Origin: Macrostomum hystrix
Lineage: Eukaryota; Animalia; Platyhelminthes
DNA length: 64,000 nucleotides
Direction of reading: 5' to 3'
Assembly: GCA_950097015.1 (NCBI GenBank)
Contig: CATNEN010000001.1
Coordinates: 4,154,001 to 4,218,000 of the forward strand
The number at the start of each line of letters is the position of its first letter. The stretch's first letter is position 1. This document shows positions 1-64,000 of the stretch, in pieces. Both the position numbers and the translations under genes were made by a program. Under the pieces are notes generated by a model, which did no database searches, had not been told where the DNA came from, and was given only the letters and a program-made list of their open reading frames with translations.

Positions 1-152
1 TTAGAGTGACGGGAGTAGAGTGACGGGAATTAGAGTGACGGGAGTAGAGTGACGGGAATAGAGTGACGGGAGTAGAGTGACGGGAATAGAGTGACGGGAA
101 TAGAGTGACGGGAGTAGAGTGACGAGAATAGAGTGACGGGAACTGAGTGACC
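1..152. repeat. Minisatellite, ~14-15 bp unit (AGAGTGACGGGA[G/A]T), intronic
   Basis: About 10 tandem copies directly visible; truncated by the window edge. Confidence 0.95.
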
Positions 153-170
153 GTTTATAATCCAAGTTAC

Positions 171-3100
171 CTTTAGGCTTGGCGAATCCGGCCTCGTCAT
201 GGCTATGATCGGTGTGGTTCTCGCTAGAATTAGCCCCAAATGAATCCGGAGTAGAAGTGCCAGTTGATGATGAACTGCCAGCTGAGGAGTCAGATAGCGC
301 AGAAACCTGCTAGAAAAATTATTGTGAGTGGCATTACGCCAATTTTCTAATACGTTCCTTAATAATCTACCATTTATCCCATTCACTATCTTTAGAATTC
401 CCTACCGATAATCTCCTTTAAAATCCCCTACGATAGATAATCTCCTATAGAATCCCATACGATAATCTCCTATAGAATCTCCTACGATAATCTCCTATAG
501 AATCCCCTACGATAATCTCCTATAGAATCCCCTACGATAATCTATTTTAGAACGTCCCGATCCGATAAACAGTATTATAATTTCCCCTTCGATAATCTCC
601 TGATTGTATACAGACACATTTGGTGGCTTATCTCTGTAAACAATGGCAGGCTCGATTGTCAATGCCTATATTGTGAAAACTGGCCCAGAAATATCCCATT
701 CATGCATGCAGGCATGACTGGTTCTGATGCAGAGGAGTCACAAAATCGTTACTTGTCAGTATAATACAGATAACCATTTTAGTCAAAGATATCAGATATC
801 AGTCTAGACAAAAGCATAACTCAAAAGAGATTTGAAGGCCTATTATATATAACGCGTGCAGATAAATTTTCTTACAGTTTAAGTCAAGTCACGCCCGAAA
901 TGTGCTTTGAGATTGTAATTATTTCCTCTTTATATATATATATGTATGAGTATAATTCCTCGTCTAATTCTAGACCACTTTATTATTTATGCTAAGATAT
1001 GCAACCATAAAATTCAAGCACTAAATATAGACTTTCAGATTGAGTTAAGTGCATCAATATTTTAAAGCAGCTCTAAAATTTTAATCACAGTCAAGTATCT
1101 GGCGTCCTTCTAAAGTCCCGCTTCTTGGAAAACTGTCACTTCAAAAGTCCCGCTTGCTTGGAAAATGGTTAGCTAAAAAAGTCCCGCTTTCTTGCAAAAC
1201 TGTCACTTTAAAAGTCCCGCTTTCTTAGAAAACTGTCACTTCAAAAGTCCCGCTTTCTTAGAAAACGGTCACTTCAAAAGTCCCGCTTTCTTGGAAAACT
1301 GTCACTTCAAAAGTCCCGCTTTTTTGGAAAACTGTCACTTCAAAAGTCCCGCTTGCTCTTGGAAAACTGTCACTTCAAAAGTCCCGCTTGCTTGGAAAAC
1401 TGTCACTTCAAAAGTCCCGCTTTCTTGGAAAACTGTCACTTCAAAAGTCCCGCTTGCTTGGAAAACTGTCACTTCAAAAGTCCCGCTTTCTTGGAAAACT
1501 GTCACTTCAAAAGTCCCGCTTGCTTGGAAAATGGTTAGCTAAAAAAGTCCCGCTTGCTTGGAAAACTGTCACTTTAAAAGTCCCGCTTTCTTGGAAAACT
1601 GTCACTTCAAAAGTCCCGCTTTCTTGGAAAACTGTCACTTCAAAAGTCCCACTTTCTTGGAAAACTGTCACTTTAAAAGTCCCGCTTTCTTGGAAAACTG
1701 TCACTTTAAAAGTCCCGCTTTCTTGGAAAACTGTCACTTTAAAAGTCCCGCTTTCTTGGAAAACTGTCACTTTAAAAGTCCCGCTTTCTTGGAAAACTGT
1801 CACTTCAAAAGTCCCGCTTTCTTGGAAAACTGTCACTTCAAAAGTCCCACTTTCTTGGAAAACTGTCACTTCAAAAGTCTCGCCTGCTTGGAAAACTGTC
1901 ACTTCAAAAGTCCCGCTTTCTTGTAAAACTGTCACTTCAAAAGTCCCGCCTGCTTGGAAAACTGTCACTTCAAAAGTCCCGCCTGCTTGAAAAATGGTTA
2001 GCTAAAAAATTCTAGCCAAGAATTTTTTGTTTATAATTCGCGCTTTCTTGGAAAATTCTTGTTTAAAGTCACACTAACTAATAAACGTCACAACTAAAAA
2101 GTCCTTTAAACTTTGGTTTTCTTAGAAAACTGGTCCTCTAAAAGTCCCGCTTTTAAATAAAATGGATCCTAGTTATTGACTTAGAGTCCTAACTACAAAA
2201 ACAGGTCCTTTAAAAGTCCAGCTACCTTGCAAGACAGGGCTTTTAATCAGTCCCTAAAGCCAGCTTTTTTATTTACGAAAGCTCACTCAAACAGATCTTA
2301 TCTTTTATCAAAAGCAGCAATTAAGCGCAGTAGAAATATAAACACTTACAATCAAGAGCTGGCAAATTGCCAGTAGCAGACATAATCTTTCTAAAACAGT
2401 TTGCACCTGTTTCAGCCTTTGAGGCATTGAGGCCGCTGTTGTTGCTCACAAAAATTGCTAAAATCTATAATTTCCTTGGGGAAAGATGGTTCAAGATAGC
2501 TAGCTACAAGCGAGGCTACAGCTGTGTGAGTAGGAAATTGTCTTGGACTTTTACTCGCGAGGAAGGAATAGACAGATTTTGGTTAGCTCAATTCGCTTGA
2601 AGACTTGCTTTTACTTCTTTAAAAAAGACTCCCAATCCTATTTAGTAGTCTGCCTGTTGCTTGTTGCAGAAAGGGAGGACACACGGCTCGCTGCTATACG
2701 CTGCTGTACTGAGGGCCTATGGCTTGCAGCTGATTAACAGTTCAAACATGTTTTCTCTTTTCAACTGAAAACTGAATAATGACAGGTTTAAAACTCTACA
2801 ATTTCAGGATTGTTGTAAAGGTGGGAACTTCTCAGCTCAGCTGGCGAAAAAATACTGAGTCTTTCATTACAGTTGTCTATCTTACTTATTCCTTTCTATT
2901 TTATATAAGCCGCTATTAGCAGCCTATCCCAGGGTATTTCCAAATGCAACCAAGTCTTTCATATTGCAGCTACAATAGAATTGAAAACCTCCATCGTTCA
3001 AGTTCAACTTGGAGAGTGGGTAGGGTTGGCCTATGTACATTTGGATTGTAATGTACATTAAAACAGCCACGTTGGGCCTTGGGGTGGGGCTTTTGGGTCT

Positions 3101-6100
3101 TTCGGTCTGGTTTGAGCTAAGGCGTGAGGCTAGCAGGGGGTCCGAGTGTGAAATAAAGTTTTAACCTGAGGCTATTTCAGCGCAAACACAGCGTCAATAC
3201 TGTACATTCTTGACCCCTCCGTTTGGGGTTGGCGTACACACTCTACACACTCGATTAAGAAGTTCCTTAGCATAGAATAGCAGCACAAGAAAACGAATGG
3301 GCTTGTTCTGTCTTACTCGCCACAATCTTCTTTAGAACATCAGCACAAAGTTAGTGTAAAAACATAAAAGAACTGTACACCTTTTACTCTAAATTATTCA
3401 GGCAAACCGGCATTGCCAGAAACGCTTCTAAAAGCTAAGATTTTTTGTCTCTTTCTTGCATAGTGCGGTCAGCTGCAATGTTTAGAAACAAGCTATGGAC
3501 AAGAATAGAAATGAGATGTCAAAGAAGAGTCTTATAATAAAACAAACATTCTTTTACTTGTGTCTTTTCTGTCGAATGTTAGGCCTATTAAACCGCGTTT
3601 CTTTAAAAATCTCTTTGTTGCACTTAATTACAATTGTCACAATTGTTTTCGGTGGCAAATGAAAACAGTTATTTTTAGAATTGAGTTGGCACTTGCCACA
3701 TCACAACTAATTTTATCCGAATAGACCACAATGCACCCGTAGATATTATTTTTAATGACTCACAAAGCGCATTGCAGTGAGTCAGAATACTTCATAACCT
3801 TTCGATTTCATCATGTTGAAAAAAATATTTCACACATTTGTTAGAGTTCAAAATACACACTTTTAATCAGACGACCCACTTTTAATTGGTTGTCGGTTCT
3901 CCACGGTGTACAACAGTTAGACAGGGTGCCCATCAGCTGTTAGACAGGGTGCCTATCAACTGTTAGACAGGGTGCCCATCAGCTGTTAGACAGGGTGCCC
4001 ATCAGCTGTTAGACAGGGTGCCTATCAACTGTTAGACAGGGTGCCCATCAGCTGTTAGACAGGGTGCCCATCAGCTGTTAGACAGGGTGTCCATCAGCTG
4101 TTAGACAAGGTGTCCATCAGCTGTTAGACAGGGTGCCATCAGCTGTTAGACAGGGTGCCCATCAGCTGTTAGACAGGGTGCCCATCAGCTGTTAGACAAG
4201 GTGTCCATCAGCTGTTAGACAGGGTGCCCATCAGCTGTTAGACAGGGTGCCATCAGCTGTTAGACAGGGTGCCCATCAGCTGTTAGACAGGGTGCCCATC
4301 AGCTGTTAGACGAGGTGTCCATCAGCTGTTAGACAGGGTGCCCATCAGCTGTTAGACAGGGTGTCCATCAGCTGTTAGACAAGGTGTCCATCAGCTGTTA
4401 GACAGGGTGTCCATCAGCTGTTAGACAAGGTGTCCATCAGCTGTTAGACTGGGTGCCCATCAGCTGTTAGACAGGGTGCCCATCAGCTGTTAGACAAGGT
4501 GTCCATCAGCTGTTAGACAGGGTGTCCATCAGCTGTTAGACAAGGTGTCCATCAGCTGTTAGACTGGGTGCCCATCAGCTGTTAGACAGGGTGTCCATCA
4601 GCTGTTAGACAAGGTGTCCATCAGCTGTTAGACAGGGTGTCCATCAGCTGTTAGACAAGGTGTCCATCAGCTGTTAGACAGGGTGTCCATCAGCTGTTAG
4701 ACAAGGTGTCCATCAGCTGTTAGACTGGGTGCCCATCAGCTGTTAGACAGGGTGTCCATCAACTGTTACACAGGGTGCCCATCAGCTGTTAGACAGGGTG
4801 CCCATCAGCTGTTAGACAAGGTGTCCATCAGCTGTTAGACAGGGTGTCCATCAGCTGTTAGACAAGGTGTCCATCAGCTGTTAGACTGGGTGCCCATCAG
4901 CTGTTAGACAGGGTGTCCATCAGCTGTTAGACAAGGTGTCCATCAGCTGTTAGACAGGGTGTCCATCAGCTGTTAGACAAGGTGTCCATCAGCTGTTAGA
5001 CAGGGTGTCCATCAGCTGTTAGACAAGGTGTCCATCAGCTGTTAGACTGGGTGCCCATCAGCTGTTAGACAGGGTGTCCATCAACTGTTACACAGGGTGC
5101 CCATCAGCTGTTAGACAGGGTGTCCATCAACTGTTAGACAGGTGTTACACAGGGTGCCCATCAGCTGTTAGACAGCTGTTAGACAGGGTGTCCATTAACT
5201 GTTAGACAGGTGTTAGACAGGGTGTCCATCAACTGTTAGACAAGGTTCACATCGGTACTTTATGCATCTCTGGTGACATCATTCGAGTGAACTGTTTATA
5301 CAAAGCGGTATAGCGCACTTTAACACAGGAAATGTCCAATATAGGGCTTCAGGTATTAATTTCGCTTTGATTAGGTTATTTTTGCTGAACGCACACTGAC
5401 TTACAGCTGAAGTTTTTTTCGCTGCAGCAGTTTATTACGACGTACAATGTGAATATTATATGTTTTCCAGAGAAAATGATTGCCAAAAACTTGTAAAACA
5501 GTAGCTTAGGCAGTCATGCTTCTAAATTATCACTTAATTTATGAAATTGCTCCAAAAATTGATAGCTAGATAAGTTTCAGAGTTTAGCATTCAGATGCAC
5601 AGCTGCTTTTGCCAGTAGAAGACAATTAAATTATTTACACAATCGTCATATAGCTATGACTTTAAGGGACAGTTTATTGACTTAAAAGTTTGACGATATT
5701 TTAATCAGGTGTTGTTTACAATGGTTGCATGGTTAACAGTGTGTCTAACAGTAGCTAGAACAGTGTGTCTAACAGCAGCTAGAACAGTGTGCCTAACAGC
5801 AGCTAGAACAGTGTGTCTAACAGTAGCTAGAACAGTGTGTCTAACAGTAGCTAGAACAGGGTGTCTAACAGCAGCTAGAACAGGGTGTCTAACAGCAGCT
5901 AGAACAGGGTGTCTAACAGTAGCTAGAACAGGGTGTCTAACAGTAGCTAGAACAGGGTGTCTAACAGCAGCTAGAACAGGGTGTCTAACAGCAGCTAGAA
6001 CAGGGTGTCTAACAGTAGCTAGAACAGGGTGTCTAACAGTAGCTAGAACAGGGTGTCTAACAGTAGCTAGAACAGGGTGTCTAACAGCAGCTAGAACAGG

Positions 6101-9100
6101 GTGTCTAACAGCAGCTAGAACAGTGTGTCTAACAGCAGCTAGAACAGTGTGCCTAACAGCAGCTAGAACAGTGTGTCTAACAGTAGCTAGAACAGTGTGT
6201 CTAACAGTAGCTAGAACAGGGTGTCTAACAGTAGCTAAAACAGGGTGTCTAACAGTAGCTAGAACAGGGTGTCTAACAGCAGCTAGAACAGGGTGTCTAA
6301 CAGTAGCTAGAACAGGGTGTCTAACAGTAGCTAGAACAGGGTGTCTAACAGTAGCTAGAACAGGGTGTCTAACAGCAGCTAGAACAGGGTGTCTAACAGC
6401 AGCTAGAACAGTGTGTCTAACAGTAGCTAGAACAGGGTGTCTAACAGTAGCTAGAACAGTGTGCCTAACAGTAGCTAGAACAGTGTGTCTAACAGTAGCT
6501 AGAACAGTGTGCCTAACAGCAGCTAGAACAGTGTGTCTAACAGCAGCTAGAACAGGGTGTCTAACAGTAGCTAGAACAGGGTGTCTAACAGTAGCTAGAA
6601 CAGGGTGTCTAACAGCAGCTAGAACAGGGTGTCTAACAGCAGCTAGAACAGGGTGTCTAACAGCAGCTAGAACAGTGTGTCTAACAGCAGCTAGAACAGT
6701 GTGTCTAACAGTAGCAAGAACAGTGTGTCTAACAGTAGCTAGAACAGTGTGTCTAACAGTAGCTAGAACAGGGTGTCTAACAGTAGCTAGAACAGTGTGT
6801 CTAACAGCAGCTAGAACAGTGTGTCTAACAGCAGCTAGAACAGTGTGTCTAACAGTAGCTAGAACAGTGTGTCTAACAGTAGCAAGAACAGTGTGTCTAA
6901 CAGTAGCTAGAACAGTGTGTCTAACAGTAGCTAGAACAGTGTGTCTAACAGTAGCAAGAACAGGGTGTCTAACAGTAGCTAGAACAGTGTGTCTAACAGT
7001 AGCTAGAACAGGGTGTCTAACAGTAGCTAGAACAGTGTGTCTAACAGTAGCTAGAACAGTGTGTCTAACAGTAGCAAGAACAGGGTGTCTAACAGAGGTC
7101 TCTCTGAACTCTTTCATGTTCTCAAACACAGTTATAGAGTGCACCGCAGAAGATAAGTCCATTTTCTTAGATAATTTCTACACTGTGGCTTATCAATACC
7201 TGAGAAATCACTCCGGACCTAGAGCATCCGTCCGCGTATAGCAGAGCGTAAATTATTAGGCGGAATATTAAATAATATTCAATATACTAGGCAAGTCAAG
7301 GTACATTTGTCACTTTTTTGCGAATATAAAAGTTATGCTATTTGTTTATCCTTCTTCTAGTATCTCTGACGTTTATATTAGACAGGCAAAAAGACGAAAC
7401 GAAGGAAACGCATATTCTTAATTTTCATTTTCCTAATCATTTTTTTTGCTGGCCGTGCTGCGAAAGCTGAAATTACTAATATATCTGGAATATTAAAATC
7501 TGCGGTCTTGAATTACAGAAAGTGGGTGGAGACAAAAAATCGCATATCTAAAGAGTTGTCATCATCCTTTTTTTGTTAAGGTGATGCCTAAAGGCTTCTC
7601 GCGTTAATGGATAGTGATTTGAGCAATAGGTAGCCTATAATATCTTATGCGGGTAGCATGGGCTTAGCAACAGTTTCATTGTGCTTCGTCTTTCCATTTT
7701 TAATCTGTATTTCTAATCTGTAGCGATGCTCACTTCAAGACCCTTGCTGCCTGGCTAGCTTTACAATTCTCTGATTTCTAATTGACTCAGCTTCCCCAAT
7801 CGCTAATTAGATGTACCTGCAGGCCACCCCCGCATTTGGCTCCCAGCGAGTTTTGTTCAGTCGATTCTTATCCTCTTGCAGATTTTCTCCAATTTCATCG
7901 GCCTTTTTAACTCTGACCAGAGTTTTAGTCTGAAAATTACTACGTTATAAGCCATAATCTATCTACGGAAGCTTAACTCTATCCACTCTACTCCATCCGC
8001 TCTACTCAATCCACTCTACTCCTTATACTCCATCCACTCTACTCCATCCACTCTATTCTATCCACTCTATTCTATCCACTCTATTCTATCCACTCTATTC
8101 TATCCACTCAACTTCGTCCACTCTACTCCGTCCACTCTACTCCGTCCACTCTACTCCATCCACTCTACTCCGTCCACTCTACTCCGTCCACTCTACTCCG
8201 TCCACTCTACTCCGTCCACTCTACTCCATCACCTCTACTCCATCCACTCTACTCCATCCGCTTTACTCCATCACCTCGACTCCATCCACTTTACTCCATC
8301 CACTGTACTCCATCTACACTTCACAATCCACTCTACTCCATCCACTGTACTCGATCTATACACTTCACAATCCACTCTACTCCATCCACTGTACTCGATC
8401 TATACACTTCACAATCCACTCTACTCCATCCACTGTACTCGATCTACACTTCACAATCCACTCTACTCCATCAACTTTACTCCATCTACACTTCACAATC
8501 CACTCTACTCCATCAACTTTACTCCATCTACACTTCACAATCCACTCTACTCCTTCCACTGTACTCCATCTACACTTCACAATCCACTCTACTCTATCCT
8601 CTCTACTCAAACAACTCTACTCTACTCTACTCTCTACTCGAATCTCACCAGGGTTTAACTCAGTACACGAATAAGCATAGGTGCAGATGGAGCACATCTG
8701 TCTTGTTTCAGAAAGATAGAGAGAAGGAGAGAGTCCTTACTGAGCTGCCTCGTGCTGAGCACACGAAGAAATAGTCGAAAAAAGAGCAAATATTTTATGT
8801 CTTCTCTGTATATACTCGTAGCTATAAGCCAGAAATCCCAAAGTATTTTTCGGCGCAGATATGGACATAGATAATGCGGTGACTGCGTGTCAGAAAGGAT
8901 ATTATATTGTCTATATATTTCCTCCTGTATCACTGCCAGTCCTTAATTTGGCTGACACGATAATTGACTGTAAAGTTGCGTGCAACATGGCAGATAAGTA
9001 ATCGATGCATCTATCATCATTGTTGATGATCTTTTTGTCATCAATTAAAATGGCATCATTGTGAGACTCCTTAGATATTCTTAGAATACTAACATAAAGA

Positions 9101-9453
9101 TTAACTATGACTTACTTTTACAATTAGTAAAGGTTCAGGAGTACTTTTCCTGAACTAAAATGTTTAATATAATGTTAACATGCTACTTTTGGCAGTAGTC
9201 GATTAGGTACTCCCTATTGAAGATTATTTCTTATTTATGAAACAATTTCTTACCTGAACAGATTCGTGAATCATTCTCAACTGACTATCGCACAGGTGCG
9301 AATCTAGCTGTTGAATCAGGGCTGGGCAGATGGCAACAAACTCTTCGGCAGTGAGGGACTGGTGCGGCTCCAGGCCGAATAGTTGGAAGTACTCCAGCGG
9401 CTGCATGCACTGCAGGAGGTCGCAGGTTCGAATCTCAGCTCAAAGTAAACATT

Positions 9454-9498
<45 letters not shown>

Positions 9499-9517
9499 TT
9501 ATCTATCTATCTATCTA

Positions 9518-9571
<54 letters not shown>

Positions 9572-9590
9572 TTATCTATCTATCTATCTA

Positions 9591-9667
<77 letters not shown>

Positions 9668-10203
9668 ACTATCTATCTATCTATCTATCTACCTATCTAT
9701 CTATTTATCTATCTATCTATTATCTATCTAATTGATTTATTTAGCTAACCTACATGGTTAACGCTGGGCAATTCATCATCATGATTGTCTTCAATTCCGT
9801 GCCGTCGATGTCTTCTTGACTTTTTAGGTCTGTCGCTGTGGTCAACGCTTTCACTACCGTTTGTGCGATGGTCTTCGTGCGCGTCGGCGTGACGCGAAGA
9901 ACTAGTAGCATCGGACTTCTCGATGCCGATGTGCAACAGCAGGTGTTTCAATTCGACCAGCGGTAGAGTGTGCCTTGTGCCGTAGCGACTAAACAGACGG
10001 TGCATGAACAACGACGGTAATGAGCCCTCTGTTGCTTCCAGGGGCAACAGATCTGTATGCTGATGGTCGTTACTATCGCTGTCATTTGTCACATTGTGAT
10101 GTTGGTGCAACAAATGCAACTGACTTGATGGCAGTCGACACGACAGAACCAACAAGAATATCAGTTTAGTACAGAACGCATTTTGCGTCTTAAATTTTAG
10201 CAT
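171..10203 (-). CDS. LIV-1 subfamily ZIP zinc transporter (SLC39A6/A10-like), 5' part; continues beyond the left window edge
   Basis: Exons 10203-9750 (signal peptide MLKFKTQNAFCTKLIFLLVLSC, His-rich ectodomain), 9438-9254 (LQCMQPLEYFQLFGL...EEFVAICPALIQQLDSHLC, the LIV-1 PAL motif) and 306-171 (…ENHTDHSHDEAGFAKPK). All have GT-AG ends and compatible phases (1, 0). The TM domain is not in the window. Confidence 0.85.
390..600. repeat. Minisatellite, ~25 bp unit (CCTACGATAATCTCCTATAGAATCC)
   Basis: Tandem copies visible, degenerate at the ends. Confidence 0.85.
1105..2010. repeat. Minisatellite, 33 bp unit (TTGGAAAACTGTCACTTCAAAAGTCCCGCTTTC)
   Basis: About 27 copies; explains the periodic ORFs in several frames. 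Confidence 0.97.
3912..5245. repeat. Minisatellite, 23 bp unit (CAGCTGTTAGACAGGGTGYCCAT)
   Basis: Long near-perfect tandem array. Confidence 0.97.
5735..7095. repeat. Minisatellite, 24 bp unit (GTCTAACAGYAGCTAGAACAGKGT)
   Basis: Long near-perfect tandem array; gives spurious 485/510-aa ORFs. Confidence 0.97.
7975..8640. repeat. Minisatellite: 15 bp unit (TCCACTCTACTCCA/G) grading into a ~42 bp higher-order unit
   Basis: Tandem copies visible. Confidence 0.9.
9454..9730. repeat. (TATC)n / GATA microsatellite filling most of ZIP intron 1
   Basis: Direct. Confidence 0.98.
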
Positions 10204-11998
10204 TTAAGAGGCTGAATTTAAAGAGCACCTAGACAGCTTAGAAAACAAATTTAGCTGCATGTGTAAACCCGCCACTGGCTACTTTTTATAGTTTTTAATT
10301 GAAGGCTCTAAACAAACACTGATAAGCGGGACCTGCGGTCCAAAACAGTTCGTGAGAAGTGCACAGAAGAGATTTGTTTAAAGATAAGAAGACGACACGC
10401 GAGACTAAAAACGGGGGGGGAAAGCTTACAGGCATGTTCAGCCCGAACAATTTATCCTAGGATTTTGTTGTGGCACTGAAATTGAGCTTCCATTCCTGCT
10501 AATACGATAGACACAAAGTCATGAAATCTGCGTGTAAAGTTCTCTAACGGGGCGCACTCTATATCAACTAAAATGGGCTCAAACATTACTACACGCTAAA
10601 CAAATACTGATAAGTAATACTACACAATGAAACTCATGTAGTATGGGAATGGACAGTGGAAAACTTGAAAAAGTATTTCGTAAACTTTTAAGCACGCATT
10701 ATACATTAAGTTCATTAGGCCGGCAACATAAATTATTGGTAACAATTCCAGAAGTCTGTGAGCTTCTTTCAGCAGGTGACTAAAGCCGCAGCGAAAGTTA
10801 ACAGTGCGTCTGTGAACTAAAAAAAGATAAATTAAATTAAAGTTTATAAATTGAGAATCGGTGACGAACTCTTAAAATATCACTGTTGCTGTTAAAGAAA
10901 ACACTTATTCCCAAGCTATCAGTTAGGCTCCCGCGGAGCAAACTAATGAACTTGTATCCAATACTACGAAATGTACATTAATTAGTGGGAAACATGAAAA
11001 ATATATATGGATAATTCTGTCCAAAAGTGTAACGAAATGATTGGGTTTGGTCGCCATATGAAGTTGCCGTTTCAGTTTAGACGAGTGAAAAAACTGAAAC
11101 TGAAAAATCAGAAAGACATGTATACGTCATTATTACTCATTAAAATTAACGCATTAGGTTAAAATTATGTATAACTAAAGTATAACTATACATTAAAATG
11201 CTAGAATACCCATTCTTATCAAATAACCGATCGTAAAATACAGGCTCGCGATGAAGATTAAAAAAATCAACAAGGCACACTTATAATTTACATACCAGGT
11301 GAAGAATATTACAGCTTAGTTAAAAACTCGCCTCTGAAAACAATAAAACAAATGTTTAAAAAATAAAAATGCCAATGTATTTTTCTTATCAAGAAAAATA
11401 ATTTTATGTAATAAAAAAACAATTCAGTGCTTAAAGTAGTTTCTGAATAAGAAGTTAGAATTTTTTTCTTCGAATGTTATTTGCACAGATTTGACGTAAG
11501 ATTAATTTTCACAAATTAATTACTTACAATTTCTAATCGTTCATAATACTTATTTTAATTACACTGTCGAAGGTCTCATTTGATATTACGATATTACCAT
11601 AAGCATAAGAACTAGATACTTGTTTCTAGAGGCGATAAATCGTTATTAGAGTTAATATATCATCGATTACACCATTTGCTAAAAAATCTGTGTTGCTTTC
11701 GATAGATTTAGCTATTTATACTTGATTTCCTAAAATAATATATATATTCTCAAGCTTTCGGTTCGTTAAAAAACGCCACCAGCTGGTAAAAGTTTATGTA
11801 TATTGACAATTCGGTTGTGAATAAGTTTAAAAAGATTTGAAAAAAAGTTTTTAAACCTACTATACAGAATGTGATAAGACTTTTCGCCTATATATTCTAA
11901 TATCATCTATAATTATATAATCTAAATATTACTTTCTTTATATAATATAAGGTAAAGCCTAGTTCAAAGCAGAAAAAGGCATCTATCCTTCTTTCGAA

Positions 11999-14900
11999 AT
12001 GTTTAAGAAGCTGAGGCAGAAGATTGAGGAATCAGATACTGTTAAAAAGGTGAGTGAAAAAATAACTAGAAGGCATACACTATTTGTATGTGTAAAACTG
12101 GTAAATGATGTTCTTGAAAATAATATCCGACCCACATATTGGCTATATACTAAATTGTTTATCTTTAATCTGTAAACGAAAATAATAAATTCATAAACTT
12201 ATTTTTCTTATTATTTATATCTAGTGCCTAAATCATAATACACTACTATAAGTTAACTAACCTATTGTATTAAGAAAAGTAAAATAGTAGTTCTCACTAT
12301 AGGGTTCAATTTTTAATTCATACACTTGGCCAAAGCCTATCTTTACTTGTTAACCATTATTCATTGAAATAGTTATTTCCTTAGCAAAATAATAGTTTTT
12401 ATTTGTAAGTGATAAGTAACAAAGTTTTAAATAATTCTGCCCAGCACCCATAGATGTTCTGGAACCCACATTCCTCTTATAACTATTGTTAGCTATTTTC
12501 TGTTTTATTTTATACAATGAAGACTAGCATACATGCGCAACCTCCCAAATCTTAGCTGGCTGTGCGATTTAGTTTTTGCTCTATTTACGACTTAGTTTGC
12601 TCTCATTTGCTCTCTTTTTCTCTCCCCTTTTTCCTTTTCTTCACGCCTTCCTTTTTTGTCCCTTGGTCCCCCCTTTGATTTTTTGCACTTGGTTGATTGG
12701 TTTTTGCGACTTACCTTGCTTGGCCATTGTTTCACCCAGCCAGTTTGGCCAGGTCGGCCGGGTGTTGCACATGTATGAAGACTAGCGCAACCAGGGCAGT
12801 GGGTGGGTAATCACCCCCTTCTGCAGGAGGACCTAAAAGATAATAAGGGGATCAATTTTTTCTTCACTAAAATGGCAACTTGTCAACTATCCCCCTTTGA
12901 AAAATCCTAGTTGTGCCACTAATAATGGATTGTGTCAAACATGTAAGTTTAACTTATCACAACAGTTTTGCAACAGAATTTACTAAATCAGTTAGAATTT
13001 GTTATAAATAAACTCTATCATATATTATAAGGTTAGAAAAATTGATTATTGCAACGAAAAATCAACTTCTAAATCTTAAATATTTTTAACACTTTGTTTT
13101 ACAAATGCAAAAACCATTCATAAGGCTAAGTTTACAGCGCAGAAAGTAAAATAGCTTAACATGATAACTTTGCTCAATAAACAGGCGAATGATTCCATTG
13201 GTCGCCTGATGCCAAATGCTGCTGGCTCAGCAGAAACTGATAATGGTGGCTCAGCCAATCAGGATGCGTCTAGCACTGCCCGACCAATCAGATCGCGCCA
13301 GTCATCAATTAGTTCTATCGCTAGTGACGCTTCATTTTTTAACATCTCCGCTGGCGCTGCCGCCTCGGCCAAATCTCCCTCCCTGCCGCCACCATCAGAT
13401 CTGGAGTCCGAAGCTTCAATTGCCGGCGTCGAAGTCATGACTAAGCAGGAGTTGTTTCAAAAGTTTCTCCACGTCCAATCTTTATCGAAGCGATACAAAA
13501 GTAAATTCTACGAATTGATGGAGGCCCACCGAAGTCTGGATTCGGAAAAAGAGAAGCTTAGAAAGGCTTTGACTACAAATCAGGTTGGGACTGTGTACTT
13601 TTAATTTTGTGATAACAGCAGAACTACCAAGGGGGATATTCCCCCCTGAAAATATGTTGCTGCACCCGAACGGAGCAACGAAAGCACACGAAACTATAGA
13701 GCACGGGCCAAATTTTTGTTGCGCATCTTCTGAAACAAGAATCAATTCGCCAGCTCATCACACCGTCGAGATATTCAATGTTTCTGGTCGAAGGTCAGGT
13801 TTTTCCCATAAGCGCTAGTGTATTTCATACACCCCTATACACGAGTTAGCACTGCGCCTCAGTGCGGCCTTGCCAGGTCTTAAAGTGAAAATCTAAATTT
13901 GTCAGCATGTCACCCGAATGTGCCTGCATCATCTCCGTCTTCGGTTGTCACTCACCTATATCTAGACGGAGCTGCTGGACCTTCAAGGGCTACAACAGGT
14001 GGAAATAGGCCAATATGGACATCCTGACGCGAATTTCTCCAATTTCACTGATCAAGCCTAAATATTAGGCGCAGCTCAACCACAGTACACCATTGCCTAG
14101 TCTGTCAACCAATCAGTCACCACCCAACGCTGTGTTAGCATTCGGGCGCTGCCAAAAAGTTTCAAGGGGGAGAATTCCGCCCCTTGGTATAAAAACGGGC
14201 TGCAAAATGTCTTGGTAGTTCTACTGTTAAGAAAAATATTATTTATTATTTCTTTTTTAGGATAAATCACTGAGAAGGATTGGCGAACTAAAAGAACAAA
14301 TTGAACTCGACCAATTGGCTAAACGTGATTTGGAACAGAACTATAGTCTGCTTCTAGAAGAGAAAGATGAGCTTAACAAAGTGCTCAAGATACAGGTAAA
14401 ATAGTTTGTGTACTTCTGTTTTTTTAACGGAATCTGTCATTGATTGATTGATTGATTGATAGATTAATGAGTAAACTTAACGTTGTACTTTAACTAATTA
14501 TAATACCTATACATAATGTAAATAACGAATTCTTAGTTGGAAGACTGCAATCTGATGATGGCTGAGGTATACCTGATTCATTCAGCTAGCTATTGTACAG
14601 TTATAACTCACATATATTGTTAATTGTAATGTTTAAAACATGTTTAGTAAATTAATGGTACCCTAAAATATAAGTATAGCTGGTATTTTAGAAATCGTGT
14701 TTTTCCAAAGGCCATACATAAATAATTAACTCTGACCCACGTATTATAAAAGACAGTTAATTAAAAATATTTGCTTCAACCCATCTAATATGTACTTATC
14801 CTTTGTTTAAAAATGTACTCATAAATTGTTCGCCTTTGTTTTAGTTATCACATGTCAGGCTTGGCTTGTGGGTTGCACTAAAATAATTTGGTTCTATTTA

Positions 14901-17900
14901 AATATCTTTCAGTTTCTAGCCATTCGACACAAAATAGTAAATTTAGTTGGTGATTCTGTGGGCTAGCGACATCAGTGCTTCATTCAGTGTGTGTCATCCC
15001 CTCAGTGCTTCATTCAGTGTGTGTCATCCCCTCAGTGCTTCATTCAGTGTGTGTCATCCCCTCAGTGCTTCATTCAGTGTGTGTCATCCCCTCAGTGCTT
15101 CATTCAGTGTCTGCCATCCCCTCAGTGCTTCATTCAGTGTGTGTCATCGCCTCAGTGCTTCATTCAGTGTGTGTCATTCCCTCAGTGCTTCATTCAGTGT
15201 GTGTCATCCCCTCAGTGCTTCATTCAGTGTCTGCCATCCCCTCAGTGCTTCATTCAGTGTGTGTCATTCCCTCAGTGCTTCATTCAGTGTGTGTCATCCC
15301 CTCAGTGCTTCATTCAGTGTGTGTCATCCCCTCAGTGCTTCATTCAGTGTCTGCCATCCCTTCAGTGCTTCATTCAGTGTGTGTCATCCCCTCAGTGCTT
15401 CAGTCTACCAAGTCTATTCTTATTGTTACTTGTACCTAATTGAAAAACTCTTTAGGTTAGCCTACTCAAGGAAGGCAAGGATTTGCCACCGGAGCTGGAG
15501 GCGAAAATCAAAGACGGTCACGAGAAGGAGGCGTCCGAGAAGCGAAAAATGGAGGAGAGTTTAAAGACTGCTCAGGAGAAGGTGAGTATAACACACTCCA
15601 TATTAGGGCACTTAAAAAGCAGATTCAGATTCTAGCTTAGAGACGTAGCAGAAAAAACAGATTTCAGCAGAGATAAAACTCTCATTTAAGAGTGGAGAAT
15701 AATCCAAGTTAAGATGGGCTAAAAATACCAATTCATACAAAATAAAAGTCCAAGTTTCAAGAGGATAAAATCCTACTTTTCTGGGTATAATAATCCTAGT
15801 TCAGAGGGGATAAAATCCCATTTTTATGGGGTTAATAATCCTAGTTCAGAGGGGATAAAATCCCAGTTTTATGGGTTTAATAATCCTAGTTCAGAGGGGA
15901 TAAAATTCCATTTTTATGGGGTTAATAATCCTAGTTCAGAGGGGATAAAATCCCTGTTTTATGGGGTTAATAATCCTAGTTCAGAGGGGATAAAATCCCA
16001 TTTTTATGGGGTTAATAATCCTAGTTCAGAGTGGATAAAATCACAGTTTTATGGGGTTAATAATCCTAGTTCAGAGGGGATAAAATCCCATTTTTATGGG
16101 GTTAATAATCCTAGTTCAGAGGGGATAAAATCCCAGTTTTATGGGGTTAATAATCCTAGTTCAGAGGGGATAAAATCCCAGTTTTATGGGGTTAATAATC
16201 CTTGATTGTGAGGATAAAATCCAGTTTTATTGGGGTTATAATCCTATCCTCAGATCCTCAGACGGATTTATAAATCCTAGTTTTAATAACGCTATCAACC
16301 GATTTAAATATTCCGGGGTTACAGAGGAAAATAGTTGACTTATAAAGTCATTATTTGATTGAACAAGAAACAAATAAAAAGCCCCAGCTAATAAATCATA
16401 GAATTGAATTTTTTTCAGAACACTCGGCTTGAGCAGTTGCTGACGAAGTGCCGGGACAGCATCCAGAGCCTGAAGGAGAAGCTGGCCGAGTCCCAGGCCG
16501 ATCGGGAGACTCTTCGAGCCGAATCCGAGTCTAAAGCGGTGGCCAGCAAAATTGAAATGGTAACTTCGATGCCTACTTAAAGGATCCTGATTTGAGTCTG
16601 TTTGGATTAATCAAATACCTGTTCAAAATAATTCAATACGGACTCAAAATAATCAAACCCTATAAAAAAGAATCGAATCCCTACTCAAAAGAATAAAAAA
16701 ATTAACTTAAAAGAAGCGAATCCCAACTCAAAAGTATCGAATCCCAACTCATAGGAATCAAATCCCAACTCATAGGAATCAAACCCCAACTCAAAAGAAT
16801 CAAATCCCAACTTAAAAGAATCAATTCCCAACTCAAAAGAATCAAATCCCAACTCATAGGAATCAAATCCCAACTCAAAAGAATCAAATCCCAACTCATA
16901 GGAATCAAATCCCAACTCAAAAGAATCAAATCCCAACTCATAGGAATCAAATCCCAACTCATAGGAATCAAATCCCAACTCAAAAGAATCAAATCCCAAC
17001 TCATAGGAATCAAATCCCAACTCATAGGAATCGAATCTCAACTCAAAAGAATCAAATCCCAACTCATAGGAATCAAATCCCAACTCATAGGAATCAAATC
17101 CCAACTCAAAAGAATCAAATCCCAACTCATAGGAATCAAATCCCAACTCATAGGAATCAAATCCCAACTCAAAAGAATCAAATCCCAACTCATAGGAATC
17201 AAATCCCAACTCATAGGAATCGAATCTCAACTCAAAATAATCAAATCCCAACTCAAAAGAATCCAATCCCAACTCAAAAGAATCAAATCCCAACTCAAAA
17301 GAATCAAATCCCAACTCAAAAGAATGAAATCTCAACTCAAAAGAATCAAATCCCAACTCAAAAGAATCAAATCCCAACTCAAAAGAATCAAATCCCAACT
17401 CAAAAGAATCAAATCCCAACTCAAAAGAATCAAATCCCAACTCAAAAGAATCAAATCCCAACTCAAAAGAATCAAATCCCAACTCAAAAGAATCCAATCC
17501 CAACTCAAAAGAATCAAATACCAACTCAAAAGAATCAAATCCCAACTCAAAAGAATCAAATCCCAACTCAAAAGAATCAAATCCCAACTCAAAAGAATCC
17601 AATCCCAACTCAAAAGAATCAAATCTCAACTCAAAAGAATCAAATCCCAACTCAAAAGAATCAAATCCCAACTCAAAAGAATCAAATCCCAACTCAAAAG
17701 AATCAAATCCCAACTCAAAAGAATCCAATCCCAACTTAAAAGAATCAAATCCCAACTCAAAAGAATCAAATCCCAACTCAAAAGAATCAAATCCCAACTC
17801 AAAAGAATCAAATCCCAACTCAAAAGAATCAAATCCCAACTCAAAAGAATCAAATCCCAACTCAAAAGAATCAAATCCCAACTCAAAAGAATCAAATCTC

Positions 17901-20900
17901 AACTCAAAAGAATCCAATCCCAACTCAAAAGAATCAAATCCCAACTCAAAAGAATCAAATCCCAACTCAAAAGAATCAAATCCCAACTCAAAAGAATCAA
18001 ATCCCAACTCAAAAGAATCAAATCCCAACTCAAAAGAATCAAATACCAACTCAAAAGAATCCAATCCCAACTCAAAAGAATCAAATACCAACTCAAAAGA
18101 ATCCAATCCCAACTCAAAAGAATCAAATCCCAACTCAAAAGAATCAAATCCCAACTCAAAAGAATCAAATCCCAACTCAAAAGAATCAAATCCCAACTCA
18201 AAAGAATCAAATCCCAACTCAAAAGAATCAAATACCAACTCAAAAGAATCCAATCCCAACTCAAAAGAATCAAATCCCAACTCAAAAGAATCAAATACCA
18301 ACTCAAAAGAATCAAATCCCAACTCAAAAGAATCAAATCCCAACTCAAAAGAATCAAATCCCAACTCAAAAGAATCAAATCCCAACTCAAAAGAATCAAA
18401 TCCCAACTCAAAAGAATCAAATCCCAACTCAAAAGAATCAAATCCCAACTCAAAATAATCAAATCCCAACTCAAAAGAATCAAATCCCAACTCAAAAGAA
18501 TCAAATCCGAACTCAAAAGAATCAAATCCTAAACAATCATCCGTCATCATTTCAGGACAAGTTGACAGCTCGTCTTAACGAGGCCAGACAGAAGGCCAAA
18601 CAATCGTCTGACGAGGCCTCTCGCCAGCTAGCCGAGTGCAAAGCCTCACTGCACGCATCTCTGCAGGACAAGGAGGAGCAGATTGACAGCTTGAGAAAGC
18701 AGCTACAGTCGGCCGTGGCTAGAGCGGACTCAAGCTCAGCAGATTGTCAAGAACTCACCGATCAGCTGAGACAGTTGCAGCTGCATGTGGCTAATAAAGA
18801 AGACGAATTTCAACTGGCCATTGAAGAACGCGAAATGGCTAGAAATGCCGCCACAGCCGAGGGTGAACGACACAGGGAGGAGCTTCTGACTAGATTGACA
18901 AATCTGGAGGCTGCCGAGAAGCAATATAAAATAGCTTTTGAAACTGAACGAGCCAAAGCTGAGCAATTGGCTCAAGAGCTTGGCGGTAGAACAGCATCTA
19001 CCGAGGCTCAGATTGAGAAGGAAAAGGCCCAGGTTGGTACGCAACGCTTGGAAATGATTGGCTAAGATTGATCGGTGAGGATTATTCAAAAGAAGGATTT
19101 ATCAGGATCATTAATAAAGTAGATTTGATCGGGGCGATAACTGATAAGGTAGGATTGATCAAGGGGATTATTAATAGAGTAATATTGATCGTGCAGATTA
19201 TTGATAGGATAAGATTGATCGCCAGATCTAGAGGACTATTCATTGGGTAGGATTGATCTAAAGGACTATTGATAGGGTAGGATTGATCTAAAGGACTATT
19301 GATAGGGTAGGATTGATCTAAAGGACTATTGATAGGGTAGGATTGATCTAGAGGACTATTGATAGGGTAGGATTGATCTAGAGGACTATTGATAGGGTAG
19401 GATTGATCTAGAGGACTATTGATAGGGTAGGATTGATCTAGAGGACTATTGATAGGGTAGGATTGATCTAGAGGACTATTGATAGGGTAGGATTGATCTC
19501 GGGGATTATTAATAGATTAGGATTGATCTTGGGGATTATTGATAGGGTAGGATTGATATAGGCGATTATTAATAGTGTAGGATTGATCTCGGGGATTATT
19601 GATAGGGTAGGATTGATTTCGGGGATTATTGATAGGGTAGGATTGATCTAGGGGATTATTGATAGGGTGGGATTGATTTCGGGGGATTATTGATCGGGAG
19701 GATTATTGATAGGGTAGGATTGATCTCGGGGATTATTGATGGGATAGAAATGATCAAAGGGATTATTCATTTCATTGGGTAGGCACGGTTGATTTCGGCC
19801 CAACCCACCCGTCACACCAGGCCGCAGCAGAGCTGGAGTCTCGCCTGGCCCGCACCGTGGAGCAGCACGCCGCTCAGTTGTCGGATTTGCGGGCCGAATT
19901 CGCCCACGAGCAGGCCAGACTGCGCGAGAATCTCGCCGAGAAGGCGGAGGCAGAGCGATCGGAGCTGTCCGCAGATTTGGAGCGAGGCTTCGCTAGCCAG
20001 TTAGAGGCTGAGAGGAGGCGGCTGCAGTCGGCGCTGGCAGAGAAGGACGAACAGATTGACTATTTAAAGGATCTGGCAGCTGGATTGGAGACACAGGTGA
20101 GTCAACTACCTGATGCCCTCATCCACCTACTCACTTTCTTATATTCCCCTTCTCATCCTTCTCTTTTTCTCTTCTACCCAGCCATTCTCCACTTCTTCAG
20201 ATTTTTGCATTCTCTATTCTCATTTTCTTCCTGTTCTAATTTTCTTCCCCATTCTAGTTTTTCCCATTCTCATTTTCTTCCCATTCTCATTTTCTTCCCC
20301 ATTCTAGTTTTTTCCCATTCTCATTTTCTTCCCCATACTCATTTTCTTAATTCCCCATACTCATTTTCTTCCCTATTCACATTTTCTTCACCATACTCAT
20401 TTTTTCCCATTCTCATTTTCCTTTTTCTTCTTTTCTGCCCTGACTACTTGTACTCTCGTATTAGAATGTTATTCAGCCTCAATTATTTCGCTACATATCG
20501 GCTCCACCGCGCCGCATCGTCAATCAGGTTCGCAACTATGCCGCCAGCGCGGACGAGCAAGGCCGCCTGCTGGAGAGCCTTCGCGCGCAACACCAGGACC
20601 AACTGGCCGCCATCAAGGCCAAACTTGACGACGAATGCAGCCGGTCAAAACGCATCGAGCAGAGCGCTGTAGAGTTGGCCACGGCCAGAGAATCCCTTCA
20701 ACGAATGCTAGACGAATCCGCCAACGAAAGCGATCGACTTAAGAAGGCCTGCGCCCAGCTAACTGAGAAATTATCGGAGGAGCGAGTTATAAAACAGAGA
20801 GTAACGGAACAATTGGCCGATTCTGAGAAACTGCGCTGCGAATTGGAATATCAAGGAGAACGACTGCGCGACGACTATGCTCTGGTCTGTAGGGAATTGG

Positions 20901-23900
20901 ACGGCGCCAGAGCCGCTGCTGAGACGGCTGAAGCTGCCAGGCGAACAGCGGAGGATGAGGTTGGTTACCGCATTAGCCTTGTGCTGCTTAATGATAATTA
21001 CTTAGTAAACTCAGCATAACTGATCATTAGGATTAATTAAATTTGTCTATATGAGGAATCATTTGTCTTCCTTCATCTGGTCATCAGGACTAGTCATTTG
21101 GCCTTTCTTTAACTAGTCATACTAAGTGGTCATTCGAATACTCTTTAATTGGTCATATTGACCTGTCATTAGCTCTATCCAACTGGTCATATTGACCTGT
21201 CATTAGCTCTCTCCAACTGGTCATAGTCACTGGTCATTAGCTCAGTTTTTAAGTGATCATAGGGACTGGTCATTAGCCCAGTCTTTAAGTGATCATAGTA
21301 ACTGGTCATTAGCCCAGTCTTTAAGTGATCATAGTAACTGGTCATTAGCCCAGTCTTTAACTGGTCATAGTAACTGCTCATTAGCTCAGTCTTTAAGTGG
21401 TCATAGTGACTGGTCATTAGCTCAGTCTTTAAGTGGTCATAGTGACTGGTCATTAGCCCAGTCTTTAAGTGACAGCCCCTGTTTAACTAGTCATAATGTA
21501 GCGGTCATTCACGCCCTTTTTAATTCTAATCTGATTACCATTGATTGATTTAAATAATAAATTAGAGTTTACTTATTGCTCCTAGGCTGACAGGCGAGCC
21601 GAAGAATTAGACCGGACCAACAGACAACTCGCCTCTTCACAGAACGAAGCGGCCTTACTAACAGACAGTTTAAAAGAGGCCGGTAGCAGGCTAGCTTCGC
21701 TATCAACCGAGCGCGATCAACTCTCCGAGGAGCTAACTAATGCTCAGTCTCAACTGGCTTGGACTCAGCACAGGCTGGAAGAGCAGCAGGATCGAGTGGC
21801 AGCTCTAACTGAAGAGGCTCGCGCAGCCGAGCAGAGAATCTCGGCCGGGCAGCAGGAGGCGGCCGAATTGAAAGTTAGAATTGGTCACCTCATTGGCAGC
21901 TCGGAGGATAATGAGCAGAGTGCCAAGAAACAGATGGACAGCTTGCGTGCTGAGCTGGATAATAGGTAAGTCTCATTTGGGTCAGGATGCATTGGGTCAG
22001 GGTGCATTGGGTCAGGATGTATTTGGGTCAGGATGCATTGGGTCAGGATGCATTGGGTCAGGATGCATTTGGTCAGGATGCATTGGGTCAGGATGCATTT
22101 GGGTCATGATGCATTGGGTCTGGATCCAGTGGGTCTGGATCCAGTGGGTCAGGATCCAGTGGGTCAGGATCCATTGGGTCAGTATCCAGTGGGTCAGGAT
22201 CCAGTGGGTCAGGATCCAGTGGGTCAGGATCCAGTCAAGAGCGTTGTTTTCATTTCTCGACCATTCAGAACCCACGAGCTGCAGCGCGCCCGTCAGGAAG
22301 CCCAGGCGCTAGTTGAAACGCTGGAAACTCAACGAGCCCAAGAATCTGAAGCATCTGAGGCTCGAATCCGAGAACTCACCGATTTCATGCGTGAGCTTCG
22401 CTCTAATCTGTCTGCCGTCGAGTCGGAATTGCGTCAACGTGAATCGGAACTGCAGGAAGCGGAAACTCGCGCCTCCCAGCTGGAATCGGCGCTTGCTGAT
22501 TCTGAAGCGCTTCGCTTGAACGCTGTGGCTGAGCGAGATGACTTCGAAGCCAGCGCTGCTAGGGCCGCTGCGGCTGCCGAAGCTGCGGCCAGCCAGGCTG
22601 CTGAGCTGCGCGCCGAAGCCGATCGTCAGGCTGAGAATTTGGTCGGCGTTCGGCTGGCTGGCGAGAGTCGCGCCGCCGATTTAGAAGCAGCCGCATTGGC
22701 GTTGAGCGAACGACTTCAAGCTGAAGAAGCCAGCATTGGCCAGCTTCGATTGGACATGGAGGCCAGGGCTGCTGAGGCTGAGGATTGGAAGGCCAAGTGC
22801 CAGGAGTTTGAGAATACTATTCAGAATCACGTGACTGAGTCGAGTCAGCTCAAATCTGAAGTCGAGGATTGGAAGACCAAGTGCCAGGAGTTTGAAAACA
22901 CTATTCAGAATCACGTAACTGAGTCGAGTCAGCTCAAATCTGAAGTCGAGGATTGGAAGACCAAGTGCCAGGAGTTTGAGAATACTATTCAGAATCACGT
23001 GACTGAGTCGAGCCAGCTCAAATCTGAAGTCGAGGATTGGAAGACCAAGTGCCAGGAGTTTGAAAACACTATTCAGAATCACGTGACTGAGTCGAGTCAG
23101 CTCAAATCTGAAGTCGAGGATTGGAAGACCAAGTGCCAGGAGTTTGAAAACACTATTCAGAATCACGTGACTGAGTCGAGTCAGCTCAAATCTGAAGTCG
23201 ATAATTGGATGGGCAAGTGCCAGGAGTTTGAGAACACTATTCAGAATCACGTGACTGAGTCGAGTCAGCTCAAATCTGAAGTCGAGGATTGGAAGGCCAA
23301 ATGCCTGGAGCTTGAGAACACTAATCAGAATCACGTGACTGAGTCGTATCAGCTCAAATCTGAAGTCGATAATTGGATGGGCAAGTGCCAGGAGTTTGAG
23401 AATACTATTCAGAATCACGTGACTGAGTCGAGTCAGCTCAAATCTGAAGTCGAGGATTGGAAGACCAAGTGCCAGGAGTTTGAGAACGCTATTCAGAATC
23501 ACGTGACTGAGTCGAGTCAGCTTAAATCTGAAGTCGAGGATTGGAAGGCCAAATGCCTGGAGCTTGAGAACACTAATCAGAATCACGTGACTGAGTCGAG
23601 TCAGCTCAAATCTGAAGTCGAGGATTGGAAGGCCAAATGCCTGGAGCTTGAGAACACTAATCAGAATCACGTGACTGAGTCGAGTCAGCTCAAATCTGAA
23701 GTCGAGGATTGGAAGACCAAGTGCCAGGAGTTTGAGAACACTATTCAGAATCACGTGACTGAGTCGAGTCAGCTCAAATCTGAAGTCGAGGATTGGAAGG
23801 CCAAATGCCTGGAGCTTGAGAACACTAATCAGAATCACGTGACTGAGTCGTATCAGCTCAAATCTGAAGTCGATAATTGGATGGGCAAGTGCCAGGAGTT

Positions 23901-26900
23901 TGAGAACACTATTCAGAATCACGTGACTGAGTCGAGTCAGCTCAAATCTGAAGTCGATAATTGGATGGGCAAGTGCCAGGAGCTGCAAGCCGAACTAAAC
24001 AGTAGTCTGCAAGGTGCAGACGCTCAATTGAATCACCTTAAGGATACAGTTGAAGCAAAGTCTTTCGAGTTAAACGAATGTAGGACCAAAAATCGCGAAG
24101 CAGAAAAGAAGATTGAAACATGCGAAGCTCAGATATCGCAGTTAAAATTAGAATTAGAGACAAAAATAACGGAAGTAGATGAATGGAAAGCAAAATATGA
24201 GGGTGTGACTTCCGAGTTAAAGAGTGTCAACAATTCGCATGCAAGCCAAGTGTCTCAACTGAAATCTGAGTTAGACACGAAGAACCAGGAATCAGAGGAT
24301 TACAAAGCCCAGTTGTCACAGTTGAAGTGTCTGTTTGAGTCGAGCAGCCTTGAAGTGCAAGATTTGACAGTGAAATGCCAAGCTGTGCAGTCTGAGCTAG
24401 ATGAATCAGTTCGACTGCGCAAAGAAGAGGTTGCCCAACTAGAAGCCGATATACACGCGAGAACTCTAGAAGCAAACGATTGGCAGGCGAAATGCCGGGA
24501 GGCTCAATCTCAGCTGGAAAGAAGCCTCCAAGGAGCAGATGTTCAACTGACAGAGCTCAGAGTCGAACTAGACTCCAAGAATAGCGCCTTGGAGGATTGG
24601 ATGGCAAAGTACTCGCAGATTCAATCGGAATTAGAGAATTGTCAAAAAGAGCTTGAGGCCAAAGCAGGAGATGCGGATAGCTGGCAAAGAAAATTCCAGG
24701 AACTTCAATCCGAGTTGGCTAACACTCAGCAGGGATCTGAAGTACAGATGTCTCAGCTAAAATCTGAAATTGAAGCCAAGTCAAACAAAGCTGAAGAGTG
24801 GAAAAACAAGTGTCGCGAGATGCAAACTAAGCTCAAAACCGCTATTCAGTCGCTTAAAAAATTCGAAGCTAAAATTGCCGAACTAGAAAACGACAAAATC
24901 AAGAGTCAGGAGAGTCAAGCCGAGCTCGAGGCCAGTCTCAAATTATTCGAAGCCCAGTTGGCTGAACTGAAATGCAACTTGGAGGCTAGGACTAACGATG
25001 TAGAAGAGTGGAGAGGCAAGTGCCAAGAAGCTCAGGAAGAATTGGACAGAGTTCAACAGAATTCAACTGTCAGAACCTCCGAGTTGAACTCCGAATTAGA
25101 AAGAAGGAACTCAGAGATAGAAGAATTAAGACTAAAGTGTCAGGAAATTCAGTACGAGTTGAATAAAAGCTTGCAGAATCACGAAGCTCAGGTGTGCCAG
25201 TTCAAATCGGAACTAGAAGCCAAGACTAACGAAGTTGATGAGTGGAAAAACAAGTGCCAAGAGCTGCAAGCTGAGCTTGACAGAGGCCTGCAGGGAGCCG
25301 ACGCTCAGATGACTCACATGCGATCGGAGCTTGAAGCCAGGAATTCCGAGCTTGGAGAGTGGAAGGCTAAGTATCAAGAGGCTAGCAGAGATCTACAGTC
25401 CGACGAGGCTCTACTCTCGCAATTAAGATCGGAGCTAGAAACAAAGTCGAGCGAGACTGAAGACTGGCAGGCAAAGTATCAGGACATTCAGTCTCAGCTA
25501 GATGCCGCAATTCATTCCTACGATGGGCAATTATCACAACTCAGGTCTGAAATTGAAGTAAAAGCCTCTGATGTTGAAAACTGGAGGGCCAAGTATCAGG
25601 ATGCTCTGGCGGAGCTGGATCAGAGCCGTCAGTTACACGATGATCAGCTAACCCAGCTCAAGCTGGAATACTCAGCAAAGTCGGCAGAGACTGACGATTT
25701 GAAGGCAGTGCGGCAGCAGCATCAGCAGCATTTGGAGCAACTCGGCAGCGATTTGGCTGCTAGGGAAGTCGAGCTGTCCCAGCTGAGATCTGACTTTGCC
25801 AGCAAAGCATCGGAAACCGAAAGTTTCATGTCTAAATGTCAAGAGCTCGAACAGCAGTTATCTGAGCTTTCTAGCCGCCTAGAAACTAGAGAAATTGAGC
25901 TAGGCCAGGCTAAATCAGAGCTCGAATTCAAAGCTTTGGAATTGCACGAACTACACAGCGCAACCGCGGAACATCAACGTCAACTGGAGCAGTTTGGCAG
26001 CAGTCAGGAAGAGAAAGACTTTTTGATGGCGCAATTGCAATCCGAAGTCGAACGGTTCAAATCAAAATGCGACGAACAAGAACACCAACTGAAACAGTTG
26101 CAATCTAGATTAGAATCTTCCCAAGCCGAATGCCAATTGAAGAGCAGGGAATCGGAAAGCTGGCTAGCCAAGTGTCAGGAGCAGCTGCATCGACTGCAGC
26201 AGGCTGGCGCGGAAGAGGAGACCAGAGACGCCGAGCTGTCTAAGCTTCGCTCTGATTGCGTATCTTTAACAGCCGAGGCGGACAATTGGCGCGCCAAATG
26301 CGAATTGCTTGAACAGGAGCAGGAGTTTCGAATGGAACAGATGGCCGGCGGGCATGAAGCTGTCGAAGCCGAGCTGAGGGCTCAGATTGTCGAACTTACC
26401 GCCGAGAATCGAACTCAAGCCGATGCTATCGATGAGGCGCGTAGAAACCTGGAAGCCGCCGAAGCTGCCGCGGCAGATGCCAATCGTAGAGCATTGCAAA
26501 GATTCACGAAATCTATTAAGGAGTTAGTCGAAGCTCTGGGTTTAAACTATAGTTCGATCGAAAAAGATGAGTCTAATATTTGCGAATTCGCCAATGACGC
26601 AACAGAATTATTAGACGAATCTTCAAAAGCGGCCTCACAGATTAGGCAACAACTAAAGGAGTTAAAGTCTGAACAGGAAACAACGGTTCAGGTAGGTTAA
26701 AAAAATTCGAAGCCGTATTGCATGCATAAACAAGACACACACAGTATTAAATAAGTCTATATTATTTCCCGCTACCCAAACAGTCTCTACAGCGTCGTCT
26801 AGCTAGTTTAGAATCTCAACTGCGCACCAGCCAATCAGAATTGGACTTGGCCAGAGACGAATCAGATTCGGCCGCACTAGAACGCGACCGATTCGCTGCT

Positions 26901-29273
26901 AATAGTGCGGCAGAGCTAACCGCCCTCCATCAGCAGTTGGAGTCCTTGCAGACCCGTTGTAATCAGCTTGAAGTGGAACTCACCGAGGCTAGATATAAAC
27001 AGGAATCTGCCAATCATGGCCTTCAAGTAGATGTGGTAAGCAATACTGTGTTGCTTAAAAAACGGTGTCAAGAAAATTTAATTTAATTTAACAGCTGTAA
27101 GCGACTGGGAAGACTTGTATCAGAACCTTATGACCCAGTACCTATTTACAAAAGTTAAGGGGTTGCAGCCTAGTTGTTACAGCGTCGGACTCACGACTTA
27201 AAGGTCGGGGGTTCGATTCCCGACTCCGCTGGAACAATTTGTGTCCTTTAGCAAGACACTTTACTCTGTAATTGAGGGTGGGTGTGGCGTCCCCCAGTCC
27301 ATGGACTGGGCTGCGGCTGTGCTGTCGGCTTCACATCTGGCCCGATTTTTACTACTATTATTATTGTAAGTTAATAATATTTAAAGAAGAGTTAACGAAT
27401 CAATTTTCAGCATTTTCCTCCATCAATGCTAACACTGGCATGCAAAGTTCAGGTAGTGTGTGTTGATTAATTTACCTTCTAATTTTGTTTGAATTTTTTA
27501 CATTGGTAATTGTTTATCCATGCATAGTTGGTAAGGTTTGTTATAGAATTATTTTTTAATCTAATAAGCCCTTGGTTAAGTGTAAGAACTACATTGTGAT
27601 TGGCTGCCGATGGTCTATCGGTACCGTGTTATGCGACATTCCAGTCCCTAAATACCATGTTTCACTAATTCATATAGGAGGCAATTCAGTCTGAGGTTAG
27701 TCGCCAGCAGGCTAATGCACAATACGAACAATCTGGCGCCGCTCTTGGCGGATTCGATTGGGCCGATCAGCTAACGGAGAAAATTGAAGCCGTGAAAACT
27801 TTGGCTCTGTGAGTAGTTTTCTATGCTCTATTGATTATTGGTTATGGAAAAGTTAATTCTAAAAAAATTGTACTTTTTTTTTCAGAAACAGTCAGCCAAC
27901 TGGCGATACGGTTAGCGTTGAAGACTACGAGGCACTGAGAATGCACACTACAGACTTGGAGGTACGTGATCTGCACTGTAGATAGATTGATAAATAGAGT
28001 AAGATTTGGCCCTGCCTTTATGGGGTGCTGTGGCTTCATGGGGTTGTTGGCTGTGGCTTCATGGTGATGTGTGCTGTGGCTTCATGGTGATGTGTGCTGT
28101 GGCTTCATGGTGATGTCTGCTGTGGCTTCATGGTGATGTGTACTGTGGCTTCATGGTGATGTCTGCTGTGGCTTCATGGTGATGTGTGCTGTGGCTTCAT
28201 GGTGATGTCTGCTGTGGCTTCATGGTGATGTCTGCTGTGGTTTCATGGTGATGTCTGCTGTGGTTTCAGGGGGTTGTTGGCTGTGGTTTCATGGTGATGT
28301 CTGCTGTGGTTTCAGGGGGTTGTTGGCTGTGGTTTCAGGGGGTTGTTGGCTGTGGTTTCAGGGGGTTGTTGGCTGTGGTTTCAGGTGGTTGTTGGCTGTG
28401 GTTTCAGGTGGTTGTTGGCTGTGGTTTCAGGGCGTTGTTGGCTGTGGTTTCAGGTGGTTGTTGGCTGTGGTTTCAGTGGGTTTTACATAGGTAAATATAC
28501 TTATTGTAAAGCTTGCAAAAAGCGCCCAATCTGTCTGGAATTCTCCAGAATCAATTGAGCAGTGTCAGCGCTGAGCTAGCCAGCTTGAAGCTTCGTTCGC
28601 CTCAACGACCGTCAGCGGCCTCTCTGCCGTCGCCGGCGGCGTCAGAATCGCTGCAGTACCAGTTCCAGTCCTTCATAGAGATACCGGAGATTGAGTATTT
28701 GAGAAACATACTATTAAAATACATGCTGGGAGAGAAGACTCAGGTAAGCAATGTCTGTTTGAGTTCTCATGCCAGTAATTGTCTGAGTTAAGCAGCCACC
28801 AAATTGCTGTTTCAGACACTAGCTAAGGTGATTTGCACTGTGCTGAAATTCAGCGAACCGCAGACTCAACAAGTACTCGAGTACGAGTTAAGGAAAGCTA
28901 ATGTAAGTCCTGCCATAAATCACTAATTGATTTTATTTGTGATTAAAAAATAGCATTTCAGAAAAGCTCAATACATTTTAGTGTTAATACGTCACTTATA
29001 TTTTTAGCGTTAAAAATAGGTAACTACGAATTGGATATTAAATAACGAGCATATATGTTTGGTGCTACTGTATTAATTAACCAGGAATATTAACGCATTG
29101 CACATCAATTTGCATGTCTGCGGACAATATATATATATTAAATTAAATAATTAGCACAATAATTGTATTCTATGTAACTTGCATTAACTTGAATTAATGT
29201 CATTAAAATAGATTAATATATATATTATTAATATCTGTTGCAGACGTGGCTAACTCTCAACCGACCGGTATAG
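11999..29273 (+). CDS. GOLGA4: Golgin-245 / GOLGA4 orthologue (GRIP-domain trans-Golgi coiled-coil tether), ~2,536 aa
   Basis: Exons 11999-12049, 13185-13583, 14261-14395, 15456-15581, 16419-16559, 18556-19032, 19821-20096, 20528-20959, 21586-21965, 22269-26691, 26784-27035, 27678-27808, 27886-27961, 28549-28743, 28816-28902, 29244-29273; all GT-AG and phase-consistent. The N-terminus MFKKLRQKIEE and DKSLRRIGELKEQIELDQLAK match golgin-245. The C-terminal GRIP domain reads EIEYLRNILLKYMLGEKTQTLAKVICTVLKFSEPQTQQVL...TWL. Confidence 0.92.
12528..12777. mobile_element. hAT-like MITE (250 bp)
   Basis: TIRs CATACATGCGCAAC / GTTGCACATGTATG; perfect 8-bp TSD AAGACTAG (12520-12527 and 12778-12785); second copy inverted at 58685-58935. 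Confidence 0.9.
13615..14227. mobile_element. Non-autonomous DNA transposon (MITE), TA TSD, Tc1/mariner-like
   Basis: TIRs ACAGCAGAACTACCAAG / CTTGGTAGTTCTACTGT flanked by TA on both sides; related copies at 30081, 31543 and 50100. Confidence 0.85.
14972..15403. repeat. Minisatellite, 30 bp unit (CTCAGTGCTTCATTCAGTGTGTGTCATCCC)
   Basis: About 14 copies in golgin intron 3. Confidence 0.97.
15790..16250. repeat. Minisatellite, 45 bp unit (TAATCCTAGTTCAGAGGGGATAAAATCCCATTTTTATGGGGTTAA)
   Basis: About 10 copies in golgin intron 4. Confidence 0.95.
16690..18530. repeat. Minisatellite, 21 bp unit (AATCAAATCCCAACTCAAAAG)
   Basis: About 87 copies filling golgin intron 5. Confidence 0.98.
19245..19750. 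repeat. Minisatellite, 30 bp unit (GATTGATCTAGAGGACTATTGATAGGGTAG)
   Basis: Golgin intron 6. Confidence 0.95.
20200..20420. repeat. Pyrimidine-rich ~18-19 bp minisatellite (CCCATTCTCATTTTCTT)
   Basis: Golgin intron 7. Confidence 0.85.
21145..21470. repeat. Minisatellite, 39 bp unit (CTGGTCATTAGCCCAGTCTTTAAGTGATCATAGTAA-like)
   Basis: Golgin intron 8. Confidence 0.9.
21977..22235. repeat. Minisatellite, 15 bp unit (GGGTCAGGATGCATT / GGGTCAGGATCCAGT)
   Basis: Fills golgin intron 9; makes the false N-terminus of the 1555-aa ORF. Confidence 0.95.
22780..23982 (+). repeat. Coding tandem repeat, 84 bp / 28 aa (EDWKTKCQEFENTIQNHVTESSQLKSEV) x ~14, inside golgin exon 10
   Basis: Near-identical nucleotide copies with the frame preserved. 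Confidence 0.95.
27158..27345 (+). mobile_element. tRNA-derived SINE family 1, internally deleted copy
   Basis: A/B-box head (…GGTTCGATTCCCGACTCC), CORE-like GTGTCCTTTAGCAAGACACTT; homologous to 48113-48395 and 58976-59290. Confidence 0.85.
28025..28478. repeat. GT-rich minisatellite, ~23 bp unit (GCTGTGGYTTCAKGG...)
   Basis: Golgin intron 13; two variant sub-arrays. Confidence 0.93.
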
Positions 29274-30080
29274 ACTACTACAGATGTCAGCCAGTAGTAT
29301 CTGTTGCATACATACGGCTCTAAGTGTGTGATTATATAAATTATTATTTAAGAACTGGTTACTCAAATCATGTTGTAATTTGGCTGTGTTCTATTGAAAG
29401 TTTGTCTAGCCAATACTTAGTGTTTAGTTGGTGTCATCTGTGATGTTTAACCAAAAATACATTTGTCTACCATTTAGTTACTGTTATTGGTTTATTAATC
29501 TGTATTAGCATGTGATTATTTGCAACCTAAACTAGCTAAATTTCATTTCATTACAACTTGTCTGCATTGCTTGGTGTTCAGGTTCTATAATGTATTCAAT
29601 TCGTGATTAGTTTCATATATGATGTCCATGTCAACGCAGAAACCATTTTAATAAACTGCCAACGGAGTCCAGCCTACTGTGGCAAGCGTTATGCGAATCA
29701 TATTTTAATTTGTTTTTTTTTATTAATTTTCCTTGATTTCCCTGGAACTGTTTTAGCTTGCGCCTGTTCGCTTTGTTTGTTTAAAATGATTTTATTGTCC
29801 GTTTTATTTGTCTTATTGCTTATTGAAACCGTTTGTGTATTATTATTATGCTACACCTGTTTGCGATCTGTCAAGATTACATAGCTAAACAGTTTTGTGC
29901 TAATATGAAAATAAATTTTGTTTCCTTCTGAGAGAGACAGAGACAGAGAGTGAGAGTGAGAGTTTCGTGTCCACATTTGGGACCTTGAAGAGACCTTAGA
30001 GACCTTATTTGAGAAAATATCAATGAAAAATATGCAAAAAACAATTCAAAACTATTTCAAAACACAGTCTTTACATTTTA

Positions 30081-30439
30081 ATAGTAGGACTATCAAGCCA
30101 CACGGTCGCCTGTTTTCATACCATTATGGTGTCCTGTGGTTGAGCTGCGCCTGAACATCCAGCAGCTCCGTCTAGATAAAGGTAGGTGACCACCGAAGAC
30201 ATGCTGATAAATTTTGAAGGCCTGGCAAGGCCGCACTGAGGCGCAGTGCTAATTCGTGTATGAAATACACTAGCGCTTATGGGAAAAAATCCGACCTTCG
30301 GCCAGAAACATTGCATATCTCGATCGGTCTGAAGAGCTGGACAAAAAGCTGGGCCGTGTTTTTGAGTTTCGTGTGCTTGCGCTGCTCCTTTAAGGTGCAG
30401 CAAAAAATAGTCAGCGGGACCCCTTGGTAGTTCTACTGT
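30081..30439. mobile_element. TA-TSD MITE family copy (internally deleted)
   Basis: Ends ATAGTAGGACTATCAAG / CTTGGTAGTTCTACTGT; internal identity with the 13615 element in inverted orientation. Confidence 0.85.
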
Positions 30440-30794
30440 GAAAAACGGAACTCAATTAAAATATGTTAGTCTATATTGTACTTTTTAATATATATAAAAG
30501 TTTTGAAAACAATTGGCAAAAAAACAAAAACAGACGAAAGTTGCAAAGGAATCAGACAGGAGACTTGAGATGAGAAAGACGCGACACTACATGTTTGTAA
30601 GAACTTGTAAATAGAAAAAAACTGCCCACAAGCACATGCCATAAAAATTGGCCTGGATATACATAAAATAGAGAGAAAAAGACATGTCGGAAAATCTGAG
30701 AGATTCTAGGAAACAGTTATACAAAAAATGATTTGCATGGCGCTTTGGAAAGTGGTAACAAATTATTATCTAAACACCGGATTGATTGTTCAGC

Positions 30795-33548
30795 TCACAG
30801 AATGCGGCACGGCTGCTGACGGTTACCGCTCGCACTGACATTGAAGGCATCGGCGGCAGCAGCTTCGCAAATCGCTCGAGTCGCCAGTTGCTGCTCCATC
30901 GCCGACCGGACCTCCAGTCGATCCAGCTGGACGGCAAGGCGGTCGCGATGCTGCAATTCTTTGAACAGCTCGCCAGATAATTCCGGCGTCAGACTAGGCG
31001 AAGAAGACATCAGTAGGTGTCGACGAATGCGCCTCTTGAGTGACTCCAATCTTTGCAACTGTTCAACCTCCAGCTGCATGAGGTCCAGCTGATTGGACTG
31101 GTAATGCACCTGCAGTCGTTGCATGAGCAAGCTGTACCACTCGGTTAGCAAGCCAGCACCGCCTAGAGAGAGGCGTGTGACGCCTTTGTTTGCATTCAAA
31201 GCGACTAGACTGCTTAGAGAGTTGCGCAACTCTTTGCGAAGCTGATTGAGACTGCTTCGACGGCAGGCCAGGTCTTGTCGGCGACGTATCAGCAGCTGCA
31301 TCATTGTGGCGTCCACCTCTAGGTCTGAACTGTCTGTGGTATCCCGCTCAGCGTAGGTAACAACAGCAAGCTGAGGACTACTACTGGCGCCAGTAGTCAG
31401 GTGACAACAACGAAGCTGATGAAGAAAGTCTAGCACCGATGTCACATCTGGAGCTGATCCGTTCAGACTTGGCGTCCTGAATGGAGTTCAAAAAACGCGG
31501 CTTGTATTTCCGCACTTTTGAAGAGACCTTCAATCGTGGTTAACAATAGGACTACCAAGCCATTTTGCCGCCCGTTTTTATACCAAAGGGCCCCCTGAAA
31601 CATTTTTTGGCAGCGCCTGAATGCTAACAGTGTTGGGTGGGGACTGATTGATTGACAGACTAGGCGAGGATGTCCAGTGAAATTTGAGAAATTCGCGTCA
31701 GGGTGTCCATTGTGGCCTAGTTCCACCTGTTGTAGCCCTTGAAGGTCCAGCAGTCCGTCTAGATAAAGTTAGGTGACCACCGAAGACGGAGATAATGCAG
31801 GTACAATCGGGTGACATGCTGATAAATTTTGAAGGCCTGGCAAGGCCGCACTGAGGCGCAGTGCTAATTCATGTATATGGGTGTATGTATAAGGCTTATG
31901 GGAAAAATCAGACCCTCGGCCAGAACCATTGAATATCTCGACGGTCTGAAGGGCTGGCGACTTGATTCTTGTTTCAGAAGATGCGCAAAAAAAGTTGGCC
32001 CATGTTCTTGACTTTCGTGTGCCTGCGCTGCTCCGTTCAGGCGCAGCACAAATATAATTTTGATAGGTGAACTCCCGCCTAATTTAGGACCACCATCATA
32101 CGCATATACTGAGCTATTGTTTTACTAACCTGAACACACCCAGTTGTCTAGCGGCTTCAGCGGCCATGGCGTGGCACTGCAGCCAGCCACTGGGCGGTCC
32201 GGCAGCTGCTTTGTCAGCGGCCGCACGCAGATCTATTAAGCCAGGCCAGTGTCGTTGAATGATGGCACAGAAGGCCAGGCCGCTGCTAAATGATGTGCTC
32301 AGATTTTGAACACAGACGCCAGGACAATTCGCTGCGGACTCGCGAGCCCACGCGAACAGCTGATCAATCTCGGACATGTCCAAATCTAATAGGCTAGTCT
32401 GACGTCGAACTGACAATGGCACAGCTGCTGCATCCGAAGATGCTGCTAGACATTTTCTGAGAGACACTAGCGGCATCGCTTGACCGGGCATGGAATAGTA
32501 CAGTGTGAGACTAACTGTGCCCGACAAGATCTGGTTGGTAAATAGAAGGTACAATTAAGCTTAGCATTACAATCCATATGATGATTCTAGAGTGTACATC
32601 TGCTCAGACTTTCTCATTGTCTCATGTCTCTCATAGACGTGAATTGCGCGACAAGCCAGCAAGCTTTCTTGCCTTCGAGGAACACGGATTCGAGCTCAGG
32701 GACTGTCGCGACTTTATCGTCGTCTCTAAATAGTTCACGTGCACCTTTAGTCTGTCAATCACCTCGATAAACAGACAATTCTGTCTGCTTCTCTACCTCT
32801 GCTTTTAAGCCGCCTTCTGATTGGTCCGGCTCTCCCCTTCTCGCCTTTCTCTTACCCCCAGTCGCGCACTCTCTTTTTTCTCGTCAGGGACTTCAATGCC
32901 TGAGTCGGACGTGATATCGCTTCGCCATTTCAACCCCTAATTCTAGCCCACTTTCGGTAGCAGCAGCAAGAAGGCTTTGGGTCGTGAAGTTTACTTCAAA
33001 GAGGACTTCATTACGAAGGCACAGTGTGAGTGTGTGCCAGCGTGCGGTATAACATATGACAGTGTAGTCGCTAGCTATATGCCCAGTCCACTATCGATGC
33101 GCATAGCAACACTCACTTTCTTAGACATGCGCTCAGTTGGCAACAGCATCAGTTGGTACTCTTGAGCATCGGTAAGAGATTTCAAATCAACCGTACACCT
33201 GGCCAACGGCTTGACGCCAGTGGAACCACCAAGCACTGAAGCTAGGGATCTTCGCTCAGTTTTCAACTCTTCTATTGTCACCGTCAGGATCTTCAAAGAG
33301 TCGCCAGTTAACGCAGTCTTGGACTTTGATTTGGAATGAGAAATATCGATGCTGAGCAGCTCCGGACTGCGCCATTCTAAACAGCAGCGACAGGGCAGCG
33401 ATAAACTGGCAAACCAGCTCACCGCTTGGCTGCTGCAGCAGCCGCTACACACCGTGAGGGATACCCGAAGCAATCGACCTGGGTTGAAGCCTTTGACGCA
33501 GTCAACGGAGGCGGATGAGATCTTGGCAGTCAGTTGGCGACCCTCTGC
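30795..33548 (-). CDS. EHBP1-like paralog A: NT-C2 + CH + bMERB + CAAX (CRIL), ~505 aa; start codon absent from the first visible exon
   Basis: Exons 33548-33117 (NT-C2: ...KPLARCTVDLKSL...LLPTERMSKK), 32530-32130 (CH: QLFAWARE...QNLSTSFSSGLAFCAIIQRHWPGLID) and 31476-30795 (CH end PDVTSVLDFLHQLR; bMERB LLTEWYSLLMQR...ELQHRDRLAVQLD; CRIL stop). Intron phases 0 and 2. Confidence 0.85.
31543..32050. mobile_element. TA-TSD MITE family copy (one end truncated) in intron 2 of paralog A
   Basis: TA+ACAATAGGACTACCAAG end; colinear with the reverse complement of 13615-14227. Confidence 0.85.
32590..32930 (-). mobile_element. Degraded SINE family 2 copy interrupted by a solo LTR
   Basis: Head TGGCGAAGCG...GTCCC|TGAGCTCGAATCCG is reconstituted after removing 32704-32886 plus one GGGAC; carries the GAGAAAGTC...CAGATGTACAC motif of family 2. 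Confidence 0.65.
32704..32886 (-). mobile_element. Putative solo LTR (183 bp)
   Basis: TG...CA termini (TGTCGCGA / TCTCGTCA), 5-bp TSD GGGAC on both sides, CCAAT and TTAAAA motifs on the - strand. Confidence 0.65.
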
Positions 33549-33611
33549 CTGAAACAGGTGCGAGATTGATATTTTGCATTGAATTAGCTTAAAATCACTT
33601 GCTATGATAAT

Positions 33612-33960
33612 ATAATTGCATGAGGGCTGCGGGCAATGGTACATCATTTAGTGACACTAGACCCGCAGCCAGCGAGGAGGAAATTCTGTCCATTTCGCTG
33701 ACTCCTGAGCACACACACTCACAGATACTGTACGCAGGCACACGCTCACACAGGTGTGTACATCTGCCCTGACTTTCTCATCGTCAGGCAGTGTACACTC
33801 TCACTGTGCCTTGGAGGTTGGCCCTCAAGGGCGTAAATTGCACGACAAGCCCCAAAGCCTTCTCTCCGTGGCTGCGCCCTAAATGCATGTGGCCTCGCCG
33901 CGGAATCGAGCTCAGGGACCTTGGTGCGAGAGGCAAACGCGTTAAACCGCTTTACCACTC
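33612..33960 (-). mobile_element. tRNA-derived SINE family 2, full length
   Basis: Head TGGTAAAGCGG...GCTCGATTCC, body and 3' hairpin with ATT tail; highly similar to 44560-44930. Confidence 0.88.
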
Positions 33961-34384
33961 ACAACCAATAATATTTGCCTTAATTTTTATTTAATGAAAT
34001 CACGATCCTAGCTTAATGATATCTTGACTGACCGAAAAAACTTAATAGAATACGAATTTTATTTATGATAAAATAGAAGACAAAAAATCTAGATTATATT
34101 TATAATATTTCTGTTTGTAAAAATCTCCATAAACAAGAAAAAGAATGTAAAAGCGATAATTTGTAAGTTTTTTAGCGAAATAACACATACTTGACGTTTA
34201 GTGGTCTTAATAAAAATTTACGTAAAATATCGGGAAAAAGTTATTTTCATATACAGTGGAAGATTCTTAGATAAAACTGTCGAATACATCTACTAAGAAA
34301 CAAACTCGATCGATAAAGGTTAGACAAATTCTACTACTTAGTAGTAGTAAATATATCCAAGTTTGTCATGTCTAGAAATAAATT

Positions 34385-37300
34385 TCAAAGAAATGTGCAC
34401 CAATACGAGCTGGCATAACAGACGTCAGTGCCAGGTAGACTCGAGGTGTGAAACCAGCCGTCTTCATCTTCGAATCCCAAACTGGTTGGCTGCTGATCGT
34501 ATGGGACCAATGTCGCAGCATTTGAATACAAAGATGGCTGCTGATGCTGCAGCGGCGATAAGCAGAAATGCTGACGCAACTGTCTGAGTAGTTGAAGTAG
34601 GCGATGTCCGCTTTCTGGACTGTCCCTGTCCCAGGCCAGGTCCAGGCGAGGAGCCCTGGAGGTTCAGATGGGTGGTTGAAATTTCGAATTATAAATCAAG
34701 CCAAGAAAACTAAGTAGAAGTTGGAAACTACTTAGCAAAGAATATTCTAATTAACAAACACATCCTAGTAGTAAAGACTTTACCGAAGCAACATAGTTGC
34801 AGCAAAAAAAATGCATAAGAAACTGCATAGCAACGAAGATTCTAGATGAAAAACATCCTAGCAACAAAGATTCCACCTAAGAAACTGCATAGCAACGAAG
34901 ATTCCACTAAAGAAACTGCATAGCAACGAAGATTCTAGATGAAAAACATCCTAGCAACGAAGATTCCACAAAAGAAACTGCCTAGCAACAAAGATTCCAC
35001 CTAAGAAACTGCATAGCAACGAAGATTCCATATTAAAAACAGCCTGGCAACGAAGATTCCTCCGAAGAAACAGCATAGCAACGAAGATTCCACCAAAGAA
35101 ACTGCATAGCAACGAAGATTCCATATTAAAAACAGCCTGACAACGAAGATTCCACCAAAGAAACTGCATAGCAACGAAGATTCTAGATGAAAAACATCCT
35201 AGCAACAAAGATTCCACCTAAGAAACTGCATAGCAACGAAGATTCTAGATGAAAAACATACTAGCAACGAAGATTCCACAAAAGAAACTGCCTAGCAACA
35301 AAGATTCCACCTAAGAAACTGCATAACAACAAAGATTCCACCTAAGAAACTGCACAACAACGAAGATTCCACTAAAGAAACTGCATAGCAACGAAGATTC
35401 TAGATAAAAAACATCCTAGCAACGAAGATTCCACAAAAGAAACTGCCTAGCAACAAAGATTCCACCTAAGAAACTGCATAGCAACGAAGATTCCATATTA
35501 AAAACAACCTGGCAACGAAGATTCCACCGAAGAAACAGCATAGCAACGAAGATTCCACCAAAGAAACTGCATAGCAACGAAGATTCTAGATGAAAAACAT
35601 CCTAGCAACGAAGATTCCACAAAAGAAACTGCCTAGCAACAAAGATTCCACCTAAGAAACTGCATAACAACAAAGATTCCACCTAAGAAACTGCACAACA
35701 ACAAAGATTCCACCTAAGAAACTGCATAACAACAAAGATTCCACCTAAGAAACTGCATAACAACAAAGATTCCACCTAAGAAACTGCACAACAACGAAGA
35801 TTCCACTAAAGAAACTGCATAGCAACGAAGATTCTAGATAAAAAACATCCTAGCAACGAAGATTCCACAAAAGAAACTGCCTAGCAACAAAGATTCCACC
35901 TAAGAAACTGCTGAAGATTCCATATTAAAAACAACCTGGCAACGAAGATTCCACCAAAGAAACAGCATAGCAACGAAGATTCCACCAAAGAAACTGCATA
36001 GCAACGAAGATTCTAGATGAAAAACATCCTAGCAACGAAGATTCCACAAAAGAAACTGCCTAGCAACAAAGATTCCACCTAAGAAACTGCATAACAACAA
36101 AGATTCCACCTAAGAAACTGCACAACAACAAAGATTCCACCTAAGAAACTGCCTAGCAACGAAGATTCAACCTAGGAAACCGCATAGAAACGAAGATTCC
36201 ATATGAAAAACATGCTAGCAACGAGTATTCCACTTAAGAAAGTGCATAGCAACGAAAATCGATTCCAATTTAGTAACACGGAGCAACTAACACGCTGCCC
36301 TGATGCCTGCACCATTCGTCAGAGCAATCTTGAAAAACTATTCGAAAATTCTTCATCAGAGACGGATGCTCAGCCAGCACGTTGAAGTTAACGACACCAG
36401 TCTCGCCGCCGCAGAATCGCCGAATAACCAAGAAAGCGATGTCAAAGTTTGACAGAATCGACTGGGCATCGTCGACTGGAGCTACATCCGGGTGACCGTC
36501 GGAGACAGCGCGCAGCCAGGCCTCCAGACTGTGCGTCAGCAGCGTCTGATTGACGGCTTGCGACTGTCTCGGATTGGGCAGGCGAAGATCGGCGCGAACT
36601 ACCGCGGAATCTGGTTTGCCGCAGTCTTTGGAGTCGACTCCCCGTCTAACCGGGCCCATCGCAATACTGTGGAGGCTAGTGAAGACCCTAGCTGGCGAGA
36701 GCATCTTCAACGGCATCTCCGTAGATCGCCTGCTGCTGCGAGCGTAGATTAGATCGAATTGTAGAGTGACACTGGCCAGCTGGGAACAGGACTGCAGGGC
36801 GATGGGAGAGATAAGTGCGTTGATACTCCGGAACTTGAGACTTTTTAACTCAATGCTACTATACAGATCTGCAGGGGTCGAAGCAACCCAGTTGCCCCTT
36901 CTGACACCTACAGTATCCTGCTTCATATTTCACCGTGTGTCATTCCTTCCCTGTCTCAGCTCTTCCGTGTCTCATCTCTTCATTGTCTCATCTCTCCCGT
37001 GTCTCATCTCTCCCCTGTCTCATCTCTCCCGTGTCTCATCTCTCCCCTGTCTCATCTCTCCCGTGTCTCATCTCTCCCGTGTCTCATCTCTCCCGTGTCT
37101 CATCTCTCCCGTGTCTCATCTCTCCCCTGTCTCATCTCTCCAGTGTCTCATCTCTCCTGTGTCTCATCTCTCCCGTGTCTCATCTCTCCCGTGTCTCATC
37201 TCTCCCGTGTCTCATCTCTCCCGTCTCATCTCTCCCCTGTCTCATCTCTCCCCTGTCTCATCTCTCCCGTGTCTCATCTCTCCCCTGTCTCATCTCTCCC

Positions 37301-38720
37301 CTGTCTCATCTCTCCCGTGTCTCATCTCTCCCCTGTCTCATCTCTCCCGTGTCTCATCTCTCCCCTGTCTCATCTCTCCCCTGTCTCATCTCTCCCCTGT
37401 CTCATCTCTCCCGTGTCTCATCTCTCCCGTGTCTCATCTCTCCTGTGTCTCATCTCTCCCGTGTCTCATCTCTCCCGTGTCTCATCTCTCCCGTGTCTCA
37501 TCTCTCCCCTGTCTCATCTCATCCCTGTCTCATCTCTCCCGTGTCTCATCTCTCCCCTGTCTCATCTCTCCCGTGTCTCATCTCTCCCGTCTCATCTCTC
37601 CCCTGTCTCATCTCTCCCTTGTCTCATCTCTCCCGTGTCTCATCTCTCCCCTGTCTCATCTCTTCGCTGTCTCATCTCTCCCGTGTCTCATCTCTCCCCT
37701 GTCTCATCTCTCCCCTGTCTCATCTCATCCCTGTCTCATCTCTCCCCTGTCTCATCTCTCCCGTGTCTCATCTCTCCCCTGTCTCATCTCTCCCCTGTCT
37801 CATCTCTCCCGTGTCTCATCTCTCCCGTGTCTCATCTCTCCCGTGTCTCATCTCTCCCGTGTCTCATCTCTCCCGTGTCTCATCTCTCCCCTGTCTCATC
37901 TCTCCCCTGTCTCATCTCTCCCCTGTCTCATCTCTCCCGTGTCTCATCTCTCCCCTGTCTCATCTCTCCCGTGTCTCATCTCTCCCCTGTCTCATCTCTC
38001 CCGTGTCTCATCTCTCCCCTGTCTCATCTCTCCCCTGTCTCATCTCTCCCCTGTCTCATCTCTCCCGTGCCTCAAGAATAATCAGTCCAACAAGAACTTG
38101 CTCGGCTAGACTTCAGAGCAGGAAGTTGCAAAGTCACCGGCATTAGCCGCCAGTCCCCAGCGTTGCATGTTTCAGATTCATTGTCGACTTGTTTTGCTAT
38201 GTTGAAATCTCCACGAGCCAAGTTTGCCGAACTAGAACCGACTTTTTTTTCAGTAGAATTTACGACAGACACTGTCCACGCTTTGTCCGCATATTTTGGC
38301 GACTGCGCTTCTGTAAAGCAAAGAACAAATTATTTGCTTATTTCTATGTTCCGTACTCTCTTATCTATCTTTAGTTGTGTTCTCTCTAGTTAGTTTAGAC
38401 ATTTTATACTCGTATTTGTTTCGGTGCACTTATTGATTGTTCTAACCATTTCGCTTTGCAGACGCATCAGGAACCAGTCGAAGCTTAGTAGACTTGGCAA
38501 TCGTCACTGGTCCCGTGGCGTCGTTTTTAAAAAACTCTATCGGTTGGCCATAGACAGCGTGAGCTTGAGCGTGCCGCTTATAGATGATTGAGGCCGGCCG
38601 CAGTTCTTGCTGCAATCCACCACGCGACAATGTCACACGTAGGCTAGCTATTTGAGTACGTGGAGTCCAACCGTTTAGGGTCACCGAGTGCAAGTCTAAT
38701 TTGAAATCGAATCTCGTCAT
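34385..38720 (-). CDS. EHBP1-like paralog B: NT-C2 + divergent CH + acidic tail + CAAX (CTFL), ~417 aa
   Basis: Exons 38720-38447, 38310-38102 (needs a GC donor), 36791-36292 and 34655-34385 join in frame. NT-C2: MTRFDFKLDLHSVTL...KAWTVSVV...LARGDFNIA. CH-like: SLEAWLRAVSDGHPDV...LLQLLRQLRQHF. Intron positions match paralogs A, C and D. Confidence 0.72.
34815..36255. repeat. Minisatellite, ~30 bp unit with higher-order variants (AAGAAACTGCATAGCAACGAAGATTCCACC)
   Basis: Fills the last intron of paralog B. Confidence 0.96.
36965..38070. repeat. 16 bp satellite (GTGTCTCATCTCTCCC)
   Basis: Direct; same family at 42890 and (inverted) 54215. Confidence 0.98.
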
Positions 38721-39353
38721 GAAGATAATCTGGAAGGGTCAAAAAAATTATAGACCAACTTTGCTAAAAAAAATCGATGACAAAAAATGGCGCACAGCCT
38801 TTTCAATTCAAACTCGGAATTATGTGGCAAATGGCGAAATCTGGGAAGTAAGAAAATGCTTAGAATTTAAATTCGACATTGAGTAGTCGTACTCACTTTT
38901 GTTGCCAATTTTATTGAGATCAAGTAGTTGTTCTAGTGTTTGTGGATAAATCTAAAAATATTGACTATAGAGAATTGGTAAAGGCCTTATTGAAATGACC
39001 AATACTAAAACTATCCAATCTATAGCGAACGATTGTACACAACAGTAATGAAATAACGAAGTCATTATGCCAAACGCTGGTAAAACAGGAAAACTTTTTA
39101 TTTTAATTGATAAAAAACAAATCACACTAAAACGCGACATGTACGCTTTCAGATCAAAACAAACAAGTCAAATGCTCAGTTGAATCTTGAGAAAAAAATG
39201 CAAAATCTGATTATAAACACTAAATGAAAATGCCAAACTACAAACCGGAAGACACAGCTTAGGCATTTTATTATAACTTGTACTAAATAGAGAACAACGA
39301 AAAATGTCAAATAGATTGCGGAGAAGATAAAATAAATCCCTGGAGCGTTAGTC

Positions 39354-39926
39354 TCAGACTTGATTGCCATCTTGTTGGTGCTGCACAATGGAGTGCACTT
39401 TGAGATTGCTTTTCCGACTAAAGCGCATGCCGCAGACGCTGCATTTGAAGGGCTTCTCACCTGAATGCACCATCAAGTGACTATTGAGATTGTAACGCTT
39501 ACGAAAATTCTTCTCGCACAGTTGGCACTGAAAAGGCCTGGAGCAGCTTGATCGATTAGATAGCTTAGATTCAATCAACCCGGTAATAGGACTGAGCCTG
39601 CGCTTCTTCGGCTTATTATGAACAACTTGCATGTGCTTCTTCAAACTATCAGCGTGAGAGAATCGATTTCTGCATTTGACACACGGTAGCGGCTTCTGTT
39701 GGCAAAAAAAGCGTTGATGCCTGTAAAAATCGCTGTACAAAAAACTCTTTTTGCATTGCTGGCATTGGCGATGACGCCTCTTTGCAGGGCGACGGCTTCG
39801 GCGGAGGCACAGCACAATCGCTTTCCTGGCTTCATCGCAGCCAAGACAATGAGACTCCAAGTGGTTCCAGTACGCGTCTCTCTGGTATCTTTGAAACCGC
39901 ATCAGGCACATCGGACACATTGACAT
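39354..39926 (-). CDS. C2H2 zinc-finger protein, 190 aa, single coding exon
   Basis: Fingers [72 protein letters not shown] plus two atypical N-terminal fingers; basic NLS-like KPKKRR. Confidence 0.9.
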
Positions 39927-40478
39927 GTCTGGACTAGTCTAAACCTGGAACCAATGAGCAAACATTGTATATTAGTAGGATAAAATTGAGTCCGAGTTCT
40001 TAAGGCATCTTACTAGATCTTCGATAGATTATAAAGATTCGCACAAAAGCGAATTAACCACATTTCATTAACCACATTTACCATGTTGCACTAAAATTGT
40101 ACACCAGTTATAAATTCTTTTTAGTCAAGTTTCTATACAAATATAAATTAAATAGAAAAAGGCAAACACAGATTTGCTAAAAAATAAAGAAAAACTATAT
40201 TTTTTCTCATAAAAAAGGTTTTGAGCAAACAACAGACCAATCACTACAATTATAAAAGTGAGTAAAGAAAACTGTTTTAAAATCTATAAAATATATTTAA
40301 AAAGCTATAGTGGAATCTTGTAGTGTTGCATCTATGTAGAAGAGTGAAACAATCGAATTAAAATATCTGACAAAGTCAATGGTCTCTTTCCAAAGTAATT
40401 TAATGTGCGCCTTTGAACGCACAGAAAACGTTTGTCAATGTCTCGTTCTATTTACAGAATGAAATGAAAATTTCGACT

Positions 40479-42512
40479 TCATAGAATACAACAGGCCGAT
40501 TGAGCCTGATTGGACTCATTGTCGCCGCCATTTTCCGTCTCTTGAACAACGGAATCATTGTCCGCAGCAGTCGATGTGGACTCCGGAAGCATCATCTGAC
40601 GGAGCTGCTCAGCGTCAACTACTTCCCAGTCGAACTCCCAGTCCGCAGCGTCTGCGGTATCAATGCCGACTGCAGACGACGCGACAAAGAAGTCCCGCAG
40701 ACGACGCAGCAGCTCAGAATTTTCAATGCGCCTCTGAGGTAAATTCAGCAACGAGGAGTCGTCGACTATAGCGCTGGGCCTGGCGACAACAGTGACGATG
40801 CTATATTTTAACTTGTCTATATTAATTAAGTTGGAGCAGAAAATAGCAGAAAAGCAAGAAGCTAGGGGGAGACTGGCAGAGCGGTCTAACACAGGCACAG
40901 TGAGAGTGTACACTGCCTGACGATGAGAAAGTCCGGGCAGATGTACACACTAGTGTGCGTGTGTGCTCTGGAATTGCCTCCTCGCTGGCTGCGGGTCTAT
41001 TGTCACCAAATGTGCCATTGCCTTTGCTACCAAGCAGCAAAGTTTATTATCATTACGGGTGGCAGCTTTCATCGTTTCCTACCAATCGATTCCAAGGACT
41101 CCAGCCGCCTGTCTTGCCATGGACATTCTGACACAATCGCCACCAGCTCCTATGACAGCTCGCAAGTCGATAAGGTCCGGCCTGTGCCTGTGCAGGACAG
41201 CGCAGAAAACTACGCCGTCATTGAAGTTGGAAGCTGTCAAATCGGTGTCGCAAATCTGAGCATAGCTTCTCAGAGCACCTCGCGTCCAGGATACCAGACT
41301 ATCAGACAAGTCCCGGTTTTCAAAGCGATTCGAGCCCTCTCGGAAAAGCCGAGACAACTGACCTGTTGATTGACTACCAGACCAGGACCTCGACAGCAGC
41401 ATCTGCAACTGACGACTGTCTTTCGCATTCAATTTGGCAACGACTGTGAGGCTCTGATGTGTTTGCAATTGTCCAATAGACACAGATGCTGATGAAACGG
41501 TAACGGCGCTAAAATCTCTTGAGGATGGTGACTCCACGACTGTTTGCTGATTTGCTGGCAAAACCTCGGTTTTCGAAAATTTTAGAACTTTCATTTCTTC
41601 CACACATGCGGAGTCATTCACAGTAGGGTTTGAAAGATTCGGCCTGTCAGCTTCCGCCAGAGACTGAGCACTCTGCAATGCTTCTGGGAGAATAGGACTG
41701 TCAGCTGCAGACAGTTCCGCCAGTGACTGAGCACTCTGCGATGCTTCTGGGAGAATAGGACTGCCAGTTGCAGAAGGCGCCATTAATAGTTCAGCAGCCA
41801 AAGTAGAGGCTCGAACACAATTCTTCAAGCCATCAGTAATATCAGTAGACACTTCGTTGAGGCATTGGAAGTTCGCTGTTTGCAAAGGCTGGATAAAGGC
41901 TTGTTCTGACTTGCACAAGCGAATGGAATGAATGGTTAGTGTGACACTGGCAGCAGTAATCTGCGGGTGAATAGGCGATTATTTAAACAAATGAAGTAGC
42001 TGTTTAAAATAAAAATAAATTAAAAAATATTTGTTACTAAGTCTAAAACTGACCAGATTATGTTTAACCGGTACTAAACTGACAGTGAATTGCTCTGATA
42101 GTCTCGTCTGACTGCAATCTGTGCTGATAAACTCGGCTAAATTGATTCGGCAGCTAGCAAGCTCCAGACGGTTGCTAGGCAACAATGACTTGGCCTTTCT
42201 AGTCTCAACAATTAGAAGCCAGATCTTGTCACAAAATACAGGCTCGTTGGGTTTTAATCTAGCATCGTCGGATGGAAACTTGAATTTAGCCGTGAAGCCA
42301 GCAGTCTGCGGTGTTAGCCACTGAACGCAGCGAATGCTAGGATTGGCTGACTGAGCCGACCAATCAGAGAGCTGCGTGCCAGCGCGACGCTTGCCTAATG
42401 TTCCCGATTTGACAAGCGCAGCGGCCAACTGACTCGGTTGAAAGCCAGGCCGACAGTCCACGGACACGCGGTGGAAGCTGACCGTTAGGCGATGCTTCAC
42501 AACCGACCTCGG
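40479..42512 (-). CDS. EHBP1-like paralog C: NT-C2 + linker + CH + acidic LIR-like tail + CAAX (CCIL), ~546 aa; start codon absent from the first visible exon
   Basis: Exons 42512-42054 (HRLTVSFHRVSVDCRPGFQPSQL...DKIWLLIVE...LASCRINLAEF), 41960-41083 (CH: SLVSWTR...NFNDGVVFCAVLHRHRPDLID) and 40779-40479. Intron phases 0 and 2. Confidence 0.85.
40872..41052 (+). mobile_element. SINE family 2, internally deleted copy
   Basis: TGGCAGAGCGG head fused to the 3' part (CTGACGATGAGAAAGTC, GCCTCCTCGCTGGCTGCGGG). Confidence 0.8.
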
Positions 42513-42889
42513 CTGCAAGTTTAACAGTGTTAGATCTGATTTTATTTAGCCAGTGATTTAGAAACAATCGACAATGAAACTCTCTTTAACTCGAAACAGA
42601 TAATAAAATAAAGCTAAACCACAGTTCTGAAAGAATGATTTTGCGTTTATAAAAAACCAACTAGACTTTTTTCGCGGTAAAAACTTCACAATTTCTGGAG
42701 TATCCGACTGAATAAAGAGTAAAGTATAAAGCTGTAAACTTTTGAGAAACTTATTTTTACAATTACAAAACGCTTAAGAAAGTAATATGCATGAGTGAGC
42801 GAAACAACATTTAGGAATCTAGTCCAGCTGTTATGAAAAATATTCAGATAGACATCTGTTTGCGTAAAAAATAGCGTGAAAATCTAACC

Positions 42890-43832
42890 AGTGTCTCAAC
42901 TCTCCCGTGTCTCATCTCTCCCGTGTCTCATCTCTCCCGTGTCTCATCTGTCCCGTGTCTCATCTCTCCCGTGTCTCAACTCTCCTGTGTCTCATCTCTC
43001 CCGTGTCTCATCTCTCCCGTGTCTCATCTCTCCCGTGTCTCATCTCTCCCGTGTCTCATCTCTCCCGTGTCTCATCTCTCCCGTGTCTCATCTCTCCTGT
43101 GTCTCATCTCTCCCGTGTCTCATCTCTCCCGTGTCTCATCTCTCCTGTGTCTCATCTCTCCCGTGTCTCATCTCTCCCGTGTCTCATCTCTCCCGTGTCT
43201 CATCTCTCCCGTGTCTCATCTCTCCCGTGTCTCATCTCTCCCGTGTCTCATCTCTCCCGTGTCTCATCTCTCCCGTGTCTCATCTCTCCCGTGTCTCATC
43301 TCTCCCGTGTCTCATCTCTCCCGTGTCTCATCTCTCCCGTGTCTCATCTCTCCCGTGTCTCATCTCTCCTGTGTCTCATCTCTCCCGTGTCTCATCTCTC
43401 CCGTGTCTCATCTCTCCCGTGTCTCATCTCTCCCGTGTCTCAACTCTCCTGTCTCATCTCTCCCGTGTCTCATCTCTCCCGTGTCTCATCTCTCCTGTGT
43501 CTTATCTCTCCCGTGTCTCATCTCTCCCGTGTCTCATCTCTCCCGTGTCTCATCTCTCCCGTGTCTCATCTCTCCCGTGTCTCATCTCTCCCGTGTCTCA
43601 TCTCTCCCGTGTCTCATCTCTCCCGTGTCTCATCTCTCCCGTGTCTCATCTCTCCCGTGTCTCATCTCTCCCGTGTCTCATCTCTCCCGTGTCTCATCTC
43701 TCCTGTGTCTTATCTCTCCCGTGTCTCATCTCTCCCGTGTCTCATCTCTCCCGTGTCTCATCTCTCCCGTGTCTCAACTCTCCTGTCTCATCTCTCCTGT
43801 CTCAACTCTCCTGTCTCTCAACTCTCCCGTGT
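42890..43832. repeat. 16 bp satellite (GTGTCTCATCTCTCCC)
   Basis: Direct; lies between paralogs D and C. Confidence 0.98.
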
Positions 43833-43908
43833 TTCATCCATCCCGTATCTCATACCTCCATAGTCAGTCTTTGTCTTTGTTGTATTAGGGTTCATTGAGT
43901 AAAATAAG

Positions 43909-46723
43909 TCATAAAATGGTGCATGACGCCCAATGAAGTTTATTGAGAAGGCTTGGCGACTCCACCGTGACCATCACCAAGCACTGTTCATCAACTAGCT
44001 CTTCATTCACCATCACCCAGTCGTCTAGTGCAACGAGCGGCCTTGGTGGCACCCGGCGACCGAAGCGTTCTCGCAGTTGGTGCAGAAACGCCGCTATCAG
44101 TCTCTGACTAGGGATTCGATGCAGCACCAGGGCTGACGCATCTGGAGTCCTAGGGACATTAAAAATAAATGGCTTTATCACTGCAGAGGAGACACTCAAT
44201 TACCAAGGACCACTAGGAGTAGGACGGGAAACTACGTTTCTTAGAAAAAAATATCACTTTCACTGGCTTTCACTTTTATTAGATTTCAATGATGACAGCT
44301 TTTGATTGGAAGCAGATATAAAGCTGTTCTTTTGATAAAGCTTGCCTAACGTGTTGCTCTGTAACAATGCTATACAGTTTTGTACATGGCAATTTGTTTT
44401 CATACTATCTTCTTTACTTATAAACATCCGATTTCACTGACTATTTTTTGCAGTTATTTTAATAGCGATTAATTACAGCGTATACAGGGGGGGGGCAACT
44501 GTGCCAGATGACTTCGGCAGGTGCCAATACCATTACTATTTACTAACTCACTAATGTTGAGGGTCGGTGGCAGAGCGGTTAACGCGTTTGCCTCTCGCAC
44601 CACGGCCCCTAAGTTCGATTCCACGGCGAGGCCACATTCATTTGGGGCGCAGACGCGAAGAGAAGGTTTGGGGGCTTGTCGTGCAATTTACGCCCTTGTG
44701 GGCCAACCTCCAAGGCACAGCAAGAGAGTGTACCACTGCCTGACGATGAGAAAGTCAGGGCAGACGTACACACCTGTGTGAGCGTGTGCCTGCGTACAGT
44801 ATCTGTGTGCGTGTGTGCTCAGGAGTCAGCGAAATGGACAGAATTGCCTCCTCGCTGGCTGCGGGTATAGTGTCACTAAATGATGTACCATTGCCCGCAG
44901 CCCTCCTGCAATTATTATTTTTTATTATTCTATTGAAGCTAGGAAGAAATAGCTAATAGCGATTAATATAATGTTTAATTAGTAATTAATTGCAAGAGGA
45001 ACGCAAAAATAAGGTCCAGCAAATTTTACTAGTCAATAGTGTAATAAATCTCAGACTTATGAAAGGTTATTTAGTAAAAAAACCGTAGAAAGATTAAATT
45101 GTATTGTAGAAAACTTTATAATCCGTTTTCAATCAAAAGCTGTCACGATTTAAATCTTTTAAAAAGTCTAATTTTCCTATCTCCGTATTGTATTTTTCTC
45201 GCGAAAACAAGTCGTTGATTTTTTTTCTAAGAAACGTAGTCTCCTGTCCTTCTACTAGTGGTCTTGTCAATCACATGAGAAGATAACTTATCCCAAACTG
45301 AACAATTTCCTCATTTTAAACTAGCCTACTCACATATCAACGCCAAGCTCTCTGGCAGCGTTAAACGCTAAGTTATTATTCTCGCGCAAGTTGTTAGTTA
45401 AACAGTCGAAATCGATCAGACGCGGCGAGAATCTATTAATGATTGCGCAGAATGCAAGACCGTTGCGAAAAGACGTGTGACGATTAGCGATTTTCACGTA
45501 TCGATAGCCTTCGGTGCATTCGCGACTCCAGGCCAGAAGGCTGTCAGTAAAGTCCGCGTCGAGAGAGACCTCGAGACCAACAACTGACGCGTCAGGTGTG
45601 CAAGGACTAAGTGCGGATGCTGAAGTCAGTGTCGATGACTCATCGGGTGAACAAGGACTATGCGCCGATGACTCATCCAATGTACTATTAGCTAGACCTT
45701 CTGTTGATAACTCGGGAAACGAAAGGTCATCAACAAGATGAGTTGGCGTATTTATAGCGGTGGCACAGCCAGGCATAGGCGCCTCTGGCATTGGCGAGCA
45801 GATAGGATAGATAAGTAGGGATAAACTGACGGAAGCCACCTATCAAAGAGCGATGTTGAATTTTGTCGTTTGATTTATTGGAAAAATCTTTCAAAGTTTG
45901 AAATTTGAAACCAGTAGCAAAGTGGTCTAAAGCGTTTGCCTCTCGAGCCGAGGTCCCTGAGCTCGATTCCGCGGCGAGGCCACATTCATTTGGGGCGCAG
46001 CCGCGGAGAGAAGGCTTGGGGGCTTGATAGCCAAGCGCCAAGGGACAGTGAAAGTGTGCAATGCATATAGACTGCCTGACGACGAGAACGCCAAGGCAGA
46101 TGTACACACCTGTGTGCGTGTGTTCTCAGGAGTCAGCGAAATAGGCAGAATTGCCTCCTCGCTGGCTGCAGGTCTCGTGTCACTAATTGGTATGCGATTG
46201 TCCGCAGCCCTTCTGCAATTACGAGTATTAATATTATTATTATTCTAACCTTCTTCGACCTGGAACGCAGCGGCAGCTCAGTCAGAAACTCTGGTTGAGC
46301 CGAGCCTGGCTTCAATAATCTTGCCTTGGACACCAGCTGAGCTAGTCGAACTGTACGGCTGGCGATTCGCTTACAGCCGGCATCGGCTAGACACTCGCAG
46401 GCGACAAATTTCCAATCCTCTGCGACGCCAGCTGAGAAGGTGAAGTCAAAAACGTCGCTAACTGATGCGGCGTCAATGCAACAGACTCTTGTACACGCTG
46501 ATGTCGCACTCGACAACCAACAGCAGCTGCGAGGCTGGGTGCGGTGACGCCAGTGTTTAATGTCAAGTCGTTCAGATCTCAATAGACGACTGATGCGGCC
46601 CACACGATCGTCAGCCGCAGTGGCTGCGGCAAACACCTGTCCTAAGCAACGACTGCTCGAATGATTGCACTCGATTGTCAAACTGGCAAATTTGATAATC
46701 AACTGCCGCTGATTGTGGGCCAT
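43909..46723 (-). CDS. EHBP1-like paralog D: NT-C2 + CH + LIR-like tail + CAAX (CTIL), ~406 aa
   Basis: Exons 46723-46250 (MAHNQRQLIIKFASLTIEC...DWKFVACE...IASRTVRLAQL...LPLRSRSKK), 45839-45334 (CH: SLLAWSRECTEGYRYVKIANRHTSFRNGLAFCAIINRFSPRLIDF...NNNLAFNAARELGV) and 44149-43909. Intron phases 0 and 2. Confidence 0.88.
44202..45268. mobile_element. Putative TIR element (~55 bp imperfect TIRs) with a nested SINE, in intron 2 of paralog D
   Basis: GACCACTAGGAGTAGGACGGGAAACTACGTTTCTTAGAAAAAAA at 44208 is the reverse complement of TTTTTTTCTAAGAAACGTAGTCTCCTGTCCTTCTACTAGTGGTC ending ~45263. Confidence 0.65.
44560..44930 (+). mobile_element. tRNA-derived SINE family 2, full length
   Basis: A box TGGCAGAGCGG, B box AGTTCGATTCC, 3' hairpin, (ATT)n tail. 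Confidence 0.88.
45915..46245 (+). mobile_element. SINE family 2 copy in intron 1 of paralog D
   Basis: Colinear with 44560-44930; ATT tail ends a few nt from the splice donor. Confidence 0.85.
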
Positions 46724-46974
46724 TTTCAATGCCCGCGTTGTTTCTGCAACAACAATTGTTTTAACTTGTATAAAACCATGTCCGCGCCGCCAATTTGTTT
46801 CGAAAATCTACACAACTGAATCCTTTACAAACTGGGGTAAAAACTGTAAATAAGTACAGGGATCTTAAAGACCTTTGGTAGCTACATTGGCTCAATGTTT
46901 TTAAATGATATTTTTTTTATTTTCATGCCTATTAACAGAAGAAAGACCACGGCTATTTCAAATACCCACTGCCT

Positions 46975-47739
46975 AATTCACGATAGCTCCCAAACCGAAT
47001 GACCGATTTTCGTGACAGTCAACCATCTGAATCAAAATGTTCCGCCCTTCACGATGAACTAACTTTCAAAGCCTTCCGACGCCAGCATCGTCGAGATATT
47101 CAGCGCCTTTTGTCGGAGTCCCTGGCGACAAGGACAACTAACATTTCTCTGCTTCTAAACTTCTTTTGACGAATCCATATTGGTTCAAAAATGAAAAAAA
47201 ATAATCTAATCAATCCAAAATAGTCAACAATGATAGCCGACATAATTACATAATGAATTTTATTTATTTATAATTTATTTGCCAACAGACGCACCAACGA
47301 GAATCGTTGAATAACTCGACGATAATCGATATTTTGTGATTCTGAAAGTTTTCTCAACGAATAGAGTGGAAAATTTTAGCCCATTAAAAGTTAATTAAAG
47401 TTTAATTAAAGATAAGCAGAAGGATATGATGGGGTTAAAAGGTTGATTACAGATTTAGTCTCCGACCTTGGGACTGCATCAGTTCCTGATTCTCGTTGGA
47501 GTGATGTGATGGAATCATGTGACCATTATATTATAGAAATCTTCATAGAGGTTATAACTGAGCATTGTGAGTTGTCCTTGTCAACAGGGTCTTCGACAAA
47601 GGTCGCTGAATATCTCGACGATGCTGACGTCGGACCGCTTTGAAAGTTAGTTTAGCGTAGTATAAAGTGCGGAAAATGTTGATTCACACAATGGACTATC
47701 ACGAAAATCGGTCATTCTGTTTCGGAGCTATCGTGAATT
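46975..47739. mobile_element. Foldback/MITE-like element with ~165 bp imperfect inverted repeats
   Basis: 46975-47139 is the reverse complement of 47570-47739; a partial third arm copy lies at ~49985-50085. Confidence 0.75.
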
Positions 47740-48112
47740 CGAACCCGGTGGACTTGGTCTATCTACAGTTAAGTGAACATTTTAGAAAGCAGATACTAAG
47801 AGAAAAAAGAATGCAACTTCATTTTAGTCTTTATTATTATTGTTACAAGAGTTATTTGTAATCTATATTAGTTATTCGATTATTTAAAAAGAAAAATATT
47901 TGCAACGTGTCTGCTTTGCAAACACCCAGCTGGTGGTTCTTACTGTCGTGTACTTTTGTCTTTGTGTTAATTAGTTTTGCGCATTTGTTGGTTAGAATTA
48001 TGGATATCAGGCGCATGAAACTAAAAGTTGATAACTAAATACAATATTCTTTTTTATACTAAAAACGCAAATATTTCCATTTCTAAACTTACATCTGCCC
48101 TGTACTAATTGC

Positions 48113-48395
48113 TTGATTACACCTGCCCCAATTGGGTCAGATGCGCAACCGACAGCACAGCCGCAGCTGTTGCGCAGCGCATCTGAAGGCTGCGTAAAAC
48201 TGTTCAGGCCATGGACTGGGGGGACGCCACACCCACCTTCAATTATCCTAGCTGATGCTGGTACCCATTTAACAGCTGAAGCAATGCAGAGTTAAGTGTC
48301 TTGCTAAAGGACACAAATTGTTCCAGTGGAGTCGGGAATCGAACCCCCGACCTTCAAGTCGTGAGTCCGACGCCCTAACCACTAGGCTACAACCT
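48113..48395 (-). mobile_element. tRNA-derived SINE family 1, full length
   Basis: Head GGTTGTAGCCTAGTGGTTAGGGCGTCGGACTCACGACTTGAAGGTCGGGGGTTCGATTCCCG on the - strand; matches 58976-59290. Confidence 0.9.
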
Positions 48396-48870
48396 CTTGC
48401 CTGCCTGCCCTGTACTACTGTAAGTAATGAAACTGTTGACAAGTAATATTACAACAGGCCACCAAATTAGATCTTAATTAAGAACTCAGAAAAAAATCGA
48501 GTAAATTAAAAAGACAAGTTCAAAATGCTCCACTTTAACGCTGGTTGTTCTCCGGTTTATTATTATTATTATTTATTTCTCATTATGATTTGTAGTTTAG
48601 AAAAGAAGCTAATATAAGGCTGGAAATGAACTGAACGAAACACAAACCAAAGTTTATTTTCTACTTAATTTGTAGAAAGTCAATATACGGGCTCGTAATT
48701 GGATAGATTTCACACCTTATTCAATTATAATTATCGCATACCCCTACGCAACAATAATTAGAAGTTGATTTATTTTTATATTACGAAACGTTTTTGCTTA
48801 CATAGAGACAGGCGATTTAAACATACATAAAAGAAACACAGAGAGAATTCTAAGAGGGCCAATCTAGATT

Positions 48871-51800
48871 CTACTGCGGATAGGCTTCAACCAGCATGGC
48901 GTGGCCCTGACCACCGGCGGCGCAAGCTGCCACCAGAGCCAGCTGTCCGCCATTCTTCAATAGCCGATTAGCGGCGCAGGTAACTAGGCGGACACCTGTG
49001 GCACCAAACGGGTGCCCGATAGACAGACTGCCGCCCCAGCAGTTGAGCTTGTCCATAGGCGGAGCGCCATACTTCCCAGCCTGCCTGCCCATGTACTGCT
49101 TGGCGAAGTAGTCAGAGTCTAATGCGGCCAGGTTAGCCAGGATCTGGCCAGCGAATGCTTCGTGATATTCGAAGGCGTCGATGTCGCTAAGGCTGAGACC
49201 GTTGCGTTCCAGTAGGCGCGGGGTGGCGTAGGCCGGTCCCAGCAGCAACTGGTCTTTGGGATCCTGGCTAACGTAGATGAAGTCACGCAGGTAGGCTTTG
49301 GGCTTCAATCCCAGGCGTTTCGCGGTCTCCTCCGTAGTTAGGAGGCAGGCCGAAGCGCCGTCAGTCAAGAAGCTGGAGTTGGCCGCCGTGATGGTGCCAT
49401 GCGGCTTAACAAAAGCTGGCTTCAGCTTGGCCAGGGCCTCTAGTGTGCTGGGGCGCACGCCGTTGTCCTTGGCAACTGGATTGGCAACGCCTGGCACCTA
49501 GGAAATTAAAATGTGGGAAGATGGTGAGAAAGGGGATGGCCAGAAGACGCGTGCAGGAGACACAGTGCGAGTTAAGACTAAATTTAAATAGTATAACTAG
49601 GGATTTTCTAGCTGAATGTTAAAGCAGTAGAAAGATCACGAAGGTATTTCAAATACCCACATTATTTTTCTGTATCCCTCAAAATATTAAGCAAATCGAA
49701 ATGTAAATACTGAACCAGGGCTAAAATTTTCGGCTATATCCGATTTAACAACTTCCACAATCACCAATCATCGGCAATATTCAACGAGATATTCAACGTC
49801 GGGGTATCTGGTGGAAAAAAAACCACCAGAATAGGCATAGTTTTTCTGCTCACAAAATTTCATCATGCAATCATGTCGGGTATTCTTGTGGACTATTTTG
49901 GATTGATTAATTTGTTAATATTTTCATTTTTGAATCAATATAAATTCGCCATAGAAATTATACACAGCCATTTTAATTGTCATTGGCAACAGGGTCTTCG
50001 ACAAGAACCGCTGAATATTTCGACGATGCCGGCTTGCCCGACTTTGAGAGTTAGATCATCCATCGTAAAGGGCGGGAAGTTTTAATTTTAAATTAGAACC
50101 GTCGAGACATTCAAGGTCGAAGGTCAGATTTTTCCCAAACACAGGACACTCTGTCAACCTATCAGTCACCACCCGGACGCCGTCAGCAGAGTCCCTAAAG
50201 CAAATTTCTCTACTCTCGCTGATCAAGCCATTGGACTAAACTAAGGTACTACTTGTTGAAGGTCGAGCAGCTCCGTCCAGATAAAGGTCGGTTGACCACC
50301 GAGATGATGCAGGTACATTCGTGTGACATGATGATAAAGTTTGAAGGTCTGGCAAGGCCGCACTGAGGCGCAGTGCAAATTTTTGTAAATGGGTGTATGA
50401 AATACACTTAGCTCTTATGGGAAAAATCTGGACATTCGAACAGAACTGCTGAATAACTCGACGATTTAAAGGGCTGACGACTTGATTATTGTTTTAGAAG
50501 ATGCGCAAAAAAAAAATTGGCCAGTGTTCTTGAGTTTCGTGTGCTTGCGCTGCTCCGTTCGGGTGCAGCGAAAATAATTTGTCATGGGGGTGGAAATTCC
50601 CCAATTGATAGTTCTTCTATTGAAGCCTTCGACTTCACACCTACAGGGGTAAAGATTTAGAATATTTGCGCATGGAACAATGCATATATTCATCTATCAA
50701 ACTAATAGTAATAACTACAATACAGATCAGCAAACCTTAAAAGGCTCCAGTTCGCTCAGCAGGCCGTCCTTGGCAGCCTGGGCGGCCAAAGTGTGACTGC
50801 GCAGAGCGAATTCATCCTGGGCTTTTCTACTGATGCCGAAAGCTGCGCACAGCCTATCAGCCGAATGACCCATGGTCTCATTGGTGGAGAATTCAGCAAC
50901 AGCTGGCAATTCGACACCGCCAGTCAGAGAGCCGAGAATGCGGCCACCGACTGACAACTGCTCAGGCAGACTCTTGGCTTTACGCATCGACAGCATGTGG
51001 CTGCGTGTGGTGCTGCGGGACAATGGGGATGACAATGTTTTACTGCCCATGTACTAGTCACAATACTAACTTTTGTGTCATACAAAACACCTGTCACTCC
51101 AGCGTCTCTTCAGTCACTCCAGTGTCTATCAAGAACTTCAGTCAATCCAGTGTCTCTTCTATCAAGAACTTCAGTCGCTCCAGTGTCTCTTCTATCAAGA
51201 ACTTCAGTCAATCCAGTGTCTCTTCTATCAAGAACTTCAGTCGCTCCAATGTCTCTTCTATCAAGAACTTCAGTCGCTCCAGTGTCTCTTCTATCAAGAA
51301 CTTCAGTCAATCCAGTGTCTCTTCTATCAAGAACTTAAGTCAATCCAGTGTCTCTTCTATCAAGAACTTCAGTCAATCCAGTGTCTCTTCTATCAAGAAC
51401 TTCAGTCAATCCAGTGTCTCTTCTATCAAGAACCTCAGTCAATCCAGTGTCTCTTCTATCAAGAACTTCAGTCAATCCAGTGTCTCTTCTATCAAGAACT
51501 TCAGTCAATCCAGTGTCTCTTCTATCAAGAACTTCAGTCACTCCAGTGTCTCTTCGATCAAGAACTTCAGTCACTCCAGTGTCTCTTCTATCAAGTACTT
51601 CAGTCAATCCAGTGTCTCTTCTATCAAGAACTTCAGTCGCTCCAGTGTCTCTTCTATCAAGAACTTCAGTCAATCCAGTGTCTCTTCTATCAAGAACTTC
51701 AGTCAATCCAGTGTCTCTTCTATCAAGAACTTCAGTCAATCCAGTGTCTCTTCTATCAAGAACTTCAGTCACTCCAGTGTCTCTTCTATCAAGAACTTCA

Positions 51801-53992
51801 GTCAATCCAGTGTCTCTTCTATCAAGAACTTCAGTCAATCCAGTGTCTCTTCTATTAAGAACTTCAGTCAATCCAGTGTCTCTTCTATCAAGTACTTCAG
51901 TCAATCCAGTGTCTCTTCTATCAAGAACTTAAGTCAATCCAGTGTCTCTTCTATCAAGAACTTCAGTCAATCCAGTGTCTCTTCTATCAAGAACTTCAGT
52001 CAATCGAGTGTCTCTTCGATCAAGAACTTCAGTCAATCCAGTGTCTCTTCTATCAAGAACTTCAGTCAATCCAGTGTCTCTTCTATTAAGAACTTCAGTC
52101 AATCCAGTGTCTCTTCTATCAAGTACTTCAGTCAATCCAGTGTCTCTTCGATCAAGAACTTCAGTCAATCCAGTGTCTCTTCGATCAAGAACTTCAGTCA
52201 ATCCAGTGTCTCTTCGATCAAGAACTTCAGTCAATCCAGTGTCTCTTCTATCAAGAACTTCAGTCAATCCAGTGTCTCTTCTATCAAGAACTTCAGTCAA
52301 TCCAGTGTCTCTTCTATCAAGTACTTCAGTCAATCCAGTGTCTCTTCTATCAAGAACTTCAGTCAATCCAGTGTCTCTTCTATCAAGAACTTCAGTCAAT
52401 CCAGTGTCTCTTCTATCAAGAACTTCAGTCAATCCAGTGTCTCTTCTATCAAGAACTTCAGTCAATCCAGTGTCTCTTCTATTAAGAACTTCAGTCAATC
52501 CAGTGTCTCTTCTATCAAGAACTTAAGTCAATCCAGTGTCTCTTCTATCAAGTACTTCAGTCAATCCAGTGTCTCTTCGATCAAGAACTTCAGTCAATCC
52601 AGTGTCTCTTCGATCAAGAACTTCAGTCAATCCAGTGTCTCTTCGATCAAGAACTTCAGTCAATCCAGTGTCTCTTCTATCAAGTACTTCAGTCAATCCA
52701 GTGTCTCTTCGATCAAGAACTTCAGTCAATCCAGTGTCTCTTCGATCAAGAACTTCAGTCAATCCAGTGTCTCTTCTATCAAGTACTTCAGTCAATCCAG
52801 TGTCTCTTCTATTAAGAACTTCAGTCAATCCAGTGTCTCTTCTATCAAGTACTTCAGTCAATCCAGTGTCTCTTCTATCAAGAACTTAAGTCAATCCAGT
52901 GTCTCTTCTATCAAGTACTTCAGTCAATCCAGTGTCTCTTCTATCAAGAACTTCAGTCAATCCAGTGTCTCTTCTATCAAGAACTTCAGTCAATCCAGTG
53001 TCTCTTCTATCAAGAACTTCAGTCAATCCAGTGTCTCTTCTATTAAGAACTTCAGTCAATCCAGTGTCTCTTCTATCAAGAACTTCAGTCACTCCAGTGT
53101 CTATCAAGAACTTCAGTCAATCCAGTGTCTCTTCTATCAAGAACTTCAGTCAATCCAGTGTCTCTTCTATCAAGAACTTCAGTCAATCCAGTGTCTCTTC
53201 TATCAAGAACTTCAGTCAATCCAGTGTCTCTTCTATCAAGAACTTCAGTCAATCCAGTGTCTCTTCTATCAAGAACTTCAGTCAATCCAGTGTCTCTTCT
53301 ATCAAGAACTTCAGTCAATCCAGTGTCTCTTCTATCAAGTACTTCAGTCAATCCAGTGTCTCTTCTATCAAGAACTTCAGTCAATCCAGTGTCTCTTCTA
53401 TCAAGAACTTCAGTCAATCCAGTGTCTCTTCTATCAAGAACTTCAGTCAGTCACTCCAGTGTCTCCCAAGACCTTCATTCAACCCAGTTTCTCACCGATT
53501 CAATCTAATAGGCACATCCGACATGAATTCCACACCGCCAGCGACGCAGACCTGAGCAGAGCCAGTTGCTAACAGGCCCATACAGGTAGTGATGGCCTGG
53601 TTAGATGAGATACAGGCCTGAGTGACAGTGTGGGCCGGTGTACGATCGGAATAGCCAGCACCCATGGCAGCCTCGCGTGCAACATTGCTAGTCTTAACCT
53701 CCTGAATAACGGTGCCCATCACAATGTAATCAACCAGAGATTTGTCTAGTTTGGTACGATTGGCCAAGGCTAGCAGGGCGTGCCTGGCCAAATCGTGCGG
53801 CATCAAGCGTTTGTAGTCTGTGCCACTCTGCAGAAACGGAGTTCGAACACCTTCGATCAGCACAAGATTCGGCCGATCTGGCTTTGCTAGAGTGCGCCTC
53901 TTCGAGCCGCCAGAAGCCGGAGCGGCGGTAGCTAGAGAGCGTCGATGTAGCATCAGCCGACTGGCCGTGTTGGCATTCAGAGTTCGAAGCAT
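48871..53992 (-). CDS. HADHB: Mitochondrial trifunctional enzyme beta subunit (3-ketoacyl-CoA thiolase), ~466 aa
   Basis: Exons 53992-53496, 51012-50736 and 49497-48871. Basic transit peptide; motifs [12 protein letters not shown], catalytic [32 protein letters not shown] and ACAAGGQG. Confidence 0.96.
50100..50620. mobile_element. TA-TSD MITE family copy (degraded/rearranged)
   Basis: Shares GGCAAGGCCGCACTGAGGCGCAGTGC and the terminal TTGATAGTTCTTCTAT with the family. Confidence 0.8.
51095..53465. repeat. Minisatellite, 33 bp unit (TCAGTCAATCCAGTGTCTCTTCTATCAAGAACT)
   Basis: About 70 copies filling HADHB intron 1; source of the 855-aa false ORF. Confidence 0.98.
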
Positions 53993-54194
53993 CTTGTACA
54001 ATTAAGCTAGGGTAATTATTGCTGAAAGATTTTAAATGCGACATTAAATACTAAGCAGCCAATCTACTAGTTGAGTTGATTGTCGATACGAAACCTACCA
54101 ACTAACTAACCCAGGGTTCGGATAACTTATTAGCTGGCGGGCCAAGAGAGAACCTAAAAGACGACAGCGGGCCGCATTGACTGGAAATATAAGA

Positions 54195-55052
54195 TAGGGG
54201 AGAGATGACATGGGAAAAATAAGACAAGGGAGAGATGAGACACAGGAGAGATGAGACACTGGAGAGATGAGACACAAGATAGATAAGACACTGGAGAGAT
54301 AAAACACTGGGGAGATGAGACACGGGAGAGATGAGACACAAGAGAGATGAGACACTGGAGAGATGAGACACAAGAGATAAGATACTGGAGAGATAAAACA
54401 CTGGAGAGATGAGACACTAAGAGATGAGACAAAGAGATGAGACACAGGAGAGATGAGACACAAGAGAGATAAGACACTGGAGAGATGAGACACTGGACAG
54501 ATAAGACACGGGAGAGATGAGACACTGGAGAGATGAGACACAAGAGATATATGACACTGGAGAGATAAAACACTGGAGAGATGAGACACGGGAGAGATAA
54601 GACACTGGAGAGATGAGACACTGGACAGATAAGACACGGGAGAGATGAGACACAGGAGAGATGAGACACAAGAGATATATGACACTGGAGAGACAAAACA
54701 CTGGAGAGATGAGACACGGGAGAGATAAGACACTGGAGAGATGAGACACTGGAGAGATGAGACACGGGAGAGATGAGACACGGGAGAGATGAGACACAGG
54801 AGAGATGAGACACAGGAGAGATGAGACACTGGAGAGATGAGACACTGGAGAGATGAGACACTGGAGAGATAAGACACTGGAGAGATGAGACACGGGAGAG
54901 ATAAGACGCGGGAGAGATGAGACACTGGAGAGATGAGACACTGGAGAGATGAGACACAAGAGAGATAAGACACTGGAGAGATGAGACACGGGAGAGATGA
55001 GACACTGGAGAGATGAGACACTGGGGAGATGAGACACGGGAGAGATAAAACA
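54195..55052. repeat. 16 bp satellite, inverted orientation (GAGAGATGAGACACTG)
   Basis: Direct; more diverged than the 36965 and 42890 arrays. Confidence 0.96.
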
Positions 55053-56193
55053 CTCGGTTAGTTAAGTGGATTGTCGATAAGAAAGCTACCAACTAACTGA
55101 GCAATCAACTGGTTGAGGGAATGGTTGATGTGAAAACCAACTTGCACACCAACTAGCACCTGCTCAGACACTTGACGCTACATAATGGATCCTACTTAAA
55201 GGAAGTTATTTTAAAGAAGAAATGTTAGAACTTCGTAACTTTTATTGCAGAAAAACGACATCAAATAGTTTTTACAAAAGAAACTAAAACAATTTAGAGG
55301 TACGAAATCGAGTCAGCAACTTGTTTGCGTTATTGCTTGAAATGAAACTGACAAGAAACTAATTTGTGTAAATTGAAAAGCAAAACAAAACAGAAATCGT
55401 TGAACTCGAGGTAAAAACACGTGTAAAAATCAATATATATCTCGATAATCGCACGAATTTATCAAAAAAAAATTAAACAGAATTGCTAGCAAAAAATCTT
55501 TTAAAAAAATCCGGAATACGATATCAATTCTTCTAATGTATTGCCAAACGGAAATTACAAGAGTTGTAGAAAAAATATCACAATAATCGACAAAAGGCAC
55601 TTGTAAATCATTATTCAAATTATGGAAGCATTGTACCTGTACTGTTTAAAAACTGAAAATATATTTTAATTTTAAAAAGAACACAATATTTGATGGAATG
55701 GTACATTATTTGCAATGAAATTTGCTAAACTGAAAAACGTTTTCAACTATTTCATAATTATATTTGCGCATCGACGCATTACAATTCTATAAAAGTTCAC
55801 AAGTTCGATTCCTACAGATGGAACTGAAAATCAACTTCAAATCCAATTGAACACTAGAGAGTTCATAGTCTAATAGTCGAAGGTCTACAATAAACTGACA
55901 TTTACTCGCTTTTGCTAGCTAATAAGGAATTCAACATTTAAGATTATTTACTGAAATGTACTCCATTTCTTTAAGCCCCTGTGAAGATAGCAATGCTCTG
56001 CTGAGGCAATTTACTGCAAGGCTAAATTACAAGTTTCTAATGAACACTTTGAAGTCAGAATTCTTGATAGTTGAAATTAAGCATTTAATTATCTTATCAG
56101 CTAAAATGGTCACCGTTAAATCGAAGAGTCATGACCTATGGCCTCTGACAACAGCCCAATGTGTAACTTAGGATAATTTCAATTTGAGTAAAT

Positions 56194-56832
56194 TTAAGTT
56201 GGCAAGCTAATCCTACGACCATGAAGAACTTTGGTGATGTAGAGATAGAAAAAGTCACCATATAGGCAGGTCTGCAGAATGCCAGATAACACAACTATTA
56301 AATCAAAGTAGCCTTCGGCAAAATAGCGATAAATCCAATTGAAAATGTACAAGGCTCTGTAAGCACCGAGAGCAAATAGATAATGCGAAGTGATGGTCTC
56401 AGCCTCACCAGTTTTTGTAATAAGAAACAATTGCGGCAAGATAGCCACCGACTCCAGGTAGATGCTAAAAGTCCATAGCAACTCCAGCGTTGAGAATTCG
56501 TGATTAGCAATCAGCGCCAGAATGGCAGCGGGTGTAATTAGAAATTTCAATTGGAAAGTATCGTGATTAGAATCGTAAGTGGATCTGAATCGGCCGTACA
56601 TCATTACTAGTGTGGTGACGCTGGACCCAATGAAGAATAGCTTCATCATAGTGTTGTACAGGCTGACAAACGAAGTGAACATGTCCAGATAGCGCGTGAG
56701 GAATACTAAGCAGAAGCACATTTGGGATTTTCCTGAGATGCCGGACACTGAGCGAGAGGTGCAGATTTTGTGCAACAGTAGCACAATACCAGCCAGGTGA
56801 GACATGTCACCAAGGAGACGAAAGATATTCAT
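56194..56832 (-). CDS. KDELR: ER lumen protein-retaining (KDEL) receptor, 212 aa, no coding introns
   Basis: [13 protein letters not shown]...SGISGKSQ...VFLTRYLD...[18 protein letters not shown]...[25 protein letters not shown]...[11 protein letters not shown]; true ATG at 56832 after an acceptor at 56839. Confidence 0.97.
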
Positions 56833-56929
56833 GACTGGCTGAAGAAGAAATATATTTATGCAATAAGTCTTTTTGTTAATTATGATCCTAACAAACATTT
56901 TCTGTACACTATTCTTCCACAACTACATC

Positions 56930-57205
56930 TGCCTCTTGCACCTGAGTTTGATTCTGTGGAGAGACCACCTTTACTTAAGGCGCAGCTGCTGAGAGAAGGT
57001 ATGGGGACCTGTAAAAATATGCCATTAAGGGCCAACCTCCAAGGTGACACAGTGGAAGTTGACACTGCCTAATGATGATAAAGTCGGAAATATGTATTGT
57101 ATAGTATGTGTTAGTGTGCTCAAGAGTCAGTAGAATCAAATGGCTGCTGTTTTAATTGTTACTAAATGGTGTACCAGTGGCCCCAGCCAGCTCTTGTAAA
57201 TAATA
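56930..57205 (+). mobile_element. SINE family 2, old degraded copy
   Basis: GGGCCAACCTCCAAGG, CTGCCTAATGATGATAAAGTC and CAAGAGTCAG remnants align with family 2. Confidence 0.65.
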
Positions 57206-58684
57206 TATTACAACAATTCTTATAATTATCATAGTTAACTTTGTTCTGAAAATAGCTATGCATCAACGAACACATTGATGCTTATATAATTCTAGTATAA
57301 CATCTTATCAACAAAAAACAATAGTGATCTAACTAAACCAAAGTATATTGTGTTTGGCCTTTTAAACCATACTACACATCAAGATAGCAAAATAAGTTTT
57401 CAGCATAGTAAGCTAGCACTTCAAGTGCTAAATATTTAGAGCAATGCGATTCCTTTGTTATACTTCTATTCTCTATTGGCCATAGACTAGGGAGTTAAAT
57501 ATTTTCCAAAAAATATTTGCTACTTTATAGGCCCAGCTATTGTTCCAAAGGTTTACTTTAGATATCAAAAAATAATATATACTTGTAGGAGGGCAGCGGA
57601 CATTAGTACATTATTTGGTTTCAGTGAATCAACAGATAGCAATGAGATAATTCTATGCATTTTCAAACAGGGTGCAATTACTATACATTGGAGGTTGGCC
57701 CCAAATGGATGTGGCCTTAATTGTGGAAAAAATCAAACACAAATCATAGAACCTTAGCTATCAAGATTTTTACTAAAAATTGCAACAAATTACTGTGAGA
57801 TAATTACAAATAAAAAAACTGGATCAAAACTATTATTGTAGCTACAGAATTAAAAAAATAATTACTACAGAAAAAATTTGCAAAAATTAACAGATATATA
57901 TCAATGCAACAAAATGTACTAATAATATCCATGAGAAATATTGTCTGCCAATCTTATCTTACCTAGGTTAAAGAAACTAAAGAAATCTCAAATGTTTGTT
58001 ATATTATGGGGAAGTTATTTTAAACAGCTTGGCAGTTTTAAGACAAAACTTATGCATTTCCTATGCCGATTCTTTCATGAAAAAATTGATGCCTTTTGCT
58101 TAGACAGCTCGACATCAGAAAACAGGATGCCAAATTTAAAATAATATTATAGCCAACTAAATTGAATACAGTTGTAACAAACCAAGGTAATATGAGTAGC
58201 AATTTTAGGCTAGGCAAACAGGCAATCTCCTAGATTACTTTATTAAATTATTATAACTTTTAAAATTTTCTGTTAATCTAGCAAAATTATAACATAGGAA
58301 AATATACAACAAATGTGTCAGTGCAGTGTGGTTTATAAAAAAACATTAAAAAGTTTTAGGAATAAAATGGACCCCTAAAAGCACATTGGGTGCATTAATA
58401 TTAAGCATAGATTATTGATATAAATTCATAAGATACCCCAATACCCCCTGCTGAACATAGTTACATAGACTAACAGATGGTTGTAGGCATCACTGATCAA
58501 ACATTGCTTCGAATTGCTGACAACATTGATCTCATGTGGCTGAACATTGCCATTCTAAGATGCAAAGAGATTAGCATATTTTAGCAAACCATTTGGACTA
58601 ATAACAAGATTGAGGGATGGCACTATCAGTTAAAACAGTGAGTTGTTAAAATAGCCAACAACACATTGCATCTACTGCTCCAAC

Positions 58685-58935
58685 CATACATGCACAACAC
58701 CTGGCTGACCTGGCCGAACCAGCCAGGTGAAATGAGGGCTAAGCAAGGTAAGTTGCAAAAATCAATCAACCAAGCGCAAAAAAATCAAAGGGGGGGCCAA
58801 GGGACAAAAAAGGAAGGCGTGAAGAAGAGGAAAAGGGGAGAGAAAAAAGAGAGTAAATGAGAGCAAACTAAGTTGTAAATAGAGCAAAAACTAAGTCGCA
58901 CGGCTGGCTAAGATTTGGGAGGTTGCGCATGTATG
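58685..58935. mobile_element. hAT-like MITE, second copy (inverted relative to 12528-12777)
   Basis: Same TIRs and internal sequence; no TSD retained. Confidence 0.88.
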
Positions 58936-58975
58936 ATTATTAGGGCCTAGTATGGATTGTTTAATCAATAAGGCA

Positions 58976-59290
58976 GAGGTTGTAGCCTAGTGGTTAGGGC
59001 ATTGGACTCATGACTTGAAGGTTGGGGGTTCGATTCCTGACTCCACTGGAACAATTTGTGTCATTTAGCAAGACACTTAACTCTGCATTGCTTCAGTTCA
59101 CCCAGCTGTTAAATGGGTACCAGTATCAGCTGGGATAATTGAAGGTGGGTGTGGCATCCCCCCAGTCCGTGGACTGAACAGCTGTATGCAGCCTTCAGAT
59201 GCGCCGCGCATTAGGCCTAGCTGCGGCTGTGCTGTCAGCTGCACATCTGACCCAATTGGGGCAGGTGTAATCAATTATAAATTATTATAT
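58976..59290 (+). mobile_element. tRNA-derived SINE family 1, full length
   Basis: A box TAGCCTAGTGG, B box GGTTCGATTCC, CACCCAGCTGTTAAATGGGTACC domain, AT-rich tail. Confidence 0.9.
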
Positions 59291-60954
59291 ATTAATCAAT
59301 AAGGTCCACAAAAAATAATGGCTGCTAGGGGCCTAGCCTCTGCAATGATTCTTCATGGAGTTGGGGCCTCCAAGCCATGACACAGTAGCCTAAGCACATC
59401 TGCGAAAAAGTTTCAAAAATGTTAAAATAATAGGCACTTTAAGTAGTAAAATAAAAATATTGCTGATGAAAGTGATAGGCCTAGGCTAGGTAGGCCTAAT
59501 TGCATAGGCCTATACATTAGACTAAGACTTAATGAATTGTGAATGGTTTAGTATAGGACACCATAATATTATTTAATTATTATTTATTCATAGCATTTAG
59601 TATAAGACAGGCTGATGCATAGGGGCCTATAGCTTTATCCCTGTTTCCTTGAATCACTACCTGGCCTAGAAGTAGGCCTAACATAAACTTTAAACATTAT
59701 GTTATGTAACTGCTACATTATGCCAACCGCTATCTTTGTTTGGACTGATAGGGGCCTAGGCTTAAGCCACGGCTCAATGACAGCGAAAATCCAAAAAATA
59801 ATGCAAGATTGTAGTAGGCCCCCTAGTCTGTAGGCCTAGCTGTATCTAGCTACAGTTTCATGATATGATTTAGGCATTTAGCCTAGCTAACACTAATTTC
59901 GGTCTACTTGAACATCGCACTAATGAACAAAGATCGAGTGACTTGATGGCAGCGCAAACGAGTCTTCACTCTTCAGTACCGAGAATTCAAGAAACAGAAC
60001 GACTTAAACGACCAAAGAAATTACCACTGCTAGGATAGCTAAACAATATAAACTTTCTTCCGTATACAATTGGTAACTTAATTACCGCAAATTTCCGGAT
60101 TTGCCTTGAAAGTGATATGACCATAGAACTCCACGATCAACTAGGGTTTCTATTGTAATAAAAATAAAAAGCCTAAGAAAACAGTATGATATATAAAGAA
60201 AAAAGTTACAAAAATTAACTTGCTTGATATATATAATCTTTGGATTGCTTTCTAGATTCTTGACTTAAAGGTAATCGTTAAAACAAAACCTAGAAAAATT
60301 TACAACATATGAGTCTTAGTTTCAACAAACTGTTTTGCCATAGTTAACATCAAGAGAAACAAAATATTTTTTATTTTACTTTAACAAACATGGAACAAGT
60401 TGCTTAATTTAAAGTATGGTACTTTCTTCGAAACACTTTATTGCACGTTTCAATTTTCTCAAATCTATATGACTGTTACAGTGTTAGGTACTTCAAGTCT
60501 ACACTACTGCTGTCTTTAAGTATCTGAAACTAAAGGACTAACTATGATTTATCCGTTAACAATTAATATATAAGTGGTGCAATTATTATGTTTCCATAAA
60601 ACGCACATTGATCTTGCTTTAATTGGATAACTGCTCTGTTCTATATCAGAAAGAGTACTTTATGTATAAAAGTTATAAGCTTTTTTTATTTAAAACTTAT
60701 AACTTTTTAAAAAATAAAATTAAAAAAGCAGTAATGTTTACTTCTTTCACATCTCCATTGTGTTGTTGCTAAATTAGTTAGTGTTGTATTGGTTAAAACT
60801 TATTTACTGGTTAATTTGTTGTGTAGAATGCATAATTTACTCTTAGTCTTACCCTTTCTGTTGCATAATTCGTTGCAAACCATAATAAAAAATACTTTGT
60901 AAAATCCAGTTATTTTTTTCAACTAAACCCTCGCAAAGCTACGAATCTGGATTA

Positions 60955-63234
60955 ATGGATCGACTACCACCAGAACTTCTGCAGTACATAATGCAATATT
61001 TATCAGCTAGTGACTTGCTAAGTTTCTGTTTGGCCCTGCCTGCAGCTTCGGGGCTACGAGTGACGCGACTCGTCTTTAACCTCCACAGCAGCTTGATGTC
61101 GCTAGATCAGCTGCAGCAGTTGCTTCGTTTGGTTGCTTGGCAGCGACATTTGCGCAATTTGGAGCTACTGCACCGACCTGATGTCACCCAGTGGCAGCTA
61201 CTTCGCTGCTTACTAAACAAACCCATCCCCAGTCTTACCATTCTCCATCTGGCATGTCTGGAGCTAGAGCCAGTTCCCGCTCGTCTTCCCTGGCTGCTAG
61301 ACCGAGCCCCTAACCTTTGCTGCCTCCGCCTGCGCCTTAAATGCTTATCAGACTGGCTGGGCTGTCAGCCAAAAGTGCGCATGCCTAGCCTAAAGCATCT
61401 TCAGCTACACCTGGCATCGATATCGTTGGCGCCAGCTAGATTGCAGTCTACCACGGAACATTTCGGAGTCGATGCGCCAAACTTGGAATGCCTTGAACTG
61501 CATCTTGTTGACAATCAACGTCGTTCTCAGCAGCAACATCTTCCCGGCCTATCTTCGAGTCCAGCTCATGCCAGTCTGTTGCTTCGATTGCTCCTAGCCG
61601 AGCCATTGGCCAGGGTGCAGTTTCGACTCGGCGGTGGTTTGCGCTACCTCGCAGTGACGCCTGCGCCACCGACTGACAACTGTGCGTCCTTGATGCGTCT
61701 GGCTGCGGAACGGGCCGGACTTCCGTGTTCACACCGAATAGCCTGTACCGAAGAAGATGCATTTGTACCTACTGGTGAGTAGTTAGCATTATGCGTATCA
61801 ATTATATTAAAGTATTTTTGCATGGGCACCGCATACCCACCCTCAACCACCCTAACAAATTCTGTACTTATCTCACAGCTGGGTCAATTAAAGTCATGCA
61901 GAGTTGAGTGACTCACTTAAGGACACAAATTGTTCCGTTGAAATAGAAATCGAACCCCCAAACTTAAAAGTCGTGCGTCCGACGCTGTAATCACTAGCAC
62001 TAGGATACAACCCTTGTGGCTACATATTTATATTAAAAAAATAAGGACTAAAAAATAAGCAGTTGTTTCAAGAAGCCGTATTAATTCAATGTTTTCATGT
62101 CTATGATTTAAATAGATTGTTATATTTAAATTTTTAACGCAACTTCAGCTCTGGTGCTATTTCGTGCCACCGATGTCAACGCTGGCTTCGATAGTGCAGC
62201 GCCGTTTCGAGACCCTTTTACTGGAGCAATGGTCGTCAACATTGATTGTGTGATTTCGTCTCAGCGGTACGTGTCTAGCCTGTCTAGTGCCGAGATTCTT
62301 ATCGTACTACCAAGAATCGCGCAATCGGTAAGCACTTCGGCGCTTTCGCTTGAGCAGCTGCGTCCACCGCAGCAAACAGACTGGTTTCAACGCTTGCGTG
62401 AGCTCAATGTCGGATGGCGTGACTTTTCAGACTTCTCAAAATGTTTTCTTAGTCTGCCGCAGCTTCGAGTTCTGCAGCTGCGCTCTTACATCGACTATCC
62501 GGATGCTCCACTCGACTTTGAAGTTTTAACACCGAATGTGCAAAGACTAACGCTGGACTTTGCTAGTGGCAGCTTGCAGCCGAGGCGATGCGTTGGTCGC
62601 CTTCCTAGTCAGCTTATGTCGCTGCGACTGTCGCTGCTGAGCCTTCTAGATCTTCGTGCAGGGGATTGGCTAGCCTTACCGCCTGTCAGTGCGGCTAAGG
62701 AGTCAGGTAAAACGGCTATTGAAAATTTTTCGGGATTTGTGTAAGGGGATATGTTCAGCCTTGACGAGGGGCTTATTATCAGCACTTCTTTGCACAGAAG
62801 CCGGCACTCTTCGATCCCTCTCTGTCGCGTGTCGCTTCGTTGCTGCGTCTGATCTTCGCCTGCTGGCTGACACAGCTAATCGACTATCTAACGCTGGTCA
62901 TGGCCTCACCAGTTTGACCTTGTCAGCCACAGCATGCGACCTGTCCGGCACCGAGCTGCGCCATTGGTTGCTAGGCAGCAGCATGCTGCCAGCTACGCTG
63001 CGTCTACTCTCTCTAGACGTTCCTGCCGCCAAAGCCGCTCTACGGATTCCTCGCGAAGTTGGAAATGGTGGCCGAGTTGTCACTCCAGATGGCGCGGTGA
63101 GGCTGCGGCCTCACCAACCGGACGATTGCAGCTGCTGGTGCAGCGGAGTTGGTTCTGATTCCGAGCGCCAGCTCAGACGACGCCCTGCGGGACATTGCCT
63201 GTCAGCTTTCTGCTACAGTGACATATGTTGCTGA
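60955..63234 (+). CDS. F-box protein with LRR-like leucine-rich region, ~604 aa
   Basis: N-terminal F-box MDRLPPELLQYIMQYLSASDLLSFC; LxxLxL motifs (LRNLELL, LKHLQLH, LRELNV, LRVLQL). Exons 60955-61774, 62149-62706 and 62798-63234 with phase-1 GT-AG introns. Confidence 0.85.
61865..62015 (-). mobile_element. SINE family 1 5' fragment in F-box intron 1
   Basis: GGACACAAATTGTTCC...ATCGAACCCCC...GTCCGACGC matches the family 1 head. Confidence 0.75.
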
Positions 63235-63615
63235 CAATGGCATTTTGTCTTAGTTTTACTCGTAGATTGCTAACATATTTTGTCCTTGGTAAATTATCTG
63301 GTCATATTCCCAATTTCCCAATTCCCATATTCACAATGTGGTAAGCACATAGTTTAAACTCTTCGTCATTTTTGCTTCATCCTTTGACATCTTGGCTGCA
63401 TTTAGTTGCTCATCTTATGCCTTTTGTCATCAATTCTTGTCTGAGCACTTTATCCCCAATTCGTCTCACATGCATAAAAGCTGCTCTCGTGTACCATTAG
63501 AAAGCAGCACTTTAACTTTCATTTATTTCAAATAAATTTTAGACGTTTTGTTTCATTCCTAATCTTTACTCTCCATGAGCTTGTGCGATTGGACCTTGCA
63601 TATCATGGCGCCATG

Positions 63616-63813
63616 TCACAGAAAAACGATAATCGTCATATAAAGCCAAATAAATAGCCAAATAGCACAAAAAGCCACGATACCAATTTGTCGAATACGC
63701 AGTTTATAGTACGTAAAATGTTTTAAATAAAACGCGCGCGTCTTTTGACTTCCTGTTGGTACTCGTTGGAGTCCGTCAGTGACTCGGTCTGACACAGCCT
63801 CGACCATCGACTC
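63616..63813 (-). CDS. Possible last exon of a tail-anchored SNARE (syntaxin-like) gene entering from the right edge
   Basis: Acceptor TACTTGTTTAG, then ESMVEAVSDRVTDGLQRVPTGSQKTRAF...KLRIRQ followed by a hydrophobic tail IGIVAFCAIWLFIWLYMTIIVFL-stop, resembling a SNARE C-terminal half plus TM. Confidence 0.4.
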   Translation of the reverse strand, partial: ESMVEAVSDRVTDGLQRVPTGSQKTRAFYLKHFTYYKLRIRQIGIVAFCAIWLFIWLYMTIIVFL

Positions 63814-64000
63814 CTAAACAAGTACAGTCTGACAGGGTCGACCTTGGCACTCCTGCTCAGGCTGTCAAATTTTCGGAGGGCCATGAGACTCGCCCGCAGG
63901 TCAGGTGTTTTTTTCGTCGATTGCTGAGACTTACCCACAGCGAACTTTTCCCACAGCAAGACTTAAGGTCCGTTTTTTAATGCGATGTCATTCGTACCAG

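What the first reader, a model, noticed from the sequence alone, without database searches (positions are those of the whole stretch)
30795..46723. Tandem array of four highly diverged, compact EHBP1-like genes with conserved exon structure
Seen in sequence: four co-oriented genes (A 33548-30795, B 38720-34385, C 42512-40479, D 46723-43909) each encode NT-C2 + calponin-homology and end in a CAAX-L box (CRIL, CTFL, CCIL, CTIL). They share a phase-0 intron at the end of the C2 domain (…SKK|) and a phase-2 intron inside the CH domain, yet their sequences are very diverged. Established: NT-C2/CH/bMERB/CAAX is the EHBP1 architecture, which links PI(4,5)P2 membranes, actin and Rab8/10, and most animals have only one or two much longer copies. 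Inference: an old lineage-specific expansion of miniaturised membrane-actin adaptors.
Basis: partly seen in the sequence, partly recalled or inferred. Interest (0 to 1): 0.8.

Follow-up and report, generated by a model that had tools for sequence, protein, structure and literature searches.

The report
Four stripped-down flatworm EHBP1 copies
A flatworm carries four fast-evolving relatives of the membrane-to-actin adaptor EHBP1 in a row (three seen as spliced RNA here, the fourth matched to a gene in a related species); three lack the Rab-binding switch domain and all four end in a different lipid-anchor signal, so they likely act as always-on, Rab-independent membrane tethers, which is untested.

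Summary
The cluster is real. A profile made only of the divergent N-termini retrieves canonical M. lignano EHBP1 (796 aa, NT-C2/CH/bMERB, ends CSVQ), so these look like extra, lineage-derived copies. Corrections: a zinc-finger gene sits between C and B; 'SKK|' holds for A and D only; B has a fourth exon and a GC donor, and its homology is weak; only A keeps a degenerate bMERB. New points: transcripts of C, ZnF, B and A begin at acceptors with 22-24 foreign letters, as a spliced leader would give; its terminal AUG would supply the missing start codons of A and C, in a likely operon. All copies end in CaaX-Leu (geranylgeranyl type), lack the CH residues needed for EHBP1 autoinhibition, and C and D carry an acidic W-x-x-V/L motif resembling an ATG8-binding LIR. 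Best reading: Rab-uncoupled, lipid-anchored C2-CH adaptors. A new variant of a known family; function untested.

The parts
46250..46723 (-). Gene D exon 1 (own ATG; most of the NT-C2-like domain); predicted leader acceptor TTGCAG just upstream of 46743
45334..45839 (-). Gene D exon 2 (last C2 strand, linker, most of CH)
   Evidence: Pfam CH E 8.6e-14; 64% to M. lignano P0001/P0002 over the CH part
43909..44149 (-). Gene D exon 3 (CH end, tail, CaaX CTIL at 43912-43923, stop)
44008..44025 (-). LIR-like motif DDWVMV in D (DDWVIL in the M. lignano orthologue)
   Evidence: strict cLIR pattern met in 2 of 8 proteins scanned, D and its orthologue
42054..42512 (-). Gene C exon 1 (NT-C2); no ATG, starts at a TTGCAG acceptor in frame with a leader AUG
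   Evidence: 3 of 3 contigs start at 42513, with 23, 2 and 23 foreign letters; in-frame stop 12 codons upstream; C2 fold model
41083..41960 (-). Gene C exon 2 (last C2 strand, long linker with a 63-bp duplication, most of CH)
   Evidence: joints in 3 of 4 runs laid; Pfam CH E 6.8e-7
40479..40779 (-). Gene C exon 3 (CH end, acidic tail, CCaX box CCIL at 40482-40493); transcript reaches about 40298
40617..40634 (-). LIR-like motif FDWEVV in C
   Evidence: relaxed xLIR pattern met, strict cLIR not met
39233..39944 (-). Intervening single-exon C2H2 zinc-finger gene (CDS 39354-39926), same strand, leader-type 5' end
   Evidence: Pfam zf-C2H2 E 1.1e-14; 3 of 3 contigs start at 39945 with 24 foreign letters
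38447..38729 (-). Gene B exon 1 (acceptor at 38729, own ATG at 38720 in frame with a leader AUG); phase-1 intron follows
   Evidence: 3 of 3 contigs start at 38730 with 22 foreign letters; joint 38447/38310
38102..38310 (-). Gene B exon 2, ending at a GC donor (GCAAGT), phase 0
   Evidence: 3 of 3 contigs leave the stretch at 38102; donor list
36292..36791 (-). Gene B exon 3 (last C2 strand, linker, degenerate CH)
   Evidence: loose end at 34655 reads into 36292 and the 1415-letter contig leaves exactly 500 letters; CH profile P=0.0013, 1 of 1000 shuffles; no Pfam hit
34385..34655 (-). Gene B exon 4 (CH last helix, acidic-Trp stretch at 34454-34471, CaaX CTFL at 34388-34399); transcript reaches about 34229
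33117..33548 (-). Gene A exon 1 (NT-C2); starts at a TTTCAG acceptor in frame with a leader AUG; first internal Met is residue 134
   Evidence: the one contig that reaches the 5' end starts at 33549 with 23 foreign letters; canonical NT profile P=1.2e-12
32130..32530 (-). Gene A exon 2 (last C2 strand, short linker, most of CH)
   Evidence: joints in 2 of 2 runs; Pfam CH E 4.8e-8
30795..31476 (-). Gene A exon 3 (CH end, degenerate bMERB at about 30876-31307, CaaX CRIL at 30798-30809)
   Evidence: only PDB sequence hit at E<=10 is the Mical-cL bMERB chain 5szh, E 1.3; bMERB profile P=2.3e-4, 2 of 1000 shuffles; 52% to P0015 residues 585-797

Best explanation
These are four protein-coding genes (three seen as spliced RNA, the fourth with an orthologue in M. 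lignano), likely derived from the flatworm's own EHBP1 by an old duplication and tandem copying, and they are predicted to work as geranylgeranyl-anchored C2-CH adaptors that likely tie membranes to actin without waiting for Rab8/10. Shown: exon structure and transcription of A, B, C; NT-C2 and CH homology of A, C, D (B weak); no bMERB signal in B, C, D; CaaX-Leu ends in all four and in both M. lignano orthologues; replacement of the CH residues L534 and T538 (human numbering) in all six derived proteins; four 5' ends with a shared-leader pattern; repeat-adjusted gaps under 1 kb. Inferred: the leader is the flatworm spliced leader, which cuts single mRNAs out of a D-C-ZnF-B-A operon and gives A and C their start codon; GGTase-I adds a C20 anchor (C may be palmitoylated as well, CCIL); with the CH:bMERB clasp gone the CH domain is always exposed, so where the protein acts is set by the lipid anchor, the basic C2 domain and short tail motifs rather than by a Rab; A keeps a remodelled bMERB whose partner is probably no longer Rab8 as in human EHBP1. 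The canonical EHBP1 (seen in M. lignano) would keep the regulated Rab8/10 job.
For: Splice joints and 5' ends; 9 of 10 contigs that reach a 5' acceptor carry 22-24 foreign letters and all 10 stop at the G of AG, as a shared leader gives in 62-89% of simulated k=31 unitigs; all 5 acceptors fit the [T/C]TNCAG leader motif and the M. lignano leader ends in ATG (PMC8629364). Profile of divergent N-termini retrieves P0012, E 7.9e-7, which is M. lignano EHBP1 with NT-C2, CH, bMERB above Pfam cut-offs and CSVQ end. A, C, D N-termini versus a two-row canonical NT-C2 profile: P 1e-12, 4e-15, 1e-7, 0 of 1000 shuffles each. Orthologues keep CH at 69-72% and NT at 40-43% identity, with CaaX-Leu ends CSLL and CAVL: domain-wise constraint. 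L534 or T538 mutation abolishes the CH:bMERB contact in human EHBP1 (PMC7442826 passages); canonical M. lignano EHBP1 keeps D/L/T, 0 of 6 derived proteins keep L534 or T538. Leu at X favours GGTase-I (PMC9868626 passages); EHBP1's box is an FTase substrate.
Against: No biochemical test: CH2-type domains often do not bind actin alone, and CH domains of Mical/Mical-like proteins did not co-sediment with F-actin (PMC7442826 section 10); C (29%) and B (24%) are far from the canonical CH. The leader letters were not displayed, so its identity is inferred. All RNA support is from one study; D has none here. B's homology is weak (pairwise z 1.7-4.4; hhalign probability 5% and 59%). The tree has 8 rows, 2 of them canonical, with long branches for B and C. 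A has two in-frame genomic ATGs 32-33 codons upstream of its acceptor, so an unleadered A mRNA could start there. The 20 residues before the CaaX box hold 0-1 basic residues (5 in canonical), so no polybasic second signal.
Confidence: 0.55

Rival explanations
1. C and D (perhaps B) swapped the Rab-binding domain for an ATG8-binding LIR and act as lipid-anchored selective-autophagy adaptors, a hard-wired form of EHBP1's reported role in lipophagy. Compatible with the best explanation for the anchor, different in the main partner.
For: Acidic W-x-x-V/L in the bMERB-less tails: strict cLIR in D and its orthologue, relaxed xLIR in C; no cLIR in canonical EHBP1 (796 aa) or Anolis EHBP1L1 (1798 aa) (patterns in PMC5119064). 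The motif is kept between species in a poorly conserved tail. Chance of an acidic-W xLIR in shuffled tails 0.016-0.023. EHBP1 is tied to lipid-droplet engulfment (review PMC8865253, passages).
Against: The acidic-W pattern was chosen after seeing the tails; xLIR has poor specificity. B's EDEDGWFHT fits neither pattern. D 365-385 also aligns weakly to the bMERB loop with EDW, so it may be a remnant. Acidic-Trp motifs also serve Arp2/3 and kinesin light chain (recalled, not tested).
Confidence: 0.2
2. The CH domains no longer bind actin; the proteins are membrane-anchored scaffolds or decoys with new partners, A's bMERB possibly sequestering a Rab or the CH of canonical EHBP1.
For: Strong CH divergence in B and C; A and its orthologue keep the W/Y hydrophobic patch that binds CH in human EHBP1 while their own CH lacks the matching residues; Rab-site changes L1179S and V1183F/A, positions whose mutation weakens or abolishes Rab8 binding in human EHBP1.
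Against: D's CH is 50% identical to canonical and 72% to its orthologue, which suggests a kept function; no partner evidence.
Confidence: 0.15
3. The copies are redundant leftovers under relaxed selection, transcribed only because they sit in an operon.
For: Branch lengths 1-3 changes per site against 0.11 for canonical EHBP1; no orthologue of B or C was found (both weak searches); D orthologues are 'Non-Specific' in a positional RNA-seq table (PMC7336406 supplement rows).
Against: Intact spliced ORFs of 406-545 codons, splice sites kept around kilobase satellite insertions, CaaX-Leu kept in 6 of 6 derived proteins, CH much better conserved than N-termini between species.
Confidence: 0.07
4. 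B is not an EHBP1 copy but an unrelated prenylated protein that happens to lie in the cluster.
For: No Pfam, PDB, atlas or database hit for B exon 3; an extra intron; intron columns 4 and 8 off.
Against: Both domains score in the right order against profiles built without B: NT P 5.8e-5 (0 of 1000 shuffles), CH P 0.0013 (1 of 1000); hhalign 0 of 60 shuffles for each, cross pairs 16-18 of 60; same intron phases, same CaaX-Leu, same strand.
Confidence: 0.08

Closest known systems
EHBP1 / EHBP1L1 (NT-C2 PF10358, CH PF00307, bMERB PF12130, CaaX); nearest member M. lignano BOX15_Mlig009844/Mlig026541 (P0012, 796 aa)
   Same: Domain order NT-C2, linker, single CH, C-terminal CaaX; A also has a bMERB-like coiled coil; CH 24-50% and NT 18-33% identical to P0012.
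   Different: 406-546 aa; bMERB absent in B, C, D and altered in A; CaaX ends in Leu, not Gln; clasp residues L534/T538 lost; the N-terminal MSVWKRLQR segment is absent; four copies in a likely operon.
M. lignano BOX15_Mlig029639/Mlig011486 (P0001, P0002; 'hypothetical protein, partial') and UniRef A0A1I8HVX7 (P0015)
   Same: Orthologue of D (41% overall); P0015 is a fused model of the D orthologue followed by the A orthologue (55% over CH-bMERB), which implies the same order and strand in M. lignano.
   Different: Deposited without a family name beyond CH domain; no orthologue of B or C found.
MICAL-like proteins (CH, LIM, bMERB)
   Same: Single CH2-type domain; A's tail is nearest in PDB to the Mical-cL bMERB.
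   Different: No LIM or monooxygenase domain; NT-C2 and CaaX present.
Flatworm spliced-leader operons and leader-supplied AUG (Ustyantsev and Berezikov 2021, PMC8629364; Cheng et al. 2006 as cited in PMC9851317)
   Same: [T/C]TNCAG acceptors, repeat-adjusted gaps under 1 kb, ORFs in frame with the leader's terminal AUG.
   Different: Nothing in mechanism; here it serves a cluster of paralogues, five genes long if D is included (most M. lignano operons have two or three).

Membership tests
EHBP1/EHBP1L1 | N-terminal NT-C2 domain (A, C, D) | tested here: met
   Below Pfam cut-off, but the A/C/D profile retrieves EHBP1 at E 7.9e-7, canonical profile P 1e-7 to 4e-15; C model pLDDT 63 matches C2 domains, top Z 8.2, rmsd 2.8-3.5, 107-113 aligned (alignment held two canonical rows)
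EHBP1/EHBP1L1 | N-terminal NT-C2 domain (B) | tested here: inconclusive
   P 5.8e-5 and 0.0028 on two profiles; hhalign probability 5%
EHBP1/EHBP1L1 | Single CH domain (A, C, D) | tested here: met
   Pfam CH above cut-off in 3 of 4
EHBP1/EHBP1L1 | Single CH domain (B) | tested here: inconclusive
   No Pfam hit; P 0.0013, 1 of 1000 shuffles; hhalign probability 59% over 101 columns
EHBP1/EHBP1L1 | bMERB domain (B, C, D) | tested here: not met
   Tails of 50-68 residues after CH; bMERB profile P 1, 0.13, 0.027; no Pfam hit
EHBP1/EHBP1L1 | bMERB domain (A) | tested here: inconclusive
   No Pfam hit, but profile P 2.3e-4 (orthologue 5.5e-7), sole PDB hit a bMERB at E 1.3, W1119, L1182, R1189, D1190 kept: homologous, degenerate
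EHBP1/EHBP1L1 | C-terminal CaaX box | tested here: met
   4 of 4, all X=Leu, against CSVQ in canonical M. lignano EHBP1
EHBP1 | CH residues for autoinhibition by bMERB (D532, L534, T538) | tested here: not met
   L534 and T538 replaced in 6 of 6 derived proteins; D532 kept in A and its orthologue only
EHBP1 | NPF motifs for EHD binding | tested here: not met
   0 in A-D and the D orthologue, but also 0 in Anolis EHBP1L1; canonical P0012 was not in that scan, so weakly diagnostic
EHBP1/EHBP1L1 | Binding of Rab8/10, F-actin and anionic lipid; prenylation | not testable with these tools
   needs bench assays
EHBP1/EHBP1L1 | Same intron positions as the canonical gene | not tested
   no genomic DNA of a canonical EHBP1 was available
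MICAL/MICAL-like | LIM domain, monooxygenase domain | tested here: not met
   no such Pfam hit at E<=1 in 13 of 13 exon pieces of A-D
Macrostomum SL operon (criterion of PMC8629364) | Adjacent co-oriented genes, repeat-adjusted gap under 1 kb | tested here: met
   D-C 433, C-ZnF 353, ZnF-B 503, B-A 680; thiolase-D 2127 not met
Macrostomum SL operon (criterion of PMC8629364) | Spliced-leader sequence on the 5' end of downstream genes | tested here: inconclusive
LIR/AIM-containing ATG8 adaptors | cLIR or xLIR pattern in a disordered tail | tested here: met
   cLIR in D and orthologue, xLIR in C; not in A; B only an xLIR in the linker. Disorder not computed
LIR/AIM-containing ATG8 adaptors | W-dependent binding to ATG8 | not testable with these tools

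The most novel reading that the evidence does not exclude
Macrostomum has built from EHBP1 a subfamily in which the Rab switch was dropped and replaced by a LIR: geranylgeranylated C2-CH-LIR proteins that tie F-actin and a target membrane directly to ATG8, co-expressed from one trans-spliced operon, with A as a remodelled-bMERB regulator. No such Rab-independent, prenyl-anchored actin-ATG8 adaptor turned up in the searches made here.
Probability: 0.17. Interest if true: 0.75.

Novelty: new variant of a known kind. Interest (0 to 1): 0.47.

Why it matters
EHBP1 is a conserved, mostly single-copy Rab8/10 effector whose actin binding is gated by a CH:bMERB clasp. These copies are a natural deletion series (bMERB lost or remodelled, clasp residues replaced, farnesyl-type box changed to geranylgeranyl-type) kept in at least two Macrostomum species, one of which is a transgenic and RNAi model. 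They allow a direct test of what an unregulated EHBP1 core does in an animal and whether a short acidic-Trp motif took over from the Rab domain. They also show how leader-supplied start codons and operons mislead annotation: the M. lignano models are 'partial' or fused. Gene-family expansion and leader-supplied AUG are each known, which limits the surprise.

Tried and rejected
No whole genome was held, so copy number elsewhere and a canonical EHBP1 in this species could not be checked. No listed run is on record as RNA; X2-X5 are taken as RNA because their contigs skip introns. ESM Atlas gave no useful hit for D exon 1 (best 0.88) or B's CH part (0.85). AlphaFold of C exon 1 on the divergent rows alone gave pLDDT 38, uninformative; with two canonical rows 63, which biases towards C2; Foldseek gave no match at E<=0.001, best PTEN C2 E 0.013. 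Searching with the D orthologue at similar length found only itself and its duplicate (2 of 7994 scored); B exon 3 found 0 of 514 candidates and one chance PDB hit: weak negatives. Of the 4 profile hits, P0011 and P0013 are repeat proteins and were dropped as spurious. The CH-only tree left most forks open. A complex prediction of the A orthologue's CH with its bMERB never ran because the queue was full, so that contact is untested. dN/dS could not be computed (no orthologue DNA). Supplement look-ups for the M. lignano gene ids: 0 hits in PMC8662610, PMC5816591, PMC12896417 (large files may be cut); files of PMC8629364 and PMC5946080 could not be read and may hold leader or expression flags. 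Earlier findings: nothing in three look-ups. Rejected: pseudogene array; recent tandem duplication or assembly artefact (no coding DNA similarity); upstream coding exon for C (contigs stop at the acceptor); the nearer GT donors for B exons 2 and 3 (contigs pick 38102 and 36292).
Full report
Observation. Splicing at the exon limits listed under parts gives open frames of 406 (D), 545 (C), 417 (B) and 504 (A) codons, ending CTIL, CCIL, CTFL and CRIL. Contigs of runs X2-X5, from one study and not on record as RNA, skip both introns of C and the first of B in 3 of 4 runs laid (X1, another organism, covers little) and both introns of A in 2 of 2. For B, contigs leave exon 2 at 38102, a GC donor; the loose end at 34655 reads into 36292; and the 1415-letter contig leaves exactly the 500 letters of 36791-36292. 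A zinc-finger gene between C and B is transcribed too. The phase-0 and phase-2 introns share alignment columns in A, C, D and lie 4 and 8 columns off in B. The coding DNA of the four cannot be aligned, so the duplications are old.

Organism and relatives. The best hits are M. lignano 'hypothetical, partial' proteins P0001/P0002, 41% identical to D; the window is therefore likely another Macrostomum species (inference). P0015, a 797-residue UniRef model, is the D orthologue joined to an A orthologue ending CSLL; since separate D models end in CAVL, I read it as a fused prediction, which implies D then A on one strand in M. lignano. No orthologue of B or C was found, by weak searches. A profile of only the divergent N-termini gave 4 hits among 1.84 billion proteins: the D orthologue, two repeat proteins that I dropped, and P0012 at E 7.9e-7. 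P0012 is canonical M. lignano EHBP1, with NT-C2, CH and bMERB above Pfam cut-offs and a CSVQ end. No other species' EHBP1 passed, which fits descent from the flatworm's own gene. In an 8-row NT+CH tree the six derived rows form one side (90/87, not starred), with branches of 1-3 changes per site against 0.11 for P0012; sampling is thin and B and C are long branches.

Domains. CH passes Pfam in A, C, D; NT-C2 in none. Against a profile of two canonical NT-C2 domains A, C, D score P 1.2e-12, 4.4e-15, 1.3e-7, with 0 of 1000 shuffles as good. A model of C exon 1 (pLDDT 63, alignment with two canonical rows) is all-beta and its best structural matches are nearly all C2 domains, top Z 8.2; without the canonical rows the model was useless. 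B is the weak member: NT P 5.8e-5, CH P 0.0013 on profiles without B, hhalign probabilities 5% and 59%. Only A has a bMERB-like tail: profile P 2.3e-4, orthologue 5.5e-7, sole PDB hit the Mical-cL bMERB at E 1.3. Between species CH is 69-72% and the N-terminal domain 40-43% identical, which argues for selection on the protein.

5' ends. Ten contigs reach a 5' end of C, ZnF, B or A; all ten stop at the G of an AG, and nine carry 22-24 letters that fit nowhere in the stretch (one has 2). A leader shared by 1,000-20,000 mRNAs gives 22-24 such letters in 62-89% of simulated unitigs. The letters were not displayed. All five acceptors, D's predicted one included, fit [T/C]TNCAG, the leader-acceptor motif of M. 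lignano, whose leader ends in ATG (PMC8629364, parts 1-2 of 4 read). That ATG is in frame with A and C, whose first internal Met is residue 134 and 213; C has an in-frame stop 12 codons upstream, A has two in-frame ATGs 32-33 codons upstream of the acceptor, outside the contig. Leader-supplied starts are known in flatworms (PMC9851317 passages, citing Cheng 2006, not read; PMC10468722 passages). Repeat-adjusted gaps are 433, 353, 503 and 680 bases, under the 1-kb operon criterion; the thiolase gene upstream is 2127 away.

Mechanism. In human EHBP1 bMERB clasps CH and blocks actin binding until Rab8 binds; mutation of L534 or T538 abolishes the clasp; the CaaX box is an FTase substrate; NT-C2 binds PI3P, PI5P and PS (PMC7442826, abstract, passages and section 10). 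Mapped by anchoring on the last CH helix, canonical M. lignano EHBP1 keeps D532, L534, T538; none of the six derived proteins keeps L534 or T538. A keeps W1119, L1182, R1189, D1190 but has Ser at 1179 and Phe (orthologue Ala) at 1183, positions whose mutation weakened or abolished Rab8 binding. All six end in Leu, which favours GGTase-I, and C's CCIL has the CCaX form that is also palmitoylated in brain Cdc42 (PMC9868626 passages). The N-terminal domains stay basic (20-27 K+R against 11-15 D+E). I therefore expect always-open, C20-anchored membrane-actin adaptors outside Rab control (0.55). Against: Mical CH domains do not bind F-actin, B and C CH domains are far diverged, and nothing was assayed.

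Tail motif. D and its orthologue match the strict cLIR pattern, C the relaxed xLIR (patterns from PMC5119064 passages), B has an acidic Trp that fits neither. Shuffled tails give an acidic-W xLIR in 1.6-2.3% of 20,000 tries, but I picked the pattern after seeing it. EHBP1 has a reported role in lipid-droplet autophagy (review PMC8865253 passages; the primary paper was not read). The motif may also be a remnant of the bMERB loop or an Arp2/3- or kinesin-type acidic motif (recalled). I give the ATG8 reading about 0.2.

Known or new. A full-text search for Macrostomum with EHBP1 gave 0 papers, and one for EH domain-binding protein, flatworm, gene duplication and calponin homology (3 of 4 terms) gave 3 papers, 2 listed, neither on this by title and abstract start; subscription journals and some supplements were not visible. 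The D orthologues appear as 'Non-Specific' in one positional RNA-seq table (PMC7336406 supplement rows). The proteins descend from EHBP1 and probably work like its membrane-actin core, but B, C and D fail the bMERB test and all fail the clasp test, so they are a derived subfamily rather than ordinary members. Verdict: real, new variant of a known kind, interest 0.47.

Noticed in passing
window 36933-38074, 42891-43853, 54229-55054 (16-bp unit); 34816-36256 (31-bp unit): The same 16-bp satellite sits in B's GC-AG intron, between D and C, and upstream of the thiolase gene; a 31-bp satellite fills B's last intron. Splicing across both is intact.
   Followed up: partly
window 33612-33958, 44567-44915, 45913-46221, 40893-41012, 56938-57085: A dispersed element of about 350 bp in introns and spacers, 71-93% alike, with very high summed contig depth in the runs laid; SINE-like. 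A second family at 30152-30439, 31540-32054, 13615-14230, 50256-50576.
   Followed up: partly
window 48113-48402: tRNA-like match at 48327-48396 (Rfam E 0.0033) inside a repeat with copies at 58971-59274, 27157-27268, 61824-61997: probably a tRNA-derived SINE.
   Followed up: no
window 48871-53992 and 56194-56832, minus: Thiolase (HADHB-like by recall) and intronless KDEL receptor genes upstream on the same strand (Pfam), each start just after a TTCAG acceptor; may extend the operon, gaps 2127 and 1375 after repeat removal.
   Followed up: partly
window about 13155-28790, plus: Large coiled-coil gene with a weak GRIP hit (E 0.0009), golgin-like, convergent with gene A; one exon holds a 14-copy 84-bp coding repeat at 22780-23982.
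   Followed up: no
window 39926-39944 and 46723-46743: A leader AUG would open a 2-codon upstream ORF before the zinc-finger start and a 6-codon one ending just before D's ATG, a possible translational brake.
   Followed up: no
window 60889-63234, plus: F-box gene with leucine-rich exons (F-box E 0.0002).
   Followed up: no

Follow-up and report, generated by a model that had tools for sequence, protein, structure and literature searches.

Two EHBP1-derived genes in the flatworm Macrostomum hystrix lack a bMERB domain and carry a conserved tryptophan motif ahead of a predicted prenylation site

The window analysed here, a stretch of 64,000 nucleotides of contig 1 of Macrostomum hystrix, harbours four intact EHBP1-derived genes (A, B, C and D), all on the minus strand. 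Two of these, C and D, probably represent a real, conserved and, by prediction, prenylated EHBP1 subfamily that does without the bMERB domain and carries a functional short motif. In both, a lipid-binding domain of the NT-C2 type and a CH domain of the EHBP1 type are retained, together with a short tail. The tryptophan motif in this tail is best read as a candidate LIR that docks Atg8, a reading to which we assign a probability of about 0.4. The first-pass annotation did not know this domain combination from any described protein, and we found none either.

Gene array and gene models

The genes are arranged head to tail on a single strand and could form a trans-spliced operon (Table 1). Every coding piece is an open frame, the introns follow the GT-AG rule in nine out of nine cases, and intron positions and phases match those of the canonical M. 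hystrix EHBP1 gene, including a phase-2 intron within the CH domain common to the canonical gene and A-D. The canonical copy (NT-C2, CH, bMERB and a CSLQ end) resides on a different contig. The tails following the CH domain are 201 aa long in A, 59 aa in B, 68 aa in C and 50 aa in D, and all four end in CaaX boxes of the CaaL type. The peptides and CaaX boxes quoted in the first-pass annotation were located inside the terminal ORFs on the minus strand; the coordinates given there are those of the motif cores, the quoted strings being 3-9 nt longer. The NT-C2 domain of C exon 1 is a weak match in Pfam (E 0.054), its orthologue P0152 carries PF10358, and the M. hystrix genome contains a spliced leader with a terminal ATG.

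Table 1. Coding features of the EHBP1-derived array, in window coordinates
Feature	Position	Strand	Support or remark
A exon 1 (NT-C2-like)	33117..33548	-	starts right after AG acceptor, in frame with spliced-leader AUG
A exon 2: last NT-C2 strand, linker, most of CH	32132..32530	-	Pfam CH E 3.4e-8; splice sites
A last exon: last CH helix, three long helices	30795..31475	-	diverged bMERB-like domain
A three long helices	30831-31349	-	
A LLTEWYSLL	31125-31151	-	
A CaaX CRIL	30798-30809	-	
B NT-C2-like region, two exons (38448-38720, 38099-38308)	38099..38720	-	extra 136-nt GT-AG intron between them
B exon with degenerate CH-like region	36315..36866	-	recognisable by eye only
B last exon: CH-like last helix, 59-aa tail	34385..34654	-	
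B EDEDGWFHT	34445-34471	-	no LIR core
B CaaX CTFL	34388-34399	-	
C exon 1 (NT-C2)	42054..42512	-	starts right after AG acceptor, no own ATG; in frame with spliced-leader AUG
C exon 2: last NT-C2 strand, ~220-aa low-complexity linker, most of CH	41085..41960	-	Pfam CH E 6.2e-7
C last exon: last CH helix, 68-aa tail, stop codon	40479..40778	-	reading frame, splice site
C conserved block ADWEFDWEVVDAEQLRQMM	40590-40646	-	15/19 identical in M. lignano P0153
C xLIR FDWEVV	40617-40634	-	
C CaaX CCIL	40482-40493	-	
D exon 1: ATG start, NT-C2-like domain	46250..46723	-	donor after residues SKK; reading frame, splice site; orthologue model
D exon 2: last NT-C2 strand, linker, first three quarters of CH	45336..45839	-	donor GTGAGT; Pfam CH E 7.5e-14; custom CH profile 85 bits
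D last exon: last CH helix, 50-aa tail, stop	43909..44148	-	frame and phase-2 acceptor TAG|G
D xLIR/GIM-type motif DDWVMV	44008-44025	-	
D second conserved tail island CLVMVTVE	43960-43983	-	
D CaaX CTIL	43912-43923	-	

In a neighbouring arrangement of this kind, C and D transcripts might use other 3' exons or run into the next gene, in which case the tail with motif and CaaX would not be the true end. The UniRef M. lignano model P0155 indeed splices D, after CLV, to the first exon of the A orthologue, and in this fused model the A part begins at the residue with which A exon 1 starts. We nevertheless consider such an error highly improbable. In all four genes a single exon, entered through the phase-2 CH intron, encodes the final CH helix together with tail and CaaX box; with these elements in one exon behind the canonical intron, the last exon appears soundly assigned. 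Models P0003, P0151, P0154 and P0153 of M. lignano at NCBI stop at the same CaaX, and a CaaX that is kept at each terminus in both species is hard to explain unless it is translated as the C-terminus. Among the ORFs of the window, no helix-coding minus-strand ORF was found between D and C or downstream of C.

Only A retains a bMERB domain, as first claimed, whereas C and D are intact without it. The domain of A is undetected in Pfam; hhalign aligns its tail with canonical bMERBs over 83 colinear columns at an E-value of about 1e-3, AlphaFold2 predicts three long helices with a pLDDT of about 90, the best Foldseek matches are bMERB structures, albeit with weak E-values of 6e-3 and above, and tail identity with the M. 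lignano orthologue is 50%. These profile and model data point to a bMERB that is real but diverged, and A is an intermediate still holding the domain.

B has lost the motif and is a copy in decay or one that has diverged strongly. Its CH domain has no Pfam match and scores -0.2 in an hmmsearch with a CH profile; BLAST against all paralogues returns only E-values of at least 0.006, below detection, and a homologue search with the CH-like exon was blank within the length limits of that search. An acidic-aromatic motif before the CaaX had been proposed for B, C and D alike. C and D fit the xLIR pattern; B fails every LIR pattern tried, since its WFHT lacks a hydrophobic residue at +3, and the number of motif-bearing paralogues therefore falls from three to two. 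That a third member of the array lacks this residue also speaks against the LIR reading.

The tryptophan block of C and D

Conservation was compared between two species, M. hystrix and M. lignano. The M. lignano orthologues are P0003/P0151 for D and P0153/P0152 for C, the latter pair recovered with C exon 2 as query; their accession numbers are consecutive on two contigs, so the C and D genes are by implication neighbours in M. lignano as well. Orthologues are just 29-57% identical over the whole protein. As the first-pass annotation had described, the tails of different paralogues cannot be aligned except at the W block and the CaaX, and only the CaaX and an acidic D-W-x-x-[V/L]-[D/N] block are conserved both between species and between paralogues. 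The D motif reads DDWVMV in M. hystrix and DDWVIL in M. lignano, the C motif FDWEVV and LDWEFV, respectively, and the four tails align as D-W-x-x-[VL]-[DN]-[AE]-[EG]. The C tail is conserved best in the motif block and has otherwise diverged, with indels. The M. lignano D orthologue retains DDWV, CLV and W-x-S-C-x-x-L, and because these further islands are conserved, the role of the D tail probably extends beyond carrying a single motif. Loss of the motif in orthologues had been named at the outset as grounds for rejection; C keeps it in P0153 and D in P0003/P0151, in each case with the CaaX, and these grounds thus fall away.

By sequence, most CaaX boxes of the array and its orthologues belong to the CaaL (geranylgeranyl) type, in contrast with the CxxQ or CxxS endings of canonical EHBP1s. 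These canonical endings account for 58 of the 150 best CH matches; an ending in L occurs among the 150 in just two cases, the D orthologue of M. lignano and an unrelated short model. The three known M. lignano orthologues end in CAVL, CCVM and CSLL. The proposed geranylgeranylation signal thus holds for all four M. hystrix copies but not for the M. lignano C orthologue, whose CCVM is farnesyl-type.

The xLIR pattern, as defined in PMC5119064, fits the C and D motifs in both species (four of four sequences) and is the sole xLIR match in each whole protein. Such matches are common, and most of those in proteomes are non-functional: the expected rate of 1.5e-3 per position amounts to about 0.6-0.8, or roughly one, per protein of the size of C or D, and composition-preserving shuffles yield a match in 5.5% of tails for C and 7% for D. 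A single tail is hence compatible with chance, and the motif rises above chance because it is kept in the orthologues. Alternatively, the array could consist of fast-evolving, lineage-specific duplicates, perhaps heading to loss, in which the W block persists for structural or membrane-proximal reasons or through limited divergence, its likeness to a LIR being coincidental. The chance rate, a comparison that spans two species and the extreme divergence of the paralogues (14-24% identity between NT-C2 exons, and B undetectable by BLAST or HMM) speak for this scenario. We regard it as quite unlikely, as the W block persists in two paralogues whose separation predates that of the two species, sits within otherwise unalignable, indel-carrying tails, and is accompanied by intact reading frames, splice sites and CaaX boxes in all copies.

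AlphaFold2 predicts the NT-C2 and CH domains of the D orthologue with confidence (pLDDT above 90): the N-terminal model is a C2 beta-sandwich that matches solved C2 domains, and the nearest match of the CH domain is that of human EHBP1 (6ZSH, TM 0.90 on target). Tail residues 341-391 have a pLDDT below 50 and no secondary structure, which is weak evidence for disorder because the alignment is very shallow in these columns.

Other partners and a possible bMERB remnant

Acidic tryptophan motifs serve several partners, among them kinesin light chain (W-acidic) and Arp2/3 (acidic DDW-type). The conserved block could be a short motif for a partner of this kind, or for clathrin-adaptor ears, and C and D would then be prenyl-anchored transport or actin-assembly adaptors unrelated to autophagy. 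Two conserved copies of [A/F/L]-D-W-E in C fit the W-acidic pattern in both species, both tryptophans of this DWExDWE block being kept beyond what a LIR core requires, and D has DDW in both species. The W-acidic pattern, however, fails in D (W-V instead of W-[D/E]) although the C and D blocks align, and what C and D share in both species, W-x-x-[V/L] with D/N after it, is the signature of a LIR and not of the other patterns. A search of the C and D tails for NPF, DPF, FxDxF and WxxF found none. On balance such a partner appears unlikely, if still worth serious consideration.

In human EHBP1, residues M1116, W1119, F1120, V1123 and N1124 of bMERB helix 2 contact the CH domain's C-terminal helix and autoinhibit actin binding; W1119A and F1120A weaken the interaction, and mutation of D532, L534 or T538 in the CH domain abolishes or cripples it (PMC7442826). 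The motif of C and D could accordingly be a leftover of this helix (the M-x-x-W-F-x-x-V-N patch), acting as a minimal intramolecular regulator by folding back onto the CH domain. LLTQWFQLVN is present in the canonical Macrostomum EHBP1 and LLTEWYSLL or LLADWYSLL in A, which resembles an intermediate already without the long linker, and L-D-D-W-V-M-V-N of D places aliphatic residues at W-3 and W+3. This origin is decidedly unlikely nonetheless. In hhalign, the C and D tails match bMERB without significance (E 0.27), and their tryptophan is paired with a different bMERB tryptophan. When the counterparts of D532, L534 and T538 were mapped through the PSDMVLLA landmark and the CH consensus, the canonical Macrostomum protein was found to keep all three, while the residues are S, R/A and A in D and Q, R and S in C. 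Moreover, AlphaFold2 does not pack the tail onto the CH domain, and in M. lignano D a glycine and an indel just past the motif argue against a helix.

Relation to known systems and a possible membrane address

C and D resemble the Rab8-family effectors EHBP1 and EHBP1L1 in their NT-C2-type N-terminus, the CH domain closest to 6ZSH, the CH intron and the CaaX. They differ in that C, D and B lack the bMERB domain, and thus any recognisable Rab8/10 site or bMERB-CH autoinhibition, that C and D have neither the long linker nor an NPF motif, and that they carry an acidic W-x-x-[V/L] block 30-50 residues before the prenyl cysteine. The array CaaX ends in L (M in one orthologue), in contrast with Q/S in 58 canonical relatives.

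With regard to the candidate LIR, the closest likenesses are to verified motifs. D LDDWVMVNE has acidic flanks and fits the GABARAP motif (GIM) [W/F]-[V/I]-x-V of ULK1, ATG13, JMY, PLEKHM1 and KBTBD6/7, much like a hybrid of ULK1 TDDFVMV and JMY ESDWVAV, and DWEVV of C resembles STBD1 HEEWEMV; PLEKHM1 has EDEWVNV (PMC5538626). The motif is a strict GIM only in M. hystrix D, because D of M. lignano has L, and C carries E at X1. Those GIMs are verified by experiment, whereas C and D are known from their sequences. JMY, an actin nucleation factor recruited to autophagosomes by its LIR, combines an actin link with a W-V-x-V LIR and offers a working analogy for Atg8-actin coupling, although it is an unrelated protein that nucleates via WH2 and CA and has no lipid anchor, in contrast with the single CH domain, C2-type domain and predicted prenyl anchor of C and D. 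A further parallel comes from BNIP3/NIX, FUNDC1 and FKBP8, receptors in which a transmembrane or tail anchor is combined with a cytosolic LIR. They would share with C and D a permanent membrane anchor and a LIR in a disordered segment, but their anchor spans the membrane of the cargo organelle, where C and D would use a CaaX prenyl group. A literature search found no description of a CaaX-anchored LIR receptor.

A role of EHBP1 in autophagy has already been reported in the Rab10-EHBP1-EHD2 lipophagy complex, and the M. hystrix genome encodes both LC3- and GABARAP-type Atg8 genes. In human EHBP1 the bMERB domain and CaaX suffice for endosome targeting (PMC7442826), and in canonical EHBP1 this pair would read Rab8/10-positive endosomes. 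The tail of C and D may likewise be a two-part membrane address, in which the prenyl anchor and the W motif would read membranes bearing lipidated members of the Atg8 family, preferably of the GABARAP type in the case of D. Docking of the motif would follow the LIR mode, W entering pocket HP1 and V/L pocket HP2. Without a bMERB domain, Rab-gated autoinhibition of the CH domain would be absent, and the NT-C2 and CH domains may couple Atg8 membranes to phosphoinositide/phosphatidylserine membranes and F-actin.

Gene structure and start codons of the EHBP1-like array

The window carries four EHBP1-like genes, the paralogues A to D, as a head-to-tail array on the minus strand, arranged D, C, B, A, with a C2H2 zinc-finger ORF between C and B. 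Their exons were assigned from reading frames and splice sites; all coding pieces are open frames, and all nine introns run from GT to AG. The first part of each gene is NT-C2-like; in A and D it closes with a phase-0 donor that follows SKK, as in the canonical gene. The second exon completes the NT-C2 region with its last strand and adds a linker and roughly three-quarters of the CH domain. A phase-2 intron leads into a last exon, which encodes the final CH helix together with the tail and the CaaX box; as helix and CaaX box share this exon, its misassignment is unlikely. The canonical M. hystrix EHBP1 gene is located on a different contig, carries NT-C2, CH and bMERB domains by Pfam, and terminates in CSLQ. 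The positions and phases of its introns, including the one inside the CH domain, are shared with the array genes, which marks these as EHBP1 derivatives. Searches, alignments and folds of the M. hystrix genes were carried out on single exons, and the full-length analyses refer to M. lignano database proteins.

Neither A nor C has its own ATG. In both, exon 1 opens immediately behind an AG acceptor, and its frame is that of the AUG closing the Macrostomum spliced leader, whose M. lignano form ends in ...TTGCATG (PMC8629364). Leader arrays identical to the M. lignano sequence are present in the M. hystrix genome. The same arrangement, with an AG acceptor, no ATG and the leader-AUG frame, is seen at the start of an LC3-like gene that has no introns and lies on another contig. 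Judged from sequence, trans-splicing may donate the start codon to A, C and the LC3-like gene, and the array, with all its genes on one strand, may form an operon. Exact leader sequences form long tandem arrays on G000 contigs C15, C17 and C42 (~11.7-kb spacing), and a second, very large leader array on contig C39 (~927-nt spacing) holds a variant with three mismatches (…CTCTCTTTTTTGCATGGT). Scattered single leader copies are followed by non-GT sequence and may be retroposed trans-spliced mRNAs.

Several repeats accompany the genes. A 16-nt minisatellite (unit ~GTGTCTCATCTCTCCC, 60-70 copies, 93-95% matches) is found in a B intron and between D and C, and also at a further site, where it was recognised only by matching repeat-encoded ORF peptides; a distinct 31-nt array fills the last intron of B. 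One interspersed element, with the recurring translated strings ...PAASEEAI... and ...CTSALTFSSSGS..., is present in both orientations in introns and spacers of the array. Elsewhere in the window, an uninterrupted ORF of 1555 codons encodes a golgin-like coiled-coil protein with ~14 near-identical tandem units of ~31 aa each (…EDWKTKCQEFENTIQNHVTESSQLKSEV…).

Coordinates of features in and around the EHBP1-like array (window numbering unless a contig is named)
Feature	Position	Strand	Remark
Golgin-like ORF	22033-26700	+	
A, start of first exon	next to 33549	-	
Interspersed element	33598-33958; 40825-41043; 44472-44952; 45930-46244		
31-nt array	34816-36256		47 copies
16-nt minisatellite	36933-38074		B intron
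C2H2 zinc-finger ORF	39357-39938	-	intronless, at least 3 fingers, Pfam E 1e-14
C motif core	40617-40634	-	FDWEVV
C, start of first exon	next to 42513	-	
16-nt minisatellite	42891-43853		between D and C
D tail in complex prediction	43912-44061	-	
Possible GT donor at CLV codons of D	near 43975	-	
D motif core	44008-44025	-	DDWVMV
16-nt minisatellite	near 54095-55092		
LC3-like gene, start	L002 near 1851		intronless
LC3-like protein in complex prediction	L002:1501-1851	-	
Large leader array	C39:12667892-12741070		

Domain composition, absence of bMERB and predicted prenylation type

CH domains are matched by Pfam in A, C and D, which score 51, 35 and 85 bits, respectively, with a custom CH profile. 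B, at -0.2 bits and without a CH or NT-C2 match in Pfam to E 10, gives no significant signal for either domain and has no significant similarity to any paralogue. The NT-C2 domain is weakly matched by Pfam in C (E 0.054), and the M. lignano C orthologue P0152 carries PF10358; for A and B the NT-C2 assignment stems from alignment and pattern similarity, which alone is not significant. In a full-length AlphaFold2 model of the M. lignano D orthologue, a beta-sandwich (residues 1-177) that matches solved C2 domains (E 4.5e-5) and a CH domain with human EHBP1 CH (6ZSH) as its best structural match are both predicted with pLDDT >90. A homologue search with the CH-like ORF of B found no orthologue, a result that is weakly informative because the search was length-limited, and a protein atlas search returned generic CH clusters only. 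B is a poor family member, placed there by its array position, exon layout, patterns seen by eye and CaaX box.

The first-pass annotation had assigned bMERB to A only, and this is upheld: A has a three-helix bMERB-like domain, B, C and D have no Pfam match for one, and C and D no significant hhalign match. Pfam finds no bMERB in B, C or D at E up to 10, and all array tails are likewise without a Pfam match. With 50-68 aa the tails of B, C and D are too short for the domain, and the hhalign comparison of the C and D tails with bMERB is not significant (E 0.27). The A tail, 201 residues long and missed by Pfam, is colinear with canonical bMERB helices 2-3 (hhalign E ~1e-3). Its AlphaFold2 model consists of three long helices with bMERB domains as top structural matches, albeit with weak E-values; the underlying alignment included canonical sequences, and the fold is thus not fully independent. 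A keeps a diverged bMERB-like three-helix domain, a putative Rab binder. Since no bMERB is detected in C and D, these two are EHBP1-derived but not full members of the EHBP1 architecture.

The array genes terminate in CRIL (A), CTFL (B), CCIL (C) and CTIL (D) and the M. lignano orthologues in CSLL, CCVM and CAVL, so that all conform to C-a-a-[L/M]; CxxQ or CxxS termini are found in 58 of the best 150 CH-domain relatives. CaaX boxes with X = L are substrates of GGTase-I, those with X = Q, S or M of FTase. By this rule the array is mostly shifted to predicted geranylgeranylation, and the geranylgeranyl signal proposed earlier stands for all four M. hystrix genes, each of which ends in L; it does not extend to the M. 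lignano C orthologue with its CCVM terminus, and the prenyl type is therefore not fixed in the subfamily. A 359-aa insect model (P0017, from a Logan contig, in a cluster with a Rhagoletis zephyria EHBP1-like protein) combines a CH domain of EHBP1 type with NPFDSD and a CYHL terminus and has no bMERB; it may be truncated, or it may represent a short CH-CaaX isoform of independent origin.

The tail motif of C and D and its candidate partners

All nearest database proteins belong to M. lignano. Among them, a 400-residue protein was recovered with the D CH exon in a library-wide HMMER search, and a further D copy and a pair of C orthologues by word-index searches. In a cluster look-up, the accession numbers of the C and D orthologues run consecutively on two contigs, and the same look-up yielded a fused model (P0155) in which the A orthologue is included; none of these gene ids is named in any paper found. 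P0155 (UniRef A0A1I8HVX7) consists of a D orthologue cut after CLV and joined to the whole A orthologue. It could reflect either an artefact of gene prediction or a transcript made by read-through or cis-splicing; in M. hystrix a possible GT donor, TTG/GTGATG, lies within the conserved CLV codons.

The tail peptides quoted by the first-pass annotation were recovered where it had placed them. The xLIR pattern, a [W/F/Y]-x-x-[L/I/V] core with acidic flanks as defined in the iLIR paper (PMC5119064), fits the C and D cores and both their orthologues but not W-F-H-T of B, and the LIR-like motif claimed for three paralogues is thereby reduced to two. C and D each contain a single xLIR match in the whole protein, at the tail motif; as about one match is expected in a protein of this size and shuffled tails match in 5.5-7% of trials, this alone means little.

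The case for function is built mainly on age and conservation, compared in two species, M. hystrix and M. lignano. The D tail keeps four islands between them, namely GR..PPR adjoining the CH domain, DDWV, CLV...E and W-x-S-C-x-x-L, with the motif reading DDWVMV in M. hystrix and DDWVIL in M. lignano. The C tail keeps one block, 15/19 identical and including both tryptophans, as well as the terminal SACC, and has diverged with indels in between. The tails outside motif and CaaX box had been described as unalignable between copies, and those of C, D and their orthologues indeed align with one another only at D-W-x-x-[VL]-[DN]-[AE]-[EG] and at the CaaX box. Because the W block is kept between C and D and in both species, it is older than the C/D duplication, and the duplication older than the species split. 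Orthologue conservation had been set beforehand as the observation on which the motif could fall; both motifs are kept in M. lignano. In the AlphaFold2 model of the D orthologue, tail residues 341-391, motif included, have pLDDT <50 and no secondary structure, in a region where the alignment is shallow; an unstructured tail would fit a short linear motif. The sequence observation is confirmed, and C and D, not B, form a conserved, bMERB-less EHBP1 subfamily with a predicted prenyl anchor and a conserved motif in a predicted disordered tail, a variant within an already-known family and, as far as seen, restricted to Macrostomum.

The best single reading of the C/D motif is a working Atg8/GABARAP LIR, to which we assign a probability of roughly 0.4. 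The D motif is very similar to verified LIRs in ULK1, JMY and PLEKHM1, and the C motif resembles that of STBD1 (PMC5538626). The GABARAP interaction motif [W/F]-[V/I]-x-V (PMC5538626) is matched by W-V-M-V of M. hystrix D; W-V-I-L of M. lignano D, W-E-V-V of C and W-E-F-V of M. lignano C do not fit it strictly. Both LC3-type and GABARAP-type genes are present in the M. hystrix genome. A complex prediction for the LC3-like protein and the D tail scored 0.23 against a mark of 0.34 and was counted neither way. EHBP1 has a reported role in lipophagy, and in the human protein bMERB and CaaX suffice for endosome targeting, with the CaaX box indispensable. A prenyl anchor combined with an Atg8-reading motif would constitute an EHBP1-style two-part address in which the reader has changed. 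Neither a CaaX-anchored LIR receptor nor an EHBP1 LIR is described in any paper that the literature search returned.

Alternatively, the block could bind another partner, of W-acidic or DDW type, given that the twin D-W-E of C fits the W-acidic pattern and D carries DDW; neither feature is common to C and D, however, whereas W-x-x-[V/L] is. The KLC W-acidic motif as a common explanation for both genes is ruled out, since D has W-V.

The block has also a suggestive, but not significant, connection to bMERB helix 2, of which it could be a relic. In human EHBP1, helix-2 residues M1116, W1119, F1120, V1123 and N1124 dock on the last helix of the CH domain, a contact that autoinhibits actin binding; the corresponding segment reads LLxxW[F/Y]xL in paralogue A and in the canonical Macrostomum gene. 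The resemblance of the C/D block to the segment is not significant by hhalign. Human D532, L534 and T538, essential for the contact, are conserved in the canonical Macrostomum gene, but C and D have other residues at these positions, which makes a retained autoinhibitory contact in C and D unlikely. All that is left of the relic idea is a possible origin of the LIR-like motif. An extended scenario, which we regard as improbable, would have the helix-2 segment [D/E]-W-Phi-x-[L/V], the most conserved, CH-binding patch, de-helixed upon bMERB loss and reused next to a geranylgeranyl anchor as a GABARAP-type LIR; the reader would have switched from prenylated Rab to lipidated Atg8, and C and D would be the first prenyl-anchored Atg8 adaptors, joining autophagic membranes to actin and phosphoinositide membranes.

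Meaning for the EHBP1 family

If the motif binds Atg8-family proteins, C and D would be the first CaaX-anchored Atg8 adaptors found described. A membrane-actin scaffold would have been naturally re-addressed from Rab8/10 to Atg8 membranes, with a 150-residue domain swapped for a motif of 6-10 residues, and the case would be tractable, as M. lignano allows RNAi and transgenesis and responds to starvation and regeneration. If the motif is not a LIR, C and D still represent a conserved bMERB-less EHBP1 subfamily, probably constitutively open and shifted in prenyl type, and as such are informative on how CH-actin binding can do without Rab gating.
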